DNA of 64,000 nt, from the NCBI GenBank assembly GCA_951406725.2, contig OX597815.1, positions 55,986,001 through 56,050,000 of the forward strand, read 5' to 3'. A program made the translations under genes and the position numbers. Under the pieces are notes generated by a model, which was not told where the DNA came from, searched no databases, and was given only the letters and a program-made list of their open reading frames with translations. Positions 1-64,000 of this stretch are shown here, in pieces. Every line of letters starts with the position of its first letter. Within the stretch, counting starts at the first letter, position 1. The stretch comes from Octopus vulgaris. Lineage: Eukaryota.

Positions 1-89
1 AGTCACAAAAGATTAAAAAGTGTAGTTGAGGAAAACTTAACTGACATGGAAACCATTCGAATATTGGAATAAAGTTACCTGTATCACGA

Positions 90-380
90 TGATTTGCACA
101 GGGTATCAAAATACAGACAATGTGGTTACTGCTCAAAGTCCTGTGAACACTGTAAAGGCTGTATGACATGTCTCACATATCATGAAAACCAAGTTCACCC
201 AAAATGTAATGGCCTTTGTGGATGTCTCCAGTGATGGTGATGTTATGCTGCCCCACATCTTTGCACAAGGCCTTAAACTCAATTTAGATGGCTGGAGACT
301 GTGACCAATCTTTGTCAGAAAGGGTTACTGCTGGAAGGCATAAGTGCTGCAGCAGCATTTGGCAGATAAAATTTGGTTTA
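90..380 (+). mobile_element. Degenerate Tc1/mariner-superfamily (maT/DD37D-like) transposase remnant
   Basis: Manual translation from 182 gives MKTKFTQNVMAFVDVSSDGDVMLPHIFAQGLKLN, followed by ERVTAGR.*VLQQHLA. This resembles the KTKFP..VMV.G.VSS.G.VMPPH.F and AGRPYVWQQDSAP motifs of DD37D transposases. Stops and frameshifts are present. Confidence 0.6.
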
Positions 381-2439
381 TGAGTCAATATCTCTGCACA
401 CTGGACACTAACAGGCTTATCAGAAGAGAATGTGCATTGTTTCAGGACCTTCCTTTCAACAGTATTATTACGTACACCCCCACCTCCGCACACACACACA
501 CACACTTCACTGAGATGAAGCCCCACTTGTTAGATCAACATAACTAAACTTCCCTCAATATCCTTCTAGCCATTGCTCATCTCTTTTTAAAGCAAATCCA
601 GAAGCTTGCCTTTTCCACTGGATATCGCTCAGTAGTCTTAATATCGCTCAGTATTGTATTTGCCTTAAATTGGCCTAGTGACAAAGGTTCAGTCGATGTT
701 GGAGGTTTAATGGATGTTGTTTTGCAAGTTACTTGCAAATAAACACTTATTACAATTATTACACTTCGTATTTCAAGATGTACCTCAGTTCGGGATCTGT
801 TTTAGTGCATAGGGTGTGTACTTTTTAGTTTGCATTACCTTTCTTGGTGAAGTACCTACCTTTCTTTATACTTTCTATATTATAATGACTTTGAATGATT
901 GTGTTTCATACATAGAGTGGTAAAAGGAGACAAACCAGTAGTTTTTCAATTTAGCCAGATGTTACTCACTATACTATTGTACAATTCCTATTTCAATAGT
1001 TTGAACAAAACAACAAAACAAAACAAAAGAAGAAAGTAGAGGTTATTAAAATTTCAAATGAGAATAATTAAAAGTTCAGAACCTAGCATAAAATTATGAA
1101 ATCAAAGAGATGGAACAAAGAATAATAAGGGAAATTTGAATGTGACTTATTCATTGAAATTGCCAAATTACAAATAGAATTGTTTTCTTTTGTTCACTTC
1201 CATTTTCTTCCTATATCAACACAGAGTGCAGGAGGATGAATTCCACATTAACTTTTCAGTGTCAATGCTACGATAAAACAGCAATTTAGTTTTTGAAAAA
1301 CATTTTTAAATATCTTTGTTATTCGATTTCTGTGAAAACAATTCATTAGCAAGTGTTCTAAAAAGACATGAAATATGTGAAATTCCATAAAAACAATGGT
1401 AAAATGAAATAAACCCCAACTTTATTATTTAGTTAAAGATATAGCAAATACTGTAGAACAGAATAAGTTCCTAGCAAACTGAACCAGTGACCTGAGTTCA
1501 AGTCTGGCCGTTGCTTCACTTATATTGCTAATTAATGACCATTCCCTGTTTCCTTATTTCTCAAGCAGATACCATTGATCACGAAAGTTCAAGCAGTTCA
1601 TTAACAGAAAGGTTACATAAATAATTATCTACACATGAAAGAAAATGAACAAGCACACTGAATTTAGATACATGAAAAATGTAAGTTACAGAGAAACGAA
1701 AAGCAAGTAATTGTGGTTTTAAGTTCATCTTCAAGTGATAGTTCAGTGCATTCCTGTGATTCATTTAGCAAATAAGTGTAAGCAATATCTGGTAGAGAGA
1801 TGAGTTACCTCTCACTATACAGCCATGTCTGCCTCTATATGGTTGTTGTTGAGATATGGCCCAAATCAGCTCTGATTGAGCAAATTTATTAAATTCTATG
1901 TTTGGGGAGCATCTCTAATTCTAAAATGTGTTATAAGAATATGTAAATTTACTACACAATGTTTAATATACCTAGGTTCAATGATGACTGAATTCATATG
2001 CATTATTTTTATTTTAGAAATATATTTATCAAATTGATATAACAGTTTAAATAAAGACTGATTGGACTATATACCTAATTTTGTGCTGTTTTGTATATAA
2101 TTTTTTCTCTTATACAATCCTGCTTATTCTCTACTTCATTCCAGCAATATAGATAGTCTCCATTTCATGTATCAATCTTCAGTTTTTGATAAACTATTAT
2201 GACTAGATTTTTCATATTTTCCCCCTTTTACTGAAATCATTCATTACTTTTTAACACACAGCAGTCAATATATCACTCTGGAATGTATGGTAGTAATTTA
2301 TATATATATAACTTTATTTCATGACTCATTTATCATCATAGTCTACAATAATATTAATGTAGTTATCATATTTTTGAAGGTATATGAGACTTTAATACAA
2401 ATGAACATTTAAGACATTTGCACACTGCTTTCTATTAAT

Positions 2440-5400
2440 AATATAATGAAATTATTGTATGCAGTGCTCAGGTGCACCACAACTTGTCAGTAAGTGCGCA
2501 TAAAGTACATGCAGTAATGTACAAATGTCTGGAAAGTGAACAATGTATGAGTCAGATACATGCTTGTGTGTGTATGGAGGGGAGAAAATCAGGTGTAGTG
2601 TTGGCGAATCTCAGAAAGCATGGAAGTTTTGAAGGATGCAGTGCTCCGACAACTAACAACTGATGCCAGCAGTTTGTTCCATGCTTCAGCAACTCTCAGC
2701 GTGAAAAAATGTTTCCTGAAGTCATGGGAGCTGTGCTGTTTTCTGACTTTGTAAATATGTCCACGGGTGTTAGATGGGTGGAGTTTGAAAAGGTGCTCAG
2801 AGTTATTGTTTGTACGATGGTTGATAATTTTATGGGTGTCTGCCAAGTCAGCTGCCAGACGTCGGAGTTTCAATGTGTCCATGCCCAGGGAAGTAAGGCG
2901 TTCAGAATATGGCAAATGCCTGATGGAGGGTATTCTTTTGGTTGCACGTCGCTGAACGGCTTCCAGACGATTGATATCCTGGGCAAGATAGGGGTTCCAG
3001 ACCGGTGATGCAAATTCCAGGTGAGGTCTTACCATAGCTATATAAAGCCGCAGATAGATAGTTGGAGAGCGGCTCACAAAGGACTTGGTGAGTGATGCCA
3101 AGACACCATCAGCCTTCTTGACAATTTTAGCGATGTGTTTTGTCCAACGCAAATCACTGTCGACAATAACACCCAGGTCACGTTCACATGAAGACTTTTT
3201 GAGACTAGTGTTGTGGAGGGAGTAGGTGGACGCTGGGTTTCTCCTCCCAAAATGCATGGTGGTACATTTGTCCACAGCCAGCTTGAGTTGCCAGTCCATG
3301 ATCCACTGCTGCATTGTGTCCAGGTCTGATTGCAATAGAGATCTATAGTGTACAGGATCTGACCTCTTTATTTCGAGGTACAGCTTGATGTCATCTGCAT
3401 ATTTCAGCACTGTGGCATTCTTTAAGTTGGCATCTATGTCATTAACATATGCAACAAATAAAAGGGGGCCAAGAACAGATCCCTGTGGTACACCAGATGT
3501 CATCTCATAGGGTGAAGAGTGCTGTCCTAGAACTGTGACAACCTCTTTTCGGCCGAAAATAAAGGACTTCAACCAGTTATAGAGTTCGTCTCTTACGCCC
3601 AATGCAGAGAGCTTCACCATAAGTCTTTTGTGTGGCACAGAGTTAAAAGCCTTAGCAAAGTCCAGGTAAACAACATCCACCCAGGATCCGCGATCAGTGA
3701 TTTGGGTAACGTCCTCAAGAAACTCAATGAGTTGATTACAGCAGCTGGAGTTAGGAATAAATCCAAATTGTGACGGCTGGATGAGGCTGTGAGACTTCCA
3801 GAAGTTCCAGAGGGTTTCCTGATACAGGATTCCATCAGTTTGGTGATGCAGCTAGTAAGACTAACGGGGCGATAGTTGACAGGCGATGTGCGGTCACCTT
3901 TTTTGAACAGAGGGATAACACTGGCAGTTTTCCACTGCTCTGGAGTAACACCATTGTCAAGACAGAATTGGAAGAATAGAGAAAGTTGGCTTAGAAGAAA
4001 GTACCCACCGTGTTTGAGAAGTAGGTATGTAACACCATCGAGACCAGGAGAGGCATAGTTGCGTTTATTCTTAAGGTGGTGTTGTAGCATTGCTGGTGTA
4101 AATTGCATAGTAGATATAGAGTCCGATGTCAGTGGTGATGAAGATGGAACATTTTGGTCTTCGACAGTAAAGATGCCAGCATAGCATCCAGCAATGATTT
4201 CTGCACATTCTTTGGGATTGCCAGTAATCTGTCCTGTGTGGGAATTGCGAAGGGGACCAACTGGAGAGTGAGGTCTCTGCTTTGAGTGTACATACTTCCA
4301 GAACACTTTGCTGTCAGGGTTAGTTGCAATGCGTTGTTCAAATTCAAGCACTGCCTTTTTTGTCACCTGCTTGAGGTGGTTGGCTGACCTATTGCGCTTT
4401 TTCCTGTTGCTCTCTGATTTGTGCAATTTGTATTCCTGTTCAGCATTATGGCATTCTTTCCTGGCAAGTTGGACTGCTGCAGTTTCCCAAATTGCACTAT
4501 TGGGTGGTTTTTTGTGCTTGCGTGGTACTGATGCTACACATTGCGTGGTACTGATGCTACATATGCCGCCCATATTGAATTCAGGATGTTCTGGAATATA
4601 GTGTCCATATCTCCAGAGGCATAAAATTCGAGCCAGTTTGGGCGTTGCAGCTCAGTACAATAAGAGCTCCAGTCTGCTTTATTCCAGTCAAAGCAGGGAG
4701 TCTGAAGATGGTTGTGGTTTTTGTTACAACCAATCAGAGACAAGTCGGCCATGATCATGGAATGATCAGAGTCACCTAAAGGTTCTTCAGTAGTGACACT
4801 AATGATTGTTTCAGGAGAAGCGGTAAGTAGTAGATTTAAAGTGTTGTTACCCCTTGTGGGGGAGGTAACGACTTGGGACCAATTTGAATTCAGCACCAGT
4901 TCAAGGAAATCATCTGCACTTTGCGGCCAATGGAAAGCCTCCCAGTCAATCTCAGGGAAATTGAAATCGCCCGCAATATAAACATACGTGGCTGTTTTCA
5001 TAGCAGCAGCTCTGAGGATATCAAAAAGCTGTGCGTCTTGACGATAATTTTTTTTTGGTGGGGGGGCAGTAAACAACTCCAAGCAGAAGTGTTGACATGG
5101 TCATGTGTATATTGCAGAAAAATATTTCCTGCTGAGATTGGTTCAAATCATCACAGGGGATTGCCAATAGATTTGATCGAACATAAATCATCACACCCCC
5201 TCCACAGCAATTAATGCGGTCTTTGCAGAACAGGTTGTAGCCGGCTATGCTGAAAACTCCATCACAGAGTGCAGAATGTGCCCATGTTTCCATGACTGTG
5301 ATGAAATCTGGGTTGATACTTTTGACGTAAGAGTCAAAAAGATGCACCTTTGTTGCATAAATTACAGGAATTCAAGGACAGCAGTTTGTATCTGGATTTC

Positions 5401-6075
5401 AGATGATGATATACAGGGGATGGCTGATTGTTCTTGGTTAGTTTCCCAAGATTTTTGTATTGCCAGTTGTTGTTGTGGGTGCAGTTTGCTCAGTCCAACT
5501 GGTATCCCTTATCCACAACTCACCAGACTTGACAAATTTCCAGATTTGCCCATCATCGCGGAGGCTAAAACTTTCCTGTGCCACAGAGTTGTGATTTAGG
5601 GAAGCTATATATCTTAGCTTTGGGCGTGCATCAGGTGTTAGGCCAGGACATGTCCTAAAGGTGATCCTGTTGTCGCGCCGAGCTCTATCAGCAGCCAGAT
5701 GGAATGCCCGCGCCTCAGTAGTGTTTGTAAACATCAGCCTGATCAGCCTGGGTTTGGATCCTGGTCGGCCTGCAGATCTACCACATCTTCCGGCACTCCA
5801 ATGGCTGTTACTTCATGAGTGAGTGGTTGGTTCAGCAACTCCCTCGATGCGTTGAGGTTCCGTACGAGCTACAGGTAAGTTGCTGAGCAAGGCACTCCGA
5901 TAGGACCCCTCGCTGTGAGTTTTCACACAGACGCTGGTTCTGGTTACTGCTATTTCACGACTCAAAGCAGAAATCATTTGTCTAATTTCTGCAACTTCTG
6001 TGCTGATGGTCGATTTCTGGTTTAGTTGAGAAGTATCAGGAGGGGAGGGCATAGTTGGCTTTTGTTCCTGCTGAT
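2440..6075 (-). mobile_element. Near full-length CR1-clade LINE (ORF1 remnant, APE and RT), frameshifted
   Basis: ORFs 5021-5347 and 4534-5082 carry APE motifs (ETW, GDFN, GDSDH). ORFs 3614-4573 and 2589-3680 carry RT motifs (NYRPVSLTS, YLDFAKAF, GVPQGSVLGP, YADD, DLGV, VRPHLEFA). ORF1-like pieces lie at 5438-6052. The 3' end is shared with the copy at 59024-59735. Confidence 0.93.
2589..5347 (-). pseudogene. CR1 ORF2 (endonuclease-reverse transcriptase) split over four frames
   Basis: Consecutive ORFs 5021-5347, 4534-5082, 3614-4573 and 2589-3680 concatenate to an APE-RT polyprotein. One frameshift coincides with a 23-bp tandem duplication at 4518-4563. Confidence 0.9.
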
Positions 6076-6639
6076 AAACAAGTTATAAGTGACAATCTTA
6101 CATGAAGTGGTATCACTAACAATTAAGATGTACATGTATTTTGCAACAGCTTAAATCTGCAAACATTGCAGATCTACTCAAAATCTAACCATAACTTCAA
6201 TGTTTAATCTTTTTCATTGAGCAATCTCAAGCATATCAGTTTGTTGATAACTTCACTGATGTGACTGAATACAACATATGAATAGTAGACTGAATGCTGA
6301 AAACAATTAGGACAATGAGATAAAGTACTTTAGTTTACACAGCTTGAAAATTATTTAATAGTCTTTCTTTAAAGCTAAAAGCAACACCTTGCCTCTCTTG
6401 CAACTGTCTCCCTGCCAGCCACCACTTGCTCTCACACACACTCCGGTAGCTCACTGATGCTGCTGCTGGGAACAACATCATCACTCACAGGTTTTGTCTG
6501 TGGATCCATTCAAACAGATCAGTTTTAAATTCCTGATAAAAATAACTTTTGAAAAAAGCAAAAAAGCTCTGAAACTATTGTTATAATGAAGGATATTTTT
6601 GTCACTGATGCTTTGTTTTCTTTGTTTTTTTTTTATTTT

Positions 6640-7400
6640 TTAAAACTCAATTGCACTGCCTACTATCATCTCTAAAGTAATGGAAATAATAATGTTGTTC
6701 TTCAACACCTTCAATCGCCCTCTCTTCTCAATTACCAATAGTAGAGCTTCCACAGAACCAGGTCCATTAGAGACCCACTTGCTTATGTCACTCGCCACTG
6801 AGTTTTCCCTTTAGAGCAGTTTGATGAAGTAACACTTTAGATATCAGCAAATCTTTCAACTGTGTCTAGCATGCAAAACTTCAATCAAAACCACCTGCTT
6901 ACTCATTTTTCACATTTTGAATCAGTAGCTTCAGTGTTAATGGAGCTCTTTCCTCCAAACTGGCAATTAATTTTGGTGTTTCTCTAGGATTCATCTTTGT
7001 CCCCATTAACTTTTGTTTATATGTTAATGACTTTCATACAAACACATTCAAGAATGCCAAATCTTGTGTATACTATACAGTCTTTCATTCCTCCCTAACC
7101 TTACTCAATCATGCATTAACCACATGCAACATTGACATCCAACTGGCATTACTACAAACGGAGACCTTGAGTGCATCCCCCAGTGGATTCATACCAAGCA
7201 TGTGTCTTTTAACAAAAAAAAATAAACTCAAGCTTGACTTATATCAAGAAAAAAACCTACCATAAACACCACACTCAAAACATGAGTGGTATTCAGTTAG
7301 AGCCCCTATGGCTGCACCAAATGCTAAGCCTCTCACATTATCAGAAAATTCATTTAATTTAACTGAGTAGCTTAGTGCATTATCTAAAAGAAGATATTAT
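6640..7400 (+). mobile_element. Very old LINE RT fragment (CR1/L2/Jockey group)
   Basis: Degenerate motifs DISKSFNCV*H (~6840-6872; cf. DISKAFDRVWH) and GVSLGFIFVPINFCLYVND (~6974-7030; cf. GVPQGSVL.P.LF.LY.ND). Confidence 0.65.
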
Positions 7401-7579
7401 ATCTAAACAGAAATATATCTGGCACTGTACCTTTCCACAGTAGGACAAAATTGTTTGTAAACAACTATTCAAAATGACTCTTTGTCAACCATTCCCTCTT
7501 ATTTGAATGCCAAATCAGGGATGGATTAAACTTTACTTAACTCTTAAAAGCCCTTGGGTTTTTAGAGTGATACATACGT

Positions 7580-8103
7580 AAGGGCGTTAATTTTAATATC
7601 ACCAGCTGCATTTCATCACAGAAATGCCTAACGATTTTTGGAAGCTTTAAATCTTGATGTTAATTTTTCTCTTTAAAAAATAAAAGTTCCGGCAGGTGTA
7701 TACTTCTTGAAAAGTGGAGTTTCATCAACATTGTATACACACTTTAGTATATGGCCACCTTTAGCATTTTTTTTTTCAGCTGCTCAGTATAATTAGTAAC
7801 AGCACTGGCAGCTTCACCTGTCATTTTTATGTCAAACAAATTTAAGCATGTTCTTAAACCTTTCAAGCCAACTCTTACAGTATTTTGTAGCCAGAAAAAG
7901 CTTTCCATTATAAATTTCATCTTTCTTTTTCTGCAAATTATCAGATAAACTTTTGGCACATTATGTTGAATTTTATTCTCAATCCATACACTCAACAGCC
8001 GTTCCATTTTAAGAAGCACATTAGACCTCTGTGAAAATAAGGTTTGGGCAGTTAACAGAATAGTTTCTTGAGACCTTGATTTAATGTTCTCACTATTGTA
8101 CAA
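7580..8103 (-). mobile_element. Tigger/pogo transposase remnant
   Basis: ORF 7744-8103 has CENP-B-type HTH text (KMERLLSVWIE, IKMTGEAASA). The adjacent frame gives VYNVDETPL (first D of the pogo DDE domain) and FKASKNR. Confidence 0.75.
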
Positions 8104-8527
8104 TCATCCTGGTACTATTGTAGTTGTTCTTGGTAGATTATCCAAAAGTTGGTGTGCTGTTAGTGGTGGTAGTGTTGGTTGTATTGGATGTATTTATTGA
8201 TTTGGTGTAGACAGTGAGGGTGATGAGAGTAGTATTGTTTGTGGCAGCAGTGGTCATATTGTTCTTGCTACTTGTATTGTTGTTGCTGTTTAATCTCAGT
8301 TCAATCCTCACTGATCTAATATCAAAGACATTTTATTCAACTTATAAAATACCTTAGGGTACTATATTGTTTCATGTGATTGTCATTTATTTTAGATGAG
8401 TTCTTTATTTAACTTATACTACTGTTGCTGTTGATCATTAAGAAGTTGGTGGGTTGGTAATAGCAGTGGTTGTATTGGTTGTGGTGTTGATGGTGATTGT
8501 GATAGTATTAATGATAGTGACAGGTTT

Positions 8528-10772
8528 AGATAGATAGATAGATAGATAACTTTCTTCATTGGCCACACAGGGCTGGACACAGAGGGGACAATTACAAATG
8601 TATGGCTTTTCTTTTCGGAGATGGAAAAAGAAAAAGAAAAAAAAAAGGAAACAAATGTAAAATTTCGATCAAAAGGGATAGGAAGGAAAAAAAAAAGACG
8701 ATCAAAAGGGATCGTGTATCACGGAAAGAAAAAAAATTTTTTTTTTCAAAGTAACAAGATTAGGTTCATCCGTGGAAAGAAAATCCTACAGAAAAGACCA
8801 CGGTAACCTCAGGCAGGGAGGAAATAGACACTCTCTCTCTCTCTCTTTTACGATTTACAGGATCATGCTCAAAGTGGATTCGTCACTCGCACGCACCATC
8901 TTTGCTACATTCACCCACCTTTTTTTGAAAGTTTCACGAGACAAAACCTGCCTTTCCATTCTCACCTTCCTTTTCAAGTGGTACTTGAAAAAGTTGATGA
9001 GCGATTGGCCAGAGAGGTAAGTGTTTGTCTCTAATCCTTTCGCTCGAGTCCACCACACACATTCTTTCACCATAGCCACCAGTACGATGAAAACTGCCTT
9101 GCCTTCCGGGTTGAGGGAAGGGGGCGATGCAATTTTCAACATCAGGGTCAGGTGTCTCTCGTCGACGCCCAGAGACGTCGTAACACCTCCTCTCCACTAA
9201 TCCTCTATAGAACGCCTTTGTTGTAATGGAGTCGCACAAATTGTAATGGAGTCGCACAAATTTGGTCCCGGACGGCAGAGTTGCTTGAGAGCAACGCGAC
9301 ACTCACGGTGCCATTCGCCTAGCCTCGGTCTCTGTTTGATCCATGACTGCAGTTCGGCCAAGGAGACGAGCTGCGGGAAAGTGCGTCACACAAAAGGCGA
9401 CCACACCTGTTCACCATCGTCTATGAAGTGCCGGAGATGTCGCAGTCTCAGCGCATGTCTGCGCATCATCAACCACGGCATGCCTAGCCCTCCATTTAGC
9501 GGGTGTTGACAGCAAATGGATCGCCTAACCATCGGAACGCTTCTCTTCCACAAGAAGCGGAAGAGTATGCATTCCAGCTTGGTGATGGTAGGGTCGGGAC
9601 AAGGCACGACGGTCAGGCGGTACTCGATGAGGGATGCGATGTACGAGTTCGCCAACTCCGCCCGACCTTTTAGGGATAGCTTCCTCTCAGCCCATTGCTG
9701 GGTGAGAGTGGCCACCCTAGTCGTTATTTCGCCCCAGTTCTTCTCCATTTGAAGGTCTGGACCGAACCAGACTCCGAGCAATTTAACCGGTCCGTCTGTC
9801 CAGTGTCCCACGATGGAGATGCTGTTGGACGGCATGGGCTTGCTTCTCCAGGTGCCGGGCCGCAAGCCCACTGACTTTTCCCGGTAATTTTTGCTCCCGT
9901 TACCGCTTCATATTCTTTTAGTGTCTCGCCGACCAGGTTGATGTGCTTGTGGCTCGACACTATGATGGTGACGTCGTCCGCGTATGCAGACACGCTCCTC
10001 CAGCATCCAAGCTCTCGTGAGATGCCCCTCAGCATCGCCAGTTTCCGCAGTAGTGGTTCAAGAGCCAATACATACAGAAGCAATGAGAGGGGGCATCCTT
10101 GACGAACCGAACGCATGATGTTAAAAGGTCTGGAAAGATGACCATTTATGCGAACTACCGAGCGGATGCCGCTGTATAAGGCAGTGATCTAACCGCGGAA
10201 GATGGGACCAAAACCAGCCGTTTTAAGGACACCCTCCAAGTAGTGATGGTCTACCCTATCGAAGGCTTTTGATTGATCCAAATTGATCAGCGCCCCACCC
10301 ATGCCAGGATCCTTAACTATCTTGTCTATGATGTAGCGCATCAGATGGAGGTTGTCATGGATACTCCTACCCGGCACGGCGCACGTTTGCGCCTTGTCAA
10401 CTAGTTTCTCGATGACAAGCGCCAACCTCTCGGCTAACACCTTGGCCAAATTTTCCAATCTGCGTTGAGCAGAGTGATGGGCCTGAAGTTATCTATGACA
10501 TCCCTCTTGTTTGGATCCTTCTTTAGCAGTGCCACTGCTCCTTGCTTTACAAAGGCGGGGATACTCCCGTTTTGCTGCCAGTTGCAGTAGACAGCTGCCA
10601 AAACACCTCCAAACAAGTCTGGCATATGACAATAAAGTTCGTAGGGCAGACCATCCAGGCCTGGTGACTTGTCTCTCGCGCAGCCTGCCATCGCATCCCG
10701 TACGTCCGCGGCTGTGATGGGTTTTTCACAACACTTCGCCTCTCTTGCTGAGAGCCCCACAATTGAGGCACA
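8528..10772 (-). mobile_element. Tx1-clade LINE, 5'-truncated ORF2 plus 3' end with (TATC)n tail
   Basis: ORF pieces carry KSPGLDGLPYE, NFRPITLLNAD, LDQSKAFDRVDH, SVRQGCPLS, AYADD, KLLGVWFG, LSLKGRA and GGLGMP. The terminus reads TTGTCCCCTCTGTGTCCAGCCCTGTGTGGCCAATGAAGAAAG (8551-8592), followed by (GATA)n on + at 8528-8548. Confidence 0.92.
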
Positions 10773-11580
10773 TTTCGAATCGGCTAGCGTAGCCAAGGGG
10801 ATATCTATCAAACGCTGAAGAATGAATGAAGAGATAATGCTACTGCCCACTTACTTGGGTCGCAGGACCGCAAAAGTGACAGTTGACGAGATCCGGGTTG
10901 GGTATGAGGTAATGTGGTTAGCGGCTGCGGTAGTGTACGACGTGGAGGAAGAAATTTCAATCCTACAAATGAGGAAAAAAGAAGCGGTAAACTGGCGAGG
11001 ACATTCGTAGGAAATGGTCATTCAAGTGGCCAATGAGACCCATTGAAAATTTGCCCGATAGAGTGTTTGTAGGATAGGGTCTAACCATGCAGGTAGCTGT
11101 GGAAGGATGTAGGCCCAGGTGCATCAAATGTGGAGAGAAGGACCACGTCCGTTCCAAATGCACCAGAAAAAAAAAGATGGCGAGGCCCCTCCCCAAAAAG
11201 CTACGAACGAGAAGAACATGACAAAGAAAGCAAATGACAGAGAGGGAAACACAAAAAGGAAAGTCCGAGTAGAAACTAAAGCAGACACGAGTAAAGACAA
11301 CGAAGAAATGGACTTCACCACAGTCACCCACAAAAGACAAAGGATTATTGTTCCCGATTCCTCTCCCCAAGCAAAAAAAAAATCAACAAAAACAACGTTA
11401 GTAAACATACGCAACCAAACTCCCCTATCCAAGCATCATGGCAAAACTATTTGACAAACTTCTCCCTAAATTACATGAAAGAAATGTGATGTTCAATGAA
11501 AATAACGTATCGTTAGCAACACTGATCAGGCACTAACACACGGCAAGAGTTTATAGACAATGTAAAGACACATCAAAAGA
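10773..11580 (+). pseudogene. Tx1-type ORF1 (gag-like, CCHC zinc knuckle) fragment
   Basis: LLPTYLGRRTAKVTV (ORF 10822) matches LLPSYLGKKTTRISV of ORF 13997-14773. VAVEGCRPRCIKCGEKDHVRSKC (~11093-11160) is a CX2CX4HX4C knuckle followed by a charged low-complexity tail. Confidence 0.8.
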
Positions 11581-11587
11581 TGTAAGA

Positions 11588-13250
11588 TTGCTGCCGAAGC
11601 TGGAGAAGTTGGGAGGCAATCCAAATGAAATCGGACGCGATAAGTCGGTCTCTGCTTACGTGGATGACGTCACCTTCATCATGTCCAATGAAGCGCAGCT
11701 ACCTTGTGTAGAAGACGCTATCAAAGGATATGAGGCGGTGGCAGGGGCAAAAGTTAACAAGGACATGTCCATCGGCTTTCGCCTAGGTACCTTGAGGAGC
11801 AAGTCGATATCGTCCAGTGTCGTGGACAGATGGTCCTGTTAAGTTGCTTGGAGTTTGGTTTGGACCGGACTCCCAGACAGAGAAGAATTGGAGCGAGGTG
11901 GCAGACAAGGTATAGGCTCTAGTACGGATTTGGTCCGGAAGGGCTCTGTCCTTGAAAGGAAGGGCGGAGGTGGTACAGGTGTTTATTGCATCTGTCATCA
12001 CCTACTGCCTGACCGTTTTCCCTTGCCCCGATTCATTGTTTAGTAAGTTGGGGCGCCTCTTTTCCGCTTGTTGTGGGAGGAAAGCCACTTGTGAGGCGCT
12101 CCGTTTGTTGCCAGGAACTTCTAAAGGCTTTCTGGCTAATGATGCGCAGCCGTGCGTTGAGGCTGAGGCATCTCTGGCGTTACCTGGAGGGTGATAAAGT
12201 GTGGAATCCACTGGCAGATGAATTCTTTCCGCGACCAGCCTCTTCGGAGCGACTTAAACCCGGTTTCATTAAAAGACGTAATCTGACTGAATGGCATAAG
12301 GAGTGTCGACAGGAACTCTTGCTTATCCACAAGACAGGCAATGCCGGCAGTTGGAATACCTCTTCGGTTTTGTATAGAGGGTTGGTAGAGCATAAAAACG
12401 ATGACACCCTAGGAGGGGCTCTGGGTTTGATGAGAACCAACTTGCCAACCTGTTCAAAAACTTTCGGACCAGGATATTTGGATAATTACAAAAAATCCTT
12501 GACCTGGCAGTGCTACAGGAACGCTTTCCCTATTCGCAATAAGTTATACAGGCTCTGAATGTCAGTGCCAACGATATGTCCAAGATGTGGACTGGACGAT
12601 GAAACCGTCCAGCACGCTTTTGTACATTGTCGTCAGCTGCCAGTCTTGATAATTTACGTCGAACACGTGTTGTCGCATCTGGGAAGAGTACAGGTATCGG
12701 CTGAATCTATAATAAAGATTGTACCGCCAAGTGGACTCTCGAATGAAGGTGAGGTATGTTTTTTTCTGTACAGTTACTGTGCTGAAAGAATGTGCGTGGG
12801 AGACTAGAATGCCAGTACTTGTGACGAGCTAATTCATCTCTGGCCCTGGTTTGCTACAATTCTTCAGATATTATCTGAAAAGCAAGATAGGGCTGGGGAA
12901 GAGAATCCTGTCGCGAAGTGTGTTTGAGGAATGATGGAAGGCTGTGTTAAGAAAGGTGGGTGCAAGTAACCCTACTTAATCTGCATAGGAAAAAAAGGAA
13001 AGGGGTAGTCGCTGGGCCTTTGAGGGAACCGGGCGTAATCCCTTCCCCAAAAGAGAAAAGGCTATAAATGGAAAGTAATCATTTCACAAAAATTTTTAAA
13101 TAAGGATCATTCGAACTCATATTAACGTTTTTGTATATGTTGTCCTGTGCTGTACCATCTATGTGTGACATTTATTGTCTTAACTAGCATTATGACCCGG
13201 CAACGCCGGGTCATAGTGCTAGTTTGGTATAAATTTCTTAAATTAAAAAT
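11588..13250 (+). mobile_element. Tx1-clade LINE, C-terminal half of ORF2 plus 3' UTR (second subfamily)
   Basis: SAYVDDVT, KLLGVWFGP, LSLKGRAEV and the CPRCGLDDETVQHAFVHC zinc finger. The 3' UTR is highly similar to 16222-16560. Confidence 0.9.
13182..13224. repeat. 20-bp-stem hairpin (possible minimal Helitron/Helentron-type end) in the Tx1 3' end
   Basis: AACTAGCATTATGACCCGGC-AAC-GCCGGGTCATAGTGCTAGTT, 19/20 complementary. It is absent from the paralogous 3' end at ~16545-16560. Confidence 0.75.
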
Positions 13251-13355
13251 TTGGGGTAATAAAACATACAATGACATATTAAAAAGACGAATTAAAATTC
13301 CAGAGAAAAATACATAGAAGATAAATATACAAATTTACAAAAATACATAAAAGTT

Positions 13356-13437
13356 CATCTGCGGGCCGTTTCGGAGATGCACCAATTAATATGAAACATA
13401 TCATATATTTAAAATTGACACTCCCCTCGTCAGGATG
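13356..13437 (-). ncRNA. Type I hammerhead ribozyme variant (C instead of U at position 16.1)
   Basis: Minus strand: CAUC-CUGACGA-GGGGAGUGUCAAUU...AAUUGGUGCAUCUCC-GAAA-CG-GCC-CG-CA-GAUG. Stems I, II and III all pair, but the triplet reads GCA rather than GUH. Confidence 0.7.
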
Positions 13438-13458
13438 TTTTTTACACACAACACATCG

Positions 13459-15150
13459 TTTCTTTATTACCCATAAACGGCTACACAGAGGGGACAATAC
13501 AAACATTGGGGACATAAAACATCACAATTACATAAATATGGAAAATGAAATATGAAAATGATAAATGAAAGTGATGCTAACGGTCCCATCCGCTAGCATC
13601 ACTTACCTGTCCTTCATACTTTATCCTGAATGAAATACACATTGTACTCTATTTTCATCGCAAATCTCTTTTCTATTTCCGTTATTATCTCGTCATCTAT
13701 TTCAAATCTAAACACTTTATAGTTTTTCTTTTTACCCACGAATTCTTCTATACATTCTTCCGAGATTACAGCGTACCTATCACTGTCCTTGTCACACCAG
13801 TGATAGTTTTTCAATATTTCTTTTACGTCTTTTTTCGTCGAAATACCTAGAAAATTGGGCCTAGGTTTTTTTTGCGGTATCTTGTATTTTTGCTTTCTTT
13901 TTTGTTTTCTTGTTGGTGGGAAGCAGGTGGGTTCACTGTCTGCAGGGTCTCAGAGGGTGCGGGTGGTGTTGGGGTGGATTGGGGGTTCATCACTATTTAT
14001 TTTTTCCTTCTTCTCTTCCTCCTTCTTCTGCCTTCTTCCCATTCTTTTTGTACATCCTCCTCTTCCGTTGTGTCTTTCTCCGTTGATTTCTGCTCTTCCT
14101 CGTTGGCCTCTACCTCTCTTTGAGGTTCTGCATCAATTTCCTTTGATGGGGGAGGGCAGTTAGCTCTTATGTGACCTTTTAAGCCACACTTGTAGCAGCG
14201 TGGAGCTCTGCCCTCCACCCACACTCTCATAATAACACTTCCCATTCTGATATTCTCAGTCAATTGTTCCAATATTTCAGCCTCTGCTTGCACGTTTAAT
14301 TCCAAAACTGCCTTCCAGCCTTCATCTTTCACTGTAGCATGGAGGATGTCAACTTCTTCCTCACATCCACTGATTACGGTTGCCACTATCCACTCTCCGT
14401 CAACATTAGGAGGCATCCCCTCCACACTGATCCGAGTAGTTTTTTTACCCAGATATGAGGGCAGAAGGAACATCTTTTCTGTCTTCACCGTTCTCGCTGC
14501 CATTTTCCTCGCCACACTTTCATTCTTGAATTGGACCACCACGGTACCGAAATTTATGCCTCTTGCCAAGAATATTATGTCTTCTTCCGTTCTTTTTAAT
14601 GCTTCTTCTATTGTTTCGATACAGACGACTTCTATGTTCTTTTTTACATTGGCATAAACCCGGTACGTGATGGTCCTTCGTTCATGCAACTCTCCTCGTT
14701 TTGGTGGCGGTGACAACTCCACTTCACCGCCGACCTTTTTAATAAATACCTGGTAGCTTGGTAACTTGGCCAAGTCTATTTCTCTTTCCTCCGTTCTTGT
14801 CGCTCCTGCGTATGTGTTGCCTAATTGCTAGTCCATTTTCTTTATCGCCTTTTCAAGTTCTTCTTCAGAAGTCGATAAATCCGACACACTTTCGTACATA
14901 CTTCTTCTGGCCATCTCTCCCTTAGGGAGGGGCAGCCCACTTCTTCCTTGTCTGTCTCAACACAGACAGACAAAAAAACAAAAAGCTGTGTAACAATAAC
15001 GTTTAACGATAAAAATTAACAATCAACAATTAAACAGCAACTCACAGGTTCAAATAAGAAGCACAATAACACACAATACATAGTACACGTAAACAAATGC
15101 ACAATTACATACCTGCTACATGCAAAAGACCAGACTCTCATAGATACTGA
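13459..15150 (-). mobile_element. ORF1-only (HAL1-like) non-autonomous Tx1 derivative
   Basis: Single gag-like ORF1: ATG near 14914, main ORF 13997-14773 with CYKCGLKGHIRANC, C-terminus to 13614. It is followed directly by a 3' UTR ending in the Tx1 terminal motif (13459-13503). No APE or RT sequence is present. Confidence 0.8.
13614..14914 (-). pseudogene. ORF1p-like nucleic-acid-binding protein with CCHC knuckle (frameshifted)
   Basis: ORFs 13997-14773 and 13614-13814 plus upstream MARRSMYESV... and TYAGAT segments. Homologous to 52720-54037 and 10773-11580. Confidence 0.75.
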
Positions 15151-15759
15151 ATGCTACTTTATAAGCATATAATTCAATCTAGCAGCTATAGTAACTGGAC
15201 TAATTCACTTCTGCACTCAATTAAATTTTTCATCTTTTAATTTCTCCCATTCATGCAAAGCCACATATTCGAGTTCAAGTCCTTGATACATTTTATACTA
15301 ATTGCTATTTTTTCTTTTAATTGTTATATTACGATTTAATTACCATTTTAATAAAATAAAATATATTTAATTACTACTTACTATATTTACTATATTTAAT
15401 TCAATTGTTATTATTACCTCTAACTTTTATTGCAATTTTTATTTCTAAATTTCTTATGGAACTTCGAGTGGATCTTATACGTACAATATATTTTTATATG
15501 ATGTTTATATATTTATATATTACTATATATTTCTAAACGTCGGGCTTTATGTCTGTTCTGTAGATATAAATGAATATATGAATATATGTATGTGTTTGAT
15601 CTTTCTGTGGATTTTGTAGTGCTCTTGTAGTTGCTGCTCGCATTGCCTCCCCTCGGATTAAAAAGTGTATACAGCTCATTTGAGCTCTACTATTCCAGTC
15701 TGTTATATATTTTGAGCGTTGTTGTCACTAACGATCTCAAGATATAACTTTATAATTTG

Positions 15760-15800
<41 letters not shown>

Positions 15801-15857
15801 CATATACATATAATAGAGAGAAGTTTTTGTTTCACTTTTAACACGTAAAACTGAAAT

Positions 15858-16560
15858 AGTTAACAAGGACAAGTCCATCGGCTTGCGCCTCGGCACCTGG
15901 AAGAACAAGTCGATATCGCACCTAGAGAAGCAAGTCGATATCGTCCAGTGTCGTGGATTTCTGAACAGATGATCCTGTTAAGCTGCTTGGAGTTTGCTTT
16001 GGACCGGACTCCCATACGGAGAAGAATTGGAGCGAGGTAGCCGACTGGGTAGAGGCTCTAGTACGGACTTGGTCCGGAAGGGCTCTGTCCTTGAAAGGAA
16101 GGGCAGAGGTGGTACAGGTGTTTATTGCATCTGCCATCACCTACTGCCTGACCGTTGTCCCTTGCCCCGATTCGTGGCTAAACAAGTTGGAGCGCCTCTT
16201 TTCAGCTTGTTGTGGAAGGGAGGATATCATCTGAAGAGCAAGATAGGGCTGGAGAAGCGAATCCTGTCGCGAAGTGTGTTTGAGGAAAGATGGAAGGCTG
16301 TGTTAAGAAAGGTGGGTGCTAGTAACCCGACTTAATCTGCGTTTGGAGAAAAAAAAAAGGAAAGGGGTAGCCACTGGGCCTTTTAGGCAATTGAGCATAA
16401 TACCCTCCCCAAAAGGGGAAAAAAGACTATATAATATAAAATTTATCTTTTCATTAAAATTTTTTAATAAGGTTCATTTGAACTCGCATTAACTTCATTT
16501 GTATGTGTTGTCGTGTACTATATCATCTATATGTGACATTATTGTCTTAATTAAAAATTC
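15858..16560 (+). mobile_element. Internally deleted Tx1 ORF2/3' UTR fragment
   Basis: Near-identical to 11752-12080, then jumps at ~16222 to the equivalent of ~12868-13185. Confidence 0.88.
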
Positions 16561-16567
16561 AGTTAGC

Positions 16568-16631
16568 AAGCCATGCTACTCCAGACTGATGATGAGCAAT
16601 CACTCAGAAACTAGTCTCTGAATGCTGGCTT
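16568..16631 (+). ncRNA. Type I hammerhead ribozyme, intact core
   Basis: AAGCCA...CAGA-CUGAUGA(16586-92)-UGAG-CAAUCA-CUCA-GAAA(16607-10)-CUA-GUC(16614-16)-UCUG...UGGCUU. Stems I and II pair perfectly. Stem III is the minimal palindrome ACUAGU, typical of Penelope-associated (dimer-type) hammerheads. Confidence 0.85.
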
Positions 16632-16773
16632 TGGTGGGTGGAGATGCTTATCTCCCTCTTTGTAAACATAAGGACACGGAAAATGCCAACAGGAAGCGAT
16701 GCTTTCTAGGGCTAAATAGCAGTAGTATTATTCCCTTTCATGGGACTGTCGCATTAAGTTGACAACACACCAC

Positions 16774-16863
<90 letters not shown>

Positions 16864-17589
16864 ATGTATGTATGTATGTATGTATGTATGTCGTGATTAT
16901 AGTTTTTCAAATTGTTTATTATATTTTGATACTAGCTAAAATACTGAGAGGTAGCCTTTTTGGCTAAGAAGAAAGTGTAGTATTTAAATTATTAAAATTT
17001 ATCCGAGTTTCCGCAAAACCAAAATTGCAGACTGTATCCCAAAATTTATGGTCATACTTTACAATTTTCGTAAACTTGAAATATCGTAACCTGAGGTAGT
17101 CGTAATGCAGGGGATGTGTGTAAGTCTATTATAGTCCACATAACAACTGGAGCTCGAGATTTCCCATATTTTCATGCCTAGATTAACAAAGATAATAAAT
17201 AGATAACAAAACAATTTGTAAACAAAATTCTAGTTCTGAATATTAGATATTTTAATAGCTTTATTTTATTATTCTAATAAATCGCCTAAACGATAAGAAT
17301 GTTATTGTTTTAACGATATTCTTTCAATGTTTTTTTTTATTTAGTTGTGTTATTCTAACAGCATATAGCATTCTAATATTTTTATTTTCCTGTTTATTTT
17401 CATTTTAAACATTAATTTTATTATAGACATTGTTGATGACATTCTTGTTAAGGTAATGGAAATTAGAAAGATTGTTACTGTTAAACAATACAAAAGCACT
17501 TTGTCATAGCAACTAGCTGATATTCTAAACTGGGCTCAATACTAATAGATTAAGTAATGAAGTTATAACAATAAATAGAGAGAATATTT

Positions 17590-18095
17590 GTACACAATCT
17601 GTTCCGAAGTCCTGTTCGTAAACCAAATTGTTCGTTAAATGAATTATTGAAACAGAGGGTAATCTGTTTCAAGCTACACCCAAACGTCACATAAAGGCAT
17701 GAAATGATGTTTTATTTGTCCACATAGACATAAATGTATGTGCGCGCGTGTATATGTGCGTTTTTCCCTTTGTCCTGTTTTTGTTGATCTAGGGTTGTGG
17801 CTAAAAGCCAAATATATGAGAATATTAATATTAATATAGGAGTGCGTTGTCTACTCATGCGTTGTTCAACTCTCCCAGCACTTATGCGCGTGTCTAATGT
17901 ACTCGTGTTTGTTGCTCAAATTTCATTTCTCTAATTACATGGCCTTCCAGTCAGTTATACGCGTGCGTAATCTGCTCGTTGTTCGTTGATGAAATCTCGG
18001 CTCGATATGTGAGTTTTTTTATTTTCTTCAGAAACTCTGTCTGTTATTCAAACTGTTCGTTTAATGAACCGTTCATATATGGGTACGTCACTGTA
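17590..18095. mobile_element. Possible Tigger-type terminal remnants
   Basis: Repeated TGTTCG...AACC motifs and an end reading ...GTCACTG-TA, reminiscent of pogo/Tigger right termini. Very degenerate. Confidence 0.3.
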
Positions 18096-18379
18096 TAAAT
18101 AATTAATAATATGTATATGTTTATAGGAGAATCAAGATAATCTAGATATATAAAAGACTTAACGCTTCGTTTGTACGATGTAAATTTTAATTAAGGTAAC
18201 ATTTGCCATCGGCCGTATTGAACCTTTATTTGACAGTAATAACTGGTAATCTGGATATTCATATTTTATCCGAAGTTAGTTTGGCATAGGTTAATGAAAT
18301 AGTATAACTGAGACAAGAACTGTCGGTAGATGGTAATGATTGAAATGCAAGTCAAATTCCATCTTTTGAAAACATCCTT

Positions 18380-18960
18380 TCAAACAAAAGGATTTGGGGC
18401 ATGCATTACAGAAAAGGGAAAACAAATGCATTGGAAAATTTTGTTCATGAGTCAGGAGCTTCTCTACAAATCTTACCGAAACAGGTGAAAGGTAAAAAAC
18501 AATTATGTACTTAGGCCTTGTGTTACCCAAAAAGCAATCGGAGATGGCCCGAGCAGATAAATGGAGAAATTTTCATTGAGAGAACATATGATATATATGT
18601 TGTCTTCAAAACCGAGGTTAGGACTAAAACACGAGCTCAGATTGTGCAAGACACGCCTTCCCATAAACTAGTTCCTCAATAAAAATAAGAAACACGAAGG
18701 TCACTTTCAAAATCGTTGGTAACAGTGTCGATACATAGCTCGTGGTCACTTTCGTAACGCGATTAAAGCAGGTTCTCAAAAAAAAAAAAACAACAACAAA
18801 AAAAAACAGAAAAGAAAATTATACAGTGCAAAAAGCATTGCTGGAAGGAAAGGTTGAAGAAAGAAACTGGCCATATAGGAAAAGAATCGTCGATATTGGA
18901 GGAACTCAGTAAAGCAAACATGAGGTAACAAGACAGGAAAGAAAAGTAAAATTGAAATAT
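18380..18960 (+). mobile_element. Old RTE-like LINE 3' fragment
   Basis: Degenerate LLEGKVEERNWP.G (cf. ILEGKVEG.R.RGRP) near 18837-18880. Confidence 0.4.
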
Positions 18961-20929
18961 GGGTTAAAGAAGACAGATTTACAACTTAAATAGAAAATAC
19001 AATCCAAAGCCTGACAAACCTTCATCGTGGTTGAACAACCAATCCCAGCCAGTTAGGTCTCACAGTGCTGGTTGCACTGTTCTTTTCGATCGCTAAGTAC
19101 TAAACGTGGCTCGCAAGACCTCTGTTCGGGTGATTTTTCTGTGTCACCATCTCACCTTTGTACACCAATCCGTCAAAAGATTATCCATTTGCAGCTGAGT
19201 GAACTGGAACAACGTAAAATTAAGTGTTTTGCACAACGCACCACCCGGTTAGGAATTGAAATCACGATCTTGCGATCGTCACTCTAATGTATAAGAAAGT
19301 TTGTACAAAAGAAACAAATTTTTCAAGTAAAACAAAGTAAGTGAAACGGATGTTAAACGGTTTTACCGAGAAATAGGAGTAGAGCAAGCAACAGTTGATA
19401 AAACACCAACAATTGAGCAAGTTGATCAATTCTGGAGTGACGTCTGGAGTAGTCAAATCGATCTCAGTGAAAAGGCTGAATGGATACATAATATACAATA
19501 CAAAACCAATGAAAAACATGATTGGCAGAATCATTAGTGTATTGAAACGTAAAGTTGTGTTACTAAATATTCTATGATATTTAGTTATTGCCCTTTACAT
19601 TCTGAATTCAAATCCCACTGGTGTCAACTTCGCCTTTCGTTCTTCCCTGATCGATAACTCATGTACTGGGGTCAATTTAGTTTAATTTCCGATCTTTCCC
19701 TATGTTAGAATCAATTATTATCGTTATTGTTACTGTTGTTATTGTCGATGTTGTTCAGGGTTGTGGACTGGCACAATATCGAGAACAGTATAAAATGCTT
19801 GACAGTAATTAGTTACGGTTCTTTATTCTAACTTCAAATCCAGCCGTGGTCAACTTTGCCTTTTATCCCTCTGTGGTCGATTTCTCCCCCAAGTTAAACA
19901 GTTGTTGTTGTAAGTCGTGGTGATGGTGATGGTGGAGTAGGAGTAATGGTGATTATCGGAGTAACGAAACCTGTTTCTTCTCGTGAATCGAAAGCTTGTG
20001 GATTTAACCAATATGAACAAAGAAATTTTTCAAAATTTCCGACTATTTTTCATGCAAGAGATATCCTGGAACAATAGACTTGATTCACACTGGAATAAAC
20101 ACTGTAAAATGTGGTGGGGGGGAGCACTTTGTGAGTTTCTCTTCAGAAATGCATAAAAATAGCGTCAACAATAATAAATGGGAATGACCCCCATCAAAAA
20201 CAAAAATAATAGCTTTCAACAAACGAATATTTTTAACAACAAAAAAATTAATAAAAACCACTTTATTATCACAAGACATATACAAAGAGAAAAGTATTGA
20301 CATAATGGAACCAAAAAGTTACTTTATTGACAGCAACGAATACGCGCGCGCACATTATCGAGTAAAAGCACTAATATTTCATTTTCTAACGTTGATAGCA
20401 ACATTCGAAAACAAAACATAAGTGAACTAGCGAAGGGAAGATTACTATGACACATTTGTGTGAGAAGAAAGGTACCATCATACATGAGCATGTTACTTAA
20501 GAATGATAAAGAAGTAGAACACTACCAATCGGATCTCCGGAGTCACAGGAGAGTATACTGTAGAGTATACTGTCCTCAATACCAGAAGCTGATCATGTGA
20601 TAATGATAGAAAAGAAAAAGACGAAAGAGGAAATTCATCCACAGCAGTATCATGTGTGAGATATTCTTCACATATGTCAAGGCTTGGATTCTATCTTCGG
20701 TCGTTTTTAATGAACAATGCCAACTTTGAGCTAATCGAAGACATGCATGGAGCAGGTGAAGTTGCCATTCTGATCTTTTTTTCTTTTTTTTTTTTTGTCT
20801 GAATAGAATGTCGTGCCAATTAGACACACAGGAAAAGATATGAAAACATTAAAAATTACTGGCCCGTTTGTGAACTCAGGAGAATTTTCTCGATGATGAT
20901 GGACAAATTTGACTGCTGTTTCTAAGAAA

Positions 20930-22000
20930 AGGTAAGATGAGTCCTGAGTCAATGCTAAACATGAAGGTTGCATTGTTAGAACTAAGATGCGTACTCCAAG
21001 ACAAGCGGGAACGAAAGCTGCTCGATGGACCCGAGTGGAAGAGGCACAACGTAGCAACAAAGCCACAATTCGGTCTTTCGTGGACCAAAATGGGTGCATA
21101 GTACTCGAGCCCGAGCACATGTATGCAGCATTTCAACAACACTCCGCCCAACCGTTTGGGCTGCGACATCTCCAGTATTTTCTAGACGGTGAACAGGTGT
21201 GGTCGTCGTTTGTCAAACACGATTTTCCACAGCTCGTCTCTTTGTCAGAGCTGCAATCCTGGATCAAGAGTAGGCCGAGGCAGAGCACCTGACACCTGTC
21301 GTCTGGCACTCACAGTCCTCTGTCAGTCGGGCAATGTGGTCACTGGAAGTTCCACTCAGGCATTCTATGGAAGGTTTGTGACAACGTTCTTGGGGAAACT
21401 TGGCGTCGATGAGAATAAGTTGGCTGGTCTGTTATGAAGGACCTTCGGGCCGGGGCCTATGGATAACTTCCAGAAATCTCTGGCCTGGCAGAGGCTACTA
21501 GCGGGCGTTGCTGTTTCGGGGTAAACTCTACAGGCATGGAAGTGCCGTCAGCCGGGCTTGCCCGAAGTGCGCGCAGAGCGACGAAACTGTTCTGCACGTC
21601 CTCGTCCAATGCCTAAACATTGCTGACTTGTAAAGTTTATGTTGAACACCTGATGTCGCGTGTAGGACGGATCCGGCTATCAGCTGAGACCATCGTGACG
21701 ATCACCCCGCCGCTTTCCTTTGGCAGGGAAAGACAAGCAGATTTTCTTTGTCTGATGGCCTTAGCGAAAGAGGTTGTGTGGTAAACCAGGTTAAAAGGGC
21801 TGAAGTCAGGCACTTTCCTCTCTGGCCAAGCCCTCGTAAACTTTTCCAAAGATGGGTGAATGTAGATCGAGAGTAGATGAAGTGGAGAAGGCACTTTCCT
21901 TAGAGGTCAGGGCGATCGTAGTTTCTGTGGAGTTTCCACGAGCAGCCTTTAGAAGCCTCCATCTTTTGGGGATTTATTTGTTGTAATTTTTTATCTTTAT
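20930..22000 (+). mobile_element. Tx1 ORF2 fragment with the RT domain deleted
   Basis: Linker text (EAQRSNKATIRSFVDQNG...AAFQQH) joins directly at ~21160 to post-RT text (LRHLQYFLDGEQVWSSFV), followed by CPKCAQSDETVLHVLVQC. Confidence 0.8.
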
Positions 22001-22099
22001 TCTCTTTTTACACGATTCAATCCCACTCTATATGTATTATAATGTCCTATATCATTTCCAATCTATTATATGAATCCTCAGTGGTTTATAAAGAAAGGA

Positions 22100-22120
22100 T
22101 TATTATTATTATTATTATTA

Positions 22121-22172
<52 letters not shown>

Positions 22173-22197
22173 CATCATCATTATCATTATTATTATC

Positions 22198-22251
<54 letters not shown>

Positions 22252-22399
22252 CAGTAGTCTTATTTTTATAACGTGCTTTCACTGCACTACCGAACGCAGC
22301 TCGGTGTGCCTTGGGTATGTACTGTGGTTTGCTGTGATGCTCTTATGATTACTGTATTGAAAATGTTTTACGTAGGATGTGTGCGGTGCATAGTAGTGC

Positions 22400-22450
<51 letters not shown>

Positions 22451-22452
22451 CA
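22100..22452. repeat. (ATT/ATC)n trinucleotide microsatellites
   Basis: Directly visible runs at 22100-22250 and 22400-22452. Confidence 0.95.
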
Positions 22453-22455
22453 TTA

Positions 22456-22670
22456 AGGCAGCGAGCTGGCAGAACCGTTAGCTCGCCGGGCAAAAATCTT
22501 AGTAGCATTTCGTCTATCTTTATGTTCTGAGTTTAAACGGCGCCAAGGTCGACTTTGCCTTTCATCCTTTTGGGGTCGATAAAATAAGTAGCATTTTATC
22601 ACTGGGGTCGATGCAATCGATTTGCCTCCAACCATCAAAATTTCTGACCTTGTGCCAATATTAGAATTAT
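22456..22670 (+). mobile_element. SINE (family GGCAGCGAGCTGGCAGAA...CTTTGCCTTTCATCCTTTCGGGGTCGATAAAATAAGTA)
   Basis: The same core recurs, degraded, at ~19600-19900, 24010-24135, 24500-24700 and several times in 42000-42720. Confidence 0.75.
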
Positions 22671-23249
22671 TATTTTTGTATCTGCAAGGGCAAAACGTCG
22701 TTTTAGAACTCGTTAGTTGTTAATAATTTTGTTGTTTTGAAGAAAGTTATTTTGGCTTTTATTGTACCATTTTGTTGTTAAGCCAGCATCTCCTGAGGCT
22801 AATTGGCTTTGTGAATCTTTCACTCCTTCTGGGCGGATATCTTATTTATTTTGCAACATATATCTGTTTTTTGAAAAATAACATGAAATCATGGTGTCGG
22901 ATTTTTTGGCAAAAGTCAGAGTAATGGTATTAGAGATTGGGAGAGTTGTTTTGACGCTGTCTTCCCATTTTAAAACCTTTGCCACTTCCACTTCCACCAT
23001 CACTGCCAACCGAAACAACAACGACAGCAGCAATAACAACAACAGCAGTAACACCAGCAACAACAACAACAAGGCAAATGAACACAACAACTTTAACAAT
23101 GAAAATGAAAACAACAAAAACGAAAACTGAACAGAAGAACAAAAAAAATCAAATTTAAATTGCCCTTCCAACACACTTGTACAGTCCATCTCCGCTACCG
23201 CCACTTTTAACGCCAGCGCTAAAACATAAAGACACAAGAACTTGCAAAT

Positions 23250-23963
23250 CTAGCGTTGGTGGGTTCGCTGACGCCATCATTCAGACAAAGAAATTATTTT
23301 ATCGTCGAAAAAATTAAAATATACGCGAACCTTACTTTTGAGGTCTGGATGAAATATTGTGCCAAACATATGAAATTCATCCGACAAGAAACCAGCCTCG
23401 GAAGTGAGGTATACAACTGCGATAGCAAAAAGAAGAAAAAAAAAGAAATAGGGAAATAAAGCCTCAAACCAATCTAGATCACCAACATATACGTCATCAA
23501 GGGGAAAATTACTGCACAATATAGAAGAGAATCTCTACAGATGTGACAAGAAAGCATTCCACAACAAAGGAGTGACGAACTGGTTCTCATATCCATCTAC
23601 CTTGACTGTAGGGTAGTAAAAATAAAGACAGTCAGCGAGCCGCCAGAAAAAAAAGAAACATCTACTTGTTAACGGTAGCTGTCCTCGAACAAAACTAGTA
23701 TTCTGCAAGCCCAAATGCAGTAGAAGTAAAATTGGTCGAACCAAGAGATGGAGCTATTAATCCAAACGGATTACCAGAGCATCGAAGTCATCACGGATTT
23801 AATCAATCTGCCAGACAACACAAAATTACTTGTAGCCATTGAGGGCAGAGAACTAAGATGTCGCTTGTGCAGTGAAATAAACCTTACCAAGACTTCCCTG
23901 TCCGTAGCAAACAAGGAAAGAAGAAATACTTCCACTTCCGCCGACTTCACAACACAACAGTAG
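23250..23963 (+). pseudogene. Highly decayed fourth copy of the Tx1-type ORF1
   Basis: ORF 23748: LPDNTKLLVAIEGRELRCRLC matches FPDETRLRVVVDGRPPVCYKC (53309) and RVWVEGRAPRCYKC (14220). Confidence 0.55.
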
Positions 23964-24169
23964 CAGCACCAACAGCAACGTGTAGTTATAAGAGCAATAG
24001 TGGTAGCAGCTGCAGTCAACTTTGCTTTTCATCCTTTCGGGGTGGGTAAAACAAGTACTAGCTGAGCACCGGGGCCAATGTAATTGACTTACTCCCTCCC
24101 CGCAAAATCCTAAATGTTGTGTCAAAATTTGAAACCATTGTTGTTGCTGCTGTTGTTGTTGTGCTGATG

Positions 24170-24475
24170 GTTTGTTTGTTCCTTCTCGAGCCATGTCTGG
24201 CTCATAGGGCCGGTTTCCCGGTTTCCTTGATATATAGGTTCCCCACTTGGACGGGACGCCGGTCCGTCGCAGGTGAGCTGCAAGATGCAGGAGGAAAGAG
24301 TGAGAGAAAGTTGTGGCGAAAGAGTTAGCAGAAGTTCGCCATAACCTTCTGTCGGAGCCGCGTGGAGCTTAGGTGTTTCGCTCATAAACACACACATCGC
24401 CCGGTCTGAGATTCAAACCCGCGATCTCTCGACCGCGAGTACGCTGCTCTAACCACTAGGCCCTGTGCTCCACTG
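24170..24475 (-). mobile_element. tRNA-derived SINE, young copy
   Basis: Minus-strand head GGCCTAGTGGTTAGAGCAGCG...GGTTTGAATCTC carries Pol III A and B boxes. CpG-rich. Confidence 0.75.
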
Positions 24476-25596
24476 TGCTGGTGGTAGTGATGGATAATTA
24501 ACGGGATTGTTAGTGTATTGAACAAAATGCTGGGCAACATTTCTTCCAACTCATTACGTTCAAATCCGGCAGAGGTCAATATTGCCATTTATCCTTCCTG
24601 GTAGATAAAAATAAAGCACCACTCAAGTACTAGGTCGATATAATCGACTTTCCCTTCTCCTCTCAGAATTGCTGGCCTTGAGTTAAAATTAGAAAGATTT
24701 ATACAAGGATAGTGGTCAGGAACATTGAGGTCATCAATATAGATGGATAGGTGTCCATGTTGCATCGGGGTCACCATTATAGAAGGATATGTTTTCCACG
24801 TCAAGATGACCATTATAGAAGAATAGTCTGTGCATCACGTCGGGGTTAACATTATAGACGGATAGGTTGTGGTTCTATCTAATGTGACTCTACTCAGAAG
24901 ACTGTAATATCATTTGACAGTGTAAGAAATATGAACGCGCGTGGTCGCATTGTGTAGGGAATACGATCGCACGTGGTCATATTCTTAACGAATTATTATA
25001 AGCCATAAATACAATGCAGTACCAAAAGAACATAGGTGAATTGACGACAAAGCCGTTCCACTGTTTGAGAGAAGATAAGATTTTATTTACAATTGGTGTT
25101 AAGGTTAGAAGGTTGTGAGTGCTAGCAAGTACGTGTGTGCATGCAACACGTGTTTGTGTCTGTGTGTTCGTGTGTGTGACAGATACAATAAGGGTGAAAG
25201 CGTGTGACATAGTAGGTACAGAGCATAGAGTTAATGATGGAAATTCATTTACTGTTCATGAGGTACACGAAGTGTAAGCGTTCAATATCAAGATGTTGTG
25301 TCTCGGAGCTGAGATTAGTTGAATCACTTGTGCTTATCTTTCTCTTGATATAGATATTCTTTCAGATATATATACTGCAACTGTTTTTCCGTGGTGAGAT
25401 TTTCACACTAACAGCATGAGTTGAATCTGTATTTATCTTGTCGTGTACAAGTTGAATCTTCGTAGATGGAGACGATGTTGGTACAATGATGGTGACGACG
25501 GCGGCGGAGATAGAAATTGGTTTTCTGTTGCGGGTGTACATTAGCGTCGTCGTGGCTGATCGTCTGTCGCTGTGACTGGAACATGTTGAGTAGCTC

Positions 25597-26345
25597 TGTG
25601 GTCAGAGGTTAGCCCTTATAAGGACTGGAACCAAAGACGCAAGTATACTGAAAACACTCCCTTATATACAAGTAAGGTGGCTCAACAGAGCCTAGGAAAT
25701 GGGACCTTAACCAAAGGCCGTGATTGGTTGGCTTTGGCCAGTGGCGCGAAATAAGTAGACAAATCGCGCTTAGATGCCAACCAATCAAAATAGTGGACAC
25801 AACAACGTTAAACTAGCCAAAGATGTTTGTAATCTCAAACGAGATCATTCTTAATATTCCTCTCAAACGATGAAGATAACAATGAAGAAAACAATATTGC
25901 TACAACAGGAACACGATATAAAGAAATACATGGAACAAGGTAGTAACTTTGTCTTTAATGCCGACCACTCGTCTATATCTACATGCATCTGCGTGGGTTG
26001 TATGTTTGCTGTTAACCCTGGTACGAGACTCACGAACAGCGATATGTTAGAACCAGTGTAGTGTGTTGGTGTTGTGTAGATGTTGTTGACGTCTGTTGGT
26101 TCCAGACCTTCTATGGTCCAATCACAGACCACATTGCAGCATCCTCCAACTTGGTCGCCACCATCATGTCTCTCACCAACGTCGTCAACTACATCTACAC
26201 AGCACCAACATACAGCACTGGTTCTAACATATCACTGTTCGTGAGCCTTTCACCAGGGTTAACAGCAAAGTTAACCATTAGGGTGAGCGGAGTCTACCGT
26301 CTCAGGTAGTTGGCTACACGGGCCACAAATTGGCGCCCAGCGTAG
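25597..26345 (+). mobile_element. LTR (TGTGG...CCACA) followed by a primer-binding site
   Basis: Terminal inverted TGTGG (25597) / CCACA (26323-27), then AAT and TGGCGCCCAGCGTAG (26331-45), which resembles the tRNA-Lys PBS TGGCGCCCAACGTGG. No second LTR or pol was found. Confidence 0.55.
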
Positions 26346-27049
26346 TCAGCTAAGACAAGACTGACACAAAATCCCCGGTTAATAGAAATTGAATGTGTTT
26401 TTGATAGCACAAAAAGAGTTCAGAAACCGGATTAGCAGACTAATTGAACGAAATTTGTCATCAGCAACATGCGATGGATCTCACAAAAGAGGGAAAACAG
26501 CATCCATAAGCGTTAGCAAAGTGGCGAGAAATAGCAGCAGGGCAGAAGTGGAGTTCATAAATTGATTAGAAATGCATAGAAAATGCCTCACAAACAATTT
26601 GCTAATGACGACGATGACCTTAGGCCATTACAACTTACTCTACTGTTACAAGCTTTCACTGCTACAAGCCATTGCAACTTATTATTATTATAAGCCACAA
26701 ACCTGAGTTGTTTATTCATTCTTCGTCTATCGCAATAACCGAATCTCATCTTCGAACGGAACTTTTCAGTTAGTCAGTCTCAATATTAGACGCATACTTA
26801 GATGAAGAAATACCCAATCAGTGAATTATTTCTGCTAGTTCATATGTTTTTTCACCTTCTTCGAGCTGCTCTGAGAGAGTTACTGAAGGAACGTTGATAC
26901 ATAAACATTTGTACAACGTGTTTCTAAAAATAAATTATCGATCCTCTTTCATAGTAACACTTGCTGCTGTTTAAAAGACTTGAACTGTTGTTTTCTATTA
27001 GACTTTATCGATGTTTCAGCCGTTTGAGTATACTACATCTTCGTCTAGC

Positions 27050-28650
27050 TGGCTGGTACAACATTAGGATGCCATACTCAGTATCCCATCAACTGATAGT
27101 TACCACCTTATATGCTACCCAATATGGACCAATCTTGCTGTCAAACAAATCTGCTTTAACCACCCTTCCTCTTCACCTCCAACTACAAAGTCCAAATCCA
27201 CTTCTCAACAGCATTTCTTACAAAGCACCACTTTATGTTTCCACTGTCCATAGATCTGTCTTCCATCCATTTCCCCTGCACTCTCCCACCAACTCTACAT
27301 ACTTTTCCTCTTCCTCCCTTTCACTTCTGTTGTCCTCATATCTCACAGCAGTCAACTCTATGATAAACTTAAGAAATTCCACTCTTATCACAAAAGACAA
27401 ATCAAGTTCCATCACTTCCGCTGGTACCATCTATTTTGCTTTCTCATTCACTAGCACCTTCTAGTCATTTGCCACTGCTAACATCCCACAAATCCTTTTC
27501 ATCTCTTTACTTTTTTCCCTCCATCCCAAATTTAATACTGCTCACTTTCTGTAGTCCTGCATCCTTCTTTCTTTGCACCAACTTGTTCATAAACTCTGCC
27601 AGCTGCCTCCAAGATAGCTGAGGGAATAGCTCCATAGTAAGAAAATACCTGTTCCAGCAACACATTTGACTTCATGCAGAACTTTTACATCTCACTTTTA
27701 CCAATTCTTCATCACTTAGAATTCACTGGAGATGGCAGCACATCAACTGTGGAACCAATCAAAAGCCAGATTGATCTTGATGATCTGCTTTAAAAGTAGA
27801 TCTTCAATGAGATGCACTTCTAATCTGCTTTGTCCCAGTGCATCCAAGCATTCTGAACTCTCTGCTCTGCTGTCTTTGGGCTCAATCTTATTCTCCTTCA
27901 TTTTGAAGATTTCCACCACCAAATTTCACCTGCCCTTCCAACTTTGCAAACTGAAACATTGCTTTGTAGGTGGAAAGCATGCACTTCATCTGCCAGTTTG
28001 CACCACACTCAAAATGCTCAACTTTTCATGTGCATGACTTCATTCTGCTTGCATCAACTTCAAATTGGAAGCATCATTTGGCAATAGTTGCATCTCCAGA
28101 CTCTCTCATAATAATCAAGTGCACTTTGCTTGTTTAAATTCTTCAGGTCCCTGTGTCAATGGCAATTGCAATTTCCTCAAATAGCTAAAGAGAGCACCAT
28201 GGGTCAACATTCTTGATATTCCCAGTCACTTCCTATAGTAAGCATTCATAATTTGTTTTAGCTGCTCAACTCTTGTAATTGCTATGATACAGCTTTTGGT
28301 AGTAATCCAAACTGACAGCATCAGATTTTTGCCTTTCTAAGAATCATTATCCTATCAATCTACTCTCACTAGCTCCTGAATCTTTACTCCACAGTGTCAG
28401 TTTTCAAAGTTTGCTTTCTACCAGCATATCATACCCTTTACTCCCTATTCTGAAACCTTTGCCTTAAACTTCATTGAACCCCATGAAATTAGTTCAAGTT
28501 TACTTCAACTCATACTTTTTGGCTTGACACAATCATTAAATTATCTATGAAAGCTTTCAGTGATCATCTTATAATTTCCTCCTCAAATGGGAATCATTTG
28601 ATATGCTTTACAACATGATTCAAATCTTCCATTCCCATTACAAAAGGACA
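27050..28650 (-). mobile_element. Decayed non-LTR retrotransposon with restriction-like endonuclease (Hero/NeSL/R2 group)
   Basis: ORF 27233-27430 IIELTAVRYEDNRSEREEEEKYVELVGECRGNGWKTDLWTVE matches the REL motif IELTVPWE...E.K..KY..L...C...GW. The upstream extent is approximate. Confidence 0.65.
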
Positions 28651-28779
28651 CAACTCACAGAATGACCACTATGTTATATGAGTCGCTTTTTCTCCTCCTC
28701 ACCATCATTATCCACAGTAGTAGAAGTATCCATCTTTGCACATTGTATATTCAGATTATACATGTGTGTGCCTAGTTAT

Positions 28780-29345
28780 GTGCAAATGTCTGTCTTATTC
28801 AAATAAGAAACTTATCAGGGGTAACTTTCTTCAGGGCACAGGACCAGGTAGAGTAATAAGAATCTTTGCCTCTCCACAACACTTGATGCAGTTCAAAGAT
28901 AATGCCAATACAGCTAAACTTTAGGCTAGCCTAGAAAGAGAATTACTCCTTTTCCACAAAATTGCAAACCCTATCACAAACCATTGGTGGATCAAAGCAA
29001 TGTCTTCAGTGTGTTATATATAAATGAGTATTCTCTAAGTGAGTTTATCACCAAGAATAATCACCATTTATGTGACATTGTTCAATCTTTCAAAGTTAAG
29101 ACTACCTAGTGCCACTACCCCTCACAGGAGTACCATGGCTATGGGATTTTGTATTTCCATTGCCATTAAAGTATATATCTTGCCACACATGATAGAAAAT
29201 GTACATCTTATAGCACTGAACCACTTTATGTGACCTGAGGAGGTTTCTTCTTTCTGCAATATGGGGTGCATTCAATCCCATTACATTGTTCCCCAAATAA
29301 ATAAAGCTTCCAGTACACTCTATCTTCCATATTAATCATTTAGAA
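28780..29345 (-). mobile_element. Old LINE RT C-terminal fragment
   Basis: ECTGSFIYLGNNV (RT domain 7-like F.YLG) at ~29280-29320. Confidence 0.35.
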
Positions 29346-29714
29346 TACACTCAACATACACCAAGGAATTGCTTATGTATGAGCAACAAAAGAGGATTAT
29401 CCTGGATGACACCTAGTAGCTACAAGCAGTGAACGTGCTCTGCAGGCATGCTACAAAAGACATTCCCATAACAAGGTTTGGATACACCTTAAAGTCTCCT
29501 ACCTAAGTTTTAATCATATATATATAAGTATGTATATATGTATATTATTTGAGAGTTAACAAGACTACCAATGGTTTCATGCAATGGCAGATCTTTACAA
29601 CTATTCAAGCATACCACTTGAGAATGTTAGTACTCATTTCCAATGTGGTGTTGAGCACATCTCACTGTTCAATATTAGCATGTGTATGTGTGTGTGCATG
29701 TGCACACACGCTTC

Positions 29715-29976
29715 ATAATTGACTTATCTAAATTGGTATGTAAAATACATCCATTCCACTCCATGTGCTACCACTTGTCTGCAAAGCCTTTATGCCCAGG
29801 TACTTTCCACCACAAACTCATAGCACTTGTATGTATGTATGTATATATGTACCAATGCCAATGTTTTATAATTAATTTATCCAAATTGGTATGTAAAATA
29901 CAACCATTCCATTCCATGTGCCACCACTTGTCTGCAAGGCCTTTATGTTCAGGTATTTTCCACCATAAACTCATGG
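29715..29976. repeat. Direct duplication, ~108-bp unit with ~153-bp period
   Basis: 29715-29823 and 29868-29976 align without gaps (ATAATT...AAATTGGTATGTAAAATACA...CCACTTGTCTGCAA...AAACTCAT). Confidence 0.9.
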
Positions 29977-30124
29977 TATTTCTCTTGAACCAGGAATACA
30001 TGTCATATCAGTGTTTCCAGATTCGTTTGCATAAAACAAATATATTCTAATTTTTTTGTCACATTCTTCTTTGAAACAGCAAACTGAAACATACACCACA
30101 TGAGTACTATCACTAAAATAACTC

Positions 30125-30515
30125 CTTTACTTGTTTCAGTCATTTGACTGTGGCCATACTGGAGCACTACCTTTAGTCAAGCAACTTGACCCCAGGACTT
30201 ATTCTTTGTAAGCCCAGTACTTATTCTATCAGTCTCCATTGCCGAACCAAGTTACGGGGACATAAACACACCAGCATCGGTTATCAAGTGATGTTGGGGG
30301 GGACAAACATAGACACACACACATATATATATATATACATACATACATACATACAACGGGCTTCTTTCAGTTTCCGTCTACCAAATCCACTCACAAGGCT
30401 TTGGTCAGCCAGAGACTATAGTAGAAGACACTTGCCCAAGGTGCCACGCAGTGGGACTGAACCCAGAACCTTGTGGTTCGTAAGCAAGTTACTTACCACA
30501 CAGCTACTCCTATGC
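30125..30515 (-). mobile_element. Abundant tRNA-headed SINE with internal microsatellite
   Basis: Same family at 36630-36970, 39940-40080, 40640-40800, 48280-48670, 58560-58970 (all -), and 54964-55125 and 63300-63440 (+). Head GGAGTGGCTGTGTGGTAAGTAGCTTG...GGTTCAGTCCC; tail ...GACTGAAACAAGTAAAAG. Confidence 0.85.
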
Positions 30516-31164
30516 CTTAATCTCCTAACTCTTATTAAAGATAAATTTAATTATTATGCCTAAAGTTTCAGTGATGAAGAAAACCATTTACAAAAAAATT
30601 AAAACCAAAAAGAAAGATATTTCAGCCACTTGGAACTGAATCTGAAAAGCTGTTAACCACAATACAAATAAATCAATTAAAACAAACAAGTACATTATTA
30701 TATTTATATATATTATATATATTATATATATACATACATATATATATTTATATATACATATATATCTTTATTTTTATAACTTAAAAATACCAGATGGCAG
30801 ATTTTCTAAATTTAATGCTATTTTTCTTTTTTATGTTTATATTTTATTTTTTCATGATTTTCGATTCTTTGCCAGCAATAGAATATGCATTTGTTTCAAT
30901 GGAATTTTGTTTGTTTTTTTTTAACAATTTTTATTTTTTATTTTTTGAACAACATAAAGGAAAACGATTGAATTTAAAATACATGCAGATATATATAATC
31001 CATAAATTACGAATACATACATATATAATATAATTTACAGATTTTATACAAATATATGTATGTAAATCCAAATATGGTGGTATGTATGCATATATATAAA
31101 TATATATGTATATATACACATACATGCATGCATACATACACACACAAATACACAAATGTATAAA

Positions 31165-31210
<46 letters not shown>

Positions 31211-31815
31211 GTGGGTGTCTATGTGTGTGTAAGCATGTATGCATTCACGTATATGTGTATATATGCAATATATATAGATACATCATGTGTGTGTGTGTGT
31301 GCGTGTGTGTAATATATGTATGTATGTATGTCTACAGACACACATGCATAATTTCAAAGAATATCAACAGTAGCACTGAAGAGCTAATAAAATGTTTATA
31401 TGTACACAACAAAGCATAAAAGCAACAATTTCATAGGGGGCAGCATTTTTGGATCACATTTTCAAAAATGATTTATTTTATCATATTTTTAATTTATTTT
31501 TAACATTTTATTATAATTTGCCAATTTAATAGTGTGCATTAACTTTAAAAAAATATATCTTTTTTAGATTCCTTCATTTATCAAATATATATATATATAT
31601 ATTATATGTGTGAGTGTTGTGTATGTGGTTATGTGCATAAATATATGAAAGCATTTGTGTGTATAAATATTGTGTTACACACATACATACATGCATATAT
31701 GCACACTTGTATACACGCTTCCATATGCATGAATTTTTCAAATATGCATGCAAAAATGCAATGTGTATAATTTTATATGTATGGTTATATAAATATAGAT
31801 GTGTGTCTGTATGCC

Positions 31816-31867
<52 letters not shown>

Positions 31868-33570
31868 TAGTATGTATGTCTGTATATTCACTTTAAATTA
31901 ATAGAATTTGCTTAGTGTGTTAATTTGTAACTATTTGGTTTGATTTAATAGGCAACATATATACTAACACACATACACACACTCATACACACTTAGAGGT
32001 AGAGGTAGAGTCAAAACAAGGTATCTTTAATTTTGCTATGCAATAAGATGCTGATGTAATAAAGTAGAAAATATTAGGATCATTAAAAATATACAGAACT
32101 TAATTTCTTCTAATTAGATATTTGATTTAATATTTTAGACTTTTTTTATACATCAATAAGAGAGACATACTTTTTTCATCTCCCCTGTAACATTGTATGA
32201 GTTATGATATAATAGCAATAATAATTTCTTCTGTAAGTGTAGAGTCAGAAGCAAAAAAAGAATTGTGACATCTTTGCCTTTTCACAAAGTTTTAAGAAAC
32301 ATACATTAAGTGGCTCTTACTGGTGTTTGCAATTGAGTAACATTGATTTTAACAAGAAATCAATATTGTACTAGAATACCTGACAGTAATAATTATCATT
32401 GTTATTATTAATTTTGATGAAATTACAAAAATGGTAATCTTGCATTAGATGCCTTTCATTATTTTGCTATATTCCTGTATTTTCTAAATTCAAGTCAATG
32501 AAATATGAATTATTCAGAAGATTTAATTCAACTGATTATACTTTGATGCATCATTGTTTCCACAGTGTTGTTCAATAAATCATGTTTGATACTTATAATT
32601 TCCAAACATCATTGGAAAGTAAATATATTACTGAGAAATATTACTAATAGCCTGCAATGTCTGAAAAACTGTTTCATTGTCATACAATATGAATTCTCAA
32701 TACGAGATAAATGTATGATCTTTTGTAACTTTAGTTCAGAGAAAAATTTTTCAGTCACCAATTTGATTTGAGATTACATATATCTTTCATATCTTGTTAT
32801 TAGATCCCCTGAAGAACTAATTAAATCACTTTAAAGATCAAAAGTTTATTCATGGATCAAGGAAGGTTTCTACAAAATTTTATTTCATTATATTTATTTA
32901 TTTCTCTTTGCAAAATTTTACTCTAATTAAGCATAAAATACTATTTCACATGTAAATCTAAACTTTCATTGCATTAATTACATGTAATTGACTTTCTGCT
33001 TTGCTCACCAGCATAACAAACAGATCTATTTTAAGTAGTTTGTGCAGATCATGACCACTAACCTTAGAGTCTGTAAAATTTTCAGGCAACACGCATACAC
33101 TTGTGCATGTACACAATTATACAAGGGTTTTAAATTTCATAGAATATGATTGATGTAAATGTTTTTCACAATTAGTGAGACTGTAATGTGGAGAGTTTTT
33201 TCTTGTAGGAAATGGTTGATATATTTCATTTAGTTACATATATATAACATAAATTTCTTGTAATTTATAAAGAAACAAAATTGCCATATATTTCTCAAAC
33301 GCTGAATTAGTGCCTTATGTTTGCTGCGTTTTTGTCACAAGCACAATGTATTAAAAATTTGACATCATTTTTGTCTTAAAAAAAAATTCAACAAGAAAAA
33401 GCAGGAAAAAAATATTTGCCACTCGTTCACACATATGTATGTGAGTGCATTATATAAAGTTTGGGATTTGGCCCCACACAGTGGGACTTCCTGGATTTCA
33501 CCATTTGTATGAGTCTTTAAAGTTTCTTCTTGTTACTACTCACATATAAAAAAAAATGTAAATGCACAGC

Positions 33571-33642
<72 letters not shown>

Positions 33643-33894
33643 CATACATACATATGTTTGAATTTTTTTCTAAGCTGAGCTCATTTCATGTTCACATTTA
33701 AAAAATTAAATCCAATTTATATTTTTCATATTCTAAATTTTGTTTCTTTTGCTTAGCAATCAAGTTTTCATTAGTAAAGCAATACTAATTAAAACTGATT
33801 TATACAGTCAATTTCAATGAGATGCATTTTTATAATGTTCCAGTAGAATTTGTCATCTTGTGTTTTATTTATTTATTTAACTAAAGTTCATATT

Positions 33895-35538
<1,644 letters not shown>

Positions 35539-38500
35539 TCAAATCTTATACAAATAAGACCAATTTAATTGTTAAACTCAAATATTTCCACTCATCCTAA
35601 ATTTTTTGCCTTTTATATGAAACAGTATTTCAGACAGTGAGACAGCCAAATGAAGTTTTTCATAAGTAGATAATTATGACTAAAAATTTCAACAAATAAT
35701 AATAATAATAAATACTTTGTTTTTAAAACTCTAGAAAACTGCTCAGTAATTTGATCAGTAAATTCTATTTAGAGTGTGTATGACAGCAACTGTGTATATC
35801 TATATATGCACTATAATCACAACTGACAAATGAACAAAAAGACTGTTTTTATGAGGCCCTCTTTCCAACTGCCACAATAATGAACGATAGCAACTTTGTT
35901 ATGATAAAGAATCAAGGCTCCAGTATTGCAAATTACCTAAAAATGTGTTACAGTAACTTCAGAAAATAAGCCAGCACAAGCAAGTCAGACTCCATGGTTA
36001 CCAAAAATTGGAGTAGGCAACTGCTTGTAAATACTAATTCTCTTTCTCAATGAAGAAAGCATCAATATACACAGACCAGTGATCAGTGATCAAAAGTTTT
36101 GATTCTGGTCACCACTGATTCTAGTAATGGTAACCAGTAAAAATCAAAAAGTATATGTCATATACATTTTTAGAACTGCTAGGTCAAGTTTGACCTCTGG
36201 TGATATTATGGGTCTTAGTATCACCAACAAAAGCTGCTGGCAAATTTTAACTTCAAGACAGTGCCCCAGCATGGCTACAGTCTAATCACTGAAACCAGTA
36301 AAAGGAAAGATAAATACATCATCATCATCATCTTCGTTTCACAACCGTTTTTCATGCATGGGTTGGATGGTATGACAGGAACTGGCCAGCTAGGGAGCTG
36401 TACATACAATCTGTCTGTTTTGGTAGTGTCTCTATGGCTGGATGCCCTTCCAAACACCAACCACTTTGCAAAATGTGCTGGGTGCTTTTTACATGTCAGA
36501 CACATCAACACATACAATGCCAAAAATGGCTAGGTACAATGACAGTGAGGTAAAATAACTATGACAGTATCAGGTGTTGGTAGGATACTGTAGATATATA
36601 AGTACCAAATATATATATATATTACTATTTTTTTTACTTGCTTCAGTCTCTGGACTGTGGCCATGCTGAGGCACTGCCTTGAGAAGTTTAGTTGAATAAA
36701 TTGACTCCAGTACTTATTTTTTTAAGGTCTGATAATATTTATCTATTTCTTTTGTTGAACCACCAAGTTACAGGAACATAATCAAACAAACACCAGCTGT
36801 CAAGAAGTGGTGGCAAATAAACATAAATATATACACACACACATGACAGGCTTCTTTCAGCTTCTCTCTACTAAATCCACTCACAAGGCCCAAGGCATCA
36901 CGGTGGGACTGAACCCAGCCCATGTGGTTGGGAAGCAAACTTCTTGTTCCACAAACCACACCAGCACCTATATATATAAGGCATATGCCTATTTTGCCAA
37001 GCTAACATAGTTTAGAGGAAAACACAACATACACACAAACACGTGTGTGAGTGAGAAAGAGTGTGTAAAACATTTGATAGTATATATGTATAACTTTCAC
37101 TAACATGCAAAGGATGTAAGCACTGAGAAGAAAATGCCAAAAGACCATTGCTCTTTAAATTCAGCTTCTACGTGTTATTTGTTCTGTATCGATTTACAAA
37201 CTTTCAGAAATGTAGTAAACCAGTGAATTATCCCATTAACAATATCATTTAAAATGGAATATATTTAAAACAAACAGATGAAAGTTGTGATTTTCTTCCA
37301 CATACATTTCTGGAACATAAATGAGAGAAAATAAGTTGTTACATTCCTGCCTTCCCCAAATCAAGTATACTGGAAAGCAACTGGTGTTTGCTTTTGACTG
37401 AGCACAAACCAATTCTTTTAAATAAGAATTACTAGTATTTATTTTATAAACCTAACTTCAAAGTTTTTAAACACATAGTATCAAAACTGAATACTATATT
37501 TACTATGAAATAATCTATCAAATCTCTTTGACATTAATTTTTTTTAATTTTATGTCTAGTGTTAATGAAATGATGGCTGTACAAATTTCCAAAGCTAAAC
37601 CACAGTAATCAATACAACCATTTGCTTAATAATAGTTTTGTACAGCTATAGGATTGTTTTTTTGGGGTTTTTTTTTTGTTATATCTATAAGTGTTAATCA
37701 ATAAAATATTTTCCTTTCCCATGGATTATCATAGTTCAGTTTTGACAAAAATTAAACCTAATTCTATTGAACAACAATGTATTAATGGCTCTATTTGTTA
37801 GACTTAAAAGGAATAACATCGACCTCGGATATAGATTTACTATGACAGTAAAACATAAATTGCATGTGTATGCATGTATACCTATTATATGTACACACAT
37901 ACTATACATACATGTGTGTGAGTGTTTAGGCTGAATATACTTCACTAAAGACTTAATCATTCAAAATAGTTAACTCCATTCATAGCTCCTGTGCAAAGTT
38001 ACAGCTGATTCTTCAGGGTATGGTGTCGAGAAAAAACTTGTAATTGAGCTGACAATGTTAAACATAGATGCTTCTTTTTGTCAGTCACCCATTACTGGTG
38101 GGGAGCTGAGTCAAAATTATTATAGGGGTAGTTATAATATATATGTGTTTATGTGTATTACATATATGTATGTTTATTTTATATATTATGTATATATAAG
38201 CATACAATATAGATATACATGTGTATAGCAATTACATCATATAGAGAGAGTAAAAGAGAGATAGAGAGAGTTAACATAATAGGTGCAGGATGAGTAGAGA
38301 GAAAGAATGATAGAGACAAAGGAGGAGGAGGAGAGAGAGAGTAAAGGACTAAGTAATTATGGTTAGGACTTGTACAAATGAGAAATTTGTTTTAATTTTA
38401 TTCGGTAATAGATTATTTTTTTTTGAAAATTAGTAATTAGTATTCCTGTCGGTATTTTGAAAAGCACCAAATAATTTGATAAAAGTTACACTAAAATTAT

Positions 38501-39694
38501 TGTATGTACGCCATATTTTCTGATATTACCCATGATGGCAAATATATACTATACTTCCGAAGTTATTCGTCATATGGCGTGTGTGTGTATGTGGACAGAC
38601 AAATAGACAGGTACAAAGATATACACTAGACAAACATGAATCCGAAACAGAAAAAGCGTACACAGAATCGCCCACGAGAATTTGTCACATTCATATACGT
38701 CGAAAAATATATTTGAGTTATGTCCCTTCGTTGAGTTTCTTAGAGACCCCTACAGGGAGTTTTGGGGAAACAGGAAGGGGTCTTGTAACATAGTAATTGT
38801 TCAAATAATTTCAGCTAGAGAGCTTTTAATTCGCTGTTTACTCTGTGTGCGTGTGTGAAAGTGAGACATTTGACGAAGCATAACCTAGAGACTAGACAAC
38901 TATATCGATAAAATATGTACACAACAGTAATCAAATTGAGTAAAACGCGATGGCCATAGTCCAATAACTGAATCGAGTAAAAGAGTAAGAGAATACATGT
39001 GTGTTTGTATGAGAATATAAGTATTTATAAACAAAAACAGATGTATCGGTTGCTTGCTCTTGTGACTATCTATCAATGGATGATCAGACCTATTGACGTA
39101 AGTGAAAGTGTAAAGCCTAGTCGTGCCATTCATACTTGCGTTTGTATAAACTGGGTCACAGATTCGGTTCGTTTGCCCTCCCTCACCCGTTATATACGTA
39201 CATGTATATATGTATCTATGTGTATACATACATACATACATGTGTGTGTGTGGTCAAGAAAAAAGAAAAAGATAAAGTGACAGTAAGTGAGGAGATAGAG
39301 ACATCGTCTGTTTGCTGTGTATGACTACCAGAAAGACCTTGACACGACATTTTTATATAGTTTATTTATTTTTCTGTTGCTAGTTCGTATGGCTTGCCAC
39401 CAGTTAGTGATGTTATTAGTTGTGGCAGCCTACGTTACAGCTAAATTTCTTTTAACTCTTTCTTATCGCATCTCTTCTTTCACTTATTCATCTCAGAAGA
39501 TTGTATTGCTTTTCGACTTTAATTCCATACCTGTACTTTGCATTTCCTGCTCATCGCTTAACGACTTTTCTATTTTATATAAGCCTGTTGAGGATTAAAT
39601 TGAACTATAGTATTATAGTTTAATAGTACACACACATATTCGTTGAATTCTACCGAACAAATGAGAGATGGGTTCCCAATCCATGACTTAGATT

Positions 39695-39760
39695 AAACTA
39701 AGTTCTCGCCTGAAGATCGCATAGGCGTGAAATTCTAATCACGAGATAAGCATTTAGTTT
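39695..39760 (+). ncRNA. Hammerhead-like motif in the EGR intron (antisense to EGR), imperfect stems
   Basis: AAACUAA..UCUCGC-CUGAAGA(39710-16)-UCGC-AUAG-GCGU-GAAA(39729-32)-UUCUA-AUC-ACGAGA...UUAGUUU. The core is intact and the extended stem I pairs, but the closing pairs of stems I and II are mismatched. Confidence 0.55.
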
Positions 39761-42700
39761 CAATAAAGTTTATGTTTGTGAAAGTGTGTTATAGGTATGA
39801 ATATTACAATTATTCGAGTAATCGAAATGGAAGGAAGTCTTACAGGTTTAGCTCCAAATAAGTACACCAAATTAGCATCATAAAATGTTTTGAGTAGTTT
39901 TCGGAGCACGTGTGTATACATACGTGGGTGCATAGATACAGACATACACGATATATTTCCTGCGGTTTCCGTCTACAATAAGCCACAGATTTGGCCAAGG
40001 CCAAGGTTCCATGCATTGGGATTGAACCCAAAACTAAGTGGTTGCGAGGAAAACTTCCTATCCATACAACCATACCTGCACCTAGTGTTGCAGGTATGGT
40101 TTACGAGTGTATATGTGTGAGTCTAAAATATATTATTGCTCTTCAGTGATTCCAATGTTTAACAACAGTTGGTGTGTGCGTATGAGTTTCTTTGAGTATA
40201 TATGTGTATGTAAGCATGCATATGTGCAAACCCCGTAAGGGTAAATAAAAAGAGTACTTGATACCAATTGTAGAGTCATCAAATTTTAGTTTAATGTCTC
40301 GGTATCCCACACAAATTCTGAAGAATCTATTTCATTTCATGATTTGAAAAACGCTAAAATCTGAAACGTGAAGTGTCAGCTTCAATGTGTGTGTGTGTAT
40401 GTGTGTATGTGCGTATGTACGCACAAATATATAGATCTGTATGTGTGTGTATGTGGGCAGACATCAGCATCCTCATAGTTTTGTCTACTTTTCCATGCTT
40501 ACATGGGTTGTATTGAACTTGAAACGGATTTTCTACGGCCAGATGCCCTTCTTGTCGCTGTCTTATGACAAGACAGTTTTTGCAGAATATTAGGCATAAC
40601 ATTCATTTGCAACAACCAAGCGATGTCAAGAGGAGACACAAAGATAGACGGGCTCCTTTCGGTTTCCCTCCACCAAATCTATTCACAAGGCTTTGTTTGA
40701 TCTGGGACTATAGTAGAAGACACTAGAGCAAGGTTCCACACAGTATGGCTGAACCTGAAGCCGTGTGGTTTTAGAAAGCAAACTCCTTTACCATACAATC
40801 ATGTCGGTGCCCGTATGGGTCCAACCCATGCAACCATAGAAAAGTGGATGTTAAAACGATGATAATGATAGTGGTAATGATGCTGATGATGATACAACGT
40901 TTCGTGTTTAATGAGTGTTCGAAGCTCTTGCCAAAACAATCTACGTTTTAAATTAACTTGCAAGTGATTAAATATTCCACAAAACACGTGTACACTTAAC
41001 GTAATTTGTAAGCAGAAGCAGTTATTCTGTGACCAGGATGACACTTTGAATTTCAGGTGGTGTCCTTTCGACAGGCTTCCAAACTATTTACATGGTCACA
41101 CACATACATGATGGTTGAATAAGCTGAAAGGTGAACTAACTTAACGTCTCTGCCAATACAAATTTTATAATAATCTACCGATTCCGTTGTCATTCATAAA
41201 TTTGCTTCAAAATTTTAAAATAATCTCAATTTAACACAAAAACACACATATTGGATATACACACACACACACACAGAGGTTAAGATAAAAGTGTTGTGTG
41301 TATGCTTTATAATAACTGCAAATTTGAAGTCCTCTGCTTGACGGGACACGAAAGCAGAATTCGAGTACGAATACTAACTTCAAACATTTTGTTGCTTGAA
41401 TTTTGTGCGTATATATATATAAGATATATATATGCTTGAGAGTGTAAGAATTTAATTTTGTCAATAAGTATTGTTATTAATAAGAGATCTTGCTTCAAAT
41501 AACGAAATATAACAAATTCTTCGCTTTCCACCAAATACAGTTCGGTGGATGCGAAATGGAAGAATCCTTACTGACGGTAGTCTAAGTCATTACAGTAGTA
41601 ATGAGCAGCATCAGCAGTTATAGCACTGACAACTACAGTAGCAACACTTCCTTCTTTTAATTATAGCAATCATTCTATCTCAGTATCTCTTTTTCTGTCT
41701 CTTACTGCCTGCGCCAAATACTAAATGGCAAAAGACCAAAAAGGAAAATCTATAAACTATGGCAACATTATATTAATTTCAATATTGTTTATTTATAATT
41801 GTAAATGATATTGTTCATATAATAGATGCTGGTTAATTATCAGTATTAAAGATTCAATGAGTCGAGTTCGCGGTTACGATTCGATTCCCAGTTATAGTCA
41901 TTTCACTTCATCTAGCACAATCCCAACTGTTATTGTATTTCTTTCAGTTTGCGTGGCTTGTCTAATAACTTGTTACACAGGATTGTTATCATAAATATTG
42001 GGTTGTTATTATCCTGACATGGACGTCAATAGTAAAGTACTGGAAATAGTTACGTCTCTTTAAGTCCTGTGTTCAAATCGGCTTACTTTTCGTCTAAGAT
42101 CGATAAAAGAGACACCAGTTGTGTAGTGAGATCGATCTATTCAACTACACCTCTTCCCTTTACTTTCTGAATTAAAATCCTGTCGTTCCTCCGCGGCTAA
42201 GTAAATAGTAACAGTGATATAAACTTGAATTTATTCATACGACACTCACCCGACCCTACAGATGTGCGACAAAGTACCAATATGATCCTACTGAGGTTTA
42301 CTTTGCCTTTCATACCTCTGGGGTTGTACCAATTAATATTGGGCTCGATTTAATCGAATATTTTTTTCTCTTGCCTAAGGCTAATATTTATTTTAAAACA
42401 CGATCATCATTAGAGAGCATCGAACAATATGTCATGCCGTATTTTTTCCAGCTCGATACGTTCTGGTTTCAAACCCAACCGAAGTCAACACAACCTTTCA
42501 TTCTTCCGGAATCGATAAAATAAAGTACCAGTCAAGAATTGAGGTTGATGATACCGACTAATATACTCCCCCACAATTGCTAGCCTTGTGCCAAAATTAG
42601 AAGCAAACATTTCAAGCACACAAATGGACGACAATGTTTAATTTAATTTTTTTTGGTCCAAATACAGCTGAGGACTATTTACTTTGTTCATTACTTCATG

Positions 42701-43496
42701 GGTCGATAAATATAAATACTCTTGGTCTCAAATGGTTTCAAAACAAACCAATTGTGGAAATCAAGTGAAAAGCAAAAAATAAATAGATAAAATAATAATA
42801 ATAATAACAACTACTACTACTACTACTACTACTTACTACAAATAGTGGTAGTAGTAGGTTGCTTGACGTTAATTTTATTTTCCAATCTTGATTCGATTTA
42901 GACGTCAGAAAACGTATGTTGTAGCTAATAATATCAATACAGCTATTTTTGATTTTTATATCATTCCATTACAGAGATAGTAGTAGTAGCCATAGTAATT
43001 TAGGCTGCTCACTACTTCCAGCGATAGTCCATATGGTTGTCTGGAAGTTTGTACAACGTGTACAAACGAAATAAAGTAGATCGGCTGACTACACAACACA
43101 ACGTGTTACCGGACACCATACGAAAATAAATGTCATTTCATCATTCTTTTCTTTATCACTTTACATTCAACCATCCCCACAAAACTGAAAAAAAGCTAAC
43201 ATATTCTGATTTCGGTATCTAAAAGAAACTGATTATAGTAATAATTTCCAAAATATACATACATATAGATAGATAGATAGTGTATAATAGTATATTTACA
43301 TACACGCGCATATATGTAGAGAAAGATAGAGATGTGTACATAAAGACATTGTCACAGTTTAAATATTTATATCACAATACTGCTTCTACGAATGGAACTA
43401 TACGTTTCGGATCTCACACACACGAGGTCTGAAACAAGATGGTTTACCCGTAGTGACAACAGTAAAAAAAATATGTATGGATGGATGGATAGATAG

Positions 43497-44633
<1,137 letters not shown>

Positions 44634-45363
44634 TAAATTCTCTTCGAAGCTAGGAGCTTTCCTTAATCTTAACACAGTTGTTTTTATCCACTACGATGGT
44701 AACTCGAGTCATCAGCGTACTCTGTTATCGATCGATACTCGTAGGCAGTTCTCAATGAAAAGATGAATGGAAAAATTTTTAAAGTGACGTGTGTACAGAG
44801 CTGGAAGTAGTTGTTTGCGTATATTGTAAATAACATTCATATATTATAAATATTGTCGGTATAAACCATAAAAATTTTAAGATTCGTTAATTAAAAATAA
44901 ATATTCATCCGGAAATATTAAGGAAGAATTGTTTACAGACGTTTGTATGATTTAAAATCTGCGTACTTCATATCCAGCTGGTCTGTGATAATAAATAACA
45001 CAAATTACTTTCCGTCTCTCTGTCTTCAACACCGATTCGTAAAACTTTTCCGTAATCTTAACCTTTCTTCTGTTTTCACACACAATATTATAAACAATAT
45101 CTCAGATACAATGATAAATACATTTGTCTCGCTTATACTTATTTAAGTACGAACGTAAAGCGCGTAAAATAACTGAAGTTAACGTAGATACGCTTACACA
45201 AATATAAATATACTGTAACACACATGAACAGTATATGTAAAATAATATAGAAGACACAAAAATACACACACACATACACATGTATACACGCAAGATTAAA
45301 ATCACATAGAACTAGTTTTAAAATAAACTTTACGTTTTACAAAATAGTTACGAATAGACATAC

Positions 45364-45577
45364 CAGTAGCAGTTATGGGTACTGGTTCACATGTATCAGA
45401 ACCAAAAAATGTTGTTTCCGATGATGTAGTGACGGGTGTATTAAGAGAATCATCCATAGTTTCAGGTGGTATTCGTCCGATGTTACTCAAAGTAGTTGGA
45501 GACGAGTGAAAGTTATCAAAGCTGAGCTGATCAGCAAGAGCGACCTGCGTTAGTGTATCCAGGCCTTCCATAATCAT
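45364..45577 (-). CDS. EGR1: EGR family transcription factor, exon 1
   Basis: MIMEGLDTLTQVALADQ...PVPITAT plus 1 nt, then donor G|GTATGT at 45363. Phase 1 joins exon 2 in frame (G+CA = Ala, then NIEASIT), giving 1809 nt = 602 aa plus stop. It lies just downstream of a TATA/CArG promoter. Confidence 0.88.
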
Positions 45578-45744
45578 ACCGGTTGAGGTAATAACCTTAG
45601 CTGTGTATACAGTGAAGAAAATCTCGGTTTAACTCACAAGCTTTTGCCACGACTCAATAAACTTAGCTTGCCAGCGTTTTTCTACACATCATATCATAAC
45701 GTGACTCTCAAGATCTATTGGCAAAATCTATGAATGAAAAGTTC

Positions 45745-45830
45745 ATTTATACTATAGCGTATGAATGAACGCTTAAACACCAAATATGGAGAAGTGAACA
45801 GCCAATCAGCAACGAGATATTGTGACGTAA
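45745..45830 (-). promoter_or_regulatory. EGR proximal promoter: TATA, CArG, CCAAT, CRE-like
   Basis: TATAAAT on - at 45751-45745; CCAAATATGG 45780-45789; CCAAT 45802-45806; TGACGTAA 45823-45830. The TATA box is ~170 bp upstream of the ATG. Confidence 0.82.
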
Positions 45831-46086
45831 TGTTGGAATCTCTTGTTTAGTAACGAAAATAGGTCATAATTCTTTTGTTACCAGCAGCTTCCATACGCTA
45901 GAAAATTGTGCACAGTTCTTATCTAGCGATAACTTGACTACTCCCTACCAAAAGAAATCATCTTTATTTCACTAAATGTTATTTCACATCTCAAAATAGG
46001 ACAAAATTCAAAAAATCTGTGGGGAAGACTAGGCACTATGAATTACGTTAGAGATCGTGACCTTTGCAGTACTACCTCGAAAATTA

Positions 46087-46178
46087 CCATATATGGCACA
46101 AGGAATGTCATACTTTACCGAACGAATTCCGCAATGGTCATGACGCTCCACTACATCGGAAGTGGTGCCCATATATGG
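46087..46178. promoter_or_regulatory. EGR distal serum-response module: two CArG boxes, Ets site, CRE half-site
   Basis: CCATATATGG at 46087-46096 and 46169-46178; CGGAAGTG at 46157-46164, 4 bp from the CArG; AGGAA at 46101; TGACG at 46141-46145. Confidence 0.82.
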
Positions 46179-46599
46179 TATGAACTCACGAGAATGTTCG
46201 GCAAATGCCGGCAGTTAATATTGGTCTACGAAAATTATCGAGATTTACCGACTATTAAATTTGTGTACTTTTTCATTTGTTATTGTTACACTACCACTAC
46301 TACTGCTACTATAGCTGCTGCTACTATCATTACCTCTATCAACAATAACAGTATTATCAATAGGACTTAGTTGGCGAAGGCGTGAAGATAAACTAAGAAG
46401 GCAAACGGAAATAATAAGAGAATCGCTTGGATGATGAGAGGAGTGATCAAGGAAGAGAGCTATCTTCAAAATGGCTCGGTATTTAATATTAGAACAACTG
46501 AATGATTCGATAGCGTGAATGAGATTTACAATTATGGAAAATGTATTCTTTACTGTGTTGTTACATCTCCTTGGGAAAATATTTATATTAACTGTTATC

Positions 46600-46609
46600 A
46601 AGTATTTCC

Positions 46610-46652
<43 letters not shown>

Positions 46653-46703
46653 TGTGTATGGATGCATGTATTACTAAATATATTTCTTACATGTTCACAC
46701 ACA

Positions 46704-46751
<48 letters not shown>

Positions 46752-46769
46752 CATACATACATCACATAC

Positions 46770-46829
<60 letters not shown>

Positions 46830-47257
46830 TAATTATATTTAAGAATTATATTCAAGGTGATATATGTATACACATACATACATACACATATACATAAATA
46901 TAACCTTAGATATAATTCTTACCTGCTCACACAATACATATATTTCTCTGTGTGTGAGCGCACACATTTTATTACAAAGATATGAATATTATTCGTCAGC
47001 ATGTGCGGGTGTGTATTATATGTATGTAAGCGTATACGTAAACATATATGTATATCTATATCTATCTACCTATAAATATAAATAGAGAGAGATTTATATA
47101 TATTTACATATATAAATATATACTTATATATACATTTACATATATCTATACACATATACATACATATATGCATAGACATATACATACACACATATACGTA
47201 TATATACATATGGATACATATACATATACACATATATATATACACACATATATATAC

Positions 47258-47297
<40 letters not shown>

Positions 47298-47507
47298 CTT
47301 AGTAATTAAGGGTTTAGCAACGATTTGCCTCACCACACACCGAATTTAGAAATAGCAGTCAAAGAGTTATGGCTATTCTTTCTACTTTTAATTACTTAGT
47401 ATTACTTAAACCTTCCTTGAATGGGGCTTTTACATGCCGAAATCTACTTGGTGAAATTAATGATTATTCCAAATTAATTAATTTCACCCTATATTATTAT
47501 ACATATA

Positions 47508-47555
<48 letters not shown>

Positions 47556-47698
47556 AATATACATATTTATATACATAAATATACATATATATGTACATAT
47601 AGATATATACATATATATGTATAAATATATATATATATGTATATATATATACATATACATAAACATATCTACATACACATATATATATATATGTAAAG

Positions 47699-47750
<52 letters not shown>

Positions 47751-47860
47751 GTACATATATATATACATACATACATATATACAAATATATATATATATTT
47801 AAATATATACATATATATACATACACATATATATACATACATATATATATATATATATAA
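46600..47860. repeat. (TA)n/(CA)n/(TACA)n microsatellite field upstream of EGR
   Basis: Directly visible. Further pure or compound (TA)n tracts lie at 48780-49200 and 51770-52290. Confidence 0.95.
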
Positions 47861-48216
47861 AGCGAACCATCCGATCGTGGCCGTTGCCAGCGCCGCCCCG
47901 ACTGGCCTCAGTGCTGGTGGCACGTAAAAAGCACCATCCGATCGTGGCCGTTGCCAGCGTCGCCTGGCCCCCGTGCCGGTGGCACGTAAAAAGCACCATC
48001 CGTCCGTGTCCGTCTGCCAGCTCCGTCTGGCACCTGTGCGGGTGGCACGTAAAAAGCACCCATTACACTCACGGAGTGGTTGGCGTTAGGAAGGGCATCA
48101 AGCCGTAGAAACACTTCCAGATAAGACTGGGCCTGATGCAGCCTTCTGGCTTCACAGACCCCCAGTTGAACCGTCCAACCCATGCTAGCATGGAAAGCGG
48201 ACGCTAAATGATGATG
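47860..48216 (+). mobile_element. 3' UTR fragment of the RTE family (internal tandem repeats, (GAT)n tail)
   Basis: Repeats of GGTGGCACGTAAAAAGCACC and the terminus CCAACCCATGCTAGCATGGAAAGCGGACG..AAATGATGATG match 50560-50955 and 58140-58535. Confidence 0.85.
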
Positions 48217-48805
48217 ATATATATATATATATGTGTATATACATATACACATATACATATATATATACATTTATATTCTCACTTTTACTTGTTTCAGTCA
48301 TTTGACTGCGGCCATGCTGGAGCACCGTCTGTAGTCAAGCAAATCGACCCCCAAGACTTTTTTTTGTAATCCTAGTACTTATTCTATCAGTGTCTTTTTT
48401 ACTGAACCGTCAAGTTACGGGGACATAAACACACCACCATTGGTTGTCAAGCGATGTTGGCGAGACAAACACAAACACACACACACACACACACGCACAC
48501 ACACATATATATATATACACATATATTCAACAGGCTTCTTTCAGTTTCTGTCAACCAAATCCACTCACAAGGCTTTGGTTGGCCTGAGGTTATAATAGTA
48601 GACCATGCATTGGGAATGAGCCCGGAATCATGTGGCTGGTAAGCAAGCTACTTACCACACAGTCACTCATGCTACCAAAAATTGTTTAGGACAGATAAGA
48701 ATCAACATACGTAAAGACACACGAAATTCCTTTAAACATTTTGGCTGGTATGCTAGCATTTCTGCCAGCTGGCCACCTTATATATATATATACGTATATA
48801 TATAC

Positions 48806-49109
<304 letters not shown>

Positions 49110-49202
49110 AGTACATAAATATATACATATATACACATATATATACAAAAATATATATATGCATACATATATACATATATTTATACATACGTATATATAC
49201 AT

Positions 49203-50958
49203 AGGGTCCCCTGATCCCTTATCTGGTGGTCAATGAGGAAACTAGGGATAGATGAATCGTTAGTGAGAGCCGTGCAAGCCATGTACAGGGACGCTGTCAG
49301 TAAGATGAGTGTTGGCAGCGAGTACAGTGAAGAATTCAGGATAGCAGTAGGGGTCCACCAAGGTTCAGTCCTCAGCGCCCTCCTATTTATCATAGTCCCC
49401 CAGGCAATAACAGAGGAATTTAAGACAGGACGCCCCTGGGATCCCCTCAATGCTGATGACCTTGCTCTAATTGCTGAGTCCCTATCAGAACTGGAGGAGA
49501 AGTTTCAAGTATGGAAACAAGGATTAGAATCAAAGGGCCTTAGAGTCAACCTAGCTAAAACCAAAGTCCTAATAAGTAGGAAGGCAGGCAAACCACAATT
49601 CCCTTCAGGTAGATGGCCCAGCTCGATCTGTAGAAAAGGCATAGGTAGAAACTCTATTAGATGCACCAAGTGTAAGCTATGGACACATAAGAGGTATAGC
49701 AATGTCAAAGGAAGGCTAACTAGGAAAATAGTTTTTGTATGTGGCAGATGCTCGGGAGCAATAAACACTGAAAATGCGCAGAGACCAACTTCTACCACAT
49801 TCCAGGGAGAAAAACTAGAAATAGTTGATAGCTTCCATTACCTAGGTGACCAAGTCAGTAGCGGGGGAGGGTGCACTGAAAGTGTAGCTGCTAGAATAAG
49901 AATAGCCTGGGCTAAGTTCAGAGGGCTCTTACCTCTGCTGGTGACAAAGGGCCTCTTGCTCAGAGTAAAAGGTAGACTGTATGACGCATGTGTATGAGCA
50001 GCCATGCTACATGACAGTGAAACATGGGTCGTGACTGCTGAGGACATGTGTAAGCTCGCAAAGAATGAAGCCAGCATGCTCCGATGGATGTGTAATGTCA
50101 GTGTGCATACTCGACAGTGTCAGTGCCTTGAGAAAAAGGTTGGACCTAAGAAGCATCAGATGTGGTGTGCAAGAGAAACGACTGCACTTGTATGGTCATG
50201 TGGTGAGAATGGATGTGGATAGCTGTGTGAAAAAGTACCACACACTAGCAGTTTAGGGAACCTGTGGAAGAGGTAGACCCAGGAAGACCTGGGATGAGGT
50301 GGTGAAGCATGGGCCTCAACGAGGCAATGACTAGTGACCAGGAAATAAGCGCAAGTGAGACCACAACCATGTGGCCTATGCCTGGGGTGTGACCAGTCCA
50401 CTTATACATGCCTTTCCTTCAGTGGACACTAAACTCTGCTTGCGAAGACCTGTTGAGCAAGTGAAATCGAAATCGAAATCAAACTCGGTGATTGGCATCC
50501 ATTGCTAGTGGAGCGCTAAGAGTACCATCCGAGTGAGATCGGGGCCAGAGCAACAAGCTGGCCTCGGTGCCGATGGCACATTAAAAGCACCTTTCGAGCA
50601 TGATTGTTACCTGTGTTGCCTTACTAGCACTTGTGCTGGTGGCACGGGAAAAAAACACTCAAGCGGGGTCGTTGCTAGTACTGCTGGACTGGCTCCTGTG
50701 CAGGTGGCACATAAAAAGCACCATTTGAGCATAGTCGTTGCCAGCACCACCTAACTGGCCATCGTGCCAGTGGCACGTAAAAGTACCCCATATACTCTCA
50801 GAGTGGTTGGCAATAGGAAGGGCATCCAGAAGTAGAAACTCTGCCAGATCAGATTGGAGTCTGGTGCAGCCATCTGGTTCGCCAGACCTCAGTCAAATCG
50901 TCCAACCCATGCTAGCATGTAAAGTGGACGTTAAACGACGATGATGATGATGATGATG
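49203..50958 (+). mobile_element. RTE-clade LINE, 5'-truncated
   Basis: GVHQGSVLS, (Y>N)ADDLAL, YLGD, AMLH.SETW and RGRPRKTW motifs; 3' UTR repeats; (GAT)n tail. Confidence 0.93.
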
Positions 50959-50960
50959 AA

Positions 50961-51008
<48 letters not shown>

Positions 51009-51023
51009 ACATATATATATATA

Positions 51024-51720
51024 TTCTTCTTCTTGGTCCTTTTTACCTCTTGTGGAGCATAGGGCCTCAACAGTTGTTTTCCACTTTTTGCGCTCATTGG
51101 CGTGATTCTTGGCTGCTTCCCATGTCAGGCAGGTGGTCCTGAGCTCATCCAAAATGCTCTGCTTCCATGTCTGCTTCGGGCGTTCACGCTTCCTTTTCCC
51201 CTGCGGGTTCGAGTCAAGTGCTCGTCATGTCACATTTGAAGGTTCTTTCCGCAGCCTGTGTCCAATCCATCTCCATTTCCTTTGTCTAATCTGAACATGT
51301 ATGTGCTCTTGGTTGGCCCTTTCCCACAGGTTGGTGTTTGGCACTCTGTTGAACCACTTCAGATGGAGGATCTGCCAGAGACATTTGTCGATGAAGGTCT
51401 GGATCTTCTTGTAGTTGCTGCAGGTGGCTCTCCATGTTTCAGAGCCATACAAAAGCACAGATTTTACGTTTGAATTAAATAAGCGGAGTTTAGTTCAAGA
51501 TGAGATGGCAGTGGACTTCCATACTGGCTGAAGAATAGCGAAGGGCTGCCAAGCCTTCTTGCTACTTGCCATGATGTCCTCGTTTGATCCACCTGATTTG
51601 CTGATCTTGCTACCAAGATAGACAAATTTATTAATGTCCTCCACAGGTGCCTCCTCGATTGTGATTGGCTCTTCCTTCTTGTTGTTGATACGCAGCACTT
51701 TTGTCTTTTCCTGGCTGATA
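51024..51720 (-). mobile_element. Second RTE-family 3' fragment
   Basis: KTKVLRIN...FVYLGS, LLYGSETW and RKWRWIGH motifs; (GAA)n tail adjoining (TA)n. Confidence 0.88.
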
Positions 51721-51752
<32 letters not shown>

Positions 51753-51915
51753 CAGCCAGGAAAAGACATATACATATATATATATATACATACATATATA
51801 TATATATACACATATACATATATATATACATACATATATATATATACATATATATATATACATATATACATACATACATATATATGTACATATATATATA
51901 TATACACATATATAT

Positions 51916-51957
<42 letters not shown>

Positions 51958-52221
51958 GCGGTGTATATATACATACATACATATACATACATATGCATAC
52001 ATATATACATATACATACATATATACATACATACATATACATACATATATACATATACATACATATATATATACATATGCATACATATATACATACATAC
52101 ATATACATACATATATACATATACATACATATATATATACATATATATATACATATATATATATATATACATATATATACATACATATATATTCATATAT
52201 ATATACATGGATACTTATATG

Positions 52222-52292
<71 letters not shown>

Positions 52293-52719
52293 AATTTCTG
52301 AATGAGCTATAGACAGTAACTGCACGACAATGTGAAGTATATTTGCCATCTAAATATGGCTAACCACTAAGGGTAGATTTTACTGTAGCTTGTAGCCCCA
52401 GGAGAACATCTTCTCCAGCTGGCTATTGACACACTTTCTGTGCCCTATCGGCATTTGCAAAGGGAGGTCATCCTTCCCTCATCAATACCTCGTTCAGAGA
52501 TTTACTATTGCTTGTTTACACTTTTTTAAGAACAGTGACGAAAAATCACTGAAAAAAGGATATATGTATTTGCATTGGGACCCTTCCATCGAAAACCAGT
52601 GATTGTCGTGCATGAAAGTGTTTGTGTCGGTTTTCCGGATTTGAATTTTGTTGATTATTGTTGTTGAAAACTGTTTTGTCATGTTAAATTGTTGAATTTT
52701 TTGTTGGGTATGTAAGCCC

Positions 52720-54037
52720 AAACTTATGCAGGAGCAGCAGGCAAAAGCCTGGCTGTGAACAAATTACAGTTAAAAGAAATAATTATCGAGAAAGAAAATC
52801 TGAGGAAATACTACGACAGCTTCAAGAAGGAATGAGACTGTCTGAGGGTTACACCACCTGAAGACGAAGTGAAAAAAGCAGAGAAAAAAACCATAACATA
52901 CAGAGCATGGAATGTGGTCTCAAAAAGAATAGAAGTAGAAGAGATTGAAAAATGTCTACAAGAAATAAAAGGAAGAACTACCTTCTACAATAGAAATAGA
53001 AATACGCTACGGTAGATGTTCGCTTCGAAAATGAAGACGAAGCGAAAAGGAATGCAACAAGAGTGTTGAGATCAGAAAAATGGGTTTTACTCCCTAGTTA
53101 TTGTGGAAGAAGAGTGGTGGGGATATGAATAAGCAAAATCCCACCAGAACTTGATACTGAAAGAATAGTAGCTGCAATAATCTACAACTGCAAGGAGAAC
53201 GTGGACATACTTAAGGTGGAAAAGTCGAATGAAATAAACTGGTGGGGTTATGCGGTGGAAGCCTTAGTCCACATAACCATGCCAGATTTGTATAACATCC
53301 TGGAGTAGTTGGTGTTCCCCGACGAGACACGACTGAGAGTCGTGGTGGATGGGAGACCTCCAGTTTGTTATAAATGTAAGAGAAGAGGGCACATGAAGGA
53401 TGTGTGTCCTGAAGGAGAAATACAATTGAAGAAGATAACACTAGAGGAAGCAATAAGAGCTTTGACAGAGGATTTAGGAGATAATATGGAAAGTGACGAC
53501 GAGTTAGTGAAGGAGAAAGAAGAGGAAAGAACAGAAAAAAAAGAGGATAGAAAGCAAACACGGGTGGAATCACCACCCAAAGACCAAAAAAAGAAAAAAA
53601 CTAAAAAGAAGTATGATGACGAGACAGAGGATCGAACACACGAAGAGAGAGATGCAGCAACTAAAGTGAGTAGAGGTCCAAAGTGGGAGGAATGGGAAAA
53701 ATGGTCAGCAAAAATAGAAGAATGTCTGAAAGTATGCAAGGAAGGAGGAAGACCTAAAGGAAAGAATCTCAGAGCTGTCATATTGTACACAAAAGATAAA
53801 GAAATTGAGAAAAAATTAACAATAACAAAAAATCTAACGAGAATGAAATTGAACCTGAGAATATACGATAACCAAATAAAGGCTGCAATAGTGGAAAAAG
53901 AGACGGTAAATAAATTTTAAAATTTATTTTCAGATACAGCTGTAACCATAGTGCATTACGTTCGATATGACAGTTTGCCCAGAGTTATAGAGCAAGATAA
54001 ATTACTAGTTTACATTACGGACGAACACCCCAGATAG
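52720..54037 (+). pseudogene. Tx1-type ORF1 with CCHC knuckle (stops/frameshifts)
   Basis: TYAGAA, ITYRAW, LLPSYCGRR and RVVVDGRPPVCYKCKRRGHMKDVC. Colinear with ORF 13997-14773. Confidence 0.82.
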
Positions 54038-54225
54038 TATAACTGTAATTGTATATGAAACTGCAAGCTTTGGGGGGCTGGTAAGCCATTTCATTTAATT
54101 CATTGTTAATATTTCATTTCATTTCATATCATCCTTTTTGTATTTTTATTATATGTACCCCATGTCCTGTATTGTTTTGTTATGTCACCTCTGCATTCAG
54201 GCCATTGTGCCTATAATAAGGAGAA

Positions 54226-54288
54226 AGGTGATTGTCATGCACTGATGACTGGTCAATACCCAGAAACTGCAGTCTGTGCATATCACTT
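54226..54288 (+). ncRNA. Type I hammerhead ribozyme, intact core
   Basis: AGGUGAU..AUGCA-CUGAUGA(54242-48)-C-UGG-UCAAUAC-CCA-GAAA(54263-66)-C-UGCA-GUC(54272-74)-UGUGCAU-AUCACUU. Palindromic minimal stem III (ACUGCAGU) and extended stem I; one extra C precedes stem II. Confidence 0.78.
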
Positions 54289-54469
54289 AGGTTGACGAGG
54301 GAAGGATGACCTCCCTTTGCAAATGCCGATAGGGCACAAAAAGTATGTCAATAGCCAGCTGGAGAAGAAGTTCTCCTGGGGCTACAAGCTACACTAACAT
54401 CTATCCTTAGTGGTTAGCAATATTTTGATGGCAAATATACTTCACATTATATATATATATATATATTTG

Positions 54470-54885
54470 TAAAAAATGAAGTTCGAAAATGCTGCTGTAT
54501 TATACAATTTTTAATTTTTATATATACATTATAACATGTTTCAGTTCCTGAAATGAACCTTATCAAAAAAAGTTATATATAAAAAAAGACAGCTCATGCC
54601 GTCTAACACAAGAAATTCATTTATAATACACAACGAAGTCAGACATCTTAGAGTTCATGTATAGTTGATATATAGTTCATGTATAGTTGATATATAGTTT
54701 GAAGTATATGTTCAAAGTGTTCGATGCAGTGGCCCACGGTGGCGATACGTATTCAATACAAAAAACAGATCAAAGTGGTGGAAAGCGGTCAATACAGAAG
54801 ATTGATGTTTCCGAAAGAGCGAGGAATTCATTTTTACCTTAAGCAATTGTGATGACCCATGGTGGAAGTTCGCTGGGTGGTTCTG

Positions 54886-54890
<5 letters not shown>
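54470..54890 (-). mobile_element. Possible Penelope-like 3' remnant with a decayed hammerhead
   Basis: Minus strand UUGAUAA-GGUUC-AUUUCAG-GAACU-GAAAC-AUGUU at ~54533-54566 has two core substitutions. The segment lies between (TA)n tracts. Confidence 0.4.
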
Positions 54891-54931
<41 letters not shown>

Positions 54932-55255
54932 GAGGTGTATATATACATACATACATATACATGTAGGCGCGGGAGTGGCTGTGTGGTAAGTAGCTTGCTA
55001 ACCAACCACATGGTTCCAGGTTCAATCCCACTGTGTGGCACCTTGGGCAAGTGTCTTCTGCTATAGCCCTCAGCCGACCAATGCCTTGTGAGTGGATTTG
55101 GTAGACGGAAACTGAAAGAAGCCTGTCATATATATATTGCTAACATATGATTTATAAAAACATGTGACATATTAATAAAAATCTGTAAATATAAAACCAT
55201 CCAGATTTCTGAGTACCTTATTTCTTCTAATATATATACATCTATACATATATAT

Positions 55256-55310
<55 letters not shown>

Positions 55311-55314
55311 TTGT

Positions 55315-55650
55315 GAAGGCACATGTCTCAGTGGTTAGAGCGTTGAGCGTACGGTCGTGAGGTTGTGAGTTTGAATCTCGGACCAAGATGCATGTTATGT
55401 TCTTGAGCAAGACACTTTATTTCACATTGCTCCAATTCATTCAGCTGTAGAAATGAATTGCGAAGTCACAGGTGCCAAGCTGTATCAGCCATTGCCTTTC
55501 TTTTGGATAACACTGGTGGTTTGAAGAGGGGGGGCCGGTATGCATGGGCAGCTGCTGGTCTTCCATAAACAAACTTGCCCGAACTTGCACCTAGGAGGGT
55601 AACTTTCAAGGTGCAATCCTGCGGTCAGTCATGACCAAAGGGAGTCTCAG
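55315..55650 (+). mobile_element. tRNA-derived SINE
   Basis: TCAGTGGTTAGAGCG...GAGTTTGAATCTC carries A and B boxes. A related reversed piece lies at ~62420-62625. Confidence 0.7.
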
Positions 55651-55719
55651 CATATATATACATACATACATCTGTACATATATCTATGCATATATATATA
55701 TGTGTGTGTGTGTGTGTGT

Positions 55720-58535
55720 TGGATGCCCAGAAGATGACCAAGATGGAGAAGAAGGGGGTCTGGAAGCTTAAAGATCCTGCAAATGGACAGAGATTTAGAG
55801 ACATATTACTTGAAGCCTTTGACGAAATAGAAGGGGATATAGCTTCACATGGTGTAGAAGACAGCTGGAGGTTTCTATGGGACAACCTACTGAGAGCCAC
55901 TGACCAGATCTGTGGATCGTACAAAGTCCCTTCTCGACCCAAAAAAACGTGGTGGTGGAACAATGTTGTAGACAGGGCTATGAGAAAAAAGAGACAAGCT
56001 TCGAAGGACTGGAAGAACGGTGGTAGCAGGGAATTGTATCAGACTGCCAGACGAGAAGCTAGGAGACAGGTTTATTTAGCCAGAGGGGAAGCAGATAAGG
56101 AAAAAATTTGCCAATGTTCTGCGCTGTGTGGATCAAAGACTTGAGGTATTTTGTGTTGCAAGACAGTGTGTGAGAGAGAATCGTGATGTGGTAGGAGAGA
56201 AATGTGTCAGCATGGATGATGGTTCTCTTACGCTAAATGGGGCTGCAAAGAGAGAGGTTTGGAGATGCCACTATGAAAGGTTGCTAAATAAAGAAAATGA
56301 ATGGGAGAAAGAGAGTCTGCCGAATGTTGACTCAACAGAGGGACAGGACCCTGGTAAATAAAGCAATTATAAGTATGAAGACAGGGAAAGACCCCGGCCC
56401 ATCAGGAGTTACTGCAGAGATGCTCAAAATATCTGGCAGTGTCAGCTATAGTCTGGTCACGCGTATAGTTAACCAGATGATACACGAAAGAGTCATTCCC
56501 AATGACTGGTGTAGCAACATAATAGTCAACTGCTACAGAGGTAAAGGTGACGCTTTAAATACAAATAATTACTGACGTATCAAGCTGTTGGATCAGATAA
56601 TGAAGATCACGGAGAGGGTCATAGCCCAACTAATTAGGGAGAGAGTCAGTTTAGATGAGTGCCAGGGAAAAGCACCACTGATGCTACATTTCTGGTGAGA
56701 CAGTTGCAGGAGAAATACCTAGCCAAAGATAAGCCCCTGCAGCTAGCTTTTGTTGACCCTTATCTGGTGGTCAATGACGAAACTAGGGATAGATGAATGG
56801 TTAGTGAAAGTCAAGCAAGCCATATACAGGGGCCCTGTCAGTAAGGTGAGGGTTGGCAATGAGTACAGTGAAGAATTCAGGGTAGAGGTAGGGGTCTACC
56901 AAGGTTCAGTCCTCAGCCCCCTATTCTTTACCATAATCCTCCAGGCAATAACGGAGGATTTCCTTGGGAGCTCCTCTATGCTGATGACCTTGCTCTAATT
57001 GCTGAGTCCCTATCAGAACTAGAGGAGAAGTTTCAAGTATGGAAACAAGGATTAGAATCAAAGGGCCTTAGAGTCAACCTAGCTAAAACCAAAGTCCTAA
57101 TAAGTAGGAAGGCAGGCAAACCACAAATCCCTTCGAGTAGATAGCCCTGCTCGATCTGTAGTAGAGGTGTAGGTAGAAACTCTATAAGATGTACCCAGTG
57201 TAAGCTATGGACACATAAGAGGTGCAGTAATATCAAAGGAAGGCTAACTAGGAAAATAGTTTTTGTATGTGGCAGATGCTCAGGATCAATAAACACTGAA
57301 AATGCGCAGAGACCAACTTCCACCACATTCCAGGGAGAAAAACAAGTAGTAGTTGATAGCTTCCGTTACCTAGGTGACCAAGTCAGTAGTAGGGGAGGGT
57401 GCGCTGAAAGTGTAGCTGCTAGAATAAGAATAGCCTGGGCTAAGTTCAGAGAGTTCTTACCTCTGCTGGTCACAATGGGCCTCTCGCTCAGTATAAAAGG
57501 TAGACAGTATGACGCATGTGTACGAACAGTCATGCTACATCACAATGAAACATGGGCCATGACTGCTGAGAACATACGTAAGCTCACAAAAAATGAAGCC
57601 AGCATGCTCCGATGGATGTGTAATGTCAGTGTGCATACTTGACAGAGTGTTAGTGCCTTGAGAGAAAGTTTGGACCTAAGAAGCATCAGATGTGCAAGAG
57701 AGACAACGGCGCTGGTATGGTCATGTGGTGAGAATGGATGTGAATAGCTGTGTGAAAAAGTGCCACACCCTAGCAGTTGAGGGAACCTGAGGAAGAGGTA
57801 GACCCAGGAAGACCTGGGATGAGGTGGTGAAGCATGACCTTCAAACACTGGGCCTCACTGAGGCAATGACTAGTGACCAAGATCCTCTGGAAATATAGTG
57901 TGCTTGAGAAGACTCGGCAAGTGCAAGTGAGACTGTAACCTTGTGGCCTCCGCCAGGGGTGTAACCAGTCTACTTATGCATGCCTTTCCTTCATTGGACA
58001 CTAAACTCTACTTGCAAACTCTACTTGCAAAGTGAAATCGAAATCAAAATCAAATCAAATTCAAAGACTAGTATCCGTTGCTAGTGGAGCGCTAAGATTA
58101 CCATACGAGTGAGATCAGGGCCAGAGCAAAAAGCTGGCCTCGGTGCCGATGGCACGTTAAAAACACCATTCAAGCGTGATTGTTATCTGTGTCGCCTACT
58201 AGCACTTGTGCTGGTGTCACATGAAAAAACATTCGAGCGAGGTCGTTGCCAGTGCCGCTGGACTGGCTATTGTGCAGGTGGCACATAAAAAGCACCATTT
58301 GAGCATGGCCATTGCCAGTACCGCCTGACTGGCCCTCGTGCCGGTGGGACGTAAAAGCACCCAATACACTCTCGGAGTGGTTGGCATTAGGAAGGGCATC
58401 CAGCTGTATAAACTCTACCAGATCAGATTGGAGTCTGGTGCAGCCATGTGGTTTGCCAGACCTCAGTCAACTCGTCCAACCCATGCTAGCATGGAAAGCA
58501 GACGTTAAACGACGATAATGATGATGATGATGATA
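55720..58535 (+). mobile_element. RTE-clade LINE, longer copy, multiple deletions and frameshifts
   Basis: KKTWWWNNVV, GKDPGPSG, YADDL and the PHD insert; same 3' UTR and (GAT)n tail as 49203-50958. Confidence 0.93.
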
Positions 58536-58760
58536 TACCTACATCTATACATATATACTCTTTTACTTGTTTCAGTCATTTGACTGTGGTCATGCTAGAG
58601 CACCACCTTGACACAAGCAGGGCTTATTCTTTGTAAGCCTAGTACTTATTCTATCAGTCTCTTTTGCTTAACCGCTAAGTTACAGGGACATAAACACACC
58701 AGCATCAATTGTCAAGCAATGTTGGGGGGACAAACACAGACACACAAACATATACACACC

Positions 58761-58804
<44 letters not shown>

Positions 58805-58994
58805 TATGACAGGCTTCTTTCAGTTTCCATGTACCAAATCCACTCACAAGGCTTTGGTTCACCTGAGGTTATAGTAGAAGACACTTACCCAAGGTGCCAC
58901 GCTGTGGTACTGAACCCGGAACCATGTGGTTGGTAAACAAGCTATTTACCACACAGCCACTCCTACGCCTATATAATATATCTATATATATATA

Positions 58995-59023
<29 letters not shown>

Positions 59024-59026
<3 letters not shown>

Positions 59027-59735
59027 AAACACATTGCCAAAATTGCCAAGAAGGCTGAGGGTGTCTTGGCATCACTCACCAAGTCCTTTGTGAGCCGCTC
59101 TCCGGCTATCTATCTGCAGCTTTATATAGCTATGGTGCGACCTCACCTGGAATTTGCATCACCGGTCTGGAACCCCTATCTTGCCCAGGATATTAATAAT
59201 CTGGAAACCGTTCAGCAATGTGCAACCAAGAGAATACCCTCCATCAGGCATTTGCCATATTCTGAATGCCTTACTTCCCTATGCATGGATACATTGAAAA
59301 CTCCAACATCTGGCAGCTGACTTGGCAGACACCCATAAAATTATTAACCATCTTACAAACAATAACTCTGAGCACCTTTTCAAACTCCACCTGTCTTACA
59401 CCTGTGGACATGTTTACAAAGTCAGAAAACAGCACAGCTCCCATGACTTTCGGAAACATTTTTTCAAACTAAGAGTTGCTGAAGTATGGAACAAACTGCC
59501 GGCATCAGTTGTTAGTTGTCGGAGCACTGCATCCTTCAAAACTTCCATGCTTCCTGAGATTTGCCAACACTACACCTGATTTTCTCCCCTCCATACACAT
59601 GCAAGAATGTATCTGACTCATACACTGTTCACTTTCCAGACAATAGTACATTACTGCATATGCTTTTTATGCACTTTTGACAAGTTGTGGTGCACCTGAG
59701 CCTGAGCACTGTATACAATAATTTCATTATATTAT
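59024..59735 (+). mobile_element. 5'-truncated CR1 copy inserted in (TA)n
   Basis: Highly similar to the reverse complement of ~2440-3145. Ends ...CAATAATTTCATTATTAT, with (TA)n on both sides. Confidence 0.93.
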
Positions 59736-60449
59736 ATATATATATATATATGTATATGTAAAAAAATACAAACTGGGACAAGAACGCAAAACATTTAGAA
59801 GACGATACAAAAAACACGGACAGGACATTCGAAGCCTTCAATCTTCAGTCAAGAACCGGATCATCCGCGCAATTTTGGCTGATTAATCTTGAGATCGCTC
59901 CGATCCGGCCAGCCCCAAGGGAAAACCAAGCTACGAGCATTAGATTTCTGGAAAAAGGATTGAATGTATACGAAACAAGGACAGAAAAACGGACGATGCC
60001 ACACGAATATAAATACAAAAAACAATAAAGGTACATATATATATATATATATATACTGCATACACACACACTCACAAAGATATTGTAAGTATGTGTGTGT
60101 GTTTGTGTGTTGATACATAATTCATAAATATTAATAGTTATTGGACAAATGTATAATTTGCTAAGAGGAATTAAAGGGTACCGTAAGGTATACATGTGTC
60201 TTTCCTTACCAATTATGCATATGTGTAAAAGTATATATGTATGTGCATGTAGAAATACACATACATATATATATAATTTAGGTATATAGATACCCATTAA
60301 TATACATACATTTATATATATATAAATCAAATGTGAACTTAATATACCTTGATTTTGCAAAAGCTTTGGACAAGGTGGATCATGGTATGATATGACCTTG
60401 GCATAGCTGGAAAACTTGAAGAGTGGTTACATGACTTCCTGAAAGATAG

Positions 60450-62356
60450 GAGCCATGTAGCATGGCTGTTCGTACACATGCATCATACAGTCTGCCTTTT
60501 ACTCTGAGCGAGAGGCCTTTCGTCACCAGCAGAGGTAAGAGCTCTCTGAACTTTGCCCAGGCTATTCTTACTCTAGCAGTTACACTTTCAGCACACCCGC
60601 TACTGACTTGGTCACCTAGGTAACGGAAGCTATCAACTATTTCTAGTTTTTCTCCCTGGAATGTGGTGGAAGTTGGTCTCTGCACATTTTCAGTGTTTAT
60701 TGCTCCTGAGCATCTGCCACATACAAAAACTATTTTCCTAGTTAGCCTTCCTTTGACATTGCTGCACCTCTTATGTGTCCATAGCTTACACTTGGTGCAT
60801 CTTATGCCTTTTCTACAGATCGAGCAGGGCCATCTACCTGAAGGCGTTTGTGATTTGTCTACCTTTCTACTTATTAGGACTTTGGTTTTAGCTAGGTTGA
60901 CTCTAAGGCCCTTCGATTCTAATCCTTGCTTCCACACCTGAAACTTCTCCTCCAGTTCTGATAGTGACTCAGCAATTAGAGCAAGGTCATCAGCATAGAG
61001 GAGCTCCCAGGGGCATCCTGTCTTGAATTCCTCCGTTATTGCCTGGAGGACTATGATAAATAGGAGGGGACTGAGGACTGAACCTTGGTGGACCCCAACC
61101 TCTACCCGGAATTCTTCACTGTACTCATTGCCAACCCCCACCTTACTAGCAGCATCCCTGTACATGGCTTGCATGGCTCTCACTAACCATTCATCTATCC
61201 CTAGTTTCCTCATTGACCACCAGATAAGGGATCGGGGGACCCGGTCGAAGGCTTTCTCCATGTCAACAAAAGCCAGGTACAGGAGCTTATCTTTGGCTAG
61301 GTATTTCTCCTGCAGCTGTCTTACCAGGAATATAGCATCAGTGGTACTCTTCCCTGGCATGAACCCAAACTGCATCTCATCTAAACTAACTCTCTAATTA
61401 GTTGGGCTATGACCCTCTCCATAACCTTCATTACCTGATCCAACAGCTTGATACCCTGTAGTTATTTGTATCTAGGGCGTCACCTTTACCTTTGTAGCAG
61501 TTGACTATTATGCTGCTACACCAGTCATTGGGAATGACTCCTTCGTGTATCACTTGGTTAACTATACGGGTGACTAGGCTATATCCGACACTACGAGATA
61601 TTTTGAGCATCTCTGCAGTAATTCCTGATGGGCCTGGGGCTTTCCCTGTCTTCATGCTTCTAATTGCCTTAACTATCAAGGTACTGTCAACTCGGATAGC
61701 TGGTCCCTCTGTTGGGTCGACATTCGGCAGACTCTCTTTATCCCATTCATTTTCTTTATTCAGCAACCTTTCATAGTGGCATCTCCAAACCTCTCTCTTT
61801 GAATCATCATTTAGCGCAAGTGAACCATCATCCATGCGGACACATTTCTCTCCTACCACATCATGATTCTCTCTCACACACTGTCTTGCAACACGAAATA
61901 CCTCAAGTCTTTCATCCTCACGGCGCAGAACATTGGCAAATTTTTTCTTATCTGCTTCCCCTCTGGCTAAATACACCTGCCTCCTAGCTTCCCTTCTGGC
62001 AGTCTGATACACTTCCCTGCTACCACCGTTCTTCCAGTCCTTCCAAGCCTGTTTCTTTTGTCTAATAGCCCTGTCAACAACATTGTTCCACCACCACGTT
62101 ATTTTGGATCTTGAGGGGACTTTGCACCAACCATAGATCTGGTCAGTGGTTCTCAGCAGGTTGTCCCTTAGAAACCTCCAGTTGTCTTCTACCCCATGTG
62201 AAGCTATATCCCCTTCTATTTTGCCAAAGGCTTCAAGTAATATGTCTCTAAATCTCTGTCCATTCGCAGGATCTTTAAGCTTCCAGACCCTTCTTCTCCA
62301 TGTTGGTCGTCTTCTGGTCATCCTCTTAGTCCTGATCCTAAAGTCACTAACTACCA

Positions 62357-62360
<4 letters not shown>
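60450..62360 (-). mobile_element. RTE-clade LINE, internal portion with well-preserved RT
   Basis: ORFs 61431-62321 and 60380-61375 (QFGFMPGKSTTDAIF, DMEKAFDRVP, GVHQGSVLSP, LLYADD). Truncated at both ends. Confidence 0.93.
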
Positions 62361-62422
<62 letters not shown>

Positions 62423-62661
62423 ATTCATATAAAAATGATAAAGCTCCTCTCCAGCCGCTTTGATCATGAATGACCTTGAGATTGCACCTAGAAAGTTACC
62501 CCTCAAGGTACAAGTTCAGGCAAGGCTGTTTATGGAAGACCAGCAGTAACCCATGCACATGCAACCTTGTCCAGGAATCGAACTCACTATCTCATAAGAT
62601 TGTGAGCCTCATGCTTTAATCATTGATCCATGCATACACACACACACATATATATATACAT

Positions 62662-62735
<74 letters not shown>

Positions 62736-62913
62736 TGAACGAATTATCCTATGTTTATCGTCAGCATGGAAAATTCGTTTAACCGAAACATGGGTAGCAA
62801 ATTCACGTCAGAAACATGGTTGAAGCAACCTGTCCAAGGGTTCATGTGCAGAAATTTGTGTGTTGTATATGAATAAATGAAAGAATGGAGTCGAACGAAG
62901 ATGTTAACAAAAT

Positions 62914-63008
62914 TCCTTTACTCTCGACATCTGTTTCGAAGACAACATGTTTTCATTCCAAAGGAATAAAGGGTGCATTATGCAATCTTTTCATCGGGAA
63001 AGAAAGGG
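62914..63008 (-). ncRNA. Decayed hammerhead-like motif in a short element (62732-63110) between (TA)n tracts
   Basis: Minus strand CUUUC-CCGAUGA-AAAGAUUGCAU...AUGUUGUCUUC-GAAAC-AGAU-GUC-GAGAG. One core substitution (CCGAUGA); stems I and II pair. Confidence 0.55.
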
Positions 63009-63179
63009 AGCCTCTCTCGACAACAAGACAAACAAAAATTTCGATGACTGCCTACATGGTAAACAAAACGATAATGAGTGTTTTTTAAAAAAAAACGTTA
63101 GAATTGACGTCATATATATATATATGTATGTATATATACATATATACACACACATATATATACATATATACACATATAT

Positions 63180-63230
<51 letters not shown>

Positions 63231-64000
63231 TACACATATATAGATATATATGTATGTATATGTATGTGCCTGTGTGTAACTATTTATGTATGCATGAATG
63301 TGTGTTTGTGCCCCACCTCCACTTGACAACTTAGTGGTATGACATAAAATACCAATAGTACTAGGTTTAATCCAGTTAACTAAAACCCTTCAAGGCAGTG
63401 CCCCAGCATGGCCACAGTTCAATGACTGAAAAGAGTTAAAGATTATATACATGTGTGTGTGTGTGTGTGTGTGCACATGTATATGTGTGCACATGCGTGT
63501 ATGTGTAAAACTCTATACATATATGTATATGTGTATTTGCTGAGTAGTGGGTGGGCAGAAGTAGCGACATTGATACTATTAATATTCCTATTGAACATAT
63601 GAAAGTCAATCCTTTTAGGAAAGGTAAAATTTGGTGGGATTGACATTCTAAGTGGGAGGGACTGAGGGAATGATTAGTACAAGGCCTAGAAGGTTAAAGA
63701 GAAGAATGATTGAAGGAGGAGAAACAAATGGGACAGGAATGCCTAGTGGAGGTAACATGAACCTAGCCAAGGAGTAGAGGCCATTATTAATATTGGAGAA
63801 AAGGTAGAAAGGAAAGACAGTTCATCTCTGGGCCAGGGGGCAGATCATGTTTGTAAATGACTTTATGCTAATCATTTGGATGAGCCTTTCCTAGATGTTG
63901 TCTAGCATGTCAGTATATGCAGCAACTGTACTGTAATCATCCATTATAATCCTCACCAGAGATTTGTAGAATCAATAATTGTTATGGGTTTGAAGAATCT

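Follow-up and report, generated by a model that had tools for sequence, protein, structure and literature searches.

A Tx1-linked, apparently ORF1-only retroposon lineage of octopods, represented by two decayed copies in Octopus vulgaris

Two elements, A and B, in the 64,000-nt stretch of Octopus vulgaris DNA analysed here (the window) are probably dead copies of an octopod lineage of ORF1-only non-LTR retroposons, derived from Tx1-like LINEs and moved in trans by Tx1 ORF2p. The part assigned to Tx1 ORF2p is suggested by a common 3' tail; both elements encode an ORF1 protein, lack any recognisable ORF2 and are bounded by target site duplications (TSDs). Their features are as follows.

13460-15068, minus strand: element A, full-length ORF1-only retroposon of 1609 bp, delimited by its TSD and an empty-site joint
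15069-15084, minus strand: 5' TSD copy of A, 16 bp, 14/16 identical to 13444-13459
13444-13459, minus strand: 3' TSD copy of A; the offset of 1625 equals the bases skipped at the empty site
14915-15068, minus strand: 5' UTR of A, T/G-rich, 154 nt, a putative internal promoter
13577-14914, minus strand: ORF1 of A, broken, with two RRM-like domains, a CCHC knuckle, a charged linker and a C-terminal part
14153-14200, minus strand: CCHC zinc knuckle of A (PF00098, E 8.6e-4, 19.7 bits against a cut-off of 20.8)
13460-13576, minus strand: 3' UTR of A, 117 nt, with three TTTCAT units and no poly(A) tail
52613-54227, plus strand: element B, full-length ORF1-only retroposon of 1615 bp, more decayed than A
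52599-52612, plus strand: 5' TSD copy of B, 14 bp, 13/14 identical to 54228-54241
54228-54241, plus strand: 3' TSD copy of B
52710-54084, plus strand: ORF1 of B, interrupted by several stops and frameshifts
53777-53932, plus strand: family C-terminal domain of B (C-terminal profile, E 0.003)
54085-54227, plus strand: 3' UTR of B, 143 nt, TTTCAT-rich, aligning with the A UTR along its whole length

A and B each inserted as a unit with TSDs and defined ends, the mark of retrotransposition, and their TSD matches (14/16 for A, 13/14 for B) were equalled in 0 of 2000 shuffles, those for A being of a 400-nt search region. In contigs from four public sequencing runs, aligned to positions 8400-15400 of the window, 13452 is also joined directly to 15078 and the 1625 bases between are skipped; this joint recurs in all four runs, with one contig each and 34-58 letters on the short side. 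Since the skipped length equals the element plus one TSD copy, A is a 1609-bp insertion at 13460-15068. An earlier note on this DNA had placed A at 13459-15150 and B at ~52600-54226; it had both loci and the strand of A right, but the TSD and empty site bring the 5' end of A to 15068, and the TSD sets the ends of B at 52613 and 54227. The empty-site contig stands at 1-2x single-copy depth, and the site could be allelic or else belong to a paralogue of the repeat that hosts A. At several ORF1 positions private to A, none of the aligned DNA contigs carries the window's letter, and the adjacent unique DNA matches exactly; A may be a presence/absence insertion polymorphism, though contigs cannot prove absence. 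B sits midway in a 491-bp MITE-like element (52329-54448) with 157-bp TIRs that are 94% complementary, between (TA)n runs. This placement of A and B in or beside other repeats, B inside a TIR element, recalls Xenopus Tx1, which inserts into Tx1D (PMC4494074); the targets of A and B differ, however, and so point to no specific target sequence. Close to A, a palindrome with 20-bp arms and a 3-nt loop (13182-13224) marks the border of a repeat of very high copy number. Loose ends at 13183 occur in some 200 contigs in two runs, and the palindrome could be a Helitron- or MITE-type end.

The initial description of A and B as devoid of APE and RT is borne out: an ORF2 profile run over all frames of both gave E values of at least 1.6, against 1e-99 for the neighbouring Tx1 control, and a tblastn search of both for an APE/RT remnant with 120 ORF2 queries reached a best E of only 0.019. 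What they do encode is a LINE ORF1 protein, to judge from the knuckle, a tandem-RRM fold and profile matches upstream of ORF2. The Pfam zf-CCHC model matches A at E 9e-4 and B at E 1e-3, both slightly under the gathering score. The structure model of ORF1 A has a mean pLDDT of 83, and its best PDB matches are tandem RRMs, headed by IMP3 RRM12 (E 6e-5; whole-chain TM only 0.25-0.35). ORF1 profile matches lie upstream of ORF2 on the same strand at 26 of 80 autonomous L1/Tx1-group loci, many of the matches being to the knuckle only.

ORF1 of A opens with an ATG at 14914, meets an in-frame TAG at codon 29 (14830-14828) and changes frame near 13997, near 13866 and probably near 13640. The stop letter at 14830 is missing from all aligned depth in all four runs (5, 6, 5 and 1 contigs), and the stop is thus private to copy A. 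Past the knuckle the protein runs on for ~190 codons, through a charged linker and a C-terminal part and across the frameshifts; the earlier picture of a CCHC ORF1 leading straight into the 3' UTR was right about an ORF1-only element and wrong in ending the frame just after the knuckle. The last stop is at 13616-13614 or, after one more frame change, at 13579-13577. We favour the later end because loose ends at 13614, which occur in three of the four runs (4, 3 and 4 contigs) and point upstream, are read as an open, diverged continuation into the last frame; they may come from a sister subfamily in which this end of ORF1 has diverged.

As the query of a word-indexed search, ORF1 A found a single match, an Octopus sinensis protein 61% identical to it. 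Among homologues that could be assigned to a named organism (10 of 19 looked up), all ten came from octopods: O. bimaculoides, O. sinensis, O. vulgaris and Argonauta hians. Among 50%-identity representatives, a profile search matched 749 proteins with E <= 1e-3, of which 173 reached E <= 1e-10. The matches include unrelated poly-knuckle proteins; five such proteins among the 150 matches listed were dropped, and a tree was built from the 55 of the remaining 145 that had near-full cores. A scan of JGI metagenomes with ORF1 A produced 150 pattern matches and no relatives, and one with the ORF2 alignment produced 80 distant loci with best segments at 25-42% identity, none close to the Tx1-like element at 8551. 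One O. vulgaris homologue, P0007, bears the NCBI name 'EPM2A-interacting 1-like', apparently a mislabel.

The putative helper family is represented in the window by a Tx1-like neighbour.

8551-10754, minus strand: Tx1-like element, 5'-truncated and frameshifted, comprising the 3' part of ORF2 and a 304-nt 3' UTR; a copy of the putative helper family
13459-13504, minus strand: terminal ~46 nt common to A and the Tx1-like element, a putative ORF2p recognition tail

The 8551 element is 60-70% identical to residues 201-912 of P0156, whose relatives are APE+RVT_1+zf-RVT proteins of ~1150 aa (PF03372+PF00078+PF13966). The label Tx1-like rests on architecture rather than on an RT tree, namely an ORF2 with APE, RT and a C-terminal zinc finger together with an RRM/CCHC ORF1, and beside this on motifs that we take to be those of Tx1. 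An ORF1 with RRM and zf-CCHC domains has been described as consistent with Tx1 (PMC5203782). The pairing of this ORF1 type with this ORF2 type has circumstantial backing from a 6898-nt ENA contig: the ORF1 homologue P0276 and the Tx1 ORF2 homologue P0167 both come from a contig of that length, probably the same one. P0276 was also the one match in a search for ORF1-ORF2 fusions among longer proteins, a weak test in which 8000 candidates were scored, and it contained ORF1 only. The fetched ORF1 homologues gave 0 matches to the RT regions of the window, which is uninformative since ORF2 is a separate frame. The 861-aa ORF1 homologue P0154 (noted together with P0149) lies on a contig of 6159 nt, long enough to hold a complete ORF2; P0075 (603 aa) and P0011 come from contigs of 2209 nt and 1703 nt, sizes that would fit ORF1-only transcripts.

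The end of A agrees with that of the Tx1-like element in 39 of 48 columns (score 54, against 28 for the next site in the window), and a score of 52 compares with 24-33 in 20 shuffled windows, which upholds the proposal that A terminates as the Tx1 at 8551-8598 does. The match reaches ~35 nt upstream of an AATAAA-like word and contains a 16-nt exact core. When the end of B is the query, the Tx1 end is the best non-self match (28 against 23 for the next; pairwise p 0.0005), as expected if B carried a diverged version of the same terminus; with the end of A as query, B scores 25 and ranks under three chance sites (26-28), and the ranking thus fails in the reverse direction. The terminal match of B therefore appears weak and real only in a position-specific sense. 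None of the A, B and 8551 ends carries a poly(A) tail. The 304-nt Tx1 UTR contains 0 TTCAT words, against 3 in A and 5 in B, and only the last ~46 nt are common with the helper. A putative 3' hairpin was rejected as evidence: it stands in the same register in A, B and Tx1, yet is no stabler than in shuffles (z -0.72 to +0.27). Rfam gave 0 matches over 8000-25000.

Other ORF1 relics and Tx1-like fragments lie nearby.

10756-11454, plus strand: ORF1 relic C, head-to-head with the Tx1 5' end (10754); an RT fragment starts at 11588, ~134 nt on
23460-23900, plus strand: ORF1 relic F, a distant homologue matched by 26 family proteins (best E 1e-12)
11588-13186 and 15855-16553 (D), plus strand: second Tx1-like family, distinct in its 3' end, with two copies 83-89% identical; D has an internal deletion of ~790 nt
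20950-22099, plus strand: third Tx1-like fragment (E), with an ORF2 deletion that joins P0156 residue 178 to 636

C/D-type Tx1 ends do not carry the A-type tail (A-D p 0.23). Relic C is as distant from A (dN 0.61) as B is (0.59). It is fused head-to-head with the 8551 element without a spacer, as a 5' inversion by twin priming would leave it, but a search of 10700-13460 for a TSD partner found none for C plus the 8551 element, and there was none for C plus the RT fragment. Whether C arose by such an inversion or by internal deletion, it is probably the ORF1 of an autonomous element. Because it stands beside ORF2 fragments, this ORF1 family also has ORF2-linked members. The earlier note had listed two more ORF1 relics, at 10773 and 23250: the homology of both is real, that of the second at 23460-23900 instead, but ORF2 fragments adjoin the first, and no 3' terminus was seen at the second. 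The window also holds, on the minus strand, exons of a triple C2H2 zinc-finger gene (Pfam C2H2; 33895-35538 and ~45300-45630), presumably of EGR type by its finger sequence, and LINE fragments of other clades at 2438-5800, 49200-51000, 55700-57500 and 60400-62500, 86-92% identical between copies, which we take from their motifs to be CR1/L2-like and RTE-like.

The ORF1s of A and B are, as first claimed, related yet strongly diverged, with 38% identity over 136 aa (E 5e-26) and no blastn match at E 1e-5. Over 130 codons, identity by codon position is 0.55/0.62/0.39, with dN 0.59 and dN/dS ~0.25 on a saturated dS of 2.39. These values support divergence under purifying selection, part of which may date from autonomous ancestors. 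The proposal that ORF1 was kept under selection agrees with the ratio and with relatives that lack the stop of A, though the selection may precede the loss of ORF2.

It is quite possible that A and B were born independently from two autonomous Tx1 families, a variant compatible with the same way of life for both. In the ORF1 tree, A clusters with P0001 (100/99), B has a weak link to P0010 (96/58) and C falls elsewhere (98/80); A, B, C and F lie on separate branches, and the unsupported backbone neither joins nor separates A and B. Separate births would also agree with the 5' UTRs, which are not alike (p 0.33), with a family C-terminal profile that finds B (E 0.003) and misses A and C, and with the history of HAL1, which arose several times independently in mammals (PMC5753468). 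Against them stand lengths only 6 bp apart and ORF1s that both apparently end near Gly-Trp, with TTTCAT repeats beginning within 10 nt. The proximal 3' UTRs of A and B moreover align (score 45, p 0.0065, in low-complexity sequence) and both carry an ATGT(A)CCCCA motif, whereas the Tx1 UTR has no TTCAT. The equal length and common UTR mildly favour one origin.

That A and B instead arose as single events, by internal deletion of autonomous Tx1 elements, and never spread as ORF1-only masters seems improbable. Such deletions are common here, with D (15855-16553) and E (20950-21850) both skipping parts of ORF2, and the junction from relic C to RT is covered by single-copy-depth contigs only. For A, however, at least one listed contig (X3 record 16, ~83% identical) spans 13529-13872, that is, the end of ORF1 plus UTR, across the same junction. 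At 13584, which adjoins the last stop, a letter other than that of the window is common to 41, 41, 40 and 12 contigs in the four runs, which puts 40-41 contigs per DNA run at the ORF1 end. In these limited data, which concern A alone, A members share one ORF1-to-3'UTR junction. The contig evidence covers relatives at 80% identity or more, among 24 of 6914 loose ends and 15 of 709 joints that were listed, and ORF2-linked close relatives of A may be found among the unlisted ones. One-off deletion also fits poorly with two elements whose ORF1s are 38% identical and which have the same length and UTR layout, and with a UTR in A and B that is no simple cut-down of the 8551 UTR. Summed contig depth over A exceeds the single-copy level (45-51 in X3) by a factor of tens to more than 1000, grows toward the 3' end of A and is far higher on Tx1 ORF2; it gives no copy number and cannot rank parts, and is taken here only as 'multi-copy'. 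The idea of an old, diversified 'half-Tx1' family is consistent with this multi-copy family behind A, though the relics need not belong to it as ORF1-only members. A variant of the A family with an internal deletion is represented by one contig of run X3, in which 8 letters foreign to the window separate 13615 from 14286. ORF1-covering contigs in run X12, which is only guessed to be RNA, were not counted as transcription.

We give little credence to a tail that is merely a generic polyadenylation-type end, or to retrocopies of a domesticated ORF1 gene (L1TD1-/ZCCHC3-like), without specific tail recognition: element E does finish in a ATAAAGAAAG-like word, followed by an (ATT)n run, the hairpin is not significant and the Atlas has a ZCCHC3 RNA-binding-domain cluster at 0.90, but the ~35-nt match upstream of the AATAAA-like word, with its exact core, is absent from C/D-type ends, and the ORF1 radiation (173 clusters at 50% identity, E <= 1e-10) is broad, unlike a single host gene.

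On the reading that we prefer, an ORF1-only lineage mobilised in trans, a Tx1-like LINE would have lost ORF2 and most of its 3' UTR. A master copy would be transcribed from its own 5' UTR and make an ORF1p with two RRMs and a knuckle, which would coat the RNA that encodes it. A Tx1 family, for example that of the 8551 element, would then supply an ORF2p (APE+RT) that binds the common 3' ~46 nt, and the RNA would be inserted by target-primed reverse transcription, with staggered nicks giving rise to the TSD.

Elements of this kind are best filed as working like HAL1 or HeT-A, in a Tx1-linked variant, and not as HAL1 in the strict sense. The parent of HAL1 is mammalian L1, whose ORF1p is of the coiled-coil/RRM/CTD type, whereas the parent of A and B is Tx1-like and their ORF1p is of another, RRM-RRM-CCHC type. 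A mammalian L1 origin, the strict hallmark of HAL1, does not apply here, as the homologues assigned to an organism are octopod and the ORF1 has a CCHC knuckle. HAL1 resembles A and B in being an ORF1p-only LINE derivative (PMC5753468) that is flanked by TSDs and needs ORF2p in trans (for A and B, by inference). Mammalian L1 recognises poly(A) (PMC3747384), whereas A and B have a specific ~46-nt tail in common with the helper and no poly(A). Drosophila HeT-A is likewise Gag/ORF1-only, without pol, under negative selection and divided into several subfamilies (PMC5537684); it is, however, targeted to telomeres and has a long 3' UTR, whereas A and B are interspersed, with TSDs and UTRs of 117-143 nt. 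A 2018 review (Kojima; PMC5786205) names HeT-A (Jockey), HAL1 (L1) and Ag-Sponge (CR1) as ORF1-present non-autonomous LINEs; Ag-Sponge, from Anopheles, is bipartite and belongs to another clade and host. The SINEU family of crocodilian SINEs is also non-autonomous and discussed with Tx1-clade LINEs, and common 3' tails of SINE and partner are a general rule (PMC4494074); SINEUs have snRNA heads and code for no protein, whereas A and B code for ORF1. Autonomous octopus Tx1 LINEs share ORF1 type, 3' terminus and TSDs with A and B, which differ in having no ORF2.

For O. vulgaris, 80 L1-Tx1 consensus families have been reported (PMC13282606). The accessible text and supplement of that study mention neither ORF1 nor HAL1, and its curated repeat library could contain elements like A and B; the accessible main texts of PMC9115989 and PMC10294476 do not describe such elements. 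A literature search that took in few subscription journals and no Repbase Reports likewise returned, in the text accessible, no report of a Tx1-derived or molluscan ORF1-only family. The strategy of A and B is thus known from mammals and insects, and its Tx1-linked molluscan case is seemingly undescribed; since the ORF1-only way of life is already known, the surprise is only moderate.

A bolder and rather doubtful extension is that the octopod ORF1 radiation, with its 173 clusters from three Octopus species and Argonauta, goes back for the most part to a single ancient and independent ORF1-only lineage. It would predate the split between Octopus and Argonauta, comprise many subfamilies and have remained mobile by retaining a short Tx1 tail or exchanging it for another, as SINEs do, with its own protein kept; a stringent Tx1 LINE would then have a parasite that codes for protein.

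RT-based surveys of LINEs in cephalopods miss elements of the A/B type, and database entries for their ORF1s pass as octopus genes, either 'uncharacterized' or wrongly named. A Tx1-derived case in a mollusc would add a fourth clade to Jockey, L1 and CR1, with a specific common tail in place of poly(A). Together with their helper, A and B would form a natural pair in which to ask why a parasite keeps ORF1 and whether Tx1 ORF2p recognises RNA stringently.

Follow-up and report, generated by a model that had tools for sequence, protein, structure and literature searches.

Insertions of Penelope-like elements (PLEs) are described as carrying an inverted, 5'-truncated copy and a 30-40-bp tail at one end (PMC8557442), and (TA)n targets are described for Naiad, Hydra and Neptune PLEs (PMC8557442, Craig et al.). 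In Pen2a_Av, a 31-bp tail runs into the body and the inverted and direct copies overlap by 15 bp (PMC3846280), while the PLE tail in general is described as reflecting two RT start sites (PMC11167929). The minimal hammerheads of PLEs show an extra base, a palindromic loop III and a conserved G10.1-C11.1 pair (PMC4209133), metazoan retrozymes measure 170-400 nt (PMC7229834), and a 2026 preprint ties animal retrozymes to PLEs (bioRxiv 10.64898/2026.07.22.740005). Among LINEs, ORF1-only derivatives are known as HAL1 (PMC5753468), the RRM-RRM-CCHC arrangement corresponds to a type I ORF1, consistent with Tx1 (PMC5203782), and Tx1 families aiming at other transposons are known, namely Tx1 into Tx1D, Tx1-Mar and Tx1-8_Crp (PMC4494074). 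Both kinds of element are recorded as recently active in Octopus vulgaris, with 13 families of L1-Tx1 and 30 of Penelope (PMC13282606).

The window, that is, the whole 64-kb stretch of O. vulgaris DNA that was analysed, is TA-rich and crowded with LINE fragments, and all counts of repeat copies refer to these 64 kb. The unit studied here probably consists of two mobile elements, a LINE derivative nested in a Penelope derivative, with the insert having arrived at the locus soon after the outer unit. Its features are as follows, in coordinates of the window.

51721-52289 (~570 bp), no strand: TA-rich microsatellite found by TRF, left flank and target
52290-52328, -: 39-nt tail extension, present on the inverted copy only, its far end repeating the start of the direct copy
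52329-52485, -: 5'-truncated inverted copy of the pseudo-LTR (pLTR) 3' part, 157 bp, 94.3%
52486-52612, +: body, or 5' portion, of the putative PLE-derived monomer in its direct copy, pairing with the pLTR that follows the insert
52599-52612, +: left copy of a 14-bp target-site-like duplication (13/14)
52613-54227, +: ORF1-only (half-LINE) insert, 1,615 bp, with boundaries set by the repeat and the 3' terminus
52726-53920, +: decayed ORF1 with the RRM-RRM-CCHC family fold followed by a charged tail, with three stops and two frameshifts
54181-54227, +: LINE-type 3' terminus with a AATAAAGAAAG-like ending, a motif common to three other elements of the window
54228-54241, +: right copy of the 14-bp duplication (13/14), doubling as the 5' arm of hammerhead stem I
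54238-54278, +: minimal type I hammerhead motif with cleavage predicted after 54274 and a palindromic loop III (dimer-type)
54292-54448, +: right arm, corresponding to the pseudo-LTR 3' part and directly adjoining the TA tract
54448-54466 (19 bp), no strand: short (TA)n read from the sequence, right flank

Several other elements were noted in the window. A 547-aa open frame with C2H2 zinc fingers at 33895-35538 (-) is probably a host gene. RT-bearing LINE pieces related to one another (86-90% identity) occupy three places, 49204-50939, 55721-58513 and 59845-62323, and the second of these contains a PHD-finger frame at 57145-57642. A 40-bp near-palindrome with CTAG at its end, which we take to be Helitron-like, lies at 13185-13224 directly after a LINE 3' end. 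At 51703-51768, the 5' end of a presumably RTE-like fragment is mirrored on the other side of a short TA run as an inverted repeat of ~18 bp.

The two arms of the unit match at 148 of 157 positions, and the 157-bp inverted repeats with nine mismatches and no gaps reported in the first-pass annotation were confirmed by blastn (E 3e-64), which detected no third copy of the arm within the 64-kb window. The left copy stops short of the hammerhead, as had also been claimed: it ends at the equivalent of 54292, 17 nt beyond the predicted cut on the 3' side. Only the right arm abuts its TA tract, whereas the left arm lies 39 nt inside the unit, so that the repeats do not form flush ends. The end of the tail matches 52486-52505 at 14/16 and 16/20 positions, equalled in 3 of 20000 position-constrained shuffles, the match being weaker when unconstrained and with a shortened query (25, 33 and 247 of 2000 shuffles); the tail of the inverted copy overlaps the direct copy by about 16-20 nt. 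Flanking (TA)n had been proposed for both sides and was found there, refined to a long TA-rich tract on the left and a short one on the right, and these tracts would mask any fixed-length TSD of the unit. The claimed absence of transposase, RT and GIY-YIG was borne out: no YxDD-type RT motif and no GIY/YIG was found in six frames of the unit, and Pfam returned a weak zf-CCHC alone, with no transposase and no RT/GIY-YIG ORF. The single ORF with telomerase-like RT and GIY-YIG that characterises an autonomous EN+ PLE is not found in the unit. An inverted 5'-truncated copy, a 30-40-nt one-sided tail running into the body and a (TA)n target, all known from PLE insertions, are present; together with the short overlap and a minimal hammerhead, this architecture supports the reading of the outer layer as a putative Penelope-type non-autonomous insertion in (TA)n, and the earlier proposal of PLE-type integration is supported by four published PLE hallmarks.

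Two further observations concern the arms. An 11-mer recurs at 52321-52331 (-), 52602-52612 and 54231-54241, places that include the junction of pLTR end and tail and the 5' arm of the hammerhead, and is possibly a priming or template-jump signal. At 54292-54320, the right arm opens with TTGAYGAG and then a hairpin, resembling a second, decayed hammerhead core without GAAA.

The hammerhead motif is composed of CTGATGA (54242-54248), an extra C, a 3-bp stem II, GAAA (54263-54266) and GTC (54272-54274), and was recovered by the scan only when one extra base was permitted before stem II. Its core is perfect and its score 17; no perfect-core match scoring at least 14 was obtained in 30 block-shuffled windows. 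The CUGANGA/GAAA/NUH core, the extra base between positions 9 and 10.1 and the palindromic loop III of PLE minimal hammerheads are all present. However, stem II has only 3 bp and is closed by U-A, not by the conserved G10.1-C11.1, a replacement also seen in the hammerhead at 16586. The motif might cleave as a dimer, for which an intermolecular fold is predicted. An Rfam gathering scan of the whole window gave no matches, an Rfam E-value scan of the unit gave three chance snoRNA matches and no hammerhead, and 54225-54300 shows no unusual local folding (z 0.06). The tail was also tried as a second, antisense hammerhead and rejected (16/500 shuffles, core not canonical).

The boundaries of the insert are marked by the 14-bp repeat, whose single mismatch falls at a CpG and which was equalled in 3 of 20000 shuffles, or in 7 of 3000 with a free window. 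The right 14-mer begins on the first base after the AATAAAGAAAG-like terminus, and the terminal motif is in register with the elements at 8548 (-), 22098 (+) and 13456 (-), which define it independently and two of which continue into plain microsatellites. LINE TPRT yields a duplication such as this one of 14 bp at a precise LINE terminus. Five stem-I pairs are formed with the upstream 14-mer copy versus four with the downstream copy. An 11-nt part of the repeat is also present at the arm/tail junction, indicating that the motif recurs for reasons other than target duplication.

The 3' UTR of the insert matches that of a second ORF1-only element (~13456-15068 (-); 0/500 shuffles), whose 3' UTR in turn matches the end of the RT-bearing LINE at 8548 (-) (0/500 shuffles). 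The direct comparison of the insert with this LINE end is not significant (64/500 shuffles); the link runs via the second ORF1 element. Among relatives of the RT of the LINE at 8548 (-), APE, RT and zf-RVT domains occur together in 3 of 13 matches; from this domain set, the partner LINE is presumably Tx1-like. The 5' UTRs and the upstream flanks of the two ORF1 elements show no significant homology (89/500 and 182/500 shuffles). The LINE RT at 8548-10755 (-) and a third ORF1 homologue at 10759-13186 (+) are arranged head to head, the latter running directly into a partial RT. The succession of ORF1 (10759-11500) and RT (~11590) was considered as proof of ORF1-ORF2 linkage and set aside, as the junction may represent two insertions.

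ORF1 extends from an ATG at 52726 to a TAA at 53920, with in-frame stops at 52833, 53126 and 53306 and frameshifts near 52755 and 53003. Of the ORF1-only element previously described as bracketed by the repeats, the ORF1-only character stands, with the refinement that the ORF is a pseudogene and the bracketing is not flush. The ORF shares 34% protein identity with its neighbour in the second ORF1 element (E 4e-27) and matches an 88-sequence family profile (99.9%, E 3.4e-33). The family comprises 321 matches at E up to 0.001, and, of ten relatives looked up, the six that carried names belong to Octopus sinensis, O. vulgaris, O. bimaculoides and Argonauta. RT, APE and GIY-YIG were found in none of the 88 aligned members and in none of 30 separately scanned members. 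A word-based homologue search retrieved 0/2209 candidates for the decayed ORF and 1/753 for the intact neighbour ORF, PDB sequence searches gave knuckle-level matches only, and single-sequence folding of the ORF gave no confident model (pLDDT 32). The fold was assessed on a homologue at 14120-14770 (-), tied to the studied ORF by sequence matches, whose model (pLDDT 94) comprises two RRMs and then a CCHC knuckle, with tandem RRMs as its fold matches (La RRM: Z 9.7, rmsd 2.5, 82 aligned). No L1 ORF1p chain is among the fold matches listed, although the two may still be akin. A fourth, heavily decayed ORF1 homologue lies at 23568-23870 (+) (tblastn E 4e-6). The insert shows the marks of a HAL1-like element, namely an ORF1 without ORF2, type I ORF1 architecture and a target-site-like duplication, and, judged from its sequence, is most likely an ORF1-only, HAL1-like derivative of an L1/Tx1-group LINE.

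When the insert was cut out and the circle closed through the tail, an RNA of 353 nt and 41% GC was obtained with a fold z of -3.1 (0/200 shuffles), and when only the 110-nt upstream flank was shuffled, 0/150 folded as well (z -3.6). The duplex of the upstream flank with the pLTR was equalled by 2 of 1000 shuffles, thus beating 998 of 1000, and the insert's own UTRs, used as a control, showed no unusual pairing with the pLTR (z -0.4 and -0.8). Since the true upstream flank pairs with the pLTR and the UTRs of the insert do not, the two flanks would have formed one structured RNA before the insert. The alternative raised in the first-pass annotation, that the ORF1 element entered a short PLE derivative, gains from both the 14-bp TSD-like repeat and this flank pairing. 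The pairing was not replicated at the other two LINE-hammerhead sites of the window (141/1000 and 423/1000) or in a solo unit at 62735-63111 (-) (615/1000). The latter, 377 bp between two TA tracts with no LINE, contains a hammerhead-like motif at 62997 with one core mismatch, belongs to a different sequence family and has a weaker motif; it indicates that hammerhead units between TA tracts occur without a LINE. Retrozyme monomers were taken to be non-coding, of about 170-400 nt and below 45-50% GC, a range into which the non-coding monomer, as reconstructed here, falls; tandem units each with a complete hammerhead were not found, the unit having one hammerhead only.

Hammerhead candidates scoring at least 17 number four in the window, against a null mean of 0.23 per window, and by a post hoc count three of the four lie 14, 23 and 28 nt behind a same-strand LINE-type 3' end. 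These cases comprise the studied unit, the second ORF1 element and an RT fragment with its end near 16557. The second ORF1-only element (13456-15068 (-); flanking repeat 12/13, 39/5000 shuffles) ends 23 nt before a hammerhead core at 13433 (-) with a long stem II and a mutated cleavage triplet. The third case, at 15855-16776 (+), is a 5'-truncated L1/Tx1-like RT fragment ending 28 nt before the core at 16586, the top-scoring hammerhead of the window, and is enclosed by TA tracts at 15762-15812 and 16777-16825; the TSD candidate of the RT fragment (15855-16553) matches at only 9/10 positions, overlaps RT homology and was not counted. The three hammerheads and their LINEs represent different families and targets. 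The chance of such proximity was calculated as 4e-8 for the whole window and as 6e-4 in the most generous setting with the studied unit excluded, for six LINE ends chosen by eye, three of them near hammerheads, and a 40-nt limit set after seeing the data.

This recurrence suggests LINE targeting of, or hitch-hiking with, Penelope hammerhead elements. As a tentative extension, for which we see no great likelihood, octopod L1/Tx1 LINEs and their ORF1-only derivatives might home to the position 5' of the hammerhead core of Penelope monomers, where the duplication would rebuild stem I, the LINE would gain a ribozyme-cut 3' end and the monomer would remain mobilisable, and the resulting chimeras might be spread by Penelope machinery as protein-coding retrozymes. 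Titles and abstract openings, covering few subscription papers and neither Repbase nor supplements, contained no report of LINEs targeting PLE hammerheads and none of ORF1-bearing retrozymes.

If the LINE derivative was nested at the locus, a non-coding hammerhead monomer of ~353 nt, by its architecture a retrozyme-like derivative of a Penelope pseudo-LTR, would have been copied into a (TA)n tract by the reverse transcriptase of an EN+ PLE acting in trans, giving a nearly full direct copy from the pLTR end and a 5'-truncated inverted copy begun 39 nt further out. An ORF1-only LINE derivative would then have been inserted directly 5' of the hammerhead core with duplication of 14 bp, its boundaries being those seen in the sequence and its enzymology presumably TPRT with ORF2 in trans. 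The duplication rebuilds stem I, so that the ribozyme motif is kept, 47 nt behind the LINE 3' end. The second step most likely followed the first at the locus after no long interval, with both layers having since decayed neutrally. Three stops in 388 codons compare with 1.7 expected at d=0.029, the arm divergence (P(>=3)=0.25), and a much younger insert is disfavoured (P=0.02 at d=0.01, one third of the arm age). The decay of the ORF agrees equally well with an insertion that soon followed the outer unit and with a chimera already complete when it arrived. Neither an autonomous PLE nor an empty site was seen within the 64-kb window.

Arrival as a ready chimera would mean that the half-LINE entered a master monomer once and that the ~1.98-kb product was then copied here whole by PLE RT/EN, which we regard as possible but unlikely. 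The divergence of the 14-bp repeat (1/14) and the ORF decay agree with that of the arms (9/157), the hammerhead, pLTR and tail are undisturbed by the insert so that the PLE cis signals are intact, and three of the four window hammerheads follow LINE ends. Moreover, pLTRs are described as sufficient to trans-mobilise unrelated DNA, with pLTR-flanked host genes in Adineta as a parallel (PMC3846280). However, a near-full-length 2-kb copy would be required, and the second ORF1 element precedes an unrelated hammerhead (97/500 shuffles), so that the window shows no composite family common to both. Nesting at the locus is favoured because it needs fewer steps and because no second copy of the LINE/monomer chimera was found in the 64 kb. 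The three LINE-type ends in the same orientation at 14, 23 and 28 nt before hammerhead cores would also be accounted for by a chimera formed at the RNA level, in which the PLE RT paused past stem I, jumped to the 3' end of a half-LINE RNA, copied it and returned 14 nt early, so that the repeat would only resemble a TSD. This is improbable, as two jumps are needed, the junction lies away from the ribozyme cut site and LINE TPRT ordinarily leaves such a duplication of 14 bp exactly at the LINE end.

Two readings that dispense with PLE machinery were rejected. A DNA transposon or MITE with 157-bp TIRs that had captured a piece of LINE and a hammerhead would explain the long inverted repeats, and its TA duplication would be hidden by the TA flanks; yet the ends are not flush, unlike those of the TIR with fixed ends that the first-pass annotation named as able to overturn its proposal, a 39-nt one-sided extension repeats interior sequence, RNA pairing joins the interior flank to the arm region, and no transposase was found by Pfam, leaving this origin very improbable. 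We give equally little credence to a non-autonomous DIRS1-like element with ITRs, a terminal extension and gag only. The ITRs with an extension, the ATT trinucleotides at 52294 and 54446 and the 11-mer common to a terminus and two internal sites recall DIRS1 as described in PMC3266345. However, the ICR pair complementary to both termini is missing: no ICR was found for the right terminus (best 10/14; 891-1876 of 2000 shuffles) and the left-ICR-like match does not reach significance (113-185 of 2000), although ICRs are expected to be nearly identical to the termini. In addition, the ORF is of RRM-RRM-CCHC type with a LINE-type end.

At this locus, a retrozyme-sized hammerhead monomer, as reconstructed here, occurs together with the full PLE integration signature of inverted copy, tail and TA target, which supports the recently proposed view that animal retrozymes are non-autonomous PLEs. 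For octopods, the insert points to an ORF1-only LINE lineage. Should the recurrence of LINE ends before hammerheads hold true genome-wide, the targets of Tx1-type LINEs would gain a new class or, alternatively, cargo would be shown to pass between two retrotransposon subclasses.

The nested structure is made of parts of known kinds, and their combination was not found described. It resembles EN+ PLE insertions (Pen2a_Av; Neptune/Hydra-type) in the inverted 5'-truncated copy, the 30-40-nt one-sided tail, the ~15-nt overlap of inverted and direct copies, the minimal hammerhead and the (TA)n site; it differs from them in having neither an RT/GIY-YIG ORF nor a separate direct 5' pLTR. With metazoan non-LTR retrozymes (PMC7229834; bioRxiv 10.64898/2026.07.22.740005), it shares a type I hammerhead, a compact fold, a monomer size and composition inferred here as 353 nt and 41% GC and, after removal of the insert, the lack of coding capacity. 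In contrast to retrozymes, the unit has one hammerhead and a partial inverted copy, not a tandem array, and its monomer is interrupted by a 1.6-kb coding insert. The insert is like HAL1 in having ORF1 only, a LINE-type 3' end and TSD-like flanks, but its type I RRM-RRM-CCHC ORF1 belongs to an octopod family, whereas HAL1 is described in mammals, with Transposase_22 (PMC5753468). As in the transposon-targeting Tx1 families, an L1/Tx1-group element lies at a possibly preferred spot in a mobile element, although a PLE/retrozyme hammerhead flank is not among the targets described in the accessible text of PMC4494074 and the preference seen here comprises three cases in one window. Finally, the pLTR-framed NRPS gene of Pen3a_Av (PMC3846280) is likewise a foreign ORF framed by direct/inverted PLE terminal repeats; there, a pair of direct pLTRs encloses the cargo and the TSD is an outer one, whereas at the octopus locus the cargo's own TSD lies inside one monomer.
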